In this document: piece by piece, positions 1 through 64,000 of the stretch
Layout: every line of letters starts with the position of its first letter
Numbering within the stretch: position 1 is the stretch's first letter
NCBI GenBank assembly: GCA_963772455.1
Contig: CAVYXJ010000005.1
Coordinates: forward strand, 83,817-147,816
Reading direction: 5' to 3'
Source of the DNA: Candidatus Bathyarchaeota archaeon
GTDB lineage: Archaea > Thermoproteota > Bathyarchaeia > Bathyarchaeales > Bathycorpusculaceae
Length of the DNA stretch: 64,000 nucleotides
Position numbers and translations under genes: made by a program
The notes under the pieces: model-generated
Databases searched by the model: none
What the model saw: only the letters and a program-made list of their open reading frames with translations
What the model was told of the DNA's origin: nothing

Positions 1-2
1 AT

Positions 3-629
3 CCCCTTGGACTCCCACTGGGATTAATTGGATTTACAGTTGCTCTAGCAGCCATCGGCATAACAGGTTTTATCTTATTTATGGTAGCAATGTATCGCCT
101 TTCAAACTATTATAATGAACCAAGCATTTTCAAAAATGTTCTATACGCTTTTATAATAAACTTAGTCAGCGGCATAATCATTCTAATAGTGTTTTTCGCA
201 CTCACTTTAACGTCAATAGGAAGAATCACTCCTACAAATCCATCCTTTATAACCACGTTTATTGCACAATTAGTCATAACATACATAATCGCTTTTGCAA
301 TAGGCATTATTTTTGCAATAATAAACGGCTTACTATACATGCGCTCATTCAATAAACTTGGAGAAAAATCCGGAATCGAGGATTTTAAAACCGCAGCATT
401 ACTCTTCATAATAGGCGGCATAATTCCTTTAGTAACTTGGATAGCTTGGATTTTTGCAGCATTAGGCTTCAACAAGCTTAAAGCCACTCCACCACCGTCA
501 ACATATACCCCCAACACTTATCAACCAACACCATCAAACCCTTCACAGACCAAACGCTGCCCCAACTGCGGAGCAGAAAACCGAGCAGACTCTATCTTCT
601 GCGGAAATTGCGGAAACCAACTACAATAA
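3..629 (+). CDS. DUF996-like membrane protein with C-terminal zinc ribbon (5'-partial; frame open to window start)
   Basis: Several hydrophobic helices, 'FNKLGEKSGIEDFKTAA' segment typical of DUF996, Pro/Thr linker, then CPNCG...FCGNCG zinc ribbon. No in-frame stop upstream of the ATG at 81. Confidence 0.7.
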   Translation, partial: PLGLPLGLIGFTVALAAIGITGFILFMVAMYRLSNYYNEPSIFKNVLYAFIINLVSGIIILIVFFALTLTSIGRITPTNPSFITTFIAQLVITYIIAFAIGIIFAIINGLLYMRSFNKLGEKSGIEDFKTAALLFIIGGIIPLVTWIAWIFAALGFNKLKATPPPSTYTPNTYQPTPSNPSQTKRCPNCGAENRADSIFCGNCGNQLQ

Positions 630-738
630 AAAACCAATCAACAAACAAATAAGAAAACTAAATCTTTGCGCAAACTTTAATTTCACAAAAATTTTATATC
701 TCTGTGCGTTCTCCAATTAAACATTAAGTTGTGATTAT

Positions 739-1719
739 ATGGCAGTCAAAATTTCACCAGATTATATAGACCTTTTAAACAAGGCAGTCGAACGCGAAAT
801 TCAAGTTTCTCTACAATACATTCTTCAACACGCAAAAATGGAGAAACTTGTAAGAAGAACCATCCCTGAAAACATCCTCTTAGACAAAACAACATATGAT
901 GCAGTTGGAAAATTCCTAAGAGAAATCTCAATCCAAGAAATGAAACATGCCGCCGCAATTATCGAACGTATCTACTATCTTGGCGGAAAAGCATCAACTA
1001 AATCTAGCAAAATCACCGTCGGCAACAGTATAAGCGAATTCTCAAAGCTCAACGCAAAAGCAGAGGAAGAAGCATTAGTGCTCTACCGCGAAATAATTGA
1101 AACATCCGGAAAAATAGGCGATTGGGAAACTCGCGAACTTTTCGAAAAAATCTACGGTGAAGAAGAGCAGCACCTGTTCAAATTCCAAGAATACACAAAG
1201 TTCCAAGACGAGAAAGAAGAACCAAGCAAAGTACCGCTTCCTGAATGGCGAGAAATCTACACAGAAGACTACTTCACACTCCTCAACAAAGCTGTCTCCG
1301 CAGAAATAGCAGGCATCATCCAATACACAAACCAACATGAAAAAATGGCATTACTTGAACTTAGAATGAAAAATACAGCACTTGAAACAATCACAGAAAC
1401 CAACAAAACAGCAGTTGTAAGCAAAATACTCAAAGAAACCTTCATGCAAGAAATGGATCACCTTGAAAAAATCAGCGAGCGCATCTACCTCCTCGAGGGC
1501 GAAGCCACTTGGAAACCAGACCCATTACCAGTTGTCGGCAATACAGCACAAGAATTTCTAGTCCTAGATCACGCACTTGAAAGCAGCGCAATAACCCTCT
1601 ACCGCCAAATCATCGCTGAAGCGCTTAAACGCGGCGACACATTAACAAGAAGAATGTTCGAAGACATCATTATCCAAGAAGAAAACCACTTCTGGACCTT
1701 CGACGACTTCATAAGATAA
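739..1719 (+). CDS. Tandem two-domain ferritin/bacterioferritin-like di-iron protein
   Basis: Two homologous halves (LLNKAVxxEI...QY; QEMxH; E...LYR; EExH), each with ferroxidase ligands. Confidence 0.85.
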   Translation: MAVKISPDYIDLLNKAVEREIQVSLQYILQHAKMEKLVRRTIPENILLDKTTYDAVGKFLREISIQEMKHAAAIIERIYYLGGKASTKSSKITVGNSISEFSKLNAKAEEEALVLYREIIETSGKIGDWETRELFEKIYGEEEQHLFKFQEYTKFQDEKEEPSKVPLPEWREIYTEDYFTLLNKAVSAEIAGIIQYTNQHEKMALLELRMKNTALETITETNKTAVVSKILKETFMQEMDHLEKISERIYLLEGEATWKPDPLPVVGNTAQEFLVLDHALESSAITLYRQIIAEALKRGDTLTRRMFEDIIIQEENHFWTFDDFIR

Positions 1720-1731
1720 AAAAAATCTTCA

Positions 1732-1750
1732 TCTCCCATTTTTTGGGAGA
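1732..1750 (+). terminator. Short hairpin after the ferritin-like gene (possible terminator or mRNA stabiliser)
   Basis: TCTCCCA-TTTTT-TGGGAGA, a perfect 7-bp inverted repeat 12 nt after the stop. Confidence 0.35.
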
Positions 1751-1800
1751 CATTCTAATTTTCAATAAACTCTGAAAACCTTTCTAAAAGAACTGAAAAT

Positions 1801-3738
1801 GTGAAAACCATGGTAATTGAAAGCATAAATTGGATGGCAGGCGGTCCCCAAGGAAGCGGCGTAGATTCAGCTTCCAATATATTTGGCAGAGCCTGCGGTT
1901 ATGGCGGTTTGTATGTTTTTGGTAGAAGAGAATACCACTCAAACATCAAAACAATGCACAGCTACTTTCTACAACGAATATCCAAAGAACCCACGTTAGC
2001 AAACATTAGCGATGTTAACTTACTTGCGGCATTCGATGCAGAAACCATAGTACGCCACATCGGCGAAGTCATAAGTGAAGGCGGTATAATAGTTGATTCA
2101 CGCGATCTTAACTTAAATGTCCTAAAGGATATTGCAACTTTTAGTGAAGATTATAAAAATCAAATCCAAACTTACATGAAAGAGAACAATATTGGCGAAA
2201 CCATCAATGACTTCCTAAGCTATGCCAAACAAAAAAATATCCAGATTTTCGCAATCCCCTACATGGACCTACTAAAAAAAATCGGCGAAAAACTCGGAAT
2301 CGAAAAAACCAGTTCACTTGCAAAAATGATAAATGTCTTAACAATAGGAGTGTCTTTTGCCTTACTAAAGTATGACCGAAAACTCGTAGAAGACGCCATC
2401 AAAGCTACCTTCCCCGAAAAAATCGCCGACATGAACGTCGTAGCCGTAAACACTGCATACGATTATACTGAAAAAAACTTCAACGTTAACAGTTTCAAAC
2501 ACAAACTTGAAAAAACGGAAATTAAAGAACCAAGAATTTTCTTAACCGGCAACCAAGCTGTCGCCATGGGCAAAGTTCTAGGCGGATGCAGAGTCCAAAC
2601 TTACTACCCAATTACCCCTGCAGCTGACGAGAGCGAATACTTGGAAGCCCACGAAATCTTAAAAACTAAAAAAGGCAGCGAAGAAGCCATAATTGTTCTT
2701 CAAACAGAAGATGAAATAGCAGCAGTAAACTCTGCGTCAGGCGCATGCTTAACAGGGGCTAGGGCAGCAACAAGCACATCAGGTCCAGGATTTTCATTGA
2801 TGGCTGAAGGTTTAGGATGGGCAGGCAACAACGAAGTACCATTAGTAATAACTTTTTACCAGAGAGGCGGACCTGCAACTGGGCAACCAACACGCCACAG
2901 CCAACAGGACCTACGGTTTGCTATGCATGCTGCACACGGAGAATTCGCAAGAATAATCCTTGCTTCTGGAGACATCGAAGAGTGCTTCTTTGATGCCGCA
3001 GAAGTCTTCAATTTAGCTGAGAAATACCAAATGCCAGTTATTCATCTTCTCGATAAAGGAATGGCAAACTCATCACAGACATACCCAGTCTTTGACTACT
3101 CAAAAATCAAAATAGACCGCGGCTTAATCGTAAACGAGAAAGATTTAGAAGGCAAAATATACAAACGCTTCCAATTTACCGAAACAGGAATATCTCCAAG
3201 AGCATTTTTGGGAACAAAAAACGGTATTCACTGGTACAGCGGCGACGAACACAACGAATCAGGCAACATAAATGAAGAGCCAAATATCAGAAGGAAAATG
3301 ATGGATAAACGTTTGAAAAAACTTGAACTAGTCGATAAAGAGGTACCCTTGGAAATGAAAGCAAAGTTTTTCGGCGATAAAGACTCTGAAAACATTGTAA
3401 TCAGTTGGGGTTCACCCAAAGGCGCCATAATCGAATCGCTCAACCAATTAAAAGACGAAGGTTTCAGCTTGGGCTATATTCAAGTGCGCATGATTCAACC
3501 TCTTCCATCAGCTTACCTAAAACAGATATTAACAGGCAAAAAACGAATAATTGACATAGAAGACAATGCAACCGCTCAACTCAGCGGCGTGATAACAGAG
3601 AATACAAGCATCGAACCCAACTTTTACATTCTCAAATATACAGGAAGACCCATGATGACAACAGAAGTTTATGAAGCAATAAAAGCAATTTTAACTGATA
3701 AAGCAACTAAGAAGCAGGTGTTAATGCTTGGCGCATAA
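1801..3738 (+). CDS. korA: 2-oxoacid:ferredoxin oxidoreductase alpha subunit (fused gamma-alpha)
   Basis: N-terminal GGPQGSG gamma domain; YYPITP, QTEDEIAA, TSGPGFSLM and QRGGPATGQPT motifs. Substrate specificity cannot be determined from sequence. Confidence 0.9.
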   Translation: MKTMVIESINWMAGGPQGSGVDSASNIFGRACGYGGLYVFGRREYHSNIKTMHSYFLQRISKEPTLANISDVNLLAAFDAETIVRHIGEVISEGGIIVDSRDLNLNVLKDIATFSEDYKNQIQTYMKENNIGETINDFLSYAKQKNIQIFAIPYMDLLKKIGEKLGIEKTSSLAKMINVLTIGVSFALLKYDRKLVEDAIKATFPEKIADMNVVAVNTAYDYTEKNFNVNSFKHKLEKTEIKEPRIFLTGNQAVAMGKVLGGCRVQTYYPITPAADESEYLEAHEILKTKKGSEEAIIVLQTEDEIAAVNSASGACLTGARAATSTSGPGFSLMAEGLGWAGNNEVPLVITFYQRGGPATGQPTRHSQQDLRFAMHAAHGEFARIILASGDIEECFFDAAEVFNLAEKYQMPVIHLLDKGMANSSQTYPVFDYSKIKIDRGLIVNEKDLEGKIYKRFQFTETGISPRAFLGTKNGIHWYSGDEHNESGNINEEPNIRRKMMDKRLKKLELVDKEVPLEMKAKFFGDKDSENIVISWGSPKGAIIESLNQLKDEGFSLGYIQVRMIQPLPSAYLKQILTGKKRIIDIEDNATAQLSGVITENTSIEPNFYILKYTGRPMMTTEVYEAIKAILTDKATKKQVLMLGA

Positions 3739-4690
3739 ACCATCCGAATACAAAACAGATGTCTACACTGACTGGTGTCCAGGCTGCGGAGACTACGGAA
3801 TCCTAAGCGCACTACAAATGGCTCTAGCTGACTTGAACCTTGAACCACATAATGTTGTTGTTGTTTCAGGAGTGGGTAACGCGGCAAAAACGCCTCACTT
3901 TGTGAAAGTCAACGGTGTGCACACACTTCATGGTAGACTACTTCCATTTGCAATGGGAATTAAGGTTGCAAACCCAAACCTAGAAGTAATCGGAGTCGGA
4001 GGAGACGGCGACGGACTTGGCATCGGGGCAGGCCATTTTGTTAACACTGGACGAAGAAACATAGACATGACCTACCTACTCTACAACAACGGAGTTTATG
4101 GCTTAACAAAGGGACAAGCTTCACCAACACTTCGCCTCGGCATGCAGACAAAATCACTTCCGAACCCAAACATTAACGATGCTATCATCCCAGTTGCCCT
4201 CGCAATCACGTCTGGTTACACATTTGTTGCAAGGTCTTACGCTTTTGATGTTATTCACTTAAAAAACACGATCAAACAAGGAATTGACCATAAGGGCTTA
4301 GCGTTTGTCGAGTGCTTACAGCCATGCCCAGTCTACAATGACATAAACACTAAAGACTGGTATGCAGGTGAAGACCGCAAAGATGCTGCAGGCAAACCTC
4401 AACCAAGACTCTACAAGCTGGAAGAAACAGGGTTTGATCCAGTTGTCCATGATGAAAGCGAAGAATTCAAGAAAAAAGTCGCGGGTTTAGAAAAAGCGCA
4501 GGAATGGAACAACAAAATCCCAATTGGCGTTTTCTACAAAAATGGGTTAAAACCCACATTCCAAGAACGCTTTTCCCAAAGAATACCATTCTACATCAAG
4601 AACCCACCAGCGAAACAGCAACTAAAAGACGAAAACAACAACTCTACTCTTGACTTAAGCGAGTTCATGGATAACCTAAAAACAAGTTAG
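3728..4690 (+). CDS. korB: 2-oxoacid:ferredoxin oxidoreductase beta subunit
   Basis: WCPGCG, TPP-binding GGDGD...NNGVYGLTKGQ and QPCP motifs; TTG start overlapping the alpha gene. Confidence 0.9.
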   Translation: MAHKPSEYKTDVYTDWCPGCGDYGILSALQMALADLNLEPHNVVVVSGVGNAAKTPHFVKVNGVHTLHGRLLPFAMGIKVANPNLEVIGVGGDGDGLGIGAGHFVNTGRRNIDMTYLLYNNGVYGLTKGQASPTLRLGMQTKSLPNPNINDAIIPVALAITSGYTFVARSYAFDVIHLKNTIKQGIDHKGLAFVECLQPCPVYNDINTKDWYAGEDRKDAAGKPQPRLYKLEETGFDPVVHDESEEFKKKVAGLEKAQEWNNKIPIGVFYKNGLKPTFQERFSQRIPFYIKNPPAKQQLKDENNNSTLDLSEFMDNLKTS

Positions 4691-4726
4691 CGTTTCTTGG
4701 CTAAGAAACGTAAGGAGCTTCTCCTT
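4691..4726. terminator. Two adjacent hairpins between convergent korB and cupin genes
   Basis: CGTTTCTTGGCTAAGAAACG near-palindrome followed by AAGGAG-CTT-CTCCTT. Confidence 0.4.
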
Positions 4727-4790
4727 TCTCCTCAAAACACATAACGTTAGTTTAGCTTATAACCACTATTTCCGAAGTCGACATATATCA

Positions 4791-5162
4791 TTAAGACTTC
4801 GATTCTGCTTCATCATCAAAGTAGCAGTCTTCAGTGAATCTAGGCGTACAAACGCAGTAGAAAACAAGGTCGGTATGGCCCGTGTTGGTTATTTTCTGCG
4901 ATGTCTCAGCAGGAATGACGATAACATCACCAACACTCACATTAGTTGATTCAAAGTCACTAAAGGTTACTTTGCCCTCTCCCGCCGTAATTATATAGAT
5001 TTCCTGGATTTTTTTTAGGTGATGTGCTTTAGTTGTAATGCCTGGCTTAACTGTTGCACGCGCTATTGAAACGTCTTTGTCGCTGAAATTTTCAGCAATG
5101 TAGCATCTTTCAGGTGTCAAATATTCATATGGTATGTTGGCTTTTACAATTTTTGGCAGCAA
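4791..5162 (-). CDS. Cupin domain protein
   Basis: PG...AHH...EIYIITAGEG and GDVIVIP cupin motifs. Confidence 0.85.
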   Translation of the reverse strand: MLPKIVKANIPYEYLTPERCYIAENFSDKDVSIARATVKPGITTKAHHLKKIQEIYIITAGEGKVTFSDFESTNVSVGDVIVIPAETSQKITNTGHTDLVFYCVCTPRFTEDCYFDDEAESKS

Positions 5163-5390
5163 ATTTCAACATTCCTGGTCTTGTTTGTTTACAGAAAACA
5201 AATACTGAATATTTGTACTTTTAATTATATTGTTTACGCAAACCTTAACCAATGGATTAATTGGTTAAAAAAGGGTTTTTGGCGGAAAAGAAGCTTGTTT
5301 CAGATTTTTTTATTTGTGGTTTTTTGTTTAAACTTCACGGTATTGACTATGAGTTTAATCGTAGTTTTGCATGTTTAATGTGAAATCAAC

Positions 5391-5447
5391 TTATATATGC
5401 GCTAAATGTAGTGTGTACAATAAGCTTACTTACACTACACATTAACA
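5391..5447 (+). promoter_or_regulatory. TATA box with two putative NrdR boxes upstream of nrdR-nrdD-nrdG
   Basis: TTATATAT at 5391-5398. GCGCTAAATGTAGTGT at 5399-5414 matches the ACACTATATATAGTGT-type NrdR box at 12/16. A weaker box, ACACTACACATT..., starts at 5432. Confidence 0.55.
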
Positions 5448-5465
5448 AAAGCATGAGAATTAAAA

Positions 5466-5912
5466 ATGAGATGTCCCTACTGCAATTCCGATAATTCAAA
5501 AACCCTCGAAACACGCGACTCCCCAGAAAATACCACACGCAGACGAAAAGAATGCATCAACTGTAACAAACGCTACACTACCTACGAGTACCTTGAGACA
5601 GTCGAGTTAATGGTCAGAAAAAAAGACGGCGAACTCCAACGCTTCGACGTCAATAAAATAATCCGTGGTTTACAGAAAGCCTGCGAAAAAAGACCCATAA
5701 CTATGACTCAAATTAACGAGTTAGCTGGACAAGTACGCCAAGATCTCATGCTTAAAGGAACAGAAGAAGTCGCATCAGGAGAAATCGGCGACTTAATCAT
5801 GAAATACCTCAAAAACGTGGATCGGATTGCATACATTCGATTCGCTTCAGTTTACAAACAATTTGAAGAACCTGAAGATTTCAGGCGATTACTATTGGAA
5901 GTGAAAAAATGA
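5466..5912 (+). CDS. nrdR: Transcriptional repressor NrdR
   Basis: MRCPYC...RRRKECINCNKRYTTYE zinc ribbon, ATP cone and AYIRFASVY. Confidence 0.95.
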   Translation: MRCPYCNSDNSKTLETRDSPENTTRRRKECINCNKRYTTYEYLETVELMVRKKDGELQRFDVNKIIRGLQKACEKRPITMTQINELAGQVRQDLMLKGTEEVASGEIGDLIMKYLKNVDRIAYIRFASVYKQFEEPEDFRRLLLEVKK

Positions 5913-8035
5913 AGTTTGTATTAAAACGTGATAGCAAATTAGAACCCTTCGATCAAGAACGTATTACAATTGCCATTTGGAAAGCCGCTAAAGCAGTTGG
6001 CGGAAAAGACAAAGAACAAGCTAAACGAATCAGCGACGAAGTTGTAGCTCAACTAAACAAATTGTATGGCGATGACGGCGTTCCCACAGTTGAGGAGGTC
6101 CAAGATGTTGTTGAAAAACGCTTAATCGAAAATGGCCATGCTTCAACATCTAAAGCCTACATCCTCTACCGAAAACAACACACTGACATGCGCGAATTAG
6201 CCGCATTATTGAGCTCTTCAGATATGGTGGATCAATATCTCGAAGTTGAAGATTGGCGTGTGAAAGAAAACAGTAACATGAGCTATTCACTTCAAGGCCT
6301 CAACAACTACCTCTCATCTACAGTTATCGCCAAGTACTGGATTGCTAGAATTTACCCCCAGAAAATTGCAGAATCACACTTCTCAGGCGACATGCACATC
6401 CACGATCTAGGCGTACTTGGACCTTACTGCGTCGGCTGGGACGTAAGCGATTTGCTACTTTCAGGCTTCGGAGGAGTAGCAGGTAAAATCGAGAGCAAAC
6501 CTGCCAAACATTTCCGCACAGCACTGGGACAAGTAGTAAACTTTTTCTACACACTCCAAGGAGAAGCTGCTGGTGCACAAGCATTCAGCAACTTTGACAC
6601 ATACCTAGCACCCTTCATCCGATATGACCACTTAAGCCAGAAAGATGTTGATCAAGCGCTACAAGAGTTCTTCTTCAACATGAACGTACCAACCCGCGTT
6701 GGTTTTCAAGCACCGTTCACTAATTTAACTTTGGATTTAACAGTTCCAGACTTTATGAAGAATGAAGCGGTACTATACAACGGCAAAATTACACAAGATA
6801 CGTACGGCGATATGACCAAAGAGATGGACATGTTCAATTTAGCCTTCGCTGAAGGTATGCGCCAAGGCGATTCCAAGGGCAGAGTCTTCACATTCCCAAT
6901 TCCAACATACAACATAACCAAAGACTTCGATTGGGAGTCACCCGTATCTCAAGCAATTTTTGAAGTCACCGCCAAATACGGAGTACCATACTTCTCAAAC
7001 TTCGTTAACAGTGACATGAAACCTGAAGACGTACGCAGCATGTGCTGTCGCCTACGAATAGACAACCGTGAACTACGCAAACGTGGAGGCGGATTCTTCG
7101 GTGCCAACCCATTAACAGGCAGCATCGGCGTTGTCACCCTCAACATTCCAAGAATTGGTTACTTATCAAAAGATGAAGACGAATTCTTTGAAAAACTAGA
7201 AGGCTTAATGGAAATTGCTAAACAAAGCTTAGAAATCAAACGCAAAGTACTTGAAACCTTCACTGATAACGGTTTGTACCCGTATTCAAAACGTTATTTG
7301 AGACATGTCAAGGAAGCTTACGGCAAATTCTGGAAGAACCATTTCTCAACCATAGGCATAGTAGGCGTCAACGAAGCAATAATAAACCTAATAGGACAAA
7401 ATATTGCCTCGCGCGATGGACAAGCCTTCGCCCAAAAAACGCTTACCTTCATGCGTCAACGCTTAGCAAACTTCCAAGAGGAAACAGGCTGCATATACAA
7501 CCTTGAAGCAACCCCCGCCGAAGGGACCTCTTATCGACTTGCACGCTTAGATAAAAAACGATACCGAGACATAATATTCGCCAATCAAAAACATATTAAC
7601 TCAACCCGCGCCGAACCATTCTATACTAACTCTTCCCAGCTACCTGTGGACTTCTCAGGTGACCTCTTCGATGCTCTCGAGCACCAAGAAACCCTACAAT
7701 CACTATATACTGGAGGCACAGTGTTTCATATTTTCCTTGGCGAACGTCTACCATCTTGGAAATCAGCCGCTGAATTAATTAAGAAAGTCGCTTGGAACTC
7801 AAAACTACCCTACTTCACTTTGTCACCCACCTTTAGCATTTGTCCAACCCACGGATACACAAACGGAGAACACAAACAATGCCCAGTCTGCGAAGCAACC
7901 TGCGAAGTCTACTCGAGAGTAGTCGGTTACTTGCGACCAGTTGACCAATGGAATGATGGAAAACAAGCAGAATTCAACATACGCAAAACCTTCGATCGAT
8001 CCACCATAGTTACATCCGCACCCTTAACTTCTTAA
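5909..8035 (+). CDS. nrdD: Anaerobic (class III) ribonucleoside-triphosphate reductase
   Basis: N-terminal ATP cone, HIHDL, SMCCRL, EATPAEG, C-terminal CxxH...CxxC and glycyl-radical loop YSRVVGYLRP. Confidence 0.95.
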   Translation: MKFVLKRDSKLEPFDQERITIAIWKAAKAVGGKDKEQAKRISDEVVAQLNKLYGDDGVPTVEEVQDVVEKRLIENGHASTSKAYILYRKQHTDMRELAALLSSSDMVDQYLEVEDWRVKENSNMSYSLQGLNNYLSSTVIAKYWIARIYPQKIAESHFSGDMHIHDLGVLGPYCVGWDVSDLLLSGFGGVAGKIESKPAKHFRTALGQVVNFFYTLQGEAAGAQAFSNFDTYLAPFIRYDHLSQKDVDQALQEFFFNMNVPTRVGFQAPFTNLTLDLTVPDFMKNEAVLYNGKITQDTYGDMTKEMDMFNLAFAEGMRQGDSKGRVFTFPIPTYNITKDFDWESPVSQAIFEVTAKYGVPYFSNFVNSDMKPEDVRSMCCRLRIDNRELRKRGGGFFGANPLTGSIGVVTLNIPRIGYLSKDEDEFFEKLEGLMEIAKQSLEIKRKVLETFTDNGLYPYSKRYLRHVKEAYGKFWKNHFSTIGIVGVNEAIINLIGQNIASRDGQAFAQKTLTFMRQRLANFQEETGCIYNLEATPAEGTSYRLARLDKKRYRDIIFANQKHINSTRAEPFYTNSSQLPVDFSGDLFDALEHQETLQSLYTGGTVFHIFLGERLPSWKSAAELIKKVAWNSKLPYFTLSPTFSICPTHGYTNGEHKQCPVCEATCEVYSRVVGYLRPVDQWNDGKQAEFNIRKTFDRSTIVTSAPLTS

Positions 8036-8049
8036 GGAGAAAATAGCCA

Positions 8050-8727
8050 ATGAAGTTTAGTGGATTACAAAAAGTCAGTCTCGTAGATTACCCAGATAAA
8101 ATAGCATCAGTACTATTCACCCCAGGCTGCAATTTGCGCTGTCCCTTCTGCCATAACTGGCGAATCGCTGTTGATCCTCAACCGCCGTTTCTGCAGGAAG
8201 GTATAGCTTTGGAGATTTTAGAGAGCCGCAAAAAATACGTTGACGCAGTAGTAGTAACTGGTGGCGAACCATGTATGCATAAGGAGCTGCCAAAGTTTCT
8301 TGCTAAACTAAAAGATCGAGGTTTTATGGTAAAGTTGGACACGAACGGGTTCTTCCCAGATAAACTCGAAGAATGCCTCGGAAGCGTGGATTACGTAGCA
8401 ATGGACGTGAAAACATGCAGAGAAAAATACAAGCTTTTGGGCGCTAACGAAACGACGGGGTTAATGCGTACAATGGAAATCCTTAAAATGGGTAAAGTAC
8501 CCTACGAATTCCGCACAACTGCTGTTCCAGAACTCGTTACAAAGCAGGATGCCACATGTATAGGTGAGATGGTTAAAGGCTCAAAAACTCATGCAATCCA
8601 ACAATTCATCGCCCAAGACACCCTTGATAAACGTTATCAAACACTCAAACCCTACGCACCGGAAACAATCGATGACTTCGCAAAAATAATCCAGCCCTTT
8701 ACTGAAAAAGTCGTTGTCCGAATCTAG
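8050..8727 (+). CDS. nrdG: Anaerobic RNR-activating radical SAM protein
   Basis: GCNLRCPFCHN, TGGEP and KLDTNG motifs; directly follows nrdD. Confidence 0.9.
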   Translation: MKFSGLQKVSLVDYPDKIASVLFTPGCNLRCPFCHNWRIAVDPQPPFLQEGIALEILESRKKYVDAVVVTGGEPCMHKELPKFLAKLKDRGFMVKLDTNGFFPDKLEECLGSVDYVAMDVKTCREKYKLLGANETTGLMRTMEILKMGKVPYEFRTTAVPELVTKQDATCIGEMVKGSKTHAIQQFIAQDTLDKRYQTLKPYAPETIDDFAKIIQPFTEKVVVRI

Positions 8728-8900
8728 TTCAACATTTAGATTAGTTTTTTTGATTACTATCCTTCTTCAAGATATCAATAGTTTTTAAATTTCTTCAATT
8801 TATTAACCCCTATATTTCCAATAGAAGCACTTGTTGTAGTCACTCCACAGTCACAACTTCTAAAAAACCCCAGCAAAGCTTCATTATTTAGGCAAAAACC

Positions 8901-9482
8901 ATGAAAATTGCTATTATTGGAAAAGGCAATGTTGGAACAGCACTTCATAACGGCTTAAATAAAGCGGGATACGAAACAAAATTTGGACATCGAGACCCTG
9001 CAGAGCCAGTCGCAGAAGCTGCCAAATGGGGAGATGTAATAATCCTCGCGGTGCCCCATGAAAACGCAGACAATGCCAGAGAGGCAATAAAGCAATTTGC
9101 AGACGGAAAAATCGTTATAGACGTTATGAACGCTATTGGACCAAACATGAATTTAGGAATCGAATGCACAACTTCCTCTGCAGAGCAAACACAGAAAACA
9201 CTTCCTAAAGCAAAAGTAGTAAAAGCGTTTAACACAGTGTTTGCTCAAAACCAGAGTACAGGCAAAGTTTTAGGTGAACAATTAACTGCTTTCATAGCCG
9301 GAGACGACCCAAAAGCTAAACAAACCGTAGCAAAATTAACAAAAGATATCGGTTTTGACCCAATTGATTGTGGACCACTAATTTCAGCTAGGTATCTTGA
9401 AGCTATGGCAATAATGATAATCAACTTAGCGTACAATTATGGGATGGGCAACAAAATAGGTTACAAATTGGTAAAAGCCTAA
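8901..9482 (+). CDS. NADP oxidoreductase, F420-dependent (NpdG/Fno-like) family
   Basis: KIAIIGKGNVG Rossmann motif, VVKAFNT, AGDD and GFDPIDCG. Confidence 0.8.
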   Translation: MKIAIIGKGNVGTALHNGLNKAGYETKFGHRDPAEPVAEAAKWGDVIILAVPHENADNAREAIKQFADGKIVIDVMNAIGPNMNLGIECTTSSAEQTQKTLPKAKVVKAFNTVFAQNQSTGKVLGEQLTAFIAGDDPKAKQTVAKLTKDIGFDPIDCGPLISARYLEAMAIMIINLAYNYGMGNKIGYKLVKA

Positions 9483-9774
9483 CCGTCAATTCTCACTATA
9501 CAAAGCAAAAAACTTAATTGGAAAAATCAGCCCAAATCCAACTCAGAGAAGTTGTTGTTGCAACTCACTCGCAGCGCATAGTGACAACAACAATCAAAGA
9601 CAACCCTTCTAAAACCCAAAACAAAAATCATTTTGTCAAATAAAAACAACGAATTGCAAATCTACTCAACATAAAAAAATTAAGCCTCATCCATTCTTAC
9701 GTTTTATTAACCATAAAGTTTAAGGGTAAATGTTTGTTTTAGGTTGCGAGTATTCTACCTTTGAGGTTTGTGGT

Positions 9775-10326
9775 TTGAGCACTAAAGTTGAAACAATCGA
9801 AGAAAGAAAAGCAGAAGTTCTAATTAAATTAAGAAAATACAAGCTTGTTGAAAAAGAAAAGTTTGAAGGCGCATACGCTTACATCATTGATATTCCGCAA
9901 GACAAGGAAAGAGCAATAGTCTGGTGCATCTTAGGCGAAGCCACAGTCGGAATCGCAGCTATGAATACTCTCTACAAAATAATGAAGGAAAAAGACCTTG
10001 ATCGAGCTATCGTAGTCACCGAAGGACGATACACTCACGCAGTTAAACTAGGAGCAAAAAAGAAAAAGGTAGAGTTATTACCCAAATCTTTCCCAGTATT
10101 CGACATATTTGAGCACGCATTAGTTCCTTTCCATGAAATCCTTACAGAAAAAGAAAAGAACCAGTTGCTCGCACAATTCAAAGTTAAACCATACCAGATG
10201 CCGCAAGTCAAATCAGGCGATCCAGCGGTTAAGGCAATAGGTGCAAAACCAGGGGATATACTAAAAATTACCCGAAAAAGTGTAACTGCCGGCGAACACA
10301 TAACATACAGATATGTTGTAGAATAA
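9775..10326 (+). CDS. rpoH: RNA polymerase subunit Rpo5/H with RPB5-like N-terminal extension
   Basis: C-terminal HALVPFHEIL...MPQVKSGDPAV...KPGDILKITRKSVTAG..ITYRYVV. Probable TTG start at 9775 after GAGGT (ORF track starts at 9730). Confidence 0.88.
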   Translation: MSTKVETIEERKAEVLIKLRKYKLVEKEKFEGAYAYIIDIPQDKERAIVWCILGEATVGIAAMNTLYKIMKEKDLDRAIVVTEGRYTHAVKLGAKKKKVELLPKSFPVFDIFEHALVPFHEILTEKEKNQLLAQFKVKPYQMPQVKSGDPAVKAIGAKPGDILKITRKSVTAGEHITYRYVVE

Positions 10327-10337
10327 AATAAAAAAAA

Positions 10338-10895
10338 TTATTTTGCAATCATAATTTCTGTAGATTTCACGATTGCAGTTACTTCGTCACCCACTTTTAA
10401 ATCCAATTCATCAACTGCCTCTTTTGTAATTACTGCGGTGACTGTTACGGGCATTTTTATTTCAACTTTAACCTTAGCTGTTATAACGCCTTTTTCAACA
10501 GCAAGAACTTTTCCTTTAAATTGATTGCGTGCACTTAACTTCAAATTTTTCACCTCCAAACAACGTGGATTAGATAAAACTTTATCTAAGTAAATCTCCG
10601 CTTGCTTATATTCACCAAGCAAACTTTTACCTAAATCAGTTAGCTTAGCACCGCCTCCACCTGATTTTCCGCCCTTATACGTTTCAACTATATTTTCTTC
10701 CATGGCTTTCTGGATTTCTTGAATATAATTCCAAACGTACCGATAAGACATCCCAAGTTTTTCTGCAGCTTTAGAAATCGAGTTTTCTGTATTGATGCTT
10801 TCAAGAATTTCAGCTCCGCCTTTGCCTATTAGAGGTTTTCCTTTGTATTCAATCCAGGCTTTGCAGGAGAGCGTGTGCTTTTTGTTGCTAAGCAT
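10338..10895 (-). CDS. modE: ModE-family regulator (wHTH plus TOBE/Mop domain)
   Basis: SISKAAEKLGMSYRYVW, GGKSGGGAKLT and Mop motif LSARNQFKG. Confidence 0.85.
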   Translation of the reverse strand: MLSNKKHTLSCKAWIEYKGKPLIGKGGAEILESINTENSISKAAEKLGMSYRYVWNYIQEIQKAMEENIVETYKGGKSGGGGAKLTDLGKSLLGEYKQAEIYLDKVLSNPRCLEVKNLKLSARNQFKGKVLAVEKGVITAKVKVEIKMPVTVTAVITKEAVDELDLKVGDEVTAIVKSTEIMIAK

Positions 10896-10952
10896 TCTGA
10901 TAGGTTATTATCTAAAGCAGATATAAATCTAATTACCACCGAAACAAACATT

Positions 10953-11171
10953 TTAGACCTTGTGGTCTTGCATTAACTCATTCAGTATTACGAATGCTTC
11001 GCCAAGAGGCATTCCCAACAGCTCGGAAAGCTCAATTGCTGAAATATCGGCTTTTTGTGGAAGTATGCAGTCGCGGGTATAAGCCTTATGAGTTGGATAC
11101 ATAACGGAAGCGTGGACTGCTTCAACAAGTAACTGCAAGAGTTTTTCTTTAGAATAATCTTCCAAATTCAA
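10953..11171 (-). CDS. Small hypothetical protein (possible HTH-like C-terminus)
   Basis: 72-aa ORF with TTG start preceded by a GGTGA SD-like sequence. Confidence 0.6.
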   Translation of the reverse strand: MNLEDYSKEKLLQLLVEAVHASVMYPTHKAYTRDCILPQKADISAIELSELLGMPLGEAFVILNELMQDHKV

Positions 11172-11385
11172 TAGACATCACCATTGGATACACCTTTAGG
11201 GGTTATTAGTCTACCGCCAAATTCGCCATCTACTAATTATTCAGTTATGAACATGTAGCCTTAATAAAATACAATCGTGTTTTTCATTAGACACGGGCAT
11301 TTTATCCATCGCAGATCAAACAGGGAGGCTACAACAAACTTAATACCCGTCAGAGGCTTTCTAAATTATTAGAGGTTGACTCTTT

Positions 11386-12354
11386 TTGAAGGCTGCCATT
11401 TATCATGGACCACATAACATCAAAATCGAAGACGTACCTGAACCCGAAGTTAAAGGCAGAAAGGTGTTGGTGAATTTTAAGGCTGGAAGCATCTGTGGAA
11501 CCGACATGCACTTTTACAGGGGCGAATGGGCATTAAAGAGAGGTAGAATCCTTGGACATGACGCTTGCGGAGTAAAAGCGGATACCGGCGAACGAGTCGT
11601 TATGGTTCCAATTGTGAATTGCGGACACTGCCACTTCTGTCTTCGAGGTTTCCCAAGTCTGTGTGTTCGAGCTAAACTCTATGGTTTGACAAGAGATGGA
11701 TTTTTCGTTGAATCCAAAGCCATGCTCCCTCGAAGCCTTATTCCAATCCCCTCCAATGTCAGCGATGAAGAAGCAGCTATTGTTGAGCCAGTTGCTTTGG
11801 CAGTCCGAGTAATAAATAATTTTAAACCAAATTTAGGTGATTGGGTAACCGTGGTTGGGCAGGGACCAATAGGTTTGCTAATGACTCAGGTTGCGCTGCT
11901 TAAAGGCTGCAGAGTTATAGCAGTGGATTTAGAAGATTACAGACTTGAATTCTCGGAAAAATACGGTGCCGACGCGATCATAAATCCCAAAAAAGAAGAT
12001 ATGATAAAAGCAGTCCGTAAATTAACCAAAATAGGTTCTGACTTTGTGATTGAAGCTGCAGGAACTACGCACACAGTTGAACAAACGCCGTTTTTGGTGC
12101 GGAAAGCAGGCAAAGTTGCGTTAGTAGGAGAGTCTGATGGTTATTTGAATTTAGGAGAAGCCGACGAAGCTAACTTTTTTACAATTTACCTTTCACCAGT
12201 TGAATATCCTTCGGCCATTGAATTAATAGCCCGGAAAATGGTAGATGTAAAAGGACTCATCTCTCACAAATTCAAAATAGGTGAGTTTGAGAAGGCACTG
12301 CAAACAATTGATGACCCGACAGAAAAGACCTTAAAAGTAATCATAACACAATAA
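11386..12354 (+). CDS. Zn-dependent medium-chain alcohol dehydrogenase
   Basis: SICGTDMH, GHD, CGHCHFC...C structural zinc site, EPVA and GQGPIG. Confidence 0.9.
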   Translation: MKAAIYHGPHNIKIEDVPEPEVKGRKVLVNFKAGSICGTDMHFYRGEWALKRGRILGHDACGVKADTGERVVMVPIVNCGHCHFCLRGFPSLCVRAKLYGLTRDGFFVESKAMLPRSLIPIPSNVSDEEAAIVEPVALAVRVINNFKPNLGDWVTVVGQGPIGLLMTQVALLKGCRVIAVDLEDYRLEFSEKYGADAIINPKKEDMIKAVRKLTKIGSDFVIEAAGTTHTVEQTPFLVRKAGKVALVGESDGYLNLGEADEANFFTIYLSPVEYPSAIELIARKMVDVKGLISHKFKIGEFEKALQTIDDPTEKTLKVIITQ

Positions 12355-12437
12355 AGCCACAGCCATAGTTCACCGTAAAGTATATTTTTGTTAGAGAAGT
12401 GTTAACCCCAACTCTACGGAAAAAGGAGATAACAGTT

Positions 12438-13118
12438 TTGACTATAGAAGCAGTAATATTCGACTTAGACGGAACTCTGGCCCACTTCAACCTTGACTAC
12501 AAAGCTTTGCGTTCCGAAGTCAGAACATACTTGATTAGTATACATATTCCGGTTTCAGTTCTGGACGTCAACGAGAACATCTTTGAAATGTTAAAAAAAG
12601 CAGAGATTTTCATCAAAAATAGCACAAAATCATCTGAAGCATTTGAGGAAGTTCGCACCCATGCTTTTTCAATCGCTCAAAGATATGAAATGGAAGCAGC
12701 AACAACAACTAGCCTGTTAACAGGTGCAGTTGAAACGCTTAAACAACTGCAAAATATGAATTTGACAATGGGTATATGCACCACTAGCGGCGAGAAAGCT
12801 GCAAACTATATTCTTCAGCGCTTCAAAATTGACGGTTTCTTCAAGGTTATTATTTCACGGGACAAAGTGAAATTTGTTAAGCCTCACACTGAACAAGTTG
12901 AATTAGCTCTTAAAAAATTAGGAGTTCATGCCAAAAACACTTTGATAGTTGGGGACAGCGTTGTTGATATGCAGAGTGCTAGAGACTTAAAAGCCATTGC
13001 AGTTGGATTAAGATCAGGCTTATCCACAAAGGAGCAGTTGATGAACAATGGAGCAAATAAAATAATAACATCACTAAATGACTTGCCAGTTTTAATAAAA
13101 GAAATAAATAAGGATTAA
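12438..13118 (+). CDS. HAD-superfamily hydrolase (phosphoglycolate phosphatase-like)
   Basis: FDLDGTL, KP and VGDSVVD motifs; probable TTG start at 12438 after an AGGAG SD. Confidence 0.85.
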   Translation: MTIEAVIFDLDGTLAHFNLDYKALRSEVRTYLISIHIPVSVLDVNENIFEMLKKAEIFIKNSTKSSEAFEEVRTHAFSIAQRYEMEAATTTSLLTGAVETLKQLQNMNLTMGICTTSGEKAANYILQRFKIDGFFKVIISRDKVKFVKPHTEQVELALKKLGVHAKNTLIVGDSVVDMQSARDLKAIAVGLRSGLSTKEQLMNNGANKIITSLNDLPVLIKEINKD

Positions 13119-16100
13119 GTGGCGGTTATTACGCCGTCATCTTTGCGGATGAGTTTTCTTTCCCTGACCAATCTCTTAAGCACTTCTGAGAACACTGATT
13201 TGGCTGGTTCACCTAAATGATTAATTCCAAATACTTTTCCAGTTTCAGCAATCAATGAATCATCACTTATACCTAAAGAATATTGGGCAATCAAAATCAT
13301 AGCTGACTCAACTTCTTCAGGTGCAATGTACTCAGGTCTACGCTTGGATTCTGGGACACCCTGCATTGGAACACGAATCGATGTTACTTTAAGCCCAATT
13401 GGCCAAAGAAAGCTACCTTTGATAACTACTTTCTGTTCTCGAATGAGATTGTTTAAGGATTCTTTGACTGCATGAGCGATTTTTGGTGTCACTTGTTTTA
13501 TTCCCCATGCAGTTGCTAACCGCTCAACCGCGTAATCAAAGTGGACTGGCCCTTCATTTTGTATTAGATCAGAGAGAAGTTTGGTTTGGTTTTCACGATT
13601 TTCCGGGAAGTGAAACTCGTTTCTTTGTTTTGAGTCTATTGTAGCTTTGGCTGTGACTAATTTTATGTATGGATTGTAGGTGGCTTTTAGGGGATAGACT
13701 TTGTATGATATGCCAATTTTTTCTATCCCTGCAAAAGTGTTTTTTTGAATATCTGTTTTGGGAACAGAGTTTTCTTTTATGTCGATTATTGGTTTTTGAG
13801 CGTCATTGTCAATTTGATTTTTTTGCGCTTGTTCCAGAGTTTCTTTTAGTCGTCTGATTTCTGAGTCACGCCTGGCAACCCATGCAGGTGACCAAATACG
13901 ATGTATACGCCAACCCAGTTTCCTCAATACCTGATCACGAAGTCTATCGCGGTCTCGCGCGCTGCTGCTTGATTTGTAGGTTATTCCGTCGCATTCTACA
14001 CCAAGAAGGAAACAGCCTTCGTTTACTGGGTCCACTACACCCATATCAATTCGATAACCGCTGCAGCCTACCTCAGGAACAACTTGGTAACCCATCTTTT
14101 TAATTTCAGCTGCAACATCTTCATCTAGAGCTGAATCAAAAGTGCCCTCTTTAGCTTTATTTGATAAGGGCTCTGGTCCATGTTCGGCATAATCGAGATA
14201 ACCACGTAAAGTTTGCAGACCTAGTGCTTTGGCGTCTTTGTCTATGTCAGAAGATCTGATTGAAGTAATCAATACTACTTTTTCTCGAGCACGTGTAACC
14301 GCGACATTTAATCGCCTCTCACCTCCTGGCTTGTTTAATGGTCCAAAATTCATAGCCATTTGACCTTGCTGATCAAAGCCGTAGCCAACACTGAAAAATA
14401 TTACATCGCGCTCGTCTCCTTGCACGTTCTCTAAGTTCTTGACAAAGAAACCTTCCAATCGATCTTCTTTGAAAAAAGGCTCAAAAGCCGGTTCTTCTTT
14501 GAGTCTACTATCAATGGCTTCTGCAACGGCATCCATTTGAGCAATGCTAAAGGTAACTACACCAAGAGTTTTCTTTGGGAAGTTCTTGAAATGCTCAAAA
14601 ACTAGATCCGCAACTCTTTCAGCTTCTTTTTGGTTGTTTCGTTGACCTCCACGGTCATAGATTCCGTCTTGTACATAGAATAGTTTTACACCCAAATTGT
14701 CAGTTTGATTCACGGCAGCGGGGAATGTAATCATAGTGTCGTCATAGAAGCGATGATTTGAAAACGCTATTAGATCTTCATGCTTGCTTCGGTAATGCCA
14801 TCTTAATGTCTTAACTGGTAATCCAATGCCTAAACACTCATCAAGAATACTATCGAAAACTTCTACATCATCGTCACTGAGTTCGTCCCAATCCACATTA
14901 TCGATTAAATTCTTTTGGAAGAACGAAGTTGGTGGAAGTTGTTTATTGTCACCTGCAACTACGAGTGTTTTTCCACGGTATATGGCGCCGATTGCATCTT
15001 CGGGAACTAATTGCGAGGCTTCATCGAAGAGAACTAAATCAAACTTTGTATCGGGTGGCATGAACTGGCTAACGGAAATTGGGCTCATCAATAAGCATGG
15101 CTTTAGTTTTACGAGTAGATTTGGAATTTTTTGCATTAAAGTACGAATAGGCATTAACCGTCTCTTCTTCGCTGCTTCTTTTAGAAGGATGTTTGCCTCC
15201 GTGTCTGCTGCTTGGATTAGAATATCTTTAGGTTTTCTGCTATTAGCCGCTTCAATAACCATACTGGATGTAAGGTAAATGAGGTCTTGGTCAAGTTTGC
15301 GGAAGTCATCAATTAACTGTTCATGGTTCTCTCTTCGAAACCGACCTAGTGTTTGGTCTTCGTTGTAAAGGCTGTTTATCCATTCTTGATAAACGCTTTT
15401 TCGGAAAACGCTTCCTAAATCTGCCGCAGAAATTTTCTGTTCAATTAAGTGGTTAAAAAACAAGTCTAGACTTCGCAATGAGAAACGGTTTTTAGCATCT
15501 TTGAAATCGATCCAAACTTGAACATCATCGACACGCTCGCGCAATGACTGGACTCGTTCAATTATAACTTTGATATCTAAATCTCTCAGCAATTGGTTTT
15601 GATACTTAATTTCTTTTTCAAATCGTTTTTCAAAATCCGCTAGCACTTTCAGTGATGAATCTTTTCTTTGAATTAATTCCGTATTAGATGGAGCTGCGGT
15701 TGGTCCTCTAGCTGCAATGTCTGCGAAAGCTTGTGGCACGGGTATATCGGCAAATAATGTTTGCACATTTTTACTCCATTCAAGCACATCCACTATGCCT
15801 TGCCAGTTGGTTTGTAACTCTTGGAAACGGCTACCAAATTTTTCTTGAAGCTGGATTTTTTCGCCTATAATTTGTGCTTCTTTCTTTCTTATTTCTTCAG
15901 CATTTTTAAGATCATCGAGAAGCATTTTGTAGGTTTGAGGTTCACGTTTGCATGTTGTTAATGTCTGGCTTGTGAGATTATTTAATGGATTTAGTTGTTT
16001 TTCTGTTTCACTAGCCCACTCCTTAACAATCGTTATGGGAGTCTGAGATATTGAAACATCTGACTTAGGCATCTTTGACGGAATAAGTGATTCCAAATCT

Positions 16101-18784
16101 TTTCCTTGTTGTTCCCAATTATCTATGGAAGCCTGAAGCTCCAAACCCAAATTCTTAATCATTGGAGATGGACTTGAAGAATTAGTTATAATTTTGAGAA
16201 GAGCTTCAGGGATTTGAGTTGCCCATGACAACTTCTTAATTTCGTCCGCTACTGCAATGGCTTTTTCTGCACCTTGAAAGTCTGTTCTAGTTTTATGGTA
16301 ATAATGACCCAATAAAGAACGTACTTTTTCTGCGGAATCCTCAATTTTTGAACGAAGCTTTTTGACTTTGCGAGCGTCAATTAGATCCTGCAGTATTGCT
16401 TTAGGGACCTTACCGTCGTTTGTTAATCGAGCAATTTGCTTTTGGTCGTTTCGGAAGTTTGAATTAAAGATTTTCAAACCACTCTGATAATCTCCACTGT
16501 ACCTCTCTATGAGTCCATCTAAGTCTAATTCATAGATGCCGTCAGCATAGGTTTCGTCCAATCTGCTTTTCAGCTGGTTGTGTTCTTGATAGAGTAACTT
16601 TGATTTGGACACTATCTCTTTGACTTCTTCAAAGTATTTAGCATCGAACCATTCTGGCTCTGGCTTGTCTTCAGCAAAACTCAACATTGCTAAACGCGAG
16701 AGTTGTTTTAATTGAGCAATTTTGAGGTCAGTCCCATCTAATCCCAAGAGTTGGGAAAGCGCTTGGGAAATATCATGCCACTTCTGACAAATTAATTCGG
16801 TACTTCTGAGATAAGCTAAGAGTTTTTCTCGTTTCGCTAATAATTCACCTTCTTCCAAGTTCACTCCAGGAAGAAACTGGGTTAAAGATAAAACTGCCAT
16901 CTGAAGTTCTATAGACCGGTTTAAGACCAAAGTGAAAAGAGTTTGCTGGTAACGTTCCATTAGGTTAGCTCGGGTGTTCTTTATCCAAATACAGATGTCA
17001 CGATAGGCTTGAGCTTCGCTTTGGAGTTTGTCTAAACTCTGATTAGTTAACCAGTGTGCTTCAGGTTTTGGGCTCTCAAACAAGAGTTTGCTCACATCAA
17101 TCAACCATTGAATTCGAGCAAAACTTTCTGGTGGAAAAATACCTAGTCGAGCTGAGAAATCTTCAGTTTCCAATACCAAACCATTCAAAATTTCAGATAT
17201 TCCCTCAAGAGTTGTGAGTAGTTCAGAACGGATTTCAAGATTGTATTTGTCCGCTCGGTATCCAACCCAGGGAAAATCTGGTTCCTCAACTACTTGCCAA
17301 ACCTTGCTCAATTGTGAAACCAATTCTTCAAGTTCACGCATTTTCTGCGGAGTTAACGTTCCAAGTTCAGTTAAGCCAACAGGGACAAAAGGAACACGCT
17401 CCAAACTTGAAATCATACTTAATACTTCATAAGCACTTCGCTGCAAGAACGGTCGCTTCTCATGCAAAGCGGCAACGTAGCCGTTTAATGCTCCACGATA
17501 TTCCGTCATCCGCTCAAACTCATGAGCTGAAGGGATTTTGCGTGGAATAAGAGTTTCATCAAGACTACGCTTTAGCTCCGCCACTACCTGTTGCTTGTTA
17601 GCTTTACTACTGTGAAGTTCAAGACAGAAATGTGACAAACCAACTTCACTTAACCGTTTGTAAACAACTTCTAACGCTGCCATTTTATCGCTGACAAAGA
17701 GCACACTTTTTCCATTAGCGATACATTCCGCAATCATGTTCGCAATTGTTTGGCTCTTGCCAGTGCCCGGCGGACCTTTCATTACAAAACTTTGACCTTG
17801 AAGCGCATATTCTATTGAAACTCTTTGACTACTGTCAGCGTCAAGGACTTGATAGGTTTTGGCAGGAACTTCAATTTTGTCGACGTCTTTCTCGTCTGGC
17901 AAACCGGTTAGGATTAGGTTTTCTTCTTTTATGCCCGCGATTGCTCTGATTATTGGGTGTTGGGTAACTAAGGCTGCGTTAGATTCCAAATCTTTGTAAA
18001 TAACCAGTTTCTGAAAAGAAAAAAGTCCTAAATCAACCGATGGCTCAGTTTTCCAGCCCATTTCAGAAACAGTTTGTTCAACTAGATTGAAATAGTCAAC
18101 TAATTTTTGTTCTTCCCACTCTTCGGGCAATGGGGGTAATTCAATTTTATAATCATTTTTAAGTTTAGCCTGCAACGCAGGGTTTAATACTGCTTCATCC
18201 TCAACGGGTGGAACAGCTATGTTATAAGGTTGGCGAATTGTTTCTCTTGTTAATTCCAAAGGTACTAGAATTAATGGGGATTGGACTTTTTCTTTTGTTT
18301 CTATATCAACCCAATTCAATGTACCAAAAGCTGCGTGAAGAATGCGTACACCTCGCTCCATATAATCTAGAAGGGAACGACTTTGTAGATTTTTGAGGCT
18401 GCGTTCAAGATCCATTCGGTTCTGATTGCCAACTACCAGTTGATTTGCTGTTGGACGTTTTTGTAACTCAAAGGTGAGGTTTGCTTCAACTGACGGGTCT
18501 GATGTTTTAGTCTCAATTCTCCCTTCTTTTAACTTACCTTTCTTATTTGCTTTCGTTTTTTCGATTGTCTCTGTATTGGTTTCCTGAGGCTGCCAGAATT
18601 CTAATCGCTTTTTCTTCACAACAAGAGTTTCAAATATCCTTTGCAAGTCAGGTTGAGTGATGGACAGATTTCCACGTTTGGATTTATGAAAATAAAGCAA
18701 ATTATTCCTTTTTGAAAGGTCAATTAACCTTGATTTCCAATCTTCAACGCGTTTCATTGGCGATGAAGGAGCAGTTTCAGTCAT
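13115..18784 (-). CDS. DUF4011 - SF1 (Upf1/Dna2-like) helicase - Vsr-like/REase - DUF3320 protein (Hhe-like defence)
   Basis: N-terminal WKSRLIDLSKRNNLL; GPPGTGKSQT; FDEASQ; GDNKQLPP; WHYRS; ENVQGDERD; RRLNVAVTRAR; nuclease IDMGV...GVECDG...RDRDRLR...GWRIHRIWS. Confidence 0.88.
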   Translation of the reverse strand: MTETAPSSPMKRVEDWKSRLIDLSKRNNLLYFHKSKRGNLSITQPDLQRIFETLVVKKKRLEFWQPQETNTETIEKTKANKKGKLKEGRIETKTSDPSVEANLTFELQKRPTANQLVVGNQNRMDLERSLKNLQSRSLLDYMERGVRILHAAFGTLNWVDIETKEKVQSPLILVPLELTRETIRQPYNIAVPPVEDEAVLNPALQAKLKNDYKIELPPLPEEWEEQKLVDYFNLVEQTVSEMGWKTEPSVDLGLFSFQKLVIYKDLESNAALVTQHPIIRAIAGIKEENLILTGLPDEKDVDKIEVPAKTYQVLDADSSQRVSIEYALQGQSFVMKGPPGTGKSQTIANMIAECIANGKSVLFVSDKMAALEVVYKRLSEVGLSHFCLELHSSKANKQQVVAELKRSLDETLIPRKIPSAHEFERMTEYRGALNGYVAALHEKRPFLQRSAYEVLSMISSLERVPFVPVGLTELGTLTPQKMRELEELVSQLSKVWQVVEEPDFPWVGYRADKYNLEIRSELLTTLEGISEILNGLVLETEDFSARLGIFPPESFARIQWLIDVSKLLFESPKPEAHWLTNQSLDKLQSEAQAYRDICIWIKNTRANLMERYQQTLFTLVLNRSIELQMAVLSLTQFLPGVNLEEGELLAKREKLLAYLRSTELICQKWHDISQALSQLLGLDGTDLKIAQLKQLSRLAMLSFAEDKPEPEWFDAKYFEEVKEIVSKSKLLYQEHNQLKSRLDETYADGIYELDLDGLIERYSGDYQSGLKIFNSNFRNDQKQIARLTNDGKVPKAILQDLIDARKVKKLRSKIEDSAEKVRSLLGHYYHKTRTDFQGAEKAIAVADEIKKLSWATQIPEALLKIITNSSSPSPMIKNLGLELQASIDNWEQQGKDLESLIPSKMPKSDVSISQTPITIVKEWASETEKQLNPLNNLTSQTLTTCKREPQTYKMLLDDLKNAEEIRKKEAQIIGEKIQLQEKFGSRFQELQTNWQGIVDVLEWSKNVQTLFADIPVPQAFADIAARGPTAAPSNTELIQRKDSSLKVLADFEKRFEKEIKYQNQLLRDLDIKVIIERVQSLRERVDDVQVWIDFKDAKNRFSLRSLDLFFNHLIEQKISAADLGSVFRKSVYQEWINSLYNEDQTLGRFRRENHEQLIDDFRKLDQDLIYLTSSMVIEAANSRKPKDILIQAADTEANILLKEAAKKRRLMPIRTLMQKIPNLLVKLKPCLLMSPISVSQFMPPDTKFDLVLFDEASQLVPEDAIGAIYRGKTLVVAGDNKQLPPTSFFQKNLIDNVDWDELSDDDVEVFDSILDECLGIGLPVKTLRWHYRSKHEDLIAFSNHRFYDDTMITFPAAVNQTDNLGVKLFYVQDGIYDRGGQRNNQKEAERVADLVFEHFKNFPKKTLGVVTFSIAQMDAVAEAIDSRLKEEPAFEPFFKEDRLEGFFVKNLENVQGDERDVIFFSVGYGFDQQGQMAMNFGPLNKPGGERRLNVAVTRAREKVVLITSIRSSDIDKDAKALGLQTLRGYLDYAEHGPEPLSNKAKEGTFDSALDEDVAAEIKKMGYQVVPEVGCSGYRIDMGVVDPVNEGCFLLGVECDGITYKSSSSARDRDRLRDQVLRKLGWRIHRIWSPAWVARRDSEIRRLKETLEQAQKNQIDNDAQKPIIDIKENSVPKTDIQKNTFAGIEKIGISYKVYPLKATYNPYIKLVTAKATIDSKQRNEFHFPENRENQTKLLSDLIQNEGPVHFDYAVERLATAWGIKQVTPKIAHAVKESLNNLIREQKVVIKGSFLWPIGLKVTSIRVPMQGVPESKRRPEYIAPEEVESAMILIAQYSLGISDDSLIAETGKVFGINHLGEPAKSVFSEVLKRLVRERKLIRKDDGVITAT

Positions 18785-18916
18785 CTAAGGCACATCCATT
18801 CACGAGATACAAGATAGCACTATTGTATGTATGGTTCTTTAATACTTACGGTAATTTAGAAAGCACTTAAGAAATCAGTTATAATAATTTAACACATTAA
18901 AAGAGTCAGTTGATAC

Positions 18917-19531
18917 TTATGTCTGCTTAATTGCATCCAAAATTACCTGTTTAACTCCTTCAAGACCTATTTCTCGTGTCTCCAACACCCCAACATTAAG
19001 ACCACACTTTTCTAAATCTTCACGCATCTTACCTGCATCACCACATGTATTCAGAAGCACAAATCCTTTGATACCGCTGAACATGTTTAAGAAAGCTGCT
19101 TCATCAACACCTTCCTTAAGCATCTGTTCCTTTGCATGCTTGAAGAATCCAATCATACCAGGACCCATAAACATCAGGTTATGCTCGGGATCAGCTTCAA
19201 AAAATTTTCCTTTACCGCCCAACTGACAGTCGATACAATTTACTGCATCCACTTTTACAATTCCATATTCTTGGGCTAATTTTTTCATCTCATTATCTTG
19301 CCCTAAACAAAGGTCACCATAAACGAGCACAACTTTCCCTTTGAATCTTTTTAGAGTTTGCTCTAAAACTTTGCGAAGATTGTGCTCTAAGGCTGCATAA
19401 TCGATGTGAAAGAATTTACTAACATAAACAACCTCAGCATCTAAGCCCTTTTGTTTGATAATTTGCTGGATTTCTTCTTTTAACACGCTACAGGAAACCA
19501 AGCAAACTTCTTTCACTTTTTTGTTTACCAT
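18917..19531 (-). CDS. DUF1638-like protein
   Basis: SCSVLKEEI, H, LVYGDLC and VNCIDCQLGG pattern. Confidence 0.65.
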   Translation of the reverse strand: MVNKKVKEVCLVSCSVLKEEIQQIIKQKGLDAEVVYVSKFFHIDYAALEHNLRKVLEQTLKRFKGKVVLVYGDLCLGQDNEMKKLAQEYGIVKVDAVNCIDCQLGGKGKFFEADPEHNLMFMGPGMIGFFKHAKEQMLKEGVDEAAFLNMFSGIKGFVLLNTCGDAGKMREDLEKCGLNVGVLETREIGLEGVKQVILDAIKQT

Positions 19532-19572
19532 TTTTCTTGCTCCTTTTCTAAATTCTCAAAAATATTTGAAAA

Positions 19573-19971
19573 TCAAGGCTTAAAGCAATAACGTGGCCAC
19601 TGTGGCCATTGTTGAGGGGAGCTACATGTTCCAAAATCCAACGTTAACGCCATGCCAATTTTCAACTGTTCCTGATTTATTTCCTGTATCATCCCAGGAA
19701 TTTTCAGACCATTGTCCAGCTCAACAATGCCCACCGCATACGGAACTAATGTTTGGAATTGTTCTGGAGCAATGTGGATTATTGTGTAAGTAAGCAATTT
19801 ACCTCTACCAGAGATGCTAACCCACTCAAACTCTTGCGAAAGGCAATTGTCACACAAAGGTCTTGGAGGCAAATGGAGCTTTCCACATTTTAAGCATTTT
19901 CCAGCCATTAACTTCTGTTGCCCTAAAAACTTATAGAACTGTTCAATAGTAAATGGTTCATTTGTGCTCAT
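19573..19971 (-). CDS. DUF35 zinc-ribbon/OB-fold protein (thiolase partner)
   Basis: KCLKCG..HLPPRPLCDNC, GKLLTYTII and PYAVGIVEL; coupled to the thiolase gene. Confidence 0.9.
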   Translation of the reverse strand: MSTNEPFTIEQFYKFLGQQKLMAGKCLKCGKLHLPPRPLCDNCLSQEFEWVSISGRGKLLTYTIIHIAPEQFQTLVPYAVGIVELDNGLKIPGMIQEINQEQLKIGMALTLDFGTCSSPQQWPQWPRYCFKP

Positions 19972-21146
19972 TATTGAATGCCCCGGTAAATATGAACCAC
20001 AGAAGTAGCTCCTGAACCACCAATGTTGTGAGTTAAGCCTATTTTCGCATCTTTTACTTGACGTTTACCTGCTTGTCCAGTAAGCTGAAGATACATTTCG
20101 TAAACTTGAGCAGTGCCTGTCGCGCCAACTGGGTGACCTTTGGCTTTTAATCCTCCACTTGTATTAACTGGGATTCTGCCTCCCAATCGTGTTTGTCCAC
20201 TTTCGATTAGTTTACCACTCTCACCTATCTTGCAGAACCCAAGATCTTCATACGCCATGAGTTCAGCGAAAGTGAAGCAGTCGTGAACTTCAGCTAAATC
20301 AATATCATCAGGTTTGAGTTGCGCCATATCATAGGCAGTTTTCGCTGCTAACTTCGTAGCATTTAACGAGGTTAGACTTTTGCGTTCATACAAACCAATA
20401 GTATCACTGGCTTGTGCACTACCAACAATATGAACAGGTTGATCAGTATATTGATCGGCGAGTTCTGGTTTGGTTAAAATTATGCAACTTGCGCCGTCAG
20501 TTATCAGCGAGCAATCGTAGAGTTTTAAGGGCCAAGCCACATAACGTGAAGTCATAGCCATTTGAAGAGTTATTTCTTTTTGCAGGTGAGCTTTAGGATT
20601 CAGGCTTCCATGATAGTGGTTCTTAACTGCTACTAAAGACATGTGCTCTTCAGTAGTTCCATAATCATGCATATGTGCAGTTGCCATTAAAGCAAATAAT
20701 CCTGGAAACGTTATTCCGTGAAACTGCTCAAAGGGGTAATCAGAAGCCATAGCCAAATACTCAGTAACCTCAGAAGTAGTACGATGCGTCATCTTTTCTA
20801 CGCCTCCAACTACAACCACATCTGTTAAACCAGATAAAACAGCGTAAATTCCAGACCTTAATGCAGCTCCTGAAGAAGCACACGCAGCTTCTGTGCGCGT
20901 TGCCGGAATACCAGATAATCCTGCCCAATCCGCAATAGTGCTACCCGTGTGTCCTTGATGTTCATAAGCTTCGCCCATATGACCTATAAACATGGCTTTG
21001 ATGTCTTTTTTTGGATCCAGTTTGGGGCAACGGCTAAACGCTTCAAATGCGGCTTCACTAAAGAGTTCTCTTGTCAGTAAACCTTCACGTTTACCGAATT
21101 TTGACATACCAGCACTGATTATGCTTACGAGCGGTTTCCCATTCAA
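19971..21146 (-). CDS. Thiolase (archaeal/SCP2-type acetyl-CoA C-acyltransferase)
   Basis: EAACASS, GGVEKM, EVHDCF, NTSGGL..KGHPVGATG and HNIGG. Confidence 0.92.
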   Translation of the reverse strand: MNGKPLVSIISAGMSKFGKREGLLTRELFSEAAFEAFSRCPKLDPKKDIKAMFIGHMGEAYEHQGHTGSTIADWAGLSGIPATRTEAACASSGAALRSGIYAVLSGLTDVVVVGGVEKMTHRTTSEVTEYLAMASDYPFEQFHGITFPGLFALMATAHMHDYGTTEEHMSLVAVKNHYHGSLNPKAHLQKEITLQMAMTSRYVAWPLKLYDCSLITDGASCIILTKPELADQYTDQPVHIVGSAQASDTIGLYERKSLTSLNATKLAAKTAYDMAQLKPDDIDLAEVHDCFTFAELMAYEDLGFCKIGESGKLIESGQTRLGGRIPVNTSGGLKAKGHPVGATGTAQVYEMYLQLTGQAGKRQVKDAKIGLTHNIGGSGATSVVHIYRGIQ

Positions 21147-21281
21147 AACTAATGGACCTCTTATTGTCTATATATCGATGGCAAGCAACAATAAAAACTA
21201 TTACAGAACAAAGTCACTTAGAAATCTCCAAATATTACATTAAAACATTTTTTCTTCAAAAAAAGATAGGCATCACTGAAA

Positions 21282-22253
21282 TTAAAGACCAAAGACATAG
21301 ATCCTAAAAATTAAAACAGGCACCACCACAATTAACCCAAACAGGACTGAAGTCACCGTCATAACTTGCAGAGCCTTGGAAATTTGCTCAGCTGAAATTC
21401 CGTGATCATCACCCAATTTATAACAACCTTGTTTTTCAAGTTGGATATTCAACGCTCCAGCCATGGCGGATATAGTATAGCCAGCATTCGGACTGGCAGT
21501 TTTATGTTTGTCACGTTGCAATATACGGAAGGATTCCCGCGAATCTTCCCGCAAAATAAACGCAGCAGCAACCATCAAATAGGCTGTCACGCGAGCCGGA
21601 ATGTAATTTGTTATTGTATCCATTTTTGCTGAGAACCAACCAATGTTCTTGAATTCAGCGTTCTTATAGCCAACCATTGAATCCAAAGTGTTAATCACGC
21701 GGTATGCAAAAGCGCCTGGAACCCCGAAGAGCGCATAAAAGAAGAACGGGGCAGTTATACCATCGGTTGTGCTTTCAGCAATTGATTCGACAGCTGCAGA
21801 AATAATCTGTCGTTCATTGAGACTGTTGGGGTCGCGTCTGACAATATAGGGCAACCATTTTCGTGCTTCAGTTAAATCGTTTTGTTTGAGTGCTTTCGCA
21901 ATGGGTTTAGTATATTGTCCCATGCCTCTTATGGCGAAAGTTGCTTTGAAGAGGATTGCACCAACTATTATATAGAATATTTCACCGTAGGGTAACGTTC
22001 TTAGCCAAAAAAGTAACAGAAATATTGGAAGAGCAACAACCAACATGATTGCTAGCGCCATTAAGACACCATTTGCTTTTTCAACGCTGGGATTTGGGTT
22101 TTTTACTTTTCTTTTGAGATACAAAATCATTTTGCCTATCCCAATGGTTGGATGAATCCTATCAGGATACTCCCCTAAGACCAAGTCAATCATAAACGCT
22201 AATATGAAAATCAAGATAGAATCAACAAACAACGAAAAATCAAGTGTAAACAT
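21282..22253 (-). CDS. cbiB: Adenosylcobinamide-phosphate synthase CbiB
   Basis: GEYP..HP, ESIAESTTDG, YRVINTLDSMVGY, NYIPAR and SPNAG; membrane protein. Confidence 0.92.
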   Translation of the reverse strand: MFTLDFSLFVDSILIFILAFMIDLVLGEYPDRIHPTIGIGKMILYLKRKVKNPNPSVEKANGVLMALAIMLVVALPIFLLLFWLRTLPYGEIFYIIVGAILFKATFAIRGMGQYTKPIAKALKQNDLTEARKWLPYIVRRDPNSLNERQIISAAVESIAESTTDGITAPFFFYALFGVPGAFAYRVINTLDSMVGYKNAEFKNIGWFSAKMDTITNYIPARVTAYLMVAAAFILREDSRESFRILQRDKHKTASPNAGYTISAMAGALNIQLEKQGCYKLGDDHGISAEQISKALQVMTVTSVLFGLIVVVPVLIFRIYVFGL

Positions 22254-22263
22254 AAGTCTCGAC

Positions 22264-23397
22264 TCAAACTGCCTTTACTGCCAGTTTAAGAGATGCAATC
22301 AACTGTTCATTTTCAGCGTGTGTTTTAACGGCGATTCGAACATAAAACTCATCAAGACCCCTAAACGAGGTGCAATCACGAATCAAAATCCCCTTCTGCA
22401 ACAGTTTACTTTTCAGTTCTGAAGCAGTTAAGCCTGACTTGTAAATATTGATGAAGAAAAAGTTAGCATCTGGACGAGAAAATTTTAACGAATCAAATTT
22501 ACTTAACTCAGAATTTAACCAGTCTTTTTCTTTATTAATGAGCTCACGCGTCACTCGAAGATGTTCTTCATCCTTTAAAGCAGCAACAGCAGCAGCCTGC
22601 GCTAAACAATTTACATTCCAAGGAATCTTTGAGCAAGAAAGAACATTTATCATTTCTTCATTGGCAATGCCGTAACCAACTCGAAGCCCAGTTAAACCAA
22701 AAATCTTTGTAAAAGAGCGCAAGATAAAGAGGTTAGGGTAGTTGCTAATTTTGTTAATCATAGTGAGAACTTTTTCGTTTTCAACAAATTCCAAAAAATC
22801 TTCATCTAAAAAAACCAAGATATCTTGCTCAAGAGCCAACTCAATTATTCTTGTAAGGGTTTCTTTGGGAATAAGCATGCTAGTTGGGTTGTTTGGGTTG
22901 CATAAAAAAATTATTTTAGCGCCAGTCATTTCAGTCTTGAAAGAGCCTGCATGAACATTAAGACCCTTGCCCAACTTGAGGAACTTGGGTATTTCACCAG
23001 TTTTACGAACAGCACTTTCATACTCACCAAAAGTTGGTGCTGGAATCAAAGCTATTTCCCCTTTTTTAAGGAAGCTTTCAGCAAACAAGTACATGAGTTC
23101 AGTTGAACCGTTCCCTATGACGACATTATTCTTATTAATGCTTCCAAAGTGACTAGAAATGACTTGTCTTAGTTCATTAGAGTTTGAATCAGGATATGCT
23201 GCAATTTGGCTGAAGGCTTTTTTTGCAGCCTCAAGAGCCTTTTTTGATGGACCTAACGGATTTACGCTTGAACTAAAATCTAAAATCTCATGGGGCTTAA
23301 GCCCACTTTCCTCTGAAGCACTTAAAACTTCTGCGCCGTGAACGCACGGCTTGAGATTTTTAACGTTGTCCCTAACTATGCTCTCTATAGGCTTCAT
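22264..23397 (-). CDS. cobD: L-threonine-O-3-phosphate decarboxylase CobD (HisC-like PLP enzyme)
   Basis: DFSSSVNPLGP, GNGSTE, CNPNNPT and RSFTKIFGLTGLRVGY; directly upstream of cbiB. Confidence 0.8.
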   Translation of the reverse strand: MKPIESIVRDNVKNLKPCVHGAEVLSASEESGLKPHEILDFSSSVNPLGPSKKALEAAKKAFSQIAAYPDSNSNELRQVISSHFGSINKNNVVIGNGSTELMYLFAESFLKKGEIALIPAPTFGEYESAVRKTGEIPKFLKLGKGLNVHAGSFKTEMTGAKIIFLCNPNNPTSMLIPKETLTRIIELALEQDILVFLDEDFLEFVENEKVLTMINKISNYPNLFILRSFTKIFGLTGLRVGYGIANEEMINVLSCSKIPWNVNCLAQAAAVAALKDEEHLRVTRELINKEKDWLNSELSKFDSLKFSRPDANFFFINIYKSGLTASELKSKLLQKGILIRDCTSFRGLDEFYVRIAVKTHAENEQLIASLKLAVKAV

Positions 23398-23469
23398 TGT
23401 TTTTCTATTCCTTCAGCATAACGCTAAATACTCAGGTTTCTTTTTAACGTAAATCATATAAATGTTTGG

Positions 23470-23486
23470 TTGGATGTTCCATCCAA
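23470..23486. promoter_or_regulatory. Palindromic putative operator upstream of cobD-cbiB
   Basis: TTGGATG-TTC-CATCCAA beside the minus-strand TATA (about 23455-23462); near-copy upstream of btuF. Confidence 0.55.
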
Positions 23487-23554
23487 AACAACTTTTGAGT
23501 AAAAGGGTTTTTGAGAAAGCAAAACAATGATATTAATTAAAAGTTAGAACATGG

Positions 23555-23761
23555 ATGATTTTTATGAGAGATAAAACAGATGAACACATGATTGAGGAAC
23601 TGAACCAGACAATCCAGAAAAAAGACCCCAAAGAGCCTATCGAAAAAACCCTAGTCACTTTTTGTTCAAAAACCGGTATTTCGATGGAGAGTTGCCGACT
23701 CTATTACAAGCAATTAGAGAAAAGGGGTAAGGTTAAGGAAAAAAATAGCTATAAGTTATAA
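23555..23761 (+). CDS. Small hypothetical protein
   Basis: 68-aa ORF co-oriented just upstream of dph5. Confidence 0.55.
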   Translation: MIFMRDKTDEHMIEELNQTIQKKDPKEPIEKTLVTFCSKTGISMESCRLYYKQLEKRGKVKEKNSYKL

Positions 23762-23789
23762 TCTCTTTTAAAATTGCAAGGTTTCAAAA

Positions 23790-24587
23790 TTGAACGAACT
23801 TGTCTTCATAGGTTTAGGATTAAACGATGAGAAAGGCATAACAATTAAAGGACTTGAAGAAACAAAGACTGCAGACCAAGTATTCATGGAACTCTACACA
23901 AATCTCATGCATGACTTTAAACTACAAAGGTTTGAAGCATTATGTGGAAAAAAAGTCCAGATTGTATCAAGAAAGATGCTTGAAGAGGAAAACGGCAAAG
24001 TAATCCTTGAAGCAGCCAAAGTGGGTAAAGCAGTATTTCTTGTTCCAGGTGACCCTTTCATTGCAACAACCCACGTTACATTGCGTATTGACGCTGAAAA
24101 ACGGGGAATAAAAACAAGGATAATCCATGGAACATCCATAATGTCTGCAATCATCAGCTTATCAGGCTTGCACAACTATAAGTTCGGAAAAACCGTAACC
24201 GTGCCCTTTCCCGATAACTTTTCTGAAACACCCTACAATGTTATCGCTCAAAATAAAAAAGTCGGCTTGCATACGCTTTGCCTTTTGGATTTGAAGGCGA
24301 ATGAAAACCTTTTTCTCTCTATTAATCAAGCCATCAAAATGTTACGAGAGGTTGAGGAAAAAAAGAAGTTTGGAGTAGTCACTTCGGACACTGTTGCTAT
24401 TGGAATTGCAAGGGCAGGAGGGGATAAACCAACCCTGAAGGCAGATTTTGTCAAGGATTTGGAGAATTTTGATTTTGGTCAACCACCTTACAGCCTGATT
24501 TTTCCAGGTGAGTTGCATTTTATGGAGGTTGATTCGTTAATTGCTTTTGCGGGTGCCCCCGTTAATTTTAGGAGTCTTGTTAAGTGA
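23790..24587 (+). CDS. dph5: Diphthine synthase
   Basis: FIGLGL, ELYT, GDPFIATTH, GLHNYKFGKTVT and GLHTLCLLD. Confidence 0.95.
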   Translation: MNELVFIGLGLNDEKGITIKGLEETKTADQVFMELYTNLMHDFKLQRFEALCGKKVQIVSRKMLEEENGKVILEAAKVGKAVFLVPGDPFIATTHVTLRIDAEKRGIKTRIIHGTSIMSAIISLSGLHNYKFGKTVTVPFPDNFSETPYNVIAQNKKVGLHTLCLLDLKANENLFLSINQAIKMLREVEEKKKFGVVTSDTVAIGIARAGGDKPTLKADFVKDLENFDFGQPPYSLIFPGELHFMEVDSLIAFAGAPVNFRSLVK

Positions 24588-24868
24588 GTTTAGAAGAATT
24601 AACTTTTAAGTACATTTCAATGGCTGAAAAAGTCTTTAATGAACTAACCCGAACTCAAACACCCATCAGCTTAACTGAAGAAGCCGTAGCCGCTGTTCTT
24701 CGTTATGCTTTTGATTATCTTGAAGATGCAAAGTATTATAAAGCTCAGGGCAAGCTTGAAACCTGCTTAACCTCAGTAGCTTATTGTGAAGGGCTACTTG
24801 ATGCCTTAAGATTAATTGGCGCTGTGAACTTTGAATGGCCGTCAAATCAAAAAGAAAAATTGTCATAG
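24584..24868 (+). CDS. DUF357 family protein
   Basis: YLEDAKYY...SVAYCEGLLDALR motif; dph5 neighbour. Confidence 0.85.
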   Translation: MSLEELTFKYISMAEKVFNELTRTQTPISLTEEAVAAVLRYAFDYLEDAKYYKAQGKLETCLTSVAYCEGLLDALRLIGAVNFEWPSNQKEKLS

Positions 24869-25293
24869 CATCGGGCGTTTTTGATCTACTACATCTTGGT
24901 CACGTAAGGTTTCTTGAGGAAGCCAAAAGGGCAGGCGGCAAAAATGCTAAACTGATAGTTATTATCGCCAGAGACGGAACTGTTGAAAAAACTAAGGGCA
25001 GAAAACCTATAATGTCAGAAGACCAGCGCTGTGCCCTTGTTGAGTCGCTTAAAGTTGTCGATGAAGCAGTCCTCGGTTATGAAGACCTTGATATTGGTGA
25101 GGTCATTGAAAAAATCAAGCCAAATGTAATCGCATTGGGATATGACCAAGCAGATATGGAAAGAGGAGTCAAATCTTACCTAGCTAATCACAAAGTTCCT
25201 GTTAAAGTCGTAAGGATTGACAAGTTCGCGGAGAATACTTTAGATAGTTCATCCAAGATTAAACAGAAAATAATTGATAAACTCTCCAAGTAA
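24835..25293 (+). CDS. ribL: Archaeal FAD synthase (cytidylyltransferase family)
   Basis: ASGVFDLLHLGH (HxGH), IARD, LGYDQ and SSSKIK; close to ribK. Confidence 0.8.
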   Translation: MAVKSKRKIVIASGVFDLLHLGHVRFLEEAKRAGGKNAKLIVIIARDGTVEKTKGRKPIMSEDQRCALVESLKVVDEAVLGYEDLDIGEVIEKIKPNVIALGYDQADMERGVKSYLANHKVPVKVVRIDKFAENTLDSSSKIKQKIIDKLSK

Positions 25294-25298
25294 CAGGT

Positions 25299-25928
25299 TT
25301 GCGTCCCATGGGTTGCGAGAAATATAAACCGACATACATTCTAATTGCAATAAACGTAGTCATCTACATTGCAGGTGCTATCATTAGTGGAGATGCATTA
25401 ACCACAGGCGACAGCGTTATTTTACAATGGGGGCAAGTGAACCTTTTTGTATTCCAAGGTGATTTCTGGCAACTGTTCACATCAATTTTCATACACGCAT
25501 CAATATTTCATTTAGTTGGCAACATGCTGTTCTTGCTCATATTCGGTTTGCGTGGCGAAGAATTATTTTCACTCCCGGAATACGTTGGAATCTATCTTTT
25601 GGGAGGCTTAGCAGGAAACATTCTATCTTTAGTTTTTGGAATCGGTTCTAGTAGTCTATTTGTTTCTGTTGGAGCATCAGGCGCAATCTTCTCGCTGTTT
25701 GGGGCTTGTGTGATTTATGGTAGACGTTCAGTGCGACAGTCAATTCTTGGAGCTTTAGTTTTCGCGTTCTTTCTGTTCTTCATTAATGTTGGTCCAAGTG
25801 TAAATATCTTAGCACATTTGGGAGGTTTAGTCTTCGGATTAGCCATCGGCTATGTACTTGCTGCACGACGCAAACCTGACCACCAAGAAAAAATTAGGCA
25901 ATCTTATTCTACGACTATTCCGTTTTAG
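25299..25928 (+). CDS. Rhomboid intramembrane serine protease
   Basis: WQLFTSIFIH, HLVGNM, GASGA and AHLGG. Confidence 0.92.
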   Translation: MRPMGCEKYKPTYILIAINVVIYIAGAIISGDALTTGDSVILQWGQVNLFVFQGDFWQLFTSIFIHASIFHLVGNMLFLLIFGLRGEELFSLPEYVGIYLLGGLAGNILSLVFGIGSSSLFVSVGASGAIFSLFGACVIYGRRSVRQSILGALVFAFFLFFINVGPSVNILAHLGGLVFGLAIGYVLAARRKPDHQEKIRQSYSTTIPF

Positions 25929-26620
25929 CTACTTTGAGTGTAGACTTCAATTTTTAATTTGTTGCCATTTTTTAGACATAGCGCCTTTCTTAGACAAACA
26001 GGTGCAATTATCTCAAGCACCGAGGCGTCATAGTGACTTCGTAAAGCTGTAACCAAAGCTCCTTTAATTTCGCCGCCAATGATGACGGGGTAACATTTTA
26101 CTAAACCAAATGTGCGGTCTTCATTTTGGAATCCTTTGACTTCAATTGCTGGATAAGCATCAAGTTCCAAACGGGTCTTAATGTCATAATCCGAAGACAA
26201 CTTGAGATTGAGCGTACCTGGGTATGGTTCAAAACCTAATTTTTCAATAATTTGAACGCGATAATAATCTTTTCCAATGTAATAGGCGCCTTCACCTAAC
26301 CCTGTAAAGACAGTCCCTTCTAGAGTGACTGAGGGGGGATAAGATTTCTCAATCAAAACCTTTAATGCTGAATACAATTTTTGCAACTCTCGTGTACCTT
26401 GTTCTTCAATTTTGATTAGGCTACCGTCTGAAGTTATATTGCGTTGAATCCAACTTTTATGTTCAAGCTCAATTAAATAACGTGATGCTGTTTGCTGGGA
26501 TATGCCAAGTTTCTTGGCTAAGTAATCGGTTGAGATTTTAGCAACTCGTCTGTATGCACCCATTTCTGCGAGTTTTAGCAGCATGTATAGTTGCTGCCAC
26601 TCTTGCTTCTCAGTCAACAC
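25925..26620 (-). CDS. ribK: CTP-dependent riboflavin kinase with N-terminal wHTH (RbkR-type)
   Basis: LGISQQTASR HTH; GLGEGAYY, PYPGTLNL, RTFG and LEIIAP. Start probably GTG 26620 or TTG 26617 after GGAG. Confidence 0.9.
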   Translation of the reverse strand: MLTEKQEWQQLYMLLKLAEMGAYRRVAKISTDYLAKKLGISQQTASRYLIELEHKSWIQRNITSDGSLIKIEEQGTRELQKLYSALKVLIEKSYPPSVTLEGTVFTGLGEGAYYIGKDYYRVQIIEKLGFEPYPGTLNLKLSSDYDIKTRLELDAYPAIEVKGFQNEDRTFGLVKCYPVIIGGEIKGALVTALRSHYDASVLEIIAPVCLRKALCLKNGNKLKIEVYTQSS

Positions 26621-27031
26621 ATGGGTCTCCAGTGACTTAGAGATAAGGGCTGGATATTTAAGCGGCTCGAAACCTTCTCGAGAGTTGAATAATTGAAGAA
26701 ATATTTTCAAATAGACTTTAATCTTAAGTCTTTTGAAGATGAAAGATCAATGCGATTAATAATAATTAGAGTTAGTAAACAAACCTTTACTAAAAAAAAC
26801 TTTTTAGTCAAGAAACCTTAACGAAAACGCTTTTACAATTGATTAAGCTAGCATTGAAAAGAGAGAATTTAAAAGAAAAGTGAGATTTGTGGCAACATAC
26901 TACCTCAAAATTGATTATAAATCCACCATGAGAAATAAAGAGCAACCATGTTTCTGCACAAAATTCCAATAAACTATTCGTTGAAGTAAAGATAATTGCC
27001 ATAAGAAAATAACTTTGGTAAAGGTGACCTA

Positions 27032-28318
27032 ATGTTAGTCCAACAAGTTGAATCCGTAGAGAAAGAAACAAAGGATAATTTCGTTTACCCTCAATACGAC
27101 AAGTGTTGCATCTCAGAAATACCAAACACTATTCTAAACCTGCTAGGAGCAGGAAATGGAAAAACAAAACCTCAATTTGAAGATATCTATCAGCCAGATG
27201 GAATAAACAAAGTTGTGCTTTTAGTAATCGATGGATTCGGCTTCAAACAATTCATAAACCATCTTAAAGAAAACCGATTTTTGTTTAATCTCACAAATCA
27301 AGGTGAAATGTACCCTTTAACAAGCGTCTTTCCGTCTCAAACAACAAACGCATTAACTACCCTAAACACTGGTCTAACACCTCAGGAACACGGACTCTTC
27401 GAGTATTTCATCTATCTTAAAGACATTGGCGTCGTCAATGCATTACAATTTGAACGATTAGGTTCTAGACAACAAGACAGATTAATAAGCAAAAGATTTG
27501 ACCCAAGTATCCTCCTTTTACATAATAAAAACATTCACAACACCTTAAAACAAAAAGGAGTTAGCACCTATACACATGTTAACGCATTAAATGCCTTCAA
27601 CGTCTTATCAAAATTAATTTTCAATGGAAGCAAAATTTTTCCATCAATAAAAGCTTCTGATACAATTGTTAGACTCAGAAAAAATATTGAAGAAAACATC
27701 GGCAAGGGCGCTTATTTTTTTGTACATTTAGATACACTTGACACTATTGCACATGAATATGGACCAGACAGTTACGAATATTCGGCTGAACTATCATCGA
27801 TAACTTATTTATTAAATCGGGAATTAGTGCAAAAGTTGGATACAAAAGCAGCCAAAGAAACGTTGCTTTTAGTAACTGCTGACCATGGGGGTTTGAACAT
27901 TGATCCAAAAGAAACAATTTATCTCAATTGTTTACCTAAGGCAATATTGAATTTGCAAGTTGGTAAAAATCAAAAACCAATCATGCCAATAGGTGGTCCC
28001 CGAGAACTATTTCTTCATATTAAAGAAGACAAAATTGTTGAAACTAAAGAGTGGCTAATTCAAAAAATTGGTAATAAAGCCCAAATCATTGAAACTAAAC
28101 AAGCTGTGGAAAAAGGTTTGTTTGGTGTGGGCATTCCGGATAGAGAAGTCGTTGAAAGAACAGGAAATATAATGATTTTGCCATATAGAAACGAAACAGT
28201 TTGGTATGAGAACTCGGATGTTAACAGAATACGTTTTCTTGGACAGCACGGAGGGTTGCATGAAGAAGAAATGCGTGTTCCGTTTACAATAACTAAGCTC
28301 AGTAACTTAAAAAAATAG
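27032..28318 (+). CDS. Alkaline phosphatase superfamily (nucleotide pyrophosphatase/phosphodiesterase-like)
   Basis: VIDGFG, SVFPSQT, DTIAHEYGP, TADHG and GQHGG. Confidence 0.85.
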   Translation: MLVQQVESVEKETKDNFVYPQYDKCCISEIPNTILNLLGAGNGKTKPQFEDIYQPDGINKVVLLVIDGFGFKQFINHLKENRFLFNLTNQGEMYPLTSVFPSQTTNALTTLNTGLTPQEHGLFEYFIYLKDIGVVNALQFERLGSRQQDRLISKRFDPSILLLHNKNIHNTLKQKGVSTYTHVNALNAFNVLSKLIFNGSKIFPSIKASDTIVRLRKNIEENIGKGAYFFVHLDTLDTIAHEYGPDSYEYSAELSSITYLLNRELVQKLDTKAAKETLLLVTADHGGLNIDPKETIYLNCLPKAILNLQVGKNQKPIMPIGGPRELFLHIKEDKIVETKEWLIQKIGNKAQIIETKQAVEKGLFGVGIPDREVVERTGNIMILPYRNETVWYENSDVNRIRFLGQHGGLHEEEMRVPFTITKLSNLKK

Positions 28319-28477
28319 CAACCTGAAGGAAAAGTTTGCTCAAATAAGATAGTAAGTGCGGATATGTTGATATTACCAACTATTGGTAGAAACCAAACCA
28401 CTAAATCTTCGCCTACCTTATGCTTTATTTTAGTCTAGGAAAACGGGGGCTTAACTATAGCAAACGTCTTCGATGAA

Positions 28478-29185
28478 ATGGGAGTTTACTGGGCAGAAAT
28501 AGCCGAAAAGAACCAAACAGAACGACAAGTCCAATTTTTAAAAAACCATCTTAAACCTAATGAATACGTGTTAGACCTTGCATGCGGGTCAGGGAGGCAT
28601 TCAACCGCGTTAACTGCCAATGGATATAATATGGTCGGTTTGGATGCCTCACTAAAGCTTCTTAAAATTGCCAAGCAACGTTCCCAAGATATAGTCGTTG
28701 TTCGGGGAGATATTCGCTTTTTGCCTTTCAAAACAGGCACTTTTACAGCTTCAGTGAGTGTTGACACGAGTTTTGGATACTTACCTTCTGATGCAGATGA
28801 CCGAGTCAGCCTAATTGAAGTGCGGAGGGTTATGCATCAAGGAGGTCTGTTAATGATGGATGTCTTTAACCGAGAGTATTTAACCCTAAAATACAGAGGA
28901 AAAAATAATTCAACCAAGAAAAAGGATTACCCAAATTTTGTGCTCCAACAAAAAAGAACCATAAGTAACACGGGTGATTGGCTTTGTGATTTGTGGACTA
29001 TTACCGTCAAGGGAAATCGAAAAGTCAGGGTTTTTGAACATAAGGTTCGTTTATACAAACGGAATAAGTTGAAGAGTTTGCTTGAAGCATCTCATTTTAA
29101 AATTAATAAAGTTCTTGGGAACTATGGAGAAGAAGGCTTTAATGAAAATTCTCAACGTCTAATCTTTCTAGCAGTAGCAGAATAA
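28478..29185 (+). CDS. Class I SAM-dependent methyltransferase
   Basis: VLDLACGSGRH, GLDAS, GDIRFLPF and SFGY; may start 7 codons earlier at ATA 28457. Confidence 0.88.
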   Translation: MGVYWAEIAEKNQTERQVQFLKNHLKPNEYVLDLACGSGRHSTALTANGYNMVGLDASLKLLKIAKQRSQDIVVVRGDIRFLPFKTGTFTASVSVDTSFGYLPSDADDRVSLIEVRRVMHQGGLLMMDVFNREYLTLKYRGKNNSTKKKDYPNFVLQQKRTISNTGDWLCDLWTITVKGNRKVRVFEHKVRLYKRNKLKSLLEASHFKINKVLGNYGEEGFNENSQRLIFLAVAE

Positions 29186-29282
29186 TTTTGGTCATCTGTT
29201 TTTAGGATGGTTGAGTTGATTTAGCGCAAAAAAGTTATAAGAGCCTATAAAGACACATTGAAGAATCAGATAGTGACAACTT

Positions 29283-30272
29283 ATGAACGCTTGGAAACTT
29301 CGGCTTTCAATGGCTGCAACCTTGGCCGTAATATTTGGATTAACCACTCTTGTATTTACTATTGTTTTAACATTGGCTGGAATAGGCCTGAGTTTGTATA
29401 CCATTGGAATATTCGTTGTAATTCTCAACATAGCCCAATGGCTGTTGTCACCCTACCTTGTAGGCTGGATTTACAAAGTTAAAGAAATGCCACAAAATGA
29501 AAACCTCAATATTCACCAGATGATCACAGATTTAAGCCAGAAAAGCGGCATATCTAAGCCAAAACTAATGCTATCACAAATTCCACTGCCCAACGCATTC
29601 GCGTATGGTTCACCATTAACTGGAAGCAGAGTTGCAATTACTCAGGGACTTTTAAAGAATCTTGATGACGGGGAAGTTGAAGCGGTTTTAGGACATGAAC
29701 TTGGTCATCTAAAACACCGCGATGTACAAGTCATGATGGTAGTTTCATTCCTACCTGCATTGTTCTACTATATTGGCTACTCTCTTATGCTCTCAGGGAT
29801 GTTTGGAGGGGGAGAACGCAAAAACGAAGGAGGAGGAAATAACGCATTATTTGGCATCGCATTCATGGCTTTCTCATGGGTGCTTACACTATTTACATTG
29901 TATCTGAGTCGTTTACGTGAATATTACGCTGATAGACACAGCGCCCAAATCGTTGAAAATGGTGCACAAAAACTCTCCACAGGCTTGATCACAATCGTAC
30001 AAGAAAGCAAACATACAGTAAAACAAAATAACCAAAAGAAAAGCAGCAGTTCTTACAAAGCCCTTTTCATCGCTGACCCGGACCGCGCAAATGTAGACGC
30101 AGCAGAACTAAATGCAAACCGCATAACAAACAAGCAAGACCTTCTACGTGAAACACTTTCAAAACAACCCACATCAGTTGACAATTTCGCTGAAGTCTTC
30201 TCAACCCACCCAAACATTATCAAGCGATTAAGGGCACTGCAAGAACTCAGCCAGAATCCATCAACTTACTAA
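29283..30272 (+). CDS. htpX: Zinc metalloprotease HtpX (M48)
   Basis: PNAFAYG, HELGH, SRLREYYAD and STHP. Confidence 0.92.
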   Translation: MNAWKLRLSMAATLAVIFGLTTLVFTIVLTLAGIGLSLYTIGIFVVILNIAQWLLSPYLVGWIYKVKEMPQNENLNIHQMITDLSQKSGISKPKLMLSQIPLPNAFAYGSPLTGSRVAITQGLLKNLDDGEVEAVLGHELGHLKHRDVQVMMVVSFLPALFYYIGYSLMLSGMFGGGERKNEGGGNNALFGIAFMAFSWVLTLFTLYLSRLREYYADRHSAQIVENGAQKLSTGLITIVQESKHTVKQNNQKKSSSSYKALFIADPDRANVDAAELNANRITNKQDLLRETLSKQPTSVDNFAEVFSTHPNIIKRLRALQELSQNPSTY

Positions 30273-30916
30273 AAAAATATTCTTTCATTTCTACTGTTCA
30301 AAAAAGGATTAGATTTCTTTTCTTGAGCAATAATTGAAATCTCACCGTGACCAGGATACACTAACAAGTTCAAGGGCAACTCCATCAGTTTTTTTAAAGA
30401 ATTCCTCATTTCGCTCATGGAACCACCTGGAAAGTCAGTTCTCCCGATTCCACCTGCAAATAGTGTGTCGCCTGTAAAAACAAGTTTTTCACCAACAAGA
30501 CATATACTTCCAGGTGTGTGTCCAGGAGTGTGAAGAACTTTGAGAGTCTCGTTGCCAACTTTAATAAGACTGCTATCATTTAACAGAGAATTCGGGGGAA
30601 AACTATTTTTTTCTAAGTCTTTGATAAAATTTTCATCAAGATTATGAATGCATATGGGAACGTTGAACTTTTTCTGGAAAAATGCATCACCTTGGATGTG
30701 ATCGTCGTGTCCATGGGTGTTTACTATAGCCGTGATTATCAATTTTTTGGTAGTGATATAATTTAGAATTGGTTCGGTTTCAGAAGAAAGTTCAAGTCCT
30801 GGATCAATTATGATTGCTTCTTTGGTTTCTTGGGAAATTGCAACGTAACAATTGGTTGATAGCATACCAACAGTGAAGGTTTCAACGAGCATACAAATCG
30901 ACATGAAAATAATCAT
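30269..30916 (-). CDS. MBL-fold metallo-hydrolase (glyoxalase II-like)
   Basis: THGHDDH, HTPGHTPG, GDTLF and PGHG. Confidence 0.9.
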   Translation of the reverse strand: MIIFMSICMLVETFTVGMLSTNCYVAISQETKEAIIIDPGLELSSETEPILNYITTKKLIITAIVNTHGHDDHIQGDAFFQKKFNVPICIHNLDENFIKDLEKNSFPPNSLLNDSSLIKVGNETLKVLHTPGHTPGSICLVGEKLVFTGDTLFAGGIGRTDFPGGSMSEMRNSLKKLMELPLNLLVYPGHGEISIIAQEKKSNPFLNSRNERIFF

Positions 30917-31006
30917 TGGTAACCAAAATAAAGTGTTCGCTTTAGCGCTGCTTAGTGTCTGTTTTATTTCACATTGAAAAGATTGAGTTAAAACGTGAAA
31001 TATCGA

Positions 31007-31252
31007 TTAAGAGTCGGAGGTCTGGAAGCCAGTGACTTTTATTGTGCTTCGACATTTGGCGCAAATGATAACTAATTCTGCTAGTTCGTCATTGACAACT
31101 GTGGTATCTAAAATTTCGTAGTTTTCCTCTGATTCGTCGTCTGGAGATATTTGTAATTTGCATTTGGGACATTCGAACGAGCCATCGCCTTCAAGAATAG
31201 CCAAATCTACTTTGTATACAGAAGCTTTTTTGTCCAGCTTTTTCATCATCAT
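31007..31252 (-). CDS. Small zinc-ribbon protein
   Basis: CPKC...CAKC in an acidic 81-aa ORF. Confidence 0.7.
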   Translation of the reverse strand: MMMKKLDKKASVYKVDLAILEGDGSFECPKCKLQISPDDESEENYEILDTTVVNDELAELVIICAKCRSTIKVTGFQTSDS

Positions 31253-31393
31253 GTTACTTCACTCTTTTTCTTTAAATTTTTATTGACCGTTTTAATTAAA
31301 TAACGATTATGAATTTCTATTCAATATGTGAGCTCCATTTAAAAGCTTGACGCAAAAAAAAGGATAAATTAGTGTTTTACACGCCATTTTTAT

Positions 31394-33301
31394 TTATGTC
31401 TCTGCTTGTTTTTCAAAGTTTTCAGGAGAAATGTAATCGCCATACATCTCCTTTGCTACAACCAAACGTTCTCTCTGCAAATATAGAATACCGAACATTT
31501 CAAGCGGTGTATCTATGACGTTTTCTTGGTAAAACCTTTGCACTCTCTCAATCTTTGCCAAGTTTTCTTGAACGCGTATGGTGAATTGTTTGTTGTATTC
31601 TTCTTTTGAGTAGTTTTTGTTAAGGACAGATTTGAAGAGTTTTTTGAGGTCTTCATATTTGGGTATGTATCCTGTGGGTGTTTTTAGTGCGCCGACTTCG
31701 TTGTGTACGCGGAGTTCCATCCATTTTATCCATACGTGTTTGTCTTGAGGGCTGTTGAGATATTTGTCGGTGCCAACTTCTTTGAGGAAATAGTTGACGC
31801 CAAAAACTATTGGTCGCTTTTTGAGTTTACGTCCAAAGTCTAGGTTGTTGTGGACGTTCTTGCCCATAGGAATTGAAATGAAGTCTTGTATGCTCATCAT
31901 GTTGATTTCTGGTACGCCTTCTTTGCCAATGGTAGCGAATGTAGTTTCCGTTTCTAAGGATGCACCATATGCGACTATACCGTGGTCCCAATTGAAACTT
32001 TGTTGTACAGGAACATACGCTTTCACGTCCCGTCCGCCATACATTATGCCACTGAGTTCGACGCCGTTTGGATTGTCAAGTTCTGGATCAACATTTTCAA
32101 GCGCTTTTAGGGCTACTGCGTATCGGGCGTTTTTGTTTGCTACTGGAATGTCGTTGCCGTTTTCATCTTTCTTTCCTTCGTACCATGTGCCTGTGTAGTT
32201 GCAACCTTCTTTAGGAAGCTCCTGACCCATGCCCAGCCAATATGGTTTGCCATCTTTCACCAGAATGTTGGAGAAAATAATTTCGCCTGGATTTGTTAGA
32301 ACTTTCCAGATTAATGCATCATCTCTTGAATTCACGTCTTGTATTATACCGAAGATTCCTGACTCAACGTTAACTGCGCGTGCGGCTGAGTCGATATCTC
32401 GTATGTAAGCGATGTCATCGCCAAGTATGGTTTCACCTGGAAGCATTGCAGTTGAGGTTTTGCCACATGCACTTGGGAAAGCGCCTGCAAAGTAGGTTTT
32501 GCGTCCGCCTGGACCAAACACTCCCATAAGGAGCATGTGCTCTGCAAGCCAACCCTCACTGCTGGCTTTTCGGATGGCTAAACGGAAAGCAAGTTTTTTG
32601 AAGCCCACACTGTTACCTGCGTATTGGGTGTTAACGCTGTAAATGGTGTTGTCCATATGGTCGATGTAGATGCGTTTTTTATTGTAGTCCACGCTGACAT
32701 TGTCGCTGTTGAGTTTCCCAGCTGAGTGCAAGACACGAAGGAAGTCACTTTTGGTTCCTGCCTTGACAAATTGCTCGTATCCCGGTCTGTAAAGTAACGA
32801 TTCAGAATGCGCTACATACCATGAGTCGGTGCATTGTAAACCCAGAATTGTGAATTTTGAGTCAGCGGGTCCGAGGGCGATGAAGCGCACTACCATCGTT
32901 TTGCCAATCATGGAACCACGGAGTGTCCCCATAACTTCAAGGAGTCCTTCTTGGCGATCCATTTGGTTAAGGGCTTTGCTTAGTATGATTCCTTTGGGCA
33001 CGAGGTATTTGGTGGCTTGGCGGTCACGTCCTTGATCCTGTTCGCCGTCAAAGTGAACAGTGTGACCGGGTATTGTGAGGATTGCTTGTTCTTCGCCTGT
33101 AGCTATTGCTTGTTTACGCACAAACGCTATGTCATCGACCGAGTCGCTGCATATGAAGATTTTTTCTGGGTGACATAGGTCACTTTCTTTTGCGATGAAT
33201 TCGTGTACGTTGGGGTTATCTATTGCGCTTAGTTTTTGGAAGTCTTTAGGACTTAATTTGGGTTGTAATGCTTCAAGGTACGGATTCATAATAATCATCA
33301 T
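31394..33301 (-). CDS. pckG: Phosphoenolpyruvate carboxykinase (GTP)
   Basis: YAGNSVGFKK, WLAEHM, AFPSACGKTS, GDDIAY, NARY and YGGR. Confidence 0.95.
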   Translation of the reverse strand: MMIIMNPYLEALQPKLSPKDFQKLSAIDNPNVHEFIAKESDLCHPEKIFICSDSVDDIAFVRKQAIATGEEQAILTIPGHTVHFDGEQDQGRDRQATKYLVPKGIILSKALNQMDRQEGLLEVMGTLRGSMIGKTMVVRFIALGPADSKFTILGLQCTDSWYVAHSESLLYRPGYEQFVKAGTKSDFLRVLHSAGKLNSDNVSVDYNKKRIYIDHMDNTIYSVNTQYAGNSVGFKKLAFRLAIRKASSEGWLAEHMLLMGVFGPGGRKTYFAGAFPSACGKTSTAMLPGETILGDDIAYIRDIDSAARAVNVESGIFGIIQDVNSRDDALIWKVLTNPGEIIFSNILVKDGKPYWLGMGQELPKEGCNYTGTWYEGKKDENGNDIPVANKNARYAVALKALENVDPELDNPNGVELSGIMYGGRDVKAYVPVQQSFNWDHGIVAYGASLETETTFATIGKEGVPEINMMSIQDFISIPMGKNVHNNLDFGRKLKKRPIVFGVNYFLKEVGTDKYLNSPQDKHVWIKWMELRVHNEVGALKTPTGYIPKYEDLKKLFKSVLNKNYSKEEYNKQFTIRVQENLAKIERVQRFYQENVIDTPLEMFGILYLQRERLVVAKEMYGDYISPENFEKQAET

Positions 33302-33305
33302 ACTC

Positions 33306-34280
33306 CTAAAGTTCGTTTACTCTTCCAGGTACACGTGGAAAGGGTTGACATTCAGCAATGTGCTTAACTCCTGTTATCCAGCCGACTAAGCGTTCCATGC
33401 CTATGCCTGCACCAGCGGTAGGTTTAAGCCTGCCTTCGTTAGCCATCTTCAAAACTAAGGTATAGTTTTCTTTTTTGACTTGGTCGCGCTCAATTTTAGT
33501 TAGGATCTTAGAATATTCATACTCGCGTCTGGCACCTGAGAGAACTTCACCAAATTGAGGCAAGAAAAGGTCATAGTTGTCCCATTTGCCTGTTTTAAAG
33601 TCCTCAAAATCATAGAATTCTCTGGGGATGTTCGTTACCCACACCGGTTCGGTTATTTCATTTGTAATTCCAATTTCCCATTCTTTACCGTATTTTGCTT
33701 CAAGTTCGACACGGTCATAGATTTTGAACGGCGTTTTTGGCTCTTTAAGAGTTTCACATCGACATAAGGTGGTTAATTCACTCTTCATTTCAGACTTTAA
33801 GTCTTTAACCAAAGTAACTATCGCAGCTTCAACTAAATCAAAAATGTCTTTGGAGGATGCACCTTGAGCTTCAAAGTCTAATTGGGTAAACTCATAAATG
33901 TGCCTACCAGTTTTTGCGCGTTCTGCTTTTTCGATGCGGATGTTGGGCGAGAGAATGAATAGTTTGGGGTAGGCAGTTGAAGCTGCAATGAGTTTATGAA
34001 TGATCATGCTGGCAGTCGTTCGAACTGGTTTGCCATAAATGTCGACTTCTATTCTTTTCTCTATGGACGCTCCTGGGTCAGGCCAGAGAGGGTCGGTGCT
34101 TTGGCTTAATGCCACTGGTAACAACCATTGAAATCCTCTATTTACATATGTTGAAGTGAGGCTTTTTAATGTGTAAGTCATGATTTTGCCTATGCAGGCT
34201 TTTCTCTCAATTTCCGAAGCCGTCAGTTGGTCCAACGGTTTGGGAATTTCCATTAAATCTTGTTTTGACATTTTGATCAC
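33306..34280 (-). CDS. asnA: Archaeal asparagine synthetase A (AsnRS/AspRS catalytic-core paralogue lacking the anticodon domain)
   Basis: TDPLWPDP, SPNIRIE, RHIYEFTQLDFE, GEVLSGARRE and GAGIGMERL; no OB domain. Confidence 0.85.
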   Translation of the reverse strand: MIKMSKQDLMEIPKPLDQLTASEIERKACIGKIMTYTLKSLTSTYVNRGFQWLLPVALSQSTDPLWPDPGASIEKRIEVDIYGKPVRTTASMIIHKLIAASTAYPKLFILSPNIRIEKAERAKTGRHIYEFTQLDFEAQGASSKDIFDLVEAAIVTLVKDLKSEMKSELTTLCRCETLKEPKTPFKIYDRVELEAKYGKEWEIGITNEITEPVWVTNIPREFYDFEDFKTGKWDNYDLFLPQFGEVLSGARREYEYSKILTKIERDQVKKENYTLVLKMANEGRLKPTAGAGIGMERLVGWITGVKHIAECQPFPRVPGRVNEL

Positions 34281-34380
34281 TGTGAATTTGTTATCGTGTA
34301 CACAGTGCGGGGCGAGTAATAAATTTTATACAACAAAACATAGATTATTTACAACTAATTCAAGTTTTTATACTGGAAAC

Positions 34381-34395
34381 ATGTAATATTTACAT
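34381..34395. promoter_or_regulatory. Palindrome immediately before the Lrp/AsnC start (possible autoregulatory site)
   Basis: ATGTAA-TAT-TTACAT. Confidence 0.4.
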
Positions 34396-34905
34396 ATGAG
34401 CGTTAAACTGGACGAAAAAGACCTTGCTATACTCACCCTTATTCAAGAGAATAGTAAACTGACTGCCAATCAAATAGCCAAAAAAATCAATGCACCGATT
34501 ACGACAGTTTTCGCTAAAACCAAACGTATGGAAGAAATGGGGATAATAAAACAATATCGCGCAATACTTTCATCCGAAAAACTCAATCTTAGCACCGCAG
34601 CTTTCATCTTAGCCTCTGTCTCCTATAGAGCAAAAAACGAAGATGAAACTCCAATTTCGCAGCGGCAAGTGGCAGAAGAAATTGCTCGCTTCCCAGAAGT
34701 TCAGGAAGTCCATATAATTACGGGGGATTGGGATTTGTTAGTTAAACTGCGTGCTGAGAACGTTGATGCTGTAGGTAAGTTTGTGGTTGACAAGTTGCGG
34801 CTTATCAAGGGCCTAGATAAGACTTTAACATGCATGGTTTTCGAAACTGTAAAGGAATCAACAAGCCTTCCTCAGACATTTAGGAAAAGCCTATTGAAAC
34901 CATAG
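34396..34905 (+). CDS. Lrp/AsnC family transcriptional regulator
   Basis: LDEKDLAIL HTH and RAM domain EVHIITGDWDLLVKL. Confidence 0.92.
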   Translation: MSVKLDEKDLAILTLIQENSKLTANQIAKKINAPITTVFAKTKRMEEMGIIKQYRAILSSEKLNLSTAAFILASVSYRAKNEDETPISQRQVAEEIARFPEVQEVHIITGDWDLLVKLRAENVDAVGKFVVDKLRLIKGLDKTLTCMVFETVKESTSLPQTFRKSLLKP

Positions 34906-34909
34906 TTAG

Positions 34910-35338
34910 TTAAGTTGAACTAGAATAGTATAGCAAGGGCAAAGCGAGAAGCACGGTATTTTTTCCTTTAGAAGTCAAAGAATACTCTACCCGAAGAGGT
35001 GGTCCATCTGTGACCTTTCGATTAATGTAGCCGTGGATTTGCAACATCTTAAGTTTGTCTGAGAGGGTTCTTGAGTTGACGCCCAAGATTCTTTTTATTC
35101 CTCCAAAACCAATTGCATCTTTAAGAATAAGGGTATATAGGATTTCCAGGCTCCACTTTTGGAAAAGCAGGTTAAAAGTATCCTGAAGGCTTTCCAATTC
35201 GTCTTTAAGTTCGGTCGGAGTGATTTTCTGTTTCAATATGATTGCATTAAAAGTCTCTTCTATGCCGTGAAGAACCTGATTCATTCGAGCTTCCACTATC
35301 TTGCGAAAGTCCGCGCTCAACGTTAGGGGGGCACTCAT
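34910..35338 (-). CDS. HxlR-family winged-helix regulator
   Basis: KWSLEIL...RTLSDKLK...PPLRVEYSLT.KG. Confidence 0.88.
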   Translation of the reverse strand: MSAPLTLSADFRKIVEARMNQVLHGIEETFNAIILKQKITPTELKDELESLQDTFNLLFQKWSLEILYTLILKDAIGFGGIKRILGVNSRTLSDKLKMLQIHGYINRKVTDGPPLRVEYSLTSKGKNTVLLALPLLYYSSST

Positions 35339-35438
35339 GGGCTTACACTTGGTGTAGTTTTGCTCACTTAATAATTTATTAAGCTTTACATATACAACAA
35401 GGTATACAAAGTAAAGTTGATTTGGAGAAATAAATCAA

Positions 35439-36800
35439 ATGGAAAAATACGATGCAGTAGTTGTTGGAGCAGGAACGGCAGGCTGCCTTGCAGCAAAAAC
35501 CATTGCTGAAAAAGGCCTAAAGGTCTGTATAATTGACAAGAAGCCTCGCGAAGAGATCGGAGAAAAAATCTGCGGAGATGCTTTAGGTGAACATCACTTA
35601 AAATTCTTAGGTCTTGAAAAACCTACAGGGGGCGAGTTGGAAGCTAAAATTGACGGTATTAAAATCTACTCTCCAGACGAGAATACTGTTTTCACTATAG
35701 CAGATAAAGACTTTATTGGTTACCTACTTAATCGACGCTTATTTGGGCAATGGCTAGTTGAAAAAGCCACCGACAAAGGTGCATTACTACAAGATAATAT
35801 GAATTTCCGTTCACCTATATTCGAAAAAGGATCTGTCGTTGGAATTACTGCTAAGAATATGAAGACCGGCAAAGTCGCTGAACTTCGAAGCAAGGTGGTG
35901 GTTGACGCTAGCGGCTACTTTGGCATGGTACGTAAACAACTCCCGCCCGAGATGGGCATAGACCGCGATATAGCTAATCAAGACGTTGAAGCATGTTATC
36001 GAGAAATTCGACAATTAAAACAAGAAACAGAAAATACCCGCTTCTGTGAGATCTATCTTAACCAAACAGCCTCACCAGGTGGTTATATTTGGATTTTCCC
36101 TAAAGGTGGCGCACGCGTGAATGTCGGGCTAGGTATTTGTATGCGCGGCAACTACCCTAATCCCAAGCAGAAACTATACGAAACAGCCTTCAAGAAACCT
36201 ATCTTTGATGGTTCTTTGGTTTTAACTGCCGGATCTTGGTTTGATCCAGTCCGAAGACCTTTAGACAACATGGTTTCGAATGGTGTTATGTTAGTTGGAG
36301 ATGCAGCCTCGTTAGTTAACCCGATTCATGGGGGCGGCATCGGGCCTTCAATGCTAAGCGGCTACTTTGCAGGACAACAAATTATTGAAGCACTCAGCAA
36401 GGGTGAACCCACCAAGGAAGCACTCTGGGGTTACAACAAAAAATACATCGATACCTACGGCAAAAAACAAGGCACTTTAGACATCTTTAAAATGTTCCTC
36501 TTATCATGCAGTGACGCAGACCTTAACTATGGCATGAACGAGAAATTAATGACAGAAGACGACGTACTCAAGGCTGGAATGGGCGATGATTTCCACCTAA
36601 ACATCACCGAAACCGCCAAACGCGTCTTCAAGGGTCTTCGTCGTGTTGGATTCCTCAACAGATTGCGCCTAACGGTTACAATGATGAGGGGACTTAGTGC
36701 ACACTACAACACATATCCTGCAACACCTGAAGGCTTCGAGCCTTGGCGTTTGCAAACAATAAAACTGATTGAAGACGCCAGAAAAAAACTTGTAGATTAA
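35439..36800 (+). CDS. Geranylgeranyl reductase family (digeranylgeranylglycerophospholipid reductase-like)
   Basis: VVGAGTAG, KICG, PGGYIWIFPKG and VGDAA..VNPIHGGGI. Confidence 0.9.
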   Translation: MEKYDAVVVGAGTAGCLAAKTIAEKGLKVCIIDKKPREEIGEKICGDALGEHHLKFLGLEKPTGGELEAKIDGIKIYSPDENTVFTIADKDFIGYLLNRRLFGQWLVEKATDKGALLQDNMNFRSPIFEKGSVVGITAKNMKTGKVAELRSKVVVDASGYFGMVRKQLPPEMGIDRDIANQDVEACYREIRQLKQETENTRFCEIYLNQTASPGGYIWIFPKGGARVNVGLGICMRGNYPNPKQKLYETAFKKPIFDGSLVLTAGSWFDPVRRPLDNMVSNGVMLVGDAASLVNPIHGGGIGPSMLSGYFAGQQIIEALSKGEPTKEALWGYNKKYIDTYGKKQGTLDIFKMFLLSCSDADLNYGMNEKLMTEDDVLKAGMGDDFHLNITETAKRVFKGLRRVGFLNRLRLTVTMMRGLSAHYNTYPATPEGFEPWRLQTIKLIEDARKKLVD

Positions 36801-36879
36801 TCTTCCAACAATTTTTTATTTTTTTTTCTTCTGTAAATGCTTAAATTCCCAGCTTACATGGATATTATTTGGTGAAAAA

Positions 36880-37245
36880 ATGGTTTATTGTTCTAACTGT
36901 GGCGAAAAAATAGATGATAATGCTTTCTTCTGTCCAAAATGTGGCACTAAAACCCTAGCTGGTAAAGCTTCAAACGCATCTTACCCAACTGATGAGATAC
37001 GGGACGCCTTAAATAAAGTTGGAATTGAATTAGAACGCGCATTCAATCTGGCGGCACGTGAAACACAAGCTGCATTTAGAAAAGCAAGTGAAAATATGAA
37101 GCAAAAAACTTCTTCTAACAATACTTTTAATCGAGAATCTGTTGTTTGTGCCAGTTGTGGAGCAAATAATGTTTCTGACGCAGTTTTCTGTCGTAGTTGT
37201 GGAACAAAAGTAGCATCTGCTGAAAAGTCTTCAGGAAGCAAGTAA
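36880..37245 (+). CDS. Double zinc-ribbon protein
   Basis: YCSNCG...FCPKCG and CASCG...FCRSCG. Confidence 0.85.
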   Translation: MVYCSNCGEKIDDNAFFCPKCGTKTLAGKASNASYPTDEIRDALNKVGIELERAFNLAARETQAAFRKASENMKQKTSSNNTFNRESVVCASCGANNVSDAVFCRSCGTKVASAEKSSGSK

Positions 37246-37249
37246 TAAA

Positions 37250-37723
37250 ATGAGTTTGAACAAGACGCTGATAGCGTATGTGAGTAAGGGTGGAGCTACT
37301 GAGGAAGCAGCTAAGAAAATAGCAGAAACCTTACGTTCAAAGTTTCAGTTAGAAGTTGATTTGGTTGACCTCAAAGAGCAAAAACCACCTGACTTAGAGA
37401 AATACCAGAACATAGTGACAGGTGGTGGCGTCAGGGGAGGCAGAATTTACGGTAAAACGCTAAAGTTTCTTGAAAACGATTTAAGTGGTAAGAAGGTGGC
37501 TTTTTTTGTCTCTTCTTCCTGGGCGGGTACACCTGGAAGTTATGAAAATGCAAAGATTAAGTTTGTGATAAACACTTTATCCAAATATCCCAAAATTAAT
37601 CCTGTGAGCACAGAAGCTTTTGGCGGACGTATAAGATATTTTAGAAAAACTATGCTGGATAACACGGACTTAGTTAAAGTTGAGGCTTGGGCAGAAGAGC
37701 TTGGAAAAAAATTCACACAATAA
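37250..37723 (+). CDS. Flavodoxin-domain protein (HemG-like)
   Basis: IAYVSKGGATEEAA FMN loop, KVAFF and FGG. Confidence 0.8.
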   Translation: MSLNKTLIAYVSKGGATEEAAKKIAETLRSKFQLEVDLVDLKEQKPPDLEKYQNIVTGGGVRGGRIYGKTLKFLENDLSGKKVAFFVSSSWAGTPGSYENAKIKFVINTLSKYPKINPVSTEAFGGRIRYFRKTMLDNTDLVKVEAWAEELGKKFTQ

Positions 37724-37925
37724 ACAAAATATTAGCAAAGCAAATGCACTTCTTTGCCCTACATGTTGCGTTGAATACGTTGAGGTTGAGTTTGATTTTG
37801 AAATTGATGGGTTAATTTTGCATAATGTTAAGGTACTTAGATGCCCTGGGTGCGAAGAAGAAGTGTTTAGCCCTGAAGAACATGAAACGATTCGGAAACG
37901 AATCATTGATTCAAAAGAGTTTTAG
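37701..37925 (+). CDS. YgiT/MqsA-type zinc finger protein (start uncertain)
   Basis: CPTC...NVKVLRCPGCEEEVF. Confidence 0.6.
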   Translation: MEKNSHNKQNISKANALLCPTCCVEYVEVEFDFEIDGLILHNVKVLRCPGCEEEVFSPEEHETIRKRIIDSKEF

Positions 37926-38161
37926 AAAAGCGTTTTGAAGTTATTAATTGAATAGGATTCAGAGAATTAATACTTAGATCAATTCATTGTTTTTATTAAG
38001 AAAAAAATCTCTTTTTTAAGTAAAAATCATTTCAACATCTTTGAGGTTATTGTCTGTGATATTGGGTATAACCTTGTTTTTGCGGGTCGCAAGGTTTTTA
38101 TGTTCCGCTTAAATCTGTAAGGTGTCGCCAAGATATAATAGACGGCAAAACAATGGATTGA

Positions 38162-38479
38162 TTGACCAAAATGGTTAGAAAAGCACGAATCCGGCTCACA
38201 AGTACTGATTACAGTAAATTAGAAGAGGTATGTGGAGAACTCAAAAGCATTGCCTCAAAGACAGGCGTGAAAATGAATGGACCAGTTCCATTACCCACAA
38301 AACGTTTGCGCGTTCCAGTCCTTAAAGGTCCATCAGGCGAAGGCACTGCAACATGGGATCGATGGGAGATGCGTATTCACAAACGCCTTATCGATATTGA
38401 CTCTGAAGAACGTGTCATGCGTAGAATTATGCGCATACGTGTTCCAGAAGAAGTCCATGTCACAATCGAACTTATTTAG
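38162..38479 (+). CDS. rps10: 30S ribosomal protein S10 (uS10)
   Basis: [37 protein letters not shown]. Confidence 0.97.
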
Positions 38480-38620
38480 TTCTAATTATTTATTTTTTGT
38501 TTCTTAATTCAGCATATAGTATATTTTCTAAATCTTCGATGTGCCTAGCAATTAAGATGTGAAAATCAAAGAAGTTTGAGGAACATTTTAGTCTGTTACC
38601 GTAATGACTTGGTCAGATGA

Positions 38621-39457
38621 TCAAGGAGTAGGAATAATCGTTGTTTTAAAGAAGAGTATCCATCCTGTTATTGCTATTAAAACGGCAGAGGGAATGACCG
38701 CGGCTACCCATACTCTCTTGTTTAAATTGAAAATTTTGTAGCCATCGAATACTCCGAATGGAATTAGATTAAAGATTGCCATGAACGCGTTGATATATGC
38801 TGAGAAAATCAGCATTAACCGCCAGTAAATATCAATTATCGGCAATCCAAATGCTAAACCCAGAAACAGTGCGGCGAATATCATGTTGGTAATAACTCCT
38901 GCAACTGAGATTTTCACCATGTCCTTAGATGTGGGCGCGTTTCCTCCAATCATCATGGCGCCGGGTGCAATCATTTTGAAGGGTAAAAACACTGAAACAA
39001 GCGTTAATATGGCTCCAAATGTTGTTAGACGGAATTCCGCCCACATTCCTGCTTGTTGAGCCATTACTTTGTGAGCGAATTCATGAACCAAGAAAGAAAC
39101 TGTCATAATTACTGCGAAAGCGGCCATAACAGCCCAACTCCAACTAAAACTATACCAAGCCATCGATAAACCTACGCCTGTAACGAGTGCCGCTGCAACG
39201 CCGATGTTTTTGAGTTCTTTTGGGCTTGTTGTGATGTGGTTTTTGCGTCTGTAAGGGTCTTGACCGAACACATAGCTGTAATTGTAAGAGTTGTAGCCTT
39301 GCTGATTCATCACTCGCTCTTGGGTTTGTTGGCGAGCGTTGTTGATTGCTGGGCACTTGTGGTTTTCGGGTAAATGGTGGTCACCGCAGAATTGTCCGCC
39401 GCAGAACGGGCAGCGGAACGGTATAAAAGACTCTGTATTGCATTCTTGGCATTTCAT
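38621..39457 (-). CDS. AN1-type zinc finger fused to an M50 site-2 protease
   Basis: CQEC...PFRCPFCGGQFCGDHHLPENHKC; HEFAH; FNLIPFGVFDG. Confidence 0.88.
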   Translation of the reverse strand: MKCQECNTESFIPFRCPFCGGQFCGDHHLPENHKCPAINNARQQTQERVMNQQGYNSYNYSYVFGQDPYRRKNHITTSPKELKNIGVAAALVTGVGLSMAWYSFSWSWAVMAAFAVIMTVSFLVHEFAHKVMAQQAGMWAEFRLTTFGAILTLVSVFLPFKMIAPGAMMIGGNAPTSKDMVKISVAGVITNMIFAALFLGLAFGLPIIDIYWRLMLIFSAYINAFMAIFNLIPFGVFDGYKIFNLNKRVWVAAVIPSAVLIAITGWILFFKTTIIPTP

Positions 39458-39684
39458 GTGGGTCTAGCGCCTTTTACACTAAAATGCATATGGTATCTTA
39501 TATTTTTACGCCAAAATAATGGATAATTCACCTAAGTTTAGTGTTGGCAGAAAAGATTCTGACTTAAATGGTCAATTTATTCTGGTCAAAAATAAAAAAT
39601 GCTCTTTAACCAAACTTGCATAAATGCTTTAAAACATGCAAACATTATCAACTGTACAAGAAAAACATTAGGTGACTCGCCAAT

Positions 39685-40890
39685 TTGAAGCCATTTAGTT
39701 TTGTGCACGCTGCAGATTTGCATTTGGGTTATGCTCAGTACGGTTTAGAGACTAGAAGGCAAGACTTCGACGATGCATTCAAAGAATTAGTAGATAAGAC
39801 AATCGAGTTGAAACCTGACTTTATGATTATTGCAGGTGACCTTTTTCATCAGGCGAGGCCATCTAATCATACCTTAGAAAATACTATTCGAAGTTTTAAA
39901 CGGTTAAAAGATGCGGATATCCCAGTTTTGACTGTAGATGGTTCACATGATTCAGCCCCTAATACAATAACTAGCACGATTCTCTATCCACTTGATAGCG
40001 CAGGTTTAATCATCCATCTTCCGAGGCATCAAGGCGCATGTTGGAGTAAAGAAAATTCATGCTACGTCTACGGGATACCTACCTATCACAATAGGAATAA
40101 AACCCAAGAAGCGCTTCCAAAATTCATGGAGGATAATCCTCCCAAGCCGAAGTCAGGAATTGGCAACATTTTTGTTTTACATGGCGCGCTGGATTTGCCA
40201 GATGTCAAGGGACCTTTTGAAGCGGAAATCTCGCCCGATGAGTTGCCGGGTGGATTTTGTTATTATGCTGCAGGTCACCTCCACAAACAATGTATGAGCA
40301 AACTTAAAGACGGTATCTTAGCATATAGTGGCAGCACCGAAACCGTAAGTTATGACGAAGCCAAGAATATCAAAGGTTTCTACCACGTCAAAGTCGATGA
40401 AAAAGGTCAAGTTAAACCAGAAATAATAGAATTGACTTCACCCCGCAAGTTTATCATTATGGACGAACAGGATTTTACTGGCATGGCTTCAGCCAAGATA
40501 ACTGAATTAGCAATCCAAATGGTAAAGGATTCCGATGAAGAAGGTGCAGTGATTATTCCAGTTCTTAGGGGAACTTTACCTTCTGAAGCAAATCGATCAG
40601 AAATTGATGTTGCAAAAATCCGAAATGCGGGGGAAAAAGCGCTGCTCGTTCACCCAGTTGTTTTGCTTAAGGAGACGGTGGTTTCTGACGAAATTGTACG
40701 TTCAATATTTGAAAGCGGATGCAAAGATTTCAAAACCAAAGCTTTTGAATATTTCCAGCAAATTTTTTCGGAAAGATATGGCAAAGATGAAGCAGAAAAA
40801 ATCGCAAAGGGAGCATTAAATTTAATTGAGCCCTTAACTCGAAAACAGGATGAAAAAGTTAAACAAGCGATCGAGGAACTCGCGAAATGA
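39685..40890 (+). CDS. mre11: DNA double-strand break repair nuclease Mre11
   Basis: ADLHLG, AGDLF, GSHD, HG, GHLH and YSGS; coupled to rad50. Confidence 0.92.
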   Translation: MKPFSFVHAADLHLGYAQYGLETRRQDFDDAFKELVDKTIELKPDFMIIAGDLFHQARPSNHTLENTIRSFKRLKDADIPVLTVDGSHDSAPNTITSTILYPLDSAGLIIHLPRHQGACWSKENSCYVYGIPTYHNRNKTQEALPKFMEDNPPKPKSGIGNIFVLHGALDLPDVKGPFEAEISPDELPGGFCYYAAGHLHKQCMSKLKDGILAYSGSTETVSYDEAKNIKGFYHVKVDEKGQVKPEIIELTSPRKFIIMDEQDFTGMASAKITELAIQMVKDSDEEGAVIIPVLRGTLPSEANRSEIDVAKIRNAGEKALLVHPVVLLKETVVSDEIVRSIFESGCKDFKTKAFEYFQQIFSERYGKDEAEKIAKGALNLIEPLTRKQDEKVKQAIEELAK

Positions 40891-42974
40891 AAATTGAAAT
40901 CGTGCAGTTGGAAAATATCCGCAGTCACGTAAAATCCACTGTACCTTTCACTCGTGGGTTTAATTGTCTTGTAGGCGGTTTAGGCTGTGGCAAGTCCAGC
41001 GTCATGTACGCGGTTGATTTTGCGTTATTTGGAGACTCGATTGGGAGAAGTTTTGAGTATTTGCTCCGTGAAGGCAGCGACTCGGGGAAGGTTACGATTC
41101 AATTCAAGCACAATGGGAGAACATACAAGCTGATTAGAGGATTGAAGAGGAAAGGTAAAAGTATTAACCAAGATTTTGAGGAACTTAAGCTCTTTGAGGA
41201 TGAGAAACTTGTTGCAAGTATGAAAACTGATGCTATCGCTGAGCAGTTAAAGGCAATTACTGGGTTAGATAAGGACCTTTATCGAGAAATCATCTGGTTT
41301 AGACAAGAACATCTCAAAGAACTTTTAGATGCAACTCCGCGGGACAGGCAAAGACGCTTAGATGAGCTTTTTGGATTATCGGATTTTGAAGTTGCATGGA
41401 GCAACATTGCTCAGTATCAACGGGACTATGACACTGAAAAAAGGGTTTATGAAAAAGATCCTGATGTTAACGGTTTGGAAAAACTCAACAACGAATACAA
41501 CAGGGCAGGAGAAGAATTCACTCTATTAGAGATGGATTTGGAGAATTCAAAGCAGAGACTGGCAATTACCAAAAGAGCTTTGGATGAAGCAAACTCCAAA
41601 CTAAAACAGTTAGAAGAGAAAAAACTCGCTATAGAAGAACTAAAACGAAAAGAAGCTCGACTAACCGCTAACATCACCAACATGAACAATACTTTTTCAT
41701 CGCTTAACGAACGTATAGAAGGCAAGAAAAGTATAGTTGACAATTTGTGTCAACGCAAAAATTCACTGGATTCTCAAATAAAAATATGTCTAAATAGACT
41801 TGAGCAAGCAGGATTACCAGTTGATCAATCCATTGAGCAATTAGGTTCTTGTTTAGCTGAGATTGACGATAAAATCAGCAGTTTAAAAGCTGAGCAGGAA
41901 GCTACCTCTCGAAGCATGCAAACTGACCAGAAAAGAGTAGTTCAGTTAGCTGAAGAGAGTAAATGTCCGCTTTGCATTCAACCCTTGGCGGGCGATTACA
42001 AATCAGATATGTTAACGAAAATACAAAAGGAAAACATTGAACGAGAAAAAATAATTAATCAACTTCGAATAGAAGTTACAAATCTGCAAAAAACTAAAGT
42101 TATTGCTTCGGAAGCCTATTCCAGCTTGCAAACTTGTGCAACTCGTAACGCGGATTTGAAAATAAGAATAATTGAAGAAGGAAACAACCTCACCACCCTT
42201 TCAAGCGAACTTGATGAAAAAAAGAAATTTGATGCTGATATGCGTTCGCAATTAGACATTGTGGAACTTGAAATCGAAAAATTTAACCTCTCAGACCTCG
42301 ATGCAGCTCGCATGCAAAGAGAACATACTTTTAAGCAATTTTATGTTTTGGAATCGGATTTACGCACAAAAGAGAATCGCAAAAAAGACCTATCTCAACG
42401 TTTAGATGACACCAAAGAAAGAATAGACATTGCACAGGAAAAAATTGAACGAATGGAGAAAATCGGAAAAACCGTTGAAATCCTCGGGGCGATCAGGGAT
42501 GCTTATCGCAGCATTCAACCTAAACTAAGAAGTGAGTTTGTAAAGGTTTTACGCAATTTTGTTCAGCAGGTGCTTGATAGTTTAGTTGGTGGGGAAGGAC
42601 CAATGTTGAATGTGGTTATCGATGAAACTTATTCTCCATACGTGAAAAGTGAGACAGGCGTGGACCGGGAAGTTTGTAACCTCTCAGGCGGAGAAAGGAC
42701 TTTGCTTGCGTTTGCTTATCGACTAGGGCTGGGGCAAATTATTATGCAATCACGAACGGGTCACGGCTTGGGGATGCTAATGCTTGATGAACCTACAGAA
42801 AACTTGGGCAGCGAAGATGGCAGCATAGAGCGGTTAGCTGAAGCCATTAGCCGGTTTAAAGCAATTGAACAAATCATTGCGGTAACTCATAGTGAAGCTT
42901 TCGCAGGTAAAGCTGACCACGTTATAACTCTAGAGAAAGAAGCTGGTGCAAGTAAAATATCCATCGAGCGCTAA
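40887..42974 (+). CDS. rad50: DNA double-strand break repair ATPase Rad50
   Basis: NIRSH, Walker A GKSS, coiled coil with CPLC zinc hook, LSGGE, LDEPT and VTH. Confidence 0.92.
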   Translation: MKIEIVQLENIRSHVKSTVPFTRGFNCLVGGLGCGKSSVMYAVDFALFGDSIGRSFEYLLREGSDSGKVTIQFKHNGRTYKLIRGLKRKGKSINQDFEELKLFEDEKLVASMKTDAIAEQLKAITGLDKDLYREIIWFRQEHLKELLDATPRDRQRRLDELFGLSDFEVAWSNIAQYQRDYDTEKRVYEKDPDVNGLEKLNNEYNRAGEEFTLLEMDLENSKQRLAITKRALDEANSKLKQLEEKKLAIEELKRKEARLTANITNMNNTFSSLNERIEGKKSIVDNLCQRKNSLDSQIKICLNRLEQAGLPVDQSIEQLGSCLAEIDDKISSLKAEQEATSRSMQTDQKRVVQLAEESKCPLCIQPLAGDYKSDMLTKIQKENIEREKIINQLRIEVTNLQKTKVIASEAYSSLQTCATRNADLKIRIIEEGNNLTTLSSELDEKKKFDADMRSQLDIVELEIEKFNLSDLDAARMQREHTFKQFYVLESDLRTKENRKKDLSQRLDDTKERIDIAQEKIERMEKIGKTVEILGAIRDAYRSIQPKLRSEFVKVLRNFVQQVLDSLVGGEGPMLNVVIDETYSPYVKSETGVDREVCNLSGGERTLLAFAYRLGLGQIIMQSRTGHGLGMLMLDEPTENLGSEDGSIERLAEAISRFKAIEQIIAVTHSEAFAGKADHVITLEKEAGASKISIER

Positions 42975-43035
42975 ATTGTGCTAGCGCCTCAAGTGGAATA
43001 CTACATTTAACTTTTAGATGTTGTGAGTTTTGAGA

Positions 43036-43758
43036 TTAAACTAAAGAATAGATAATAATCGCTATGCCAAAAATGATGCTTGCTGAACCTGTGAGAGCCT
43101 TAATTATTTTGTGCACTTTCTCCAAATTTGAAGCTGTATAAGCGATAACCGACCCAACTATGCATGCAATGCCCACCATTCCTAAGATTACGCCTACCCC
43201 AAAAAAGAAGATGAAGACTGTTCCTATCGTAAGTGAGTTAACTGTTGACAGTGTAACCAGCATTAAGGCTGCGCTGCCTCCGAGTCCTTGAATTGCGCCT
43301 GTGATTGCTGATTTGTGTAGATGCGTGTGAGAATGTTCGTGTTCATTGGTATCGTGTTTGTTGTTATGTTTGTGAGTGTGGGAATGCGGATGTGTATGTG
43401 AATGGCTTTGTTCATGTGCTGCTTGATGAATGCTGTTTCTTTCGGTGATTAATGGCCTAACTACAAGTACTCCTAAAATTATCAGCAGAACTCCAGCGGC
43501 GCAATCAAACAATTTTAGAACAGTTTGTGGTATTGCAACGCTAAATGTAAGCACCAACAACCCAATTGCTAATAGTACTACTGAATGGCCAATTCCCCAG
43601 ACTGTGGCTGAAGTGATGCATTTACGTAGACTTTTATTATTGCATACTAATGCGGATACTGCCACAACGTGATCTGGGTCTAATGAATGCCCCAAACCCA
43701 AGCCTAATCCCGTAAGTAGGATAAAGATTATCGACAGATCCACGCCAATGCATACCAA
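43036..43758 (-). CDS. UreH/NiCoT-like Ni/Co permease with His-rich loop
   Basis: GHSLDPDH, WGIGHS, HSHTHPHSHTHKH loop and about six TM helices. Confidence 0.8.
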   Translation of the reverse strand: MVCIGVDLSIIFILLTGLGLGLGHSLDPDHVVAVSALVCNNKSLRKCITSATVWGIGHSVVLLAIGLLVLTFSVAIPQTVLKLFDCAAGVLLIILGVLVVRPLITERNSIHQAAHEQSHSHTHPHSHTHKHNNKHDTNEHEHSHTHLHKSAITGAIQGLGGSAALMLVTLSTVNSLTIGTVFIFFFGVGVILGMVGIACIVGSVIAYTASNLEKVHKIIKALTGSASIIFGIAIIIYSLV

Positions 43759-43814
43759 TTAATCAAATAGTAATACTTTTCCATACGGTAACGCGAATAT
43801 TATCGCTTATTAAA

Positions 43815-44918
43815 TCATTTTTGTTTATTTGCAGTTTTAACGATAGCTTCCAAAACGCATTTTGTAAAAGGCCCTAATTGTGGCTGGTCTTCGGATTTTG
43901 ATTTATTTAAGGCAGATGTTAAAGTAGCATCGGAGGCACACTTCAATGTTGTTTTAACAATTTCTTCAAACAATATTGAGTCTACTGAATTGCCATTTTT
44001 TTCGGGAATTAATCCTTTTAATAAATCTTCGTCAAGCCTAAGAGTTGCAATTACAAGCCTTGCAATTTTGTCATCCAAGAGGATTAATTCAAACTGTTTT
44101 TCGAGTTGTTTGTACCTTGGGCTTTCCTTAGCTATTTTGCTGTCAAAAACCTGAGATATTATAGTTTCAAATGATAGGCGTCTATCTGCCAATCTTTCAA
44201 CAAGTGTTCTTTTTGAGGAAATGTTCTCTTGTTTAAAAATGGCTATTTTTACTCCCTCTCGAACACACTTTCCAATTAACTCACCAAGAATCGTGAATGT
44301 CCCAGCGTACTGTATTGACTCGCCTCTTTTGGTGCATCCAACTGCAACGCTATCTGTCAAGGTCCCAGTTGCTAGGTCTCCTGAAAAACGACTTCTGATG
44401 TCTAATTCTCTAAGGGCAACAGTTTTGGCTTCAGTTGCTGTTTTAATTACTTCAACCATGCAAGCCTCAGTTAAATTTCCATCAACTATCACTACAACAT
44501 TTATTGTCCCAATCTTTGGAAGTTGTCTACTCTTTGAAGCCGCGGGTTCACCAGCTGTTACAGCTACGGTGGCTCCCGCAGTCACAAAAACAGTTAAAGT
44601 AACGTCATCATATTTTTCAGTGAAGTATACCAAGTTTTTCATTTTGGCTGCAGTCATCAACCCGACCACTTTTTCGTTTGGAAGTTGCAGTTCTTGTGCA
44701 GCTTTAACTAAGAAGTCTTCAGGACCACTCCAATGCATGTCACTCTTGTTGCTTCCGCTGCCTTCTGGAACTTGAACGTTAATTATTCCATTTGCCTCAA
44801 CCAAGCCTCCATTCAAAAGGGCAGAACTGAGTATCTTCAAAGGAGTCTTAGACCAAATAACAAGGGTTTGATTCTTGACTTCGGCGTCAATGTTTTCGAT
44901 TTCAACGTTCAATTTCAT
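43815..44918 (-). CDS. cbiZ: Adenosylcobinamide amidohydrolase CbiZ with C-terminal extension
   Basis: LSSA, GLMTAA, VTAG, GTINV, TATEAK and ATGTLTD. Confidence 0.88.
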   Translation of the reverse strand: MKLNVEIENIDAEVKNQTLVIWSKTPLKILSSALLNGGLVEANGIINVQVPEGSGSNKSDMHWSGPEDFLVKAAQELQLPNEKVVGLMTAAKMKNLVYFTEKYDDVTLTVFVTAGATVAVTAGEPAASKSRQLPKIGTINVVVIVDGNLTEACMVEVIKTATEAKTVALRELDIRSRFSGDLATGTLTDSVAVGCTKRGESIQYAGTFTILGELIGKCVREGVKIAIFKQENISSKRTLVERLADRRLSFETIISQVFDSKIAKESPRYKQLEKQFELILLDDKIARLVIATLRLDEDLLKGLIPEKNGNSVDSILFEEIVKTTLKCASDATLTSALNKSKSEDQPQLGPFTKCVLEAIVKTANKQK

Positions 44919-45026
44919 AGGGTAACCCTTCAGTTAAATTTTGAATGATGTTAATTTTTTGGTTATTTAAGCCTTGGCTTAGATTGCTTACAGTCATCTG
45001 GAAACCAGAAATTTTTGTAAATATTG

Positions 45027-45659
45027 CTAATCTATTAAGAGTAAGGCAAAAGTTTCAGGATTCTTGTTAAAAGGTAAAGTGAATTTTATGCCAGCTTTCT
45101 CAGCAGTCGCTTTAACGTTAACTCCGACGCCTTCTTGGGAATATCTCTTCATTTCCGGATGGATACAGATTCCTTTTTCCACATTGCATTTTTCACACAA
45201 CTGACAAGTCCCCGAAACTAAACCTACAGCAAGCAAATATCCTTCGTTTGCAGCTGCTTTCTCGAGTTTATGAACAGTCTCAAGTAATTTTTTCATCTCA
45301 GCTTTCCACCCCAACCAAAACTTATCGACTTTTTCCTTCATGTCTTCAGGAATAGAGTGGGCACCAGTTTTTGAAAGATATTTGATTAATTCTGAATCAC
45401 CCTCAACCTGTGTTCTAAATTTCATAAAGAGGGCATAGTGGTATTCGCTTACGATTTTTCGAAATTCATTTGGTGTTGGAGCGTGAGGGGGGCATGCTAA
45501 TGTTTTTCCATATTTTTCACAGCCAAGTTTGCATTTGAAAACAACACGGTCTTCGATGACAATTTTTTCGACTTGAATTATCTTCGCTTCTGCAGCACCT
45601 AAGTCCATTACCTGTTTTCTAAGAAAATCAAGCGATTTTATTTTGTCAGCTTTTTTCAT
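45027..45659 (-). CDS. DUF2284 family Cys-rich (predicted metal-binding) protein
   Basis: KCKLGCEKYG..LACPP; GTCQLCEKC...CIHP...SQEGVGVNV. Confidence 0.85.
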   Translation of the reverse strand: MKKADKIKSLDFLRKQVMDLGAAEAKIIQVEKIVIEDRVVFKCKLGCEKYGKTLACPPHAPTPNEFRKIVSEYHYALFMKFRTQVEGDSELIKYLSKTGAHSIPEDMKEKVDKFWLGWKAEMKKLLETVHKLEKAAANEGYLLAVGLVSGTCQLCEKCNVEKGICIHPEMKRYSQEGVGVNVKATAEKAGIKFTLPFNKNPETFALLLID

Positions 45660-46786
45660 TCTATTTCACGTTCAGGTTTTTTCAATTTTCTGCCTGATGT
45701 TTTGGGTTGGTAAAGGCATGCTGGGTCTTGGTTTAGGCTATCTTTGCTGTATATGTAGGCTCGTGCTCTGCAGCCACCGCAAATGATTTTGAATTCGCAG
45801 ATACCACATTTGCCTTTGAGGTTGTTGCGGTCTGCAAGTTTTTTCAGTTTTTCCGATTTGGGCATTCGATTCATAATTTGTTGAATGCTATCAGTTCTAA
45901 TGTCTCCAAATTCTAAGCCAAGTGGTGCACAGGCATAGGCTTTTCCATCTTCGAGAATTTCCAGCCATTCGTATTTCTTAAGGTTATCACACATACTACA
46001 TGTACTTCTTAGTTCACGCGAAGGCTCCTTGGTTTTCAGCAAACGGTTGTTGAACATTTCGTAGGGAACTATGAGGATTTTTTCTTGGACTTTCTTGCTA
46101 AGATCATAGATTTCGTTTAGTTGGTCTTCTCTTTGTTGTGGTGTTGGCTCTAGTGAACCGAGCAGCTTCAATTGATTTTCAACATCTATGGGTTGAGGAA
46201 TTAATGATGCTAGATGGAAACTTTTTGCGCCCAAATCAATTGCAAGTTGAACTAAAGCTGAAATTTGATTAGCTACAAATTTTGTGTTAATCACACTCAT
46301 GGCAAAAGGAATATCAAATTCCTTGCATAATTTGCAAGCGTCTATACTATCTTTGAATGCCCCTTCCCCGCGAAGTTTATCATCAGTTTCCTTTAACCCC
46401 GCGAAGCATATGATAGCCTTGCAATTCGCTGCGGCTAATTCTTTTGCGACTTGGTTATTGAAATGCCAACCTGTAACTTTCACATAAGGAGACATCTTCA
46501 ACTCAGCAACGTATTGAATGAGTTCTATGAAGTCCTTACGCATCAGCGGCTCGCCTGTCCAGCCAGCTCCAGAAATGAAAAGGTTATCTACTCCAAAATC
46601 CGCAGCTTTCTTTAGCATAACTTTTGCTTCCTCGGTTGTTAGTTCGTTGGAAAGGGGTTTTCCATCTCCAAGAGAAAAAGCGTGCTTAACAGGATAAGCC
46701 CGGGTGCAAGACCAAATGAAGTGGTCTAGTTTGTTGCCATGTTTTTCGGAACCGAAAAGTTGTTTCTTATTTTCTTTAATAGACAC
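45656..46786 (-). CDS. Radical SAM/SPASM-fold protein (NirJ/Ahb-like) lacking CxxxCxxC
   Basis: ELTTEEA, GEPLMRKD, DKLRG.GAF and SPASM KCGICEFKIICGGCRARAY...DPAC; the SAM-cluster cysteines are absent. Confidence 0.8.
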   Translation of the reverse strand: MSIKENKKQLFGSEKHGNKLDHFIWSCTRAYPVKHAFSLGDGKPLSNELTTEEAKVMLKKAADFGVDNLFISGAGWTGEPLMRKDFIELIQYVAELKMSPYVKVTGWHFNNQVAKELAAANCKAIICFAGLKETDDKLRGEGAFKDSIDACKLCKEFDIPFAMSVINTKFVANQISALVQLAIDLGAKSFHLASLIPQPIDVENQLKLLGSLEPTPQQREDQLNEIYDLSKKVQEKILIVPYEMFNNRLLKTKEPSRELRSTCSMCDNLKKYEWLEILEDGKAYACAPLGLEFGDIRTDSIQQIMNRMPKSEKLKKLADRNNLKGKCGICEFKIICGGCRARAYIYSKDSLNQDPACLYQPKTSGRKLKKPEREIE

Positions 46787-48147
46787 TAAACATCATCTTC
46801 GCCATCTGAGGTTTTTCTAATTGATTTGAGCTGGTTCTTCATGTGGCCTGGAATCTCAGATTGTGCGTGCTTGCGTAATTCAATCCTGTCATGGGTTGCA
46901 TTTACGAGCGTGGGTAATTCGGAAGGATGTTTGATGAAAATTGCTCCAGATTTCCTTAGTTCTGCCATAAAAGCAGTTGCTATTCCAGAGGTAAAATCTC
47001 GACTTTCCATTGGCACTTCATCGATAACATATGTGCGGATACCCCGTTTTACTGCCTCAAGTGCCGTTTCCAGATTAGAGAGATTTCCATAACCAAAGGG
47101 AACTGATGTCACCACTACTATAGCGGATTTAAATATCATTTCCGAGAGCGCCCTCTTTGATTCCTCGGATATAGGTGAGAAAGGTGCCTCACTTACTGTT
47201 GGAATTTTAAGAAGCTCAGCGGTTTCATAATCTGTGTCCAACATGTTGAGAACACCAGCAGTCACTTCATAGCCTTCATCGACTAAAGCTTTCATCACAA
47301 CGGTTCCTGTTCCGGCTCCCGCAATAATGTGAATAGCACAGTTTCGAGGTACAGAAGATTTCTGAGGGCTGAGAGGAATTACAAATAGAGAGTTTGTTAC
47401 AAGGCTTTTCTTTACAATCGCGTCAACGTGGAAAACAGCTTTAATATTCTCACTTGTTAGGACATTTTCTACAGCTCCAGCTGCAAATATTGTCGCTCCC
47501 TTAAGTAAGAGAATTGAGCTGCAATAACGTGCTGCCAAGTTTAAGTCGTGAATTACGGCTAAAACGATCAAGTGTTCTTCAATGCAAAGTTCCTTCACTA
47601 GATCCATGATTTCCAACTGATTAATCATGTCTAGATGAGTGAGTGGTTCATCGAGCAACAGAACTTTTGGCTCTTGTGCTAGGGCACGGGCGATTACGAC
47701 ACGTTGCTTTTCTCCACCGCTTAATTCGTTTATTGGGCGGTCAGCTAAATGCCAAGTGTTTGTTCGGTTCATAGCTTTCCTGACGATGGTTAAATCTGAC
47801 TCTGATTCCATTTGGAACCTTTTCATGTGGGGATTTCGCCCCATCAATACTATGTCTAACGCGCTAAAACTGAAACCTATGTTGCTTTCCTGTGGGACAA
47901 TTGCCATTCGTTTGGCAAGGTCCATGCTTTTAATGTCGTAAATATCGGTTTTATCGAGAATTATAGTTCCTTTGTAGGGCTTGAGAGTTCGACTGATGCT
48001 TTTTAGAAGCGTTGTCTTTCCTGAGCCGTTAGGTCCAATTATTCCAACGAAATCGCCTTCTTTAACTGTGAAGCTGACATTTTCCAAAATCTTTATTGAA
48101 CCATAGCGGCATTCGACTCCATCCACACTAAGTACTACCATGTCCAA
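46786..48147 (-). CDS. btuD: Cobalamin/Fe-complex ABC transporter ATPase with C-terminal extension
   Basis: GPNGSGKTT, LSGGE, LLLDEP and HDLN; about 190-aa C-terminal extension. Confidence 0.85.
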   Translation of the reverse strand: MDMVVLSVDGVECRYGSIKILENVSFTVKEGDFVGIIGPNGSGKTTLLKSISRTLKPYKGTIILDKTDIYDIKSMDLAKRMAIVPQESNIGFSFSALDIVLMGRNPHMKRFQMESESDLTIVRKAMNRTNTWHLADRPINELSGGEKQRVVIARALAQEPKVLLLDEPLTHLDMINQLEIMDLVKELCIEEHLIVLAVIHDLNLAARYCSSILLLKGATIFAAGAVENVLTSENIKAVFHVDAIVKKSLVTNSLFVIPLSPQKSSVPRNCAIHIIAGAGTGTVVMKALVDEGYEVTAGVLNMLDTDYETAELLKIPTVSEAPFSPISEESKRALSEMIFKSAIVVVTSVPFGYGNLSNLETALEAVKRGIRTYVIDEVPMESRDFTSGIATAFMAELRKSGAIFIKHPSELPTLVNATHDRIELRKHAQSEIPGHMKNQLKSIRKTSDGEDDV

Positions 48148-48157
48148 TCAGCGCATC

Positions 48158-49240
48158 CTACAGTGAGTAACTTGTCTTCCTTTTTCTTAGCAAGTAGATA
48201 AAGAATGGGGTTCCTGCTAAAGCAGTTATAACTCCTACTGGTAATTCTGATGCCCCTGTAGCTACCCGAGCGACGGAATCGCATAGAATGAGGAATATGG
48301 CACCAACAATCGCTGATGTGGGCAATAGAATCCTGTGGTCAGGTCCAATTACCAGCCTTGTCATGTGGGGAATTATAAGACCAACGAATCCAATAATTCC
48401 GCTTATGGAAACTACAGCGCCTGTTATCAATGAGCCTATGAGGAGAAGTATTTGACGTACTCTTTCAGTGTTTACTCCTAAATGTTGAGCCGTGTCATCT
48501 CCCATGGATAACATATTGAGGTCTTTTGTAAAGAAATATGCAACAACTGTTCCTACTAAAACAAATGGAAAAACAATGTAAATATGAGTCCACGTAATGT
48601 TGGAGAATCCTCCAGCAATCCAAGCGACAATGCCTATCAAAGCTTTACCTGAACGTAACTCGAATACAGTTTGCAAAGCCAAAATAAAAATGTTAACAAC
48701 TATACCTGACAACAAAAGTGTGGTTATTGGCACTTTGTTTCCTACGCGTGACATAAAATACACTATAAAGACCGTTAAAACTGCACCTAAGAAAGCGACT
48801 ATTTGAAAAAGTCCAAGGCCAAAAAAATTAAGGATCAAAGAGCCGGCATACAAAGTAGCTAAAGTGTAGCCAAAAGAAGCTCCTGCTGAAGCGCCTAAAA
48901 GGTAAGAATCTGCCATTGGGTTTCTAAAAACACCTTGATACATAACGCCGGCGGCTGCCAATCCAGCACCAACTAACGCTCCTGCAAGTATACGCGGTAA
49001 TCGAATTTGGATGATAATTGCTTCGTTTACGTTAGAAATTGTTGATGAGTCTACATAGTTATTAAGGAAGGGAATTTGTTTGCCCAATATTGTAAGGATG
49101 TCTGAGAAGTTGATGGGTGCGAAGCCTATGTTTAAGCAGAGAATAACAACAACTACAAGTGTTACAATTAATAGTAATAAGATTAACTTCCATCTGGAAG
49201 ATCGTTTTGAATATTTTTCTTTTACTTTATCGGTAGTCAT
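48158..49240 (-). CDS. btuC: Cobalamin/Fe-complex ABC transporter permease (FecCD/BtuC)
   Basis: IRLPR, FRNPMAD, GDDTAQHLGV, IGFVGLIIPH and ELPVG. Confidence 0.88.
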   Translation of the reverse strand: MTTDKVKEKYSKRSSRWKLILLLLIVTLVVVVILCLNIGFAPINFSDILTILGKQIPFLNNYVDSSTISNVNEAIIIQIRLPRILAGALVGAGLAAAGVMYQGVFRNPMADSYLLGASAGASFGYTLATLYAGSLILNFFGLGLFQIVAFLGAVLTVFIVYFMSRVGNKVPITTLLLSGIVVNIFILALQTVFELRSGKALIGIVAWIAGGFSNITWTHIYIVFPFVLVGTVVAYFFTKDLNMLSMGDDTAQHLGVNTERVRQILLLIGSLITGAVVSISGIIGFVGLIIPHMTRLVIGPDHRILLPTSAIVGAIFLILCDSVARVATGASELPVGVITALAGTPFFIYLLRKRKTSYSL

Positions 49241-49268
49241 ATCTTAACCAAAAAAAAGGTTAGGGAAG

Positions 49269-50234
49269 TTAAAAAAGGTCTGGGTAAAGTGCTTTGGCAG
49301 CTGTCTCTATTTGTTCCGCGATCCGTGGTCCTGCTTCAGCGAAGAGGTCTCCGTTTACGACGATTACGTTGTTGTTTTGAATTGCGCTAATTGAGCTCCA
49401 TCCAGGTCTTGCTTTAACTATGTCAACGCTTCCATAGAAGGGTGCTTCATCTGTTTGTGCCATGTTAGTGGGCAGTAATATTACGTCTGGGTTTTTCTGG
49501 ACTATTGTTTCTGAGCTAACGGTAGGATACTGTTGTGTTTCTGCTCCGAAGATGTTTTCTCCTCCAGCCTTAACAATTACGTCGTTTATGAATGAATTAT
49601 TGCCTGCAGACATTAGTGGAGGTGTCCAAACTTCATAGTACACTTTTGGTTTAGGTAAGTTTGCAGCTGCTATTTTGGCTTCAACGGTATCAATTCGGCT
49701 AGTTAGAGAATTCACAAGTGTAGTTGCGTCTTGGTCTGCTCCTGTTGCTTTGCCCACAATAGATATGTCTTTGAATACGCCGTTGACATCGTTGGGATTG
49801 AGCACTAATACTTTGTAACCTAAGTCTCTGAGTGTTACAACGTCTGGATCATTGATTGGTGTGGCTAGAATTAGGTCAGGATTTAGTGAGGCAATTGTTT
49901 CTTTGTTGGGTGTTGAGAAGCCTCCGATACTTGTCATGTTTCCAGCAGCAATCCAAGCGGCGAAGTCATAGGGGTAGTGGTCATAGTCGGTTACAGCAAC
50001 TACTCTTTCGCCTACACCTATGGCGAAGAGGATTTGTGTGTTACTTGGTGCGAGCGAAATAATTCTTTGTGGAACCGAAGCAAAATTGGTTTCATAACCT
50101 TCGTCATCAATTACAGAAAAGTTTTGGGGTCCTGTATTGTTTCCTGCGTTGTAATTGTTGAATATGAAAGCGCCAGAAATGATTATGACGATAATTATTA
50201 TTGCGGAGATATATATTGCATATTTTTTGTTCAT
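49269..50234 (-). CDS. btuF: Cobalamin-binding ABC substrate-binding protein
   Basis: N-terminal membrane anchor, PQRIISLAPSNTQIL, AGG.NIF and GPR; cluster includes cbiZ; start ATG 50234. Confidence 0.85.
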   Translation of the reverse strand: MNKKYAIYISAIIIIVIIISGAFIFNNYNAGNNTGPQNFSVIDDEGYETNFASVPQRIISLAPSNTQILFAIGVGERVVAVTDYDHYPYDFAAWIAAGNMTSIGGFSTPNKETIASLNPDLILATPINDPDVVTLRDLGYKVLVLNPNDVNGVFKDISIVGKATGADQDATTLVNSLTSRIDTVEAKIAAANLPKPKVYYEVWTPPLMSAGNNSFINDVIVKAGGENIFGAETQQYPTVSSETIVQKNPDVILLPTNMAQTDEAPFYGSVDIVKARPGWSSISAIQNNNVIVVNGDLFAEAGPRIAEQIETAAKALYPDLF

Positions 50235-50258
50235 AGTTTCCTTTGAACTCCTATTACC

Positions 50259-50273
50259 TGGATGGATTATCCA
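50259..50273. promoter_or_regulatory. Putative operator between the btuF TATA box and start
   Basis: TGGATG-GAT-TATCCA; minus-strand TTTATATA at 50280-50287. Confidence 0.55.
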
Positions 50274-50476
50274 ACACAGTATATAAAGTTTGACCAAATA
50301 CGACTAAACCACATATTATTTAAAAAAATGACTCCGATTTGAGAACAAATCAGCTGATAGATCACATTCAGTTATGAATAAATCAAAAATTATCTATCTG
50401 AACATAGCATTAAAAAATGAAATGCCTTTTTGACTTGTTGTAGTATTGGTACAGCCACTTAGGTTTAAGAACACAT

Positions 50477-50506
50477 TCGTTAACAATTAGAATAGATTGT
50501 TAACGA
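50477..50506. promoter_or_regulatory. Perfect 11-bp inverted repeat (putative operator) upstream of a Met-rich microprotein
   Basis: TCGTTAACAAT-N8-ATTGTTAACGA just downstream of TTTAAG. Confidence 0.55.
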
Positions 50507-50534
50507 TTTTTTGAGTTCTTTAGGAGGTGGATTT

Positions 50535-50732
50535 ATGGAAACTACAGACAAGAGTGGCAAAGTAAAGTTTACTTTCGAAATGGAGTTGAATCAACCCATA
50601 ATGGAGCTTGTTAAACAAGACATCGACATGATGATGGATCTGGCTTCTCAAGGCGCCGACATTATGAGAAAGAACATGGGTGATAGAAGGAAAGGTCACG
50701 GAATGGGTATGATGATGCATGGTCAAGAGTAA
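50535..50732 (+). CDS. Met/His/Gly-rich small protein (65 aa)
   Basis: Strong SD AGGAGGTG at 50522-50529; ends ...GHGMGMMMHGQE. Confidence 0.7.
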   Translation: METTDKSGKVKFTFEMELNQPIMELVKQDIDMMMDLASQGADIMRKNMGDRRKGHGMGMMMHGQE

Positions 50733-50744
50733 GGATACACACAG

Positions 50745-51521
50745 TTAAAGAAAATCCAAGCTGAACTGTGGTTCATCAGCCACCGAAGCAATAATTTGCT
50801 CGGCAAACTCCTCTTGTTCTTCACTGCCATTGACAGCAATCCAGCATGAACCTTCTGCGCCGCAAACACCGCCCGCGGCAATTAATTCAACTTCAGCACC
50901 CGTTAAAGCCTTCATTGCTTCCAGTTCAGTAAATACTTCTCCTGAGACGGGCAACAATCGGTATCCATCTGTACCTGGCGCATTTAGTTTTTCAGCAATG
51001 CTGTTTAAATCGCCGTTTATTCGTTTCTCTAAACCTATGGGAATTATGAGTTTCACTCGACGTCCCACAATCACTGGCAAAGTTAAGCCTATAGTGCCCG
51101 CTTTTGGATGACCTATTAAAATGGCTGCTTGTTTACGATTTAAATCCAAGGCGTTTGCACCTTTCAAAATAACATCCCCTTCTTTGAGGTCATCAATTAC
51201 ATCAGCGATTGTTTTTCCTTTTTCCCAAACACCTTTTATTAGTACTACATCTCCAGGAAACTTGCTTTCATCAGAAAGTCTTCCTTCGGCTGTCACCGTT
51301 TTGGCTGGAGGGATTGTTATTCCTCGGAAGAAATGTTGCCTTGAGAAATTGTTATCTATTTTGTGTCTTTTCAGAATTTCTTCGGCTACATAACCATTCG
51401 TTGTGCCAGCGATAATAAGAAGAGTTCCATTTTTTAATGCTTTATTTATAGCCGGGTGATTTGCCAAGGTTCTGGCGATTAGCCGTTTACCTGCTTGGGG
51501 TGTAATTAGGAACTGTTTCAT
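50745..51521 (-). CDS. Uncharacterised alpha/beta protein
   Basis: 258-aa ORF with [21 protein letters not shown] and [10 protein letters not shown] motifs; function unknown. Confidence 0.75.
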
Positions 51522-51669
51522 TTAGTGATCAACTCTTATTCTATAAATCAGCTATACAGAATAAAAGTATTAATCTTGGCGAATTCAATTTTCATGAAAA
51601 TATGAAGTTTTATCTATTGAATGGAACAGCTTTAAAAGCAAGCACACCATAGATTGGGAGGTTTATAAG

Positions 51670-51948
51670 GTGAGTATTTTGGCTCAAAAAGTTCACGGAA
51701 GAATAACTAATTATCGCACTGGAATTAGAGAACAAACGTCAAATGAGTGCTTAATTGAATTTGAAAATGTAAATTCTGAAGCTCTCGCATGTAAAATAAT
51801 TGGGCAAAAAGTTACTTGGACAAATGGAATCACCAAACTAACTGGAAAAGTTCGAGGGCCACACGGCAAGAATGGAATGGTTAGAGTAAGGTTTGTACGT
51901 GGAGTTCCAGGACAAGCAATCGGCACATTAGTTGAACTGATTAGCTAA
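51670..51948 (+). CDS. rpl35ae: 50S ribosomal protein L35Ae (eL33)
   Basis: GRITNYRTG, GKV.GPHGKNG.VRVRF..GVPGQAIG. Confidence 0.92.
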   Translation: MSILAQKVHGRITNYRTGIREQTSNECLIEFENVNSEALACKIIGQKVTWTNGITKLTGKVRGPHGKNGMVRVRFVRGVPGQAIGTLVELIS

Positions 51949-51995
51949 ATTGTTTTATTTTTTTTAAAAATAATTAATTTTGTTGAAAAAACTGA

Positions 51996-52169
51996 TTATA
52001 GTTCGCCTACGTCTGGACCTTCGTAGACGTATTCGCAAATTTCGATTTTTCCTTCTCTAACTATAACTTGATAGTCTGCTTCACAAATTGGGCAAGCGAC
52101 TATTTCGCCGTCTTTGAGTCCATCTCGTTTGAAGGTGTTTCCACAATCAGTACATTTTAGAATAATAAT
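51996..52169 (-). CDS. LysW-like zinc-ribbon microprotein (57 aa, putative ATT start; not in ORF track)
   Basis: IIILKCTDCGNTFKRDGLKDGEIVACPICEADYQVIVREGKIEICEYVYEGPDVGEL*; AGGAGG SD overlapping the aIF-1A stop. Confidence 0.7.
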   Translation of the reverse strand: MIILKCTDCGNTFKRDGLKDGEIVACPICEADYQVIVREGKIEICEYVYEGPDVGEL

Positions 52170-52178
52170 TTTGGCCTC

Positions 52179-52496
52179 CTATTCCATTTTGAGATAGTTG
52201 TGGCTTCTAAGCCAGTCTGATTGGTTTTTGCGGTAACGCCAGAAAATGTCTCCTCTAGTGTCAGATTGGAAATCCCATGGTGAAACTAAAACAATGTCTC
52301 CCTCGCGAATCCAAACACGCCTTTTTAGTTTACCACGAACTCTGCATAAACGTTCTTTTCCATCTTGGCATTTAACTGTAATTCTTTCGGCGCCAAGCAT
52401 CTTTACCGCCACACCCAATACGTCATTTGAGGAAGGTAGGACCATGCTGTCGAGGCTGCCTTCATTTGTAATTTTTCGTTTACCCATTTTTTTCAC
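52179..52496 (-). CDS. eif1a: Translation initiation factor aIF-1A
   Basis: MLGA.R..V.C.DG.ERLCRVRGKLKRRVWIREGD.VLV.PWDFQ...RGDIFWRY. Confidence 0.95.
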   Translation of the reverse strand: MKKMGKRKITNEGSLDSMVLPSSNDVLGVAVKMLGAERITVKCQDGKERLCRVRGKLKRRVWIREGDIVLVSPWDFQSDTRGDIFWRYRKNQSDWLRSHNYLKME

Positions 52497-52860
52497 CTAT
52501 TTGGCTTATGCCAACATATTAATCAGAATAGTTTTGAGAAAAAGCGTATAAGTGGTCTAACTCTTCCTCTTAAGAATTCTAACCTTACAACAATTAGGGA
52601 TGCTGCAAGTATATTAGGGTAGCTTGCTACAAAATACTTTTTTTTCATAATTTTTCAGATATTTTAGATTTAGAATTCGTTATACGGCTTATTATTTGAA
52701 AATCAGCTAAAATTTTATGTATTTACAGAAAAACGTTTTGTTCATCAATTCCTTTATAAGGATGCAAAAACATTCATGGTTGAAGAGTTTCTGTTATCCT
52801 CTTGGAATAACTAATTGAATAATTGATTCTTTTCAAAAAATAAAAAAGAGGTAAATGAAA

Positions 52861-53004
52861 ATGTGCCAATTAAGAGCTGGTTTAGTTAAGAACTGTCGCA
52901 GGTGCAAATCGAGTATTCGACTCAATTGCCCGATTAAAAAGCAAGTGAAAAAGAAAGATTACACTGATAACAAGAAACGAACCGGATCAGAACAAAAATC
53001 CTAA
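52861..53004 (+). CDS. Putative basic Cys4 microprotein (47 aa; not in ORF track)
   Basis: MCQLRAGLVKNCRRCKSSIRLNCPIKKQVKKKDYTDNKKRTGSEQKS*; GAGGT SD 8 nt upstream. Confidence 0.45.
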   Translation: MCQLRAGLVKNCRRCKSSIRLNCPIKKQVKKKDYTDNKKRTGSEQKS

Positions 53005-53190
53005 TCAGTTCCCTTATAAATACGAGTTTTTTTGCTCGTCCATAAAATTTATTTTTAATGTAATCAATTTTCTTTTAACACAATTACTTTTAGTTAAAAA
53101 TATCCTGGTTTAGAGTAATCAATTTTTCAAAATATAATAAAAATAAAAAAGAAAATTGTTAAGATTTTAAAGATGCTTAGCTTAAAATGC

Positions 53191-53331
53191 TTAGTATCTT
53201 CGTGGTGGTCTTCGTTTTGAGTAGCACTCTCGGCAGTAAACTGGTCTTGTACCGTCTGGCTTAAAAGGAACGTCACATTCTTTTCCGCAGTCAGCGCAAG
53301 TTGCCTTGTGCATCTCTTTGTTATTATACAT
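53191..53331 (-). CDS. CxxC-x17-CxxC domain microprotein (46 aa; not in ORF track)
   Basis: MYNNKEMHKATCADCGKECDVPFKPDGTRPVYCRECYSKRRPPRRY*; AGGAG SD and TTTATAAG TATA upstream. Confidence 0.9.
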   Translation of the reverse strand: MYNNKEMHKATCADCGKECDVPFKPDGTRPVYCRECYSKRRPPRRY

Positions 53332-53683
53332 TCTCTATTTTCAACTCCTACTATTTTGGCTGTGTAAAAGTCTCTTTCACACAGTACCTTTTAACTGTCC
53401 TTCGATGCTTATAAATTGAATGCTTTACCCTTACTGATTTATCATCAAAACTTAATTAAAGACATACTTTCAGAGGAGATTTTTATGATTTTTGCTAGCT
53501 ATCCGATTCGCTAAATAGCACTTAACCGTAATAGGTACTTTAGTCACGAATCTAATCGTCAACCTAATATAGTTAACATAGCATTATTAGGTAAATATTC
53601 GGGCAATTGAGAAAAAGTATGAAATGGCATCCCTGTGAATTCGCTTTTTCTCCTGACTTTGACTATGATTTGAGTGGGATAAT

Positions 53684-54328
53684 TTGAGACAGAAAAAATC
53701 TACATTAGGCGAGCATCTTGCGCTTCTTTCGGTAAAATACAACATTTATCCTAACGAAGTTTTTCAAGCTTTGATTACGGCACGAAGTAACGAAAAAGCA
53801 GTCTGCGGCAACTTAACGGTCGAGTACCGTGGTAAAGTAAAGGGTGAAACAATTTTTCTCATAACCAAAGACAGTGCTGTCGTAGCACAATTCCGTGTTG
53901 GCGAAGAATTCCTTTTGAGGAAAGACAATCCATTTGAAAGTTGGATGAGCACTGATAAAATCCGCAAGAAAATCGCTAAACAAAATACTGAATCAATCTA
54001 CACATCTATCCATGATTTAAGAGCAGGCATGAAACGTGTTAATTTGAAAGCTGAAGTTATTGAGATTCCTAAACCAGCTCAAGTTCACACTCAATTCGGC
54101 AATACAGTAATGGTAGTTAACGCCTTAGTTGGAGATGACACTGGAAAGACCAAACTTTGTCTTTGGGAAGGACAAATAGGGACAATAGCGGTTGGAAACA
54201 ACATTGAATTAAAGAACGCACAAGTATGTGTTTTTAGAGGCGAAAGACAACTGAGACTTGGCAAAAATGGTATTCTAAATGTATTGCCAAACGCCGCTGA
54301 AGCTATCCAAGCGACTGCAGTCAGATAA
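53684..54328 (+). CDS. OB-fold single-stranded nucleic acid-binding protein (crenarchaeal SSB-like) with unknown N-terminal domain
   Basis: C-terminal IHDL..GMKRVNL...VGDDTGK.KL.LW...I..GN.IELKNA...FRGE.QL.LG. Confidence 0.8.
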   Translation: MRQKKSTLGEHLALLSVKYNIYPNEVFQALITARSNEKAVCGNLTVEYRGKVKGETIFLITKDSAVVAQFRVGEEFLLRKDNPFESWMSTDKIRKKIAKQNTESIYTSIHDLRAGMKRVNLKAEVIEIPKPAQVHTQFGNTVMVVNALVGDDTGKTKLCLWEGQIGTIAVGNNIELKNAQVCVFRGERQLRLGKNGILNVLPNAAEAIQATAVR

Positions 54329-54364
54329 AATAATTTTTAAAAAAATTAATACTTTATTTTTAGA

Positions 54365-54571
54365 TTATTTCCAATCAGTTCTTCTTCTGGACCAAGCTTG
54401 CTTTTCGTTAGAATCTGCTGATCCCTTATGTTCGGTACCTTTTGAGGTGCTGTGTTTAGCTAAGCATTCTCTGCAATAGACTGGTTTTCCTGCTGTTGGT
54501 TTGAAGGGTACAGTGGCTGTTTTTCCGCAGTCACTACATTTAATTTCGGTTACATTAGATCTTTGAGACAT
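54365..54571 (-). CDS. CxxC-x17-CxxC domain protein
   Basis: CSDCGKTATVPFKPTAGKPVYCREC; GGAG SD. Confidence 0.88.
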   Translation of the reverse strand: MSQRSNVTEIKCSDCGKTATVPFKPTAGKPVYCRECLAKHSTSKGTEHKGSADSNEKQAWSRRRTDWK

Positions 54572-54890
54572 TAAATTACTCCATACTATTTGAAAATTCG
54601 GAAAAACTTTCCTATTTTTCGAGCATTTAAAGGTAAAAGGTTGACTTAAATGTTTCCATAAAACAAATAAAAGCTGACAAGGATAACTGTTTTTGGATTC
54701 ACAATTTTTAAATTGAAAATAAATTGTACCAAACTCAATACTAAGTTTGTCTAATTCATCCTGAAACGATTTTTGACATTCTTATTTTCTGATGATATAG
54801 TCTTTCTTGTCTTATTCTGGTTTTTAGGAAGACGGTTTTTATAGCTGTCTGAAGTATTTGGTGGGATAAGAGAAGAGGGAATGTAATTAT

Positions 54891-55547
54891 TTGACCCTTA
54901 TAGTTGACGATGCTGGCAGTGGAGATTTGCTTTTCGGCGTGGTAGTCGGCGCCTACCATGAAGAAACAAGCGAATTCAAATACGAATTAATCGACGTTAG
55001 ATTCTACCAGGACATATTTCGCGAAAAAGAATACTTGAAGGAATCCGCTCGTGTTGTATCTGGACTTGTTTCCCGTTTCAACCTCAAATCTGACGAAGCA
55101 ATTCACATTTGTCAAGGCTGCATCTTTGATGTTGCAGCAGAAGATCTGAAAAAAATCTATGGCGAAGACCGCGTTAAACGCGTAAGAGTCTTAGGTGAAG
55201 CTCAAAGACTAGTTGAAATCGCTTATCTAGACGAAATCCGAAACTTAGGCTACGAACCATTAGCAGAACGGGAAGAGAAAAGAGGAAAAAGCTTTTTTCA
55301 TATGATGCGCTGGTTAAAAGATAACCCGGAAATGTTAAAGTATGCAAAGACTGGGTGGCCTCGTTTAAGAAATTACCAAATGTTCAAAAAGTTCCAGTCA
55401 AAGCAAACATCTTTTAATGTTGTCTGCAACGATTGCGGAGTTGAATGTGAAGTTCCCTTTAAACCCAAAGCTAACAAACCAGTATATTGCCGAAAATGCT
55501 GGTCAGCTCATAAACCCCAAAGAAACGGCAAAACAATAATACAATAA
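54891..55547 (+). CDS. Divergent RNase HII-like protein fused to a CxxC-x17-CxxC domain
   Basis: N-terminal IVDDAGSG...VVVGA (compare RNase HII xDEAGRG); C-terminal CNDCGVECEVPFKPKANKPVYCRKC. Confidence 0.65.
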   Translation: MTLIVDDAGSGDLLFGVVVGAYHEETSEFKYELIDVRFYQDIFREKEYLKESARVVSGLVSRFNLKSDEAIHICQGCIFDVAAEDLKKIYGEDRVKRVRVLGEAQRLVEIAYLDEIRNLGYEPLAEREEKRGKSFFHMMRWLKDNPEMLKYAKTGWPRLRNYQMFKKFQSKQTSFNVVCNDCGVECEVPFKPKANKPVYCRKCWSAHKPQRNGKTIIQ

Positions 55548-55554
55548 AAAATGG

Positions 55555-55881
55555 TTGAATAAAAAAATGAATGTAATATTTGATTTTAACTCCAACTGGT
55601 ATGTACTATTATTTGGATTCTTAGCAGCATGGGCTATCTTGTTTATTGTACGACGCAAATGGATTGCAAAACAAGAAGTAAAGCAACAGGTTTTCCTTGC
55701 TTTCGGTGGTATGTGTTCATTAGCCCTTATGGAATTTTTTGCGGTTTCCACAGGACTTTGGAATTATACCCCTGGCAATTGGCCCGTTATTCTATGGCCC
55801 ACGTACTTTGCTGCCATACTTTTCGGTTACCAACTGTTAAGGTCAATCGAAAGTTTAATCCCACACAGACCCATCATCTAA
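55555..55881 (+). CDS. Small membrane protein (about 3 TM helices)
   Basis: Hydrophobic segments with an E.FAVSTGLWNY motif. Confidence 0.65.
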   Translation: MNKKMNVIFDFNSNWYVLLFGFLAAWAILFIVRRKWIAKQEVKQQVFLAFGGMCSLALMEFFAVSTGLWNYTPGNWPVILWPTYFAAILFGYQLLRSIESLIPHRPII

Positions 55882-56160
55882 ATTTTCTTTTTTTAGCTCG
55901 TTTTTAATAAACATTGACAAGCATTGAATGACTAAGCTGTTTACTTAAATGCTATAACTGCCTTGCCGAAAAAGATGACAATAAGTGTGAATGCTACAAT
56001 CATTCTTGATTTGACCAAAATAGCAACCGCTTCTATGGAATGTATTGCTATAAAACATGAACAACTATCTCAGAAAAAGTTAGTGTATATACAAGCATAT
56101 TACATAGCCTTATAAGCCGATTTCGCCGATGCAAGATGCCCTAATAGGAGGCGAAAAAAA

Positions 56161-56286
56161 GTGTTGAGTAGAGATTGCGATGGCTGCACCCTTTTGCACA
56201 TGTGTAGTGAACGTTACAGAAGAGTAAGCAAAGACGAAAAAGTTTACTGTCCAGATGGAACAGCACACCTAGTAGACCAAAATTAA
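56161..56286 (+). CDS. Cys/His-rich microprotein (41 aa; not in ORF track)
   Basis: MLSRDCDGCTLLHMCSERYRRVSKDEKVYCPDGTAHLVDQN*; AGGAGG SD at 56146-56151, CTTATAAG TATA-like at 56109-56116, T-rich tract after the stop. Confidence 0.65.
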   Translation: MLSRDCDGCTLLHMCSERYRRVSKDEKVYCPDGTAHLVDQN

Positions 56287-56372
56287 CCCCTCTTTTCCTA
56301 TTTTGTTTCTGTTTTTTTGGGGCAAATGCTGAAAAGCAAGCATAACCAAATTACTGATTAAATGGTGATTGT

Positions 56373-56903
56373 GTGAACAAAGCCGATTTCTTGACGTGGA
56401 GCCGCAAATACGATAAAGCGTTTGGTTGGCAAGCGCAGCGGGAGCGGGAACTCGGAGCGAAATTTCGTAAGAATAAATCGTTATCAGTTGCTGATTTAGA
56501 AGCGGTTGTTGATTGGAAATTTAGAGATGATTCTGAAAAGAAGACACGCACTTTAGCTTTGGTCACCCGAAATTCCGAAGCAACTGTTAATCGATTGTCA
56601 AGTCAGGCGCTTAGCATTCCAAGTTGCGAAGATAGTTATAGGATGAACTGCATAACGCTGCTTGAGGGTGTTACTCCAGTCTTAGCAAGCGTTATTCTTT
56701 CCTTCTTTGATCCCAAACAGTATTGTATATTGGAAGCCCATACCTGGAAAGCATTACTTGGTAATCCGCCTGCAAATATGCTATCAACTCTAAATTATCT
56801 AAAACTGCTTGACGCTATTAGAAAAACTGCAGCTAGACAAAAGCTAGATGTAAGAGTAATTGATAAAGCCCTTTTCAAGAAAGGTTTTGATGAAGCAAAA
56901 TAA
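56373..56903 (+). CDS. Hypothetical protein with HhH-like motif (DNA glycosylase-like fold possible)
   Basis: VVDWKF, LEGVTPVLASVIL and IDKALF; GGTGA SD. Confidence 0.6.
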   Translation: MNKADFLTWSRKYDKAFGWQAQRERELGAKFRKNKSLSVADLEAVVDWKFRDDSEKKTRTLALVTRNSEATVNRLSSQALSIPSCEDSYRMNCITLLEGVTPVLASVILSFFDPKQYCILEAHTWKALLGNPPANMLSTLNYLKLLDAIRKTAARQKLDVRVIDKALFKKGFDEAK

Positions 56904-56982
56904 GTAAATCATAAATTCTTAAAACTATTTTTTCATTTTTTATGTTCTTTGTTTAGAATTTTTTCTTAAACAATGATTAAGT

Positions 56983-57301
56983 AGCGGTGGACCACTGCGG
57001 TTTGACGCCCAGACTCCGTCTGGAAACCTCAAGCCCTACACTCTTACCCGCACCCCCTTGAGCGCATAGCGTCCAAACTTAGGTTGCTCTCTCCCGAGCC
57101 TAGCCGGGTTCGCCTGGTAGACAACGAAGTAACTTCCCTACGGAAGCCACCCATTGACCGCCAGCCCCAAAGGACGGATAGTCACAGGTTCGGAAATGAA
57201 ACTCCAAGCGGCCTTTGACGCCTCATCCGCAGATGTCAGCCCGTCATGTAGAGGATTTACGGTACAATGGACCCCTAACCCACCGCCTAAGATCCACCGC
57301 C
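56983..57301 (-). ncRNA. ffs: Archaeal signal recognition particle (SRP/7S) RNA
   Basis: GC-rich ~319 nt island. Terminal helix GGCGGUGGAUC/GGUCCACCGCU; helix 6 GGGUGGCUUCC-GUAG-GGAAGUUACUU (GNAR loop); helix 8 CUAGGCUC-GGGA-GAGAGCAAC; BRE/TATA GAAAGTTTTATAG about 23 nt upstream. Confidence 0.92.
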
Positions 57302-57360
57302 GAACATAGACAGTTTAATCGGACTATAAAACTTTCTTGGTTAAAGCCCTTTATTTTAGG

Positions 57361-58177
57361 TTACTTCATTGCTTTTGTGGCAGTCTTAAGTTCTTGCGCA
57401 GCTGCTTTCAACTGTTTTAACATAGTAGATGTGTTTTGGCTGTTATTTTGAATAATGTTGATGAATGCAGATCCAACAATAGCTGCATCTGCTCCCGCTG
57501 CAATAACGCGTTCCACGTGTTCAGGTTTGGATATTCCAAATCCAACAGCAAGAGGAATTTTTCCAGCAGTATATGGCAAAACTCGTTTAATTAATTGAAC
57601 TGTCGAATCTTCAATTGTTGTTTTGACACCTGTAACTCCATAATGCGATACCAAATACAGAAAACCCATGCTGCAAAAGACTATTTTGCACAGGCGTTCG
57701 TTAGTGGTGGATGGCGCGGCTAAGAAAATTGTGTCTAAACCATTCGCTTCGGCAGCTTTCCTAAAGTCAGTTGCTTCCTCTATTGGCAAATCAGGAATTA
57801 TGAAACCCGTCAACTAGGTGCTCTTTAGCTTTGCTGAGAAATTTGTCAATGCCGATTCTGAAAACGGGGTTATAATATGTCATTATCAGAATGGGAATGT
57901 TATGTTTTTGTTTGATTTCTTTGGCGATTTCTATGACTTTCATTGGTGTTGTCTGGGCAGCTAAGGCTCTTACGCTTGCTGCTTGAATTGTAGGTCCATC
58001 GGCAATTGGATCAGAAAACGGCAATCCAAGCTCGAGAATTTCAACTCCACCAGTGATAAGTGCATCTGCAATTTGTGGAGTAAGTTCTGGGTTTGGGTCT
58101 CCTGCCATTATGTAACCAATGAGCACTCCGTTTCCTTGTTGCATTGCTTTGTGGAATACTTCTTGTATTAGATTCAT
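57361..58177 (-). pseudogene. trpA: Tryptophan synthase alpha, one +1 frameshift near 57803-57808 (possibly an assembly error)
   Basis: ELGLPFSDPIADGPTIQ, MTYYNP | IIPDLP, GVTG, VGFGIS, IVGSA. Confidence 0.85.
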
Positions 58178-59369
58178 ATTTTCGCCCCAATGTAGTCTGC
58201 AATCGTTTCTACATCTTTGTCTCCACGTCCAGACAGAGTGACAACGATTGATTGGTTTTTCTTCATTTTTGGAGCCAATTTCATAGCGTAGGCTACTGCA
58301 TGTGAAGATTCAAGGGCTGGTAGAATCCCTTCTTCTTTTGCTAAAATCAAGAATGCGTCTATTGATTCTTGGTCGGTTGCAGATGTGTAGGTTGCGCGAT
58401 TAGAGATTTTTAGAAAAGAATGTTCTGGTCCAACTCCTGGATAATCTAAGCCGGCTGAGATGCTGCTTGTGTTCTGGATTTGCCCATTTTCATCTTGAAG
58501 AACATAGGATAACATGCCGTGAAAGACTCCTTCTGCTCCAGCACCCAACGAGGCTGCATGTTTGCCTGACTCTATGCCTTTGCCGGCTGCTTCAACACCG
58601 TAGAGTGCCACTGAGGTGTCATCCTCAAATGGATAAAATGTGCCAATAGCATTGCTGCCACCGCCTACACAAGCTACTAATGCATCGGGTAATCTGCCTT
58701 CTTTTTTCTGGAATTGTGCTTTTATTTCGTTGCCAATTACACTTTGAAAATCCCGTACAATCATTGGGTAAGGATGGGGCCCACGACTGATCCTATCAAG
58801 TAATAGGTATCTTCAATGTTGGTAACCCAATCTCTGAAGGCTTCATTTATTGAGTCTTTAAGTGTTTTGGAGCCTGAATCAACGGGGTGTACTGTAGCGT
58901 TTAGTAGTTTCATTCTGAACACGTTAAGGCGTTGTCGTTCACAATCTTCAGTGCCCATGTAAATTTCAGCTTTCAAACCCAAAGCGGCGCATGCGATTGC
59001 TGTGGCAACACCATGCTGACCTGCTCCTGTTTCAGCGATTATTCGGGTTTTGCCCATTCTCTTGGCGAGTAGTGCCTGTCCGATTGTGTTGTTTATTTTA
59101 TGGGCTCCACCGTGAGCTAGGTCTTCTCGTTTAAGGTAGATTTTTGCTCCGCCTAATTTGTTTGTAAGATTTTGGGCAAAGTAAAGAGGGGTTGGTCTGC
59201 CCACAAACTCAGATAGATAATAATCCAATTCTTTTTTGAACTGTGTGTCTTTTTTTGCTTTTTCATATGCTTGTTCGAGTTGTCCTATAGCTGCCATTAG
59301 AACTTCTGGAACAAAGCGTCCTCCAAACTTGCCGTATTTGCCGTCAATTGGATAGTTGCTTAGTTTCAT
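58174..59369 (-). pseudogene. trpB: Tryptophan synthase beta, one -1 frameshift near 58776-58779 (possibly an assembly error)
   Basis: [27 protein letters not shown]|[17 protein letters not shown] and LSGRGDKD. Confidence 0.88.
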
Positions 59370-60142
59370 GCTTCTACAAACTCCCTTACTTTTTCTTCGA
59401 TGTTTTCTGTTAACATTATGCTTGAACCGATGAGGAAAGCTTTTGCGCCACATTCACGTAGAAATCGGAGGTCTTTTGGGTTCTTGATTCCGCTTTCACT
59501 TACGATTACTTTGCTGCAATTATTATTGTTTTTTAGGATTTCTTTGGTCGTGTTTAAATCGATTTTTAGGGTGCCAAGGTTTCTGTTGTTTATTCCGATG
59601 AGGTCTGCGTTTGTTTCTATTGCTGTGCGAAATTCTTTTTCTGTGTGTGTTTCAAGTAGAACCTCCAACCCTAACTTGTGAGCGGTCTCAATCATTTCGT
59701 TTAGATTTTTTTGGCCATATCCTCTATCAAAAACGGCTTGTATAAGTAGAATGGCGTTTGCTCCAATTTTTGAAGCTGCAAAGATTTGTTTTGGACTCAA
59801 AATAATATCTTTCATGAGGATTGGAAGGTTTACGGATTTTCTAGCTTGAAGTAGAGCGTCTAGAGATCCTTTGAATTGTGTTGGCTCTGTTAAGATTGAA
59901 AGAGCTGTGGAGCCTCCTTTTTCCATGTATTTGGCAATCAAGGCTGGATTAACATTTGTTCTAATAACGCCGGCAGAGGGTGATGCAGATTTGATTTCGG
60001 TTATTATTGGATTCACTTTGCTGTTTAAAATTGCTTTTTTCAAGCTGACCTGACAATCACCAAAATGGTGGGTTTTTTCATAATAGCCGCTTTCAATGGT
60101 TAATTGGGCTGCATGCGCTAATAAATCAAGGTAATCACTCAT
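59366..60142 (-). CDS. trpC: Indole-3-glycerol phosphate synthase
   Basis: [31 protein letters not shown] and LIGSS. Confidence 0.93.
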
Positions 60143-61193
60143 ATTTTGCTTCAAGCTCCTCAAGCTTTTCTAAACTTCCGTCTGACATTTTAATTAATTC
60201 TTTTAATTTGGTGTAGGCGGTTCCATTAGTAATTGATTTTCGAGCAAGTTCCATTCCTTCTGCAAAGTTGTCTGCTTTGCCTCCAACTATGATGCCTGCA
60301 GCGCTGTTAACCAGAACAATTTCAGCTTTTGCATCATCAATTGTTTTCCCGCTTAGAATTTTGAAGATTGTTTTAGCGCTTTGCTCTGTAGTAGATGATT
60401 GTAAATCGGTTATTTTTGCTGTTTTTATGCCGAAATTGCTGGGGACAAATTCTAATTTTGTAACGTTGCCCTTTTTTAAGTGTGCGATTATTGTTTTTCC
60501 AATTGTTGAAATCTCATCTAGTCCATCAATTCCATGAACAACCATGGCTTCAATGCACCCCAGCTTATTCAATGTAGAAGCCATTGGAACCACCAGTTTT
60601 GAGTCATAGACTCCTAGCAATTGAGCATTAGCATTTGCTGGATTTGATAGAGGCCCAAGGACGTTGAATATTGTACGGATACCAATTTCGCGTCTGGTTT
60701 CTGCTGCGTATTTCATTGCGGGATGGAAATTTGGAGCAAACATGAATCCAATCCCGATCTTTTCGATTAAGCTTTCAACTTCTTTTGGTTTCAAATTTAT
60801 GTTTAGACCTAGTTTTTCCAGTACTTCTGCGCTGCCGCTTTTGCTGGTGACTGCCCTGTTTCCATGTTTAGCTACTGATACTCCTGCACCTGCAATTACA
60901 AACGCTGCGGCTGTGCTGATGTTGAAGGTTTTTATTTTGTCGCCGCCTGTGCCGCAGGTGTCAATTAGCCGTCCTTTTACTGTGGGATGAATTGTGCAGC
61001 AATTGGCACGCATGACTAATGTGAATGCGATTAATTCTTCAACGCTTTCACCTTTCATTCTCAGGGCAGTTAAGAAAGCGGCGGTTTGGGCGTTTGTAGC
61101 TTTTCCCGACATGATTTCACACATGATTCCCTGTGATTGCTCTAAGGTCAAATCAGAACCTTCGACGAGCTTTTGAATTCCTTCTCGAATCAT
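60135..61193 (-). CDS. trpD: Anthranilate phosphoribosyltransferase
   Basis: DTCGTGGD, FNIST, KHGNRA, RTIFNVLGPLSNP and GLDEI. Confidence 0.95.
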   Translation of the reverse strand: MIREGIQKLVEGSDLTLEQSQGIMCEIMSGKATNAQTAAFLTALRMKGESVEELIAFTLVMRANCCTIHPTVKGRLIDTCGTGGDKIKTFNISTAAAFVIAGAGVSVAKHGNRAVTSKSGSAEVLEKLGLNINLKPKEVESLIEKIGIGFMFAPNFHPAMKYAAETRREIGIRTIFNVLGPLSNPANANAQLLGVYDSKLVVPMASTLNKLGCIEAMVVHGIDGLDEISTIGKTIIAHLKKGNVTKLEFVPSNFGIKTAKITDLQSSTTEQSAKTIFKILSGKTIDDAKAEIVLVNSAAGIIVGGKADNFAEGMELARKSITNGTAYTKLKELIKMSDGSLEKLEELEAKYE

Positions 61194-61775
61194 TGTTTTT
61201 CCTCCAAGAAGTTCTTGATGATTAGTTTTCCGTCTTCGCATAGAATAGATTCAGGATGGAATTGCACTCCATAAATTGGATATTTTACGTGACGTATGCC
61301 CATAATTTCGCCGTCCTCAACAGATTCAGCAGTAATTTGGAGACAGTCAGGGATGGATTCTCGTTCACCAGCAAGTGAATGGTATCGAGTTGCTTTTAAC
61401 GGGTTGCGAACACCTTTGAAGATTGCTTTTTGGTTGTGTTTTATGAGACAGGTTTTTCCATGCATGAGTTTTTTGGCGTGAACGATTTTGCCGCCATATG
61501 CATGAATAATGCCCTGATGTCCAGAGGCAAACACCCAAGGTTGGTATGGTTGGACTTAGTGTTTGTAGAATTGCTTTGCAGACGCCAAAGAATTTGTCAT
61601 CCTCAGGATTACCAGGTCCAGGTGATATGACGATGCGATCTGGCTTCATTTTAGCTGCCTCAATTAGGCTGATTTGGTCGTTTCGGTAAACCACGGTTTC
61701 TGCGCCTAGTTCACCTATATATTGGACAAGGTTGTAGACGAATGAATCATAGTTGTCTATAACTAAGACTTTCAT
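61190..61775 (-). pseudogene. trpG: Anthranilate synthase component II, one +1 frameshift near 61523-61527 (possibly an assembly error)
   Basis: IDNYDSF, SPGPG, GVCL|GHQ, RYHSL and QFHPES. Confidence 0.88.
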
Positions 61776-61777
61776 TT

Positions 61778-63188
61778 TTATTTGGCTCCTGCTGCATGTT
61801 CAAGCGCTTTGATGAGTGCTTTGGCTTTGTGGCTTGTTTCAAACCATTCTTTTTCAGGTATCGAGTCAGCGACTATGCCTGCGCCGACTTGAATGTATGC
61901 TTTGTTGCCTTCTGAGAATAATGTACGTATGGTTATGGCAAAATCAGAGTTGCCATTGCAGCTAAAATATCCCACTGCACCAGCATAGGCTGCCCCTCGA
62001 TGCGAGGGCTCGAGTTCCTCGATTATTTGCATGGCTCGAACTTTAGGTGCACCAGACACTGTGCCTGCGGGAAATACTGCTTTTAATGCATCAAAACTCT
62101 CTAAATCGTCTTTTAAGTCGCCAGAAACTTGGGAAACAATGTGCTGGACATGGCTGAATTGGTGTATTTGCATAAACTCAGGAACAGTTATGCTTCCACA
62201 TCGACTTATTTTGCCAATATCATTTCTTGCCAAATCTACCAGCATTACGTGTTCAGCTCTTTCTTTTTGGTCGTTTAATAATTCGTTTCCTAGCGCTGGT
62301 TTTCTTCTACGTTGGCTGTAACGGGTGCTGTTCCTGCAATTGGAAAAGTAATTACTTTTTGGTTGTCGGAACTCGGACTGAGCATTTCGGGGCTTGAACC
62401 AACGATTTGACGTTTATCTGATTTGTAGTAGAACATGTATGGTGAAGGGTTAATCTGGCGTAAGCTTTTGTAGAAGGTCAATAGACTGCCGGTGTATTGG
62501 AATTGGAAGCGTTTGGATAGAACAACTTGGAAAATGTCTCCTGAGGTGACGTAATTTTTGGCTTTCATGACTGATTTTTCAAAGTCTTTTTTTGATGTAT
62601 TGATTGAAGGGTGAGTGTATGTGAACTGTTCTTCGGTGGGAGCTGGTTGTTTGAGCAAGTCGGTTACTTCTGTGAGGCGGTTTTCGCCTCTAAAATAATA
62701 GTAAGCTTGTTGAGTTTTATGATCAAAGACAAATCCATCTTCAAAGATGCCCATTTCTGTATCGGGAAAACTTAGGTCGTCAGGTTTTTGGTTTGGGATT
62801 ATTTCGATGTATCGTATGGCGTCATATGATATGTATCCTAATGCTCCGCCGACAAAACGAAAATCTACCATGTCATTTCTGTAGGGCATTAGTTGTTCTT
62901 GAATAACTTGGAATGGGTCGTTGGTTTGTTGTTTTGTGGTTTGTCCTGTTTTGTTATCGGTTATGGTTACTAAGCCGTTTTTGGCGTTGATGTTTGTTTT
63001 GGGGTCAAACCCTAAGAATGAGTATTGGGCTAGTTTTTTGTGGTCCTTCTATTGATTCTAGAAGGTAGGTGGTTTTGTATTTTTGGTGAAGTTTGATGAA
63101 TATATCAAGGGGGTTGTTTGTGTAGTTGAATTTAACATAGTTTAGTGGGTTTACTTTTGTATGTGGTTTGCCAAAGGCGATTCCCCAT
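61778..63188 (-). pseudogene. trpE: Anthranilate synthase component I with several indels (near 63183, 63024-63029, 62366-62382, 62295-62300)
   Basis: Reassembled motifs LLESIEG...[66 protein letters not shown] and GAGIVADS. Confidence 0.88.
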
Positions 63189-63215
63189 TGTAATCATGCT
63201 CCATTATGGTTCACA

Positions 63216-63261
63216 TATACTATAATGTATTATTTAAGGCTTATTTGGACATAAGTGTACA
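63216..63261 (-). promoter_or_regulatory. trp operon promoter region with putative TRP boxes
   Basis: TGGACA-N4-TGTACA at 63246-63261 and degenerate TATACT-N4-TGTATT at 63216-63231 flank a minus-strand CTTAAATA TATA-like box. Confidence 0.4.
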
Positions 63262-63301
63262 TTTGAGATTTTAGAGAGAAAAACTCTTTTTCGGAAAAAA
63301 T

Positions 63302-64000
63302 CTATATCGGGATAAAAAAGACGGCCAATGCAATAAGTATGGCCACTATCGAAATTGCAGCCACCGGAAGAATAACTGGTTCTAAATTTAATGGTGCTGG
63401 GGTAGGGTTACGAACAGTTGCATCGTTAGGGTAACCTCGGCTTTCCCAGTACCCAAGATAGTTTGAATCATCAGATACATTGATTTCTGTTAGCCATTCA
63501 ACCCATTTGTACCCATATTGGTTTTGAGCTACAAGAAAGAATGGCCACCCAGTTTGATCAGTGAAGGTAAGATTATTCATTTTATATGCTATCATAATGT
63601 TATTTTCTTTCACATATTGCAGTGGTAGAGAGGATGAGTAGCCGTCGGATGCAATAAAGATCAGTGTGTTTGCATATGGACTAACACCTGCTTGAAGAAG
63701 AAGATCCGTTATCGGGGCTCCCTGCCATAATAATGTTACACTCCAGCCTTCTACACAAGGAAGTGTGCCAACTTGCAGAGTTGAGTTAAAGTTGTTTACG
63801 ACTGTATCGTAAGTATAATTTAGTGGATTATTTACAAGACCTGTAATCGCCAATCTGTAAGTTTCTCTGTTAATGTGCTGGGTTCCAGCTATGGCTACAT
63901 CCGGATGGGAAATGAGATATTGTATGTAACCATTAATCGGCGTTAGATTTTGATCTTTGTAGGTGTCGACTTCTCCAGGTAAAAAAACAGGTGCAGTTGA
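63302..64000 (-). CDS. Molybdopterin-dependent oxidoreductase, sulfite oxidase/MsrP-like family, with C-terminal TM anchor (5'-partial)
   Basis: LPCVEGWS, DGYSSSLPL, GYKWVEWL and GYWESRGY; frame open to the window end. Confidence 0.85.
   Translation of the reverse strand, partial: STAPVFLPGEVDTYKDQNLTPINGYIQYLISHPDVAIAGTQHINRETYRLAITGLVNNPLNYTYDTVVNNFNSTLQVGTLPCVEGWSVTLLWQGAPITDLLLQAGVSPYANTLIFIASDGYSSSLPLQYVKENNIMIAYKMNNLTFTDQTGWPFFLVAQNQYGYKWVEWLTEINVSDDSNYLGYWESRGYPNDATVRNPTPAPLNLEPVILPVAAISIVAILIALAVFFIPI

Follow-up and report, generated by a model that had tools for sequence, protein, structure and literature searches.

The 376-aa protein encoded at 45656..46786 on the reverse strand belongs to a conserved family of radical SAM/SPASM proteins that lack the CxxxCxxC triad and whose genes are linked to cobamide salvage. 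The family is uncatalogued and probably processes imported B12 by different chemistry, and a corrinoid-handling role of some kind is, in our judgement, highly probable. In the window, i.e. the whole stretch of 64,000 nucleotides that was analysed, the gene order is btuF-btuC-btuD-triad-less gene-DUF2284-cbiZ-NicO, a probable operon that ends with the NicO-type gene. The features are:

49269..50297 (-), btuF-like substrate-binding protein (Pfam Peripla_BP_2; NCBIfam BtuF 96 bits, cut-off 234)
48158..49240 (-), btuC-like permease (Pfam FecCD; best NCBIfam match BtuC, vitamin B12 permease, 295 bits, cut-off 461)
46786..48147 (-), btuD-like ATPase (best NCBIfam match corrinoid ABC transporter ATPase, 341 bits, cut-off 537)
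45656..46786 (-), triad-less radical SAM/SPASM protein of 376 aa, on which the analysis centres
46673..46696 (-), former CxxxCxxC loop with Y31, H35, F37 (aromatic position) and S38, placed by profile and L-INS-i alignments
46547..46555 (-), G78-E79-P80, the retained part of GGEP, with a 4-residue insertion before GEP in some members only
45716..46000 (-), SPASM domain with C263, C266, C286, C327, C330, C336, C339 and C357
45027..45659 (-), DUF2284 Cys-rich predicted metal-binding protein, four-base ATGA overlap with the triad-less gene
43815..44918 (-), cbiZ adenosylcobinamide amidohydrolase (Pfam CbiZ 5.2e-58)
43036..43758 (-), NicO-type Ni/Co transporter (Pfam NicO 2e-6, at the cut-off)

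The true start of the btuF-like gene is probably the ATG at 50234, and the stop of the btuD-like gene overlaps the start of the triad-less gene by one base. Rfam gave no cobalamin riboswitch in the window, the SRP RNA being its sole match. DUF2284 was considered as an obligate partner and rejected, as it stands beside btu genes without the triad-less gene (L174, L176, L187) and does not occur in the vicinity of distant members. For Bathy-6 Bathyarchaeia the btuFCD-cbiZ locus has already been published, and the excerpted account contains no mention of the triad-less gene (PMC11697101).

The initial annotation had described a full-length frame with its SPASM cysteines kept, and this is what we found: the reverse-strand frame 46786-45656 encodes an intact 376 aa without a break, including eight SPASM cysteines. 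Pfam recognizes Radical_SAM (1.3e-7) and SPASM (8.7e-5; 23.2 bits, above the cut-off of 21.5). The best NCBIfam matches are AhbD (TIGR04545; 144 bits, cut-off 500), TIGR04053 (138 bits, cut-off 395) and NirJ2 (131 bits, cut-off 500), all far below their cut-offs. Database names for family members are either ordinary radical SAM protein or 'AdoMet-dependent heme synthase', and a search of the ESM Atlas returned generic radical SAM/SPASM clusters only. The AlphaFold model (pLDDT 91.4) and its structure matches point to a partial TIM-barrel fold, with SkfB (Z 26.0, rmsd 3.0, 278 aligned), SuiB (25.8), anSME (24.7) and PqqE among the matches.

The annotation had further claimed that CxxxCxxC is replaced by Y31, H35 and S38 at 46673-46696. 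Residues and positions are as claimed (reverse-strand codons 46694-46696, 46682-46684 and 46673-46675, respectively), and an in-register replacement is likely. In a HMMER profile alignment to SkfB the three residues coincide with the three cysteines and F37 with the aromatic position, and MAFFT L-INS-i with 70 triad-bearing relatives gave the same register. In contrast, pairwise BLASTP against P0125, the nearest triad-bearing protein, favours a gapped register in which H-A-F corresponds to H-C-Y after a two-residue deletion. We dropped this alternative on the SkfB profile, the L-INS-i alignment and the leftover cysteines: among 169 sequences, selected by a loop pattern that left positions 31, 35 and 38 free, 14 carry a lone cysteine at one of these positions (1 at 31, 6 at 35, 7 at 38) and none carries two of the three together. 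Whichever register holds, the triad is absent. The substitutions are no artefact, as had been argued, the same loop being present in homologues at 52-92% identity. YxxxHxxS does not hold as a family-wide motif, since position 35 varies (H102/Y43/F10/Q6/C6/A2 of 169); for the same reason His35, present in 102/169 sequences, was ruled out as a new metal ligand. As for the reported GAGWTGEP, the insertion is present here and fails as a family marker: only some members have it, and many, bacterial-type ones included, keep plain GGEP.

From the 480 matches of the protein search we aligned the top 120 (52-92% identity). None of these 120 or the query has CxxxCxxC in its first 120 residues (0/121). 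The earlier inference that the protein cannot cleave SAM reductively is thereby supported as regards the canonical SAM-binding [4Fe-4S] cluster, which the 376-aa protein is predicted to be unable to build. Another Cys triad that rebuilds the cluster had been named as a finding that would overturn this inference; the alignment of family sequences revealed no conserved substitute cysteine set. C27 (34/41) and C154 (40/41) also occur in triad-bearing P0125, C122 (33/41) lies at a strand start in the AlphaFold model, and C127 (10/41), C151 (1/41) and C201 (26/41, Asp in this protein) are variable.

Judged from its homologues, the loss of the triad is a family trait and not decay. A quick maximum-likelihood tree with 98 rows unites all 35 triad-less rows in a single clade (SH-aLRT 99), whose sister is P0125, from a MAG named Tectomicrobia (SH-aLRT 99). 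This sister group (P0125/P0284-P0291; accessions include OGW16863.1 and MBI2877318.1) stems from MAGs named Tectomicrobia and Nitrospinae, and all nine full-length members keep CxxxCxxC; thus, a single loss of the triad is the simplest explanation. The next branch consists of triad-bearing Bathyarchaeia paralogues and is weakly joined (SH-aLRT 82). The median dN/dS of the triad-less gene is 0.053 over the 7 of 11 pairs with unsaturated dS, the four saturated pairs being left out, compared with 0.038 for btuD, 0.054 for rad50 and 0.113 for cbiZ. Within the substituted loop, eight pairs gave a dN of 0.02-0.11 at a pS of 0.41-0.92, and dN in the SPASM region is likewise low in eight pairs. The check proposed at the outset, whether motif loss marks a conserved clade under purifying selection, came out in favour of it (SH-aLRT 99, dN/dS about 0.05), and close homologues that keep the triad together with relaxed selection, the stated counter-case, were not what we observed (0/121, dN/dS about 0.05).

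Gene decay or sequencing error would fit the frameshifted copies in G010, G016, G021 and L019 and the 56-residue remnant that is all G011 retains. However, neighbouring genes are also broken in G010, G021 and L019, as in error-prone assemblies, and the conserved loop, the dN/dS of about 0.05 and the spread over archaea and bacteria speak against such an explanation. We therefore consider it hardly conceivable, and for the family and this copy it is refuted by the 0/121 count, the single clade and dN/dS. The btu neighbours of the frameshifted copy in G016 look whole, and that copy may be truly inactivated.

Among close homologues C263, C286, C327, C330, C336, C339 and C357 are invariant and C266 is found in 113/116; the latter occurs in 32/41 aligned family sequences and is missing from P0125. 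Seven to eight conserved C-terminal cysteines are the published criterion for a SPASM domain with two auxiliary clusters (PMC10452713, as excerpted); by its cysteines the triad-less protein agrees with it, and both clusters are probably fully ligated. The SAM pocket, too, is partly preserved: among 41 sequences, position 37 is always aromatic (Y28/F13), G78, E/D79, P80 and R139-G140 are each present in 41/41, and G106 is likewise retained. Lost are the SxDG aspartate (A in 33/41) and the GR after beta-6, which became PI. The aromatic residue 37 and the residues of the GGE, ribose and beta-6 motifs are those we take to contact SAM. Y101, K103, D135, S164, N167, Q198, W274 and E276 are near-invariant in the family and rare in canonical relatives. 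P0125 shares Y101, K103, S164, Q198, W274 and E276 as well as the lost SxDG aspartate; since most of the near-invariant residues are thus already present there, the pocket is older than the loss of the triad. Conservation of these polar and aromatic residues suggests a retained ligand pocket.

The genomic context points to corrinoids. From 71 family loci, 64 remained after near-identical copies were merged, and 45 of these are flanked on one side or both by 2.5 kb or more. In 42 of these 45 loci btuF, btuC or btuD lies within 4 kb, adjacent in 39, and any cobamide-linked gene (DUF71 counted) does so in 44/45, most family loci being from related Bathyarchaeia, so that the counts are not independent. 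The exception, L146, has just 287 bases upstream. The control comprised 66 out of 69 radical SAM/SPASM loci of more distant kinship (27-34% identity), whose 19 representatives placed in the tree are all triad-bearing; here the respective counts are 3/66 and 7/66. Neighbouring genes vary from locus to locus within the pathway (cbiZ, cbiB, cobD-like, cbiP, cobS, cobT, cobY-like, cobN, DUF71, cobA), and cbiZ, cbiB, cobS, cobT and cobA recur. The linkage extends to a Nitrososphaerales-named MAG (L015), G561 (L124, with cobN), divergent Bathyarchaeia (L016, L102) and Dehalococcoidales-order genomes (L020, L198, L199). In L018, DUF71 is the sole cobamide-linked neighbour; part of the DUF71 family has been tied to B12 salvage (PMC3541065, as excerpted).

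A cobalamin riboswitch precedes btuF and the triad-less gene in L151, L158 and L163 (3 of 19 loci scanned) and in L198 and L199 (both of two scanned), and all five loci are bacterial-type. Downstream of these two genes, L163 and L199 contain no other salvage gene, and the unit there appears to consist of btuF and the triad-less gene alone. Hence the gene combines linkage to btuFCD/cbiZ/cbiB with B12 regulation, as befits a component of cobamide salvage operons. The original suggestion of a tetrapyrrole-binding or electron-transfer protein fits these data and is narrowed to corrinoids by gene context and riboswitches, while the proposed kinship to AhbD/NirJ does not extend to membership (144 and 131 bits versus 500). 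Triad-bearing Bathyarchaeia paralogues are also found near corrinoid genes: two stand directly after btuD in each of G040, G191 and G132, and one lies 4-15 kb from a cbiZ in 16 genomes (chosen for having both genes on one contig, which makes this number no rate). Therefore, a corrinoid-related substrate may be ancestral to the family and these paralogues, whose join has an SH-aLRT of 82.

The gene is patchily distributed and dispensable. By source name its carriers are Bathyarchaeia, Nitrososphaerales, Nezhaarchaeales, Dehalococcoidia and Omnitrophota. It is found in 9/24 congeners and in 10/400 genomes of a class draw, and a phylum draw of 400 added one carrier outside the family, G561. A draw from the order Dehalococcoidales gave 3/301 carriers, i.e. 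2/300 besides the starting genome, and a draw from the whole class of the Dehalococcoidales-named genome yielded none among 300 others. Among the 24 congeners, btuD is present in 21 and cbiZ in all. As congeners without the triad-less gene keep both, uptake and CbiZ salvage are possible without it.

In this genome 15 B12-binding domains exceed the cut-off; it is rich in B12-binding radical SAM genes and holds an RnfC/RnfD-like pair in a corrinoid-rich region. Neither CobA- nor PduO-type adenosyltransferases were found in it (92% complete) or in the 24 congeners, the latter irrespective of whether the triad-less gene is present; consequently, this genome has no visible means of regenerating AdoCbl. 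A RACo-type reactivator was not found in this genome (92% complete) or in the non-carriers G003 and G040, and thus the RACo gap is not specific to carriers. Searches of this genome (G000) and of G001, G013 and G003 for the methylmalonyl-CoA mutase and class II RNR families gave no match, nor was CobN found in G000 (92% complete). The non-carrier G003 has the same gaps (CobA, PduO, RACo, MM-CoA mutase, class II RNR) as this genome. We rejected the idea that the protein substitutes for an adenosyltransferase, as CobA is present in 4/5 distant carrier genomes and within the L198 operon itself.

An imported corrinoid needs reduction and a new upper ligand, parts of which are elsewhere provided by CobR, adenosyltransferases, CblC and BtuM (PMC8123684, as excerpted). 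Our tentative preference, held at somewhat less than even odds, is that the triad-less protein is a cytoplasmic Fe-S protein which binds imported corrinoids and, leaving SAM uncleaved, either reduces them or removes their upper ligand. A soluble protein with a conserved pocket and, probably, two fully ligated clusters that is encoded together with the transporter suits this role best, and the 15 B12-binding domains and the RACo gap of this genome are in keeping with it. It would be an accessory cobamide-salvage protein descended from a radical SAM/SPASM enzyme that lost the SAM-cleaving cluster once and retained its barrel pocket along with both auxiliary Fe-S sites. Located in the cytoplasm and equipped with two [4Fe-4S] clusters, it might bind the cobinamide or cobamide released by BtuCD. 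In the step of which we are least sure, the clusters would pass low-potential electrons to the corrin cobalt and reduce Co(III)/Co(II). This reduction would free the upper ligand (CN, OH, methyl or adenosyl), and the freed ring could enter CbiZ/CbiB remodelling, adenosylation or the loading of B12-dependent enzymes. In its action the protein would be comparable to corrin reductases or to ligand removers of the CblC/BtuM type, to whose scaffolds its own is unrelated. For AhbD, which binds an iron tetrapyrrole, electron transfer by the auxiliary clusters has been proposed; they may equally be structural, as removal of AuxI destabilised AhbD (PMC10452713, as excerpted). Against a reductase stand the RnfC/RnfD-like pair, which could itself be the reductase, as well as the dispensability of the gene, with its G011 remnant, and the RACo gap in non-carriers.

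The same synteny and riboswitches would also suit a non-redox corrinoid carrier, buffer or sensor that hands the corrinoid to CbiZ or client enzymes and whose clusters are structural. The dispensable, patchy gene and the minimal unit of btuF and triad-less gene (L163, L199) agree with such a role, and HemW, a heme-binding radical SAM protein listed in NCBIfam as 'heme chaperone', provides a precedent, though one with its cluster kept (PMC13495026, as excerpted). We nevertheless regard a carrier as rather unlikely: seven invariant cysteines, an added eighth (C266) and the low dN of the SPASM region exceed its obvious needs, and the invariant polar pocket residues would seem to be catalytic. One might also speculate that cobalt took over from the lost cluster. 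It is unlikely, in our view, that the imported corrinoid sits in the former cluster site with its cobalt reduced by the SPASM clusters, the old SAM pocket holding an adenosyl group or SAM, and that the protein breaks the Co-C bond in salvaged adenosyl-corrinoids or transfers a methyl group to Co(I). Were this true, upper-ligand editing in prokaryotes would gain a new enzyme, one that still connects radical SAM with B12 chemistry, and the triad-bearing sister group (38% identity) would represent the 'before' state. Quite unlikely, too, is the related proposal that bound cob(I)amide, produced with the help of the auxiliary clusters, attacks SAM in the old pocket to give methylcobamide, or that bound AdoCbl/AdoCbi acts as substrate or radical source with its adenosyl group lodged in the SAM pocket. 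The use of imported AdoCbl in place of SAM, suggested as a speculation at the outset, stays just as speculative. The retained pocket parts (aromatic 37, G78, E/D79, P80, R139-G140) and the wealth of B12-binding radical SAM genes in this genome favour it, whereas the SxDG aspartate is lost, GR after beta-6 has become PI, and the iron that chelates SAM belongs to the lost cluster. The CobA genes of 4/5 distant carriers and the L198 operon make the adenosyltransferase version improbable in particular.

A further alternative assigns the protein to a two-protein radical SAM enzyme, in which it would be the non-catalytic subunit and supply a triad-bearing partner with pocket and auxiliary clusters. 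In three distant lineages (L015, L124/L150, L198) the triad-less gene is indeed followed by a small radical SAM gene that has the triad and no SPASM domain, and the tandem triad-bearing paralogues after btuD in G040, G191 and G132 might be read likewise; in the TrnC/TrnD complex the activity of one partner alone is essential (PMC12093266, as excerpted). However, a search of this genome for an orthologue of the small partner found none, and among Dehalococcoidales-order genomes it occurs in 23/121 against 3/301 for the triad-less family. Moreover, 3/4 distant carrier genomes have a single profile match at E<=1e-40 and hence no close paralogue. We thus deem a subunit very unlikely, and only a slim share of our expectation goes to roles outside the readings discussed here.

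Triad-less radical SAM proteins are already known from databases; what is new is a family that is linked to cobamide salvage and preceded by riboswitches. A literature search found no published account of it among the top-ranked results. By name, TIGR04150 (pseudo-rSAM) denotes a radical SAM fold with a defective triad; it is not among the best 25 of 35 NCBIfam families for the 376-aa protein. TIGR04347 (pseudo_SAM_Halo) carries the same meaning in its name, but the triad-less protein reaches only 93 bits against a cut-off of 525 and differs in its cobamide linkage. Since triad-bearing relatives outscore it on this model (P0125 with 132 bits), its triad loss looks independent. No maturase-precursor pair or peptide-precursor context was seen in the mapped loci. 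With AhbD, NirJ2 and TIGR04053, its best NCBIfam matches, the protein shares the partial barrel, a SPASM domain with the CX2CX5CX2CX17C tail (PMC10452713, as excerpted) and a tetrapyrrole-type context; in contrast to them it scores far below the cut-offs, lacks CX3CX2C and is encoded beside cobamide salvage instead of heme genes. HemW likewise uses the radical SAM fold to bind a tetrapyrrole, but is HemN-like, keeps its active cluster and binds heme in the C-terminal domain (PMC13495026, as excerpted). Similarity to the corrin reductases and upper-ligand removers CobR, CblC and BtuM would lie in the proposed job only, i.e. cobalt reduction and decyanation or dealkylation (PMC8123684, as excerpted). 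Domain, profile and structure searches gave no sequence or fold match of the triad-less protein to these three. PduS is a further protein of this functional group. The P0125/P0284-P0291 group resembles the family in its 38% identity, its position as sister (SH-aLRT 99) and shared pocket residues, and differs in keeping CxxxCxxC.

Taken together, these results define a family that is under selection and named as ordinary radical SAM protein or heme synthase although it is triad-less. With the auxiliary clusters alone, the function of SPASM clusters could be studied apart from the SAM cluster, and the triad-bearing sister group and the triad-less family form a natural before/after pair. For B12-dependent anaerobes such as Bathyarchaeia and Dehalococcoidia, the family points to the step just after cobamide uptake, and the triad-less protein is a small soluble candidate for corrinoid reduction or stripping where CobA, PduO and RACo were not found.

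In one genome (G011, L187:7667-7833) the triad-less gene is reduced to a remnant, its first 56 codons, between btuD and the DUF2284 gene; this MAG is 58% complete and has many breaks. Neither CobA- nor PduO-type adenosyltransferases were found in any of the 25 genomes of the genus of the source genome, and neither type was found in genome G040 despite a match to the large chain of class I/II RNR.

Further corrinoid-related genes of the source genome include:

G000:C10, about 200000-252000 (L191, L192), corrinoid-rich region
window 21282-23397, cbiB and a CobD-like aminotransferase gene, 20 kb from the btu operon

Besides a second cbiZ and a second cbiB, the former region holds two triad-bearing paralogues, one of them split over two ORFs. 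It also has an RnfD/RnfC-like pair, a HemN/HutW-like gene and several radical SAM genes of the B12-binding type.

Other features of the window are:

5466-8727, NrdR-like ATP-cone gene, class III ribonucleotide reductase and its activase
13115-18784, 1889-aa protein with DUF4011, helicase, MTES_1575 nuclease and DUF3320 domains
56985-57299 (-), archaeal SRP RNA
57361-62889, trp operon

The 1889-aa protein is possibly linked to defence. Within the trp operon, trpA, trpB and trpE are each split over two ORFs and the trpG match is short, which could reflect either genuine decay or misassembly close to the end of the contig.

A separate, uncharacterised radical SAM family of 246 aa is activase-like, with an intact triad and without SPASM:

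L198:4814-5551; L015:2527-3411 and 4246-5007; L124:9598-10416; also L200-L205, activase-like radical SAM genes

It has 374 homologues and occurs in 23 of 121 genomes of the order Dehalococcoidales, with up to 11 matches per genome. The gene btuF adjoins the six closest loci and is not beside the other 14 loci fetched.

Nitrogenase-like genes come after a btu-like operon in three congeners:

L184:4622-8138; L185:7642-11128; L190:4366-7954, NifH-NifD-like fusion (about 730 aa) and second nitrogenase-component-like gene

Their products may represent a tetrapyrrole reductase occupying the same slot after the operon.

The sister family with triad is small (P0125, P0284-P0291; source names Tectomicrobia and Nitrospinae), carries AGVEP instead of GGEP and lacks the SxDG aspartate. 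Triad-bearing radical SAM/SPASM paralogues also occur in tandem:

L173:8506-10948; L188:8650-11180; L189:3863-6319, two tandem paralogues

At all three loci they immediately follow btuD, and the genes upstream include DUF71 and two that resemble btuF. The paralogues are possibly active enzymes that modify corrinoids.
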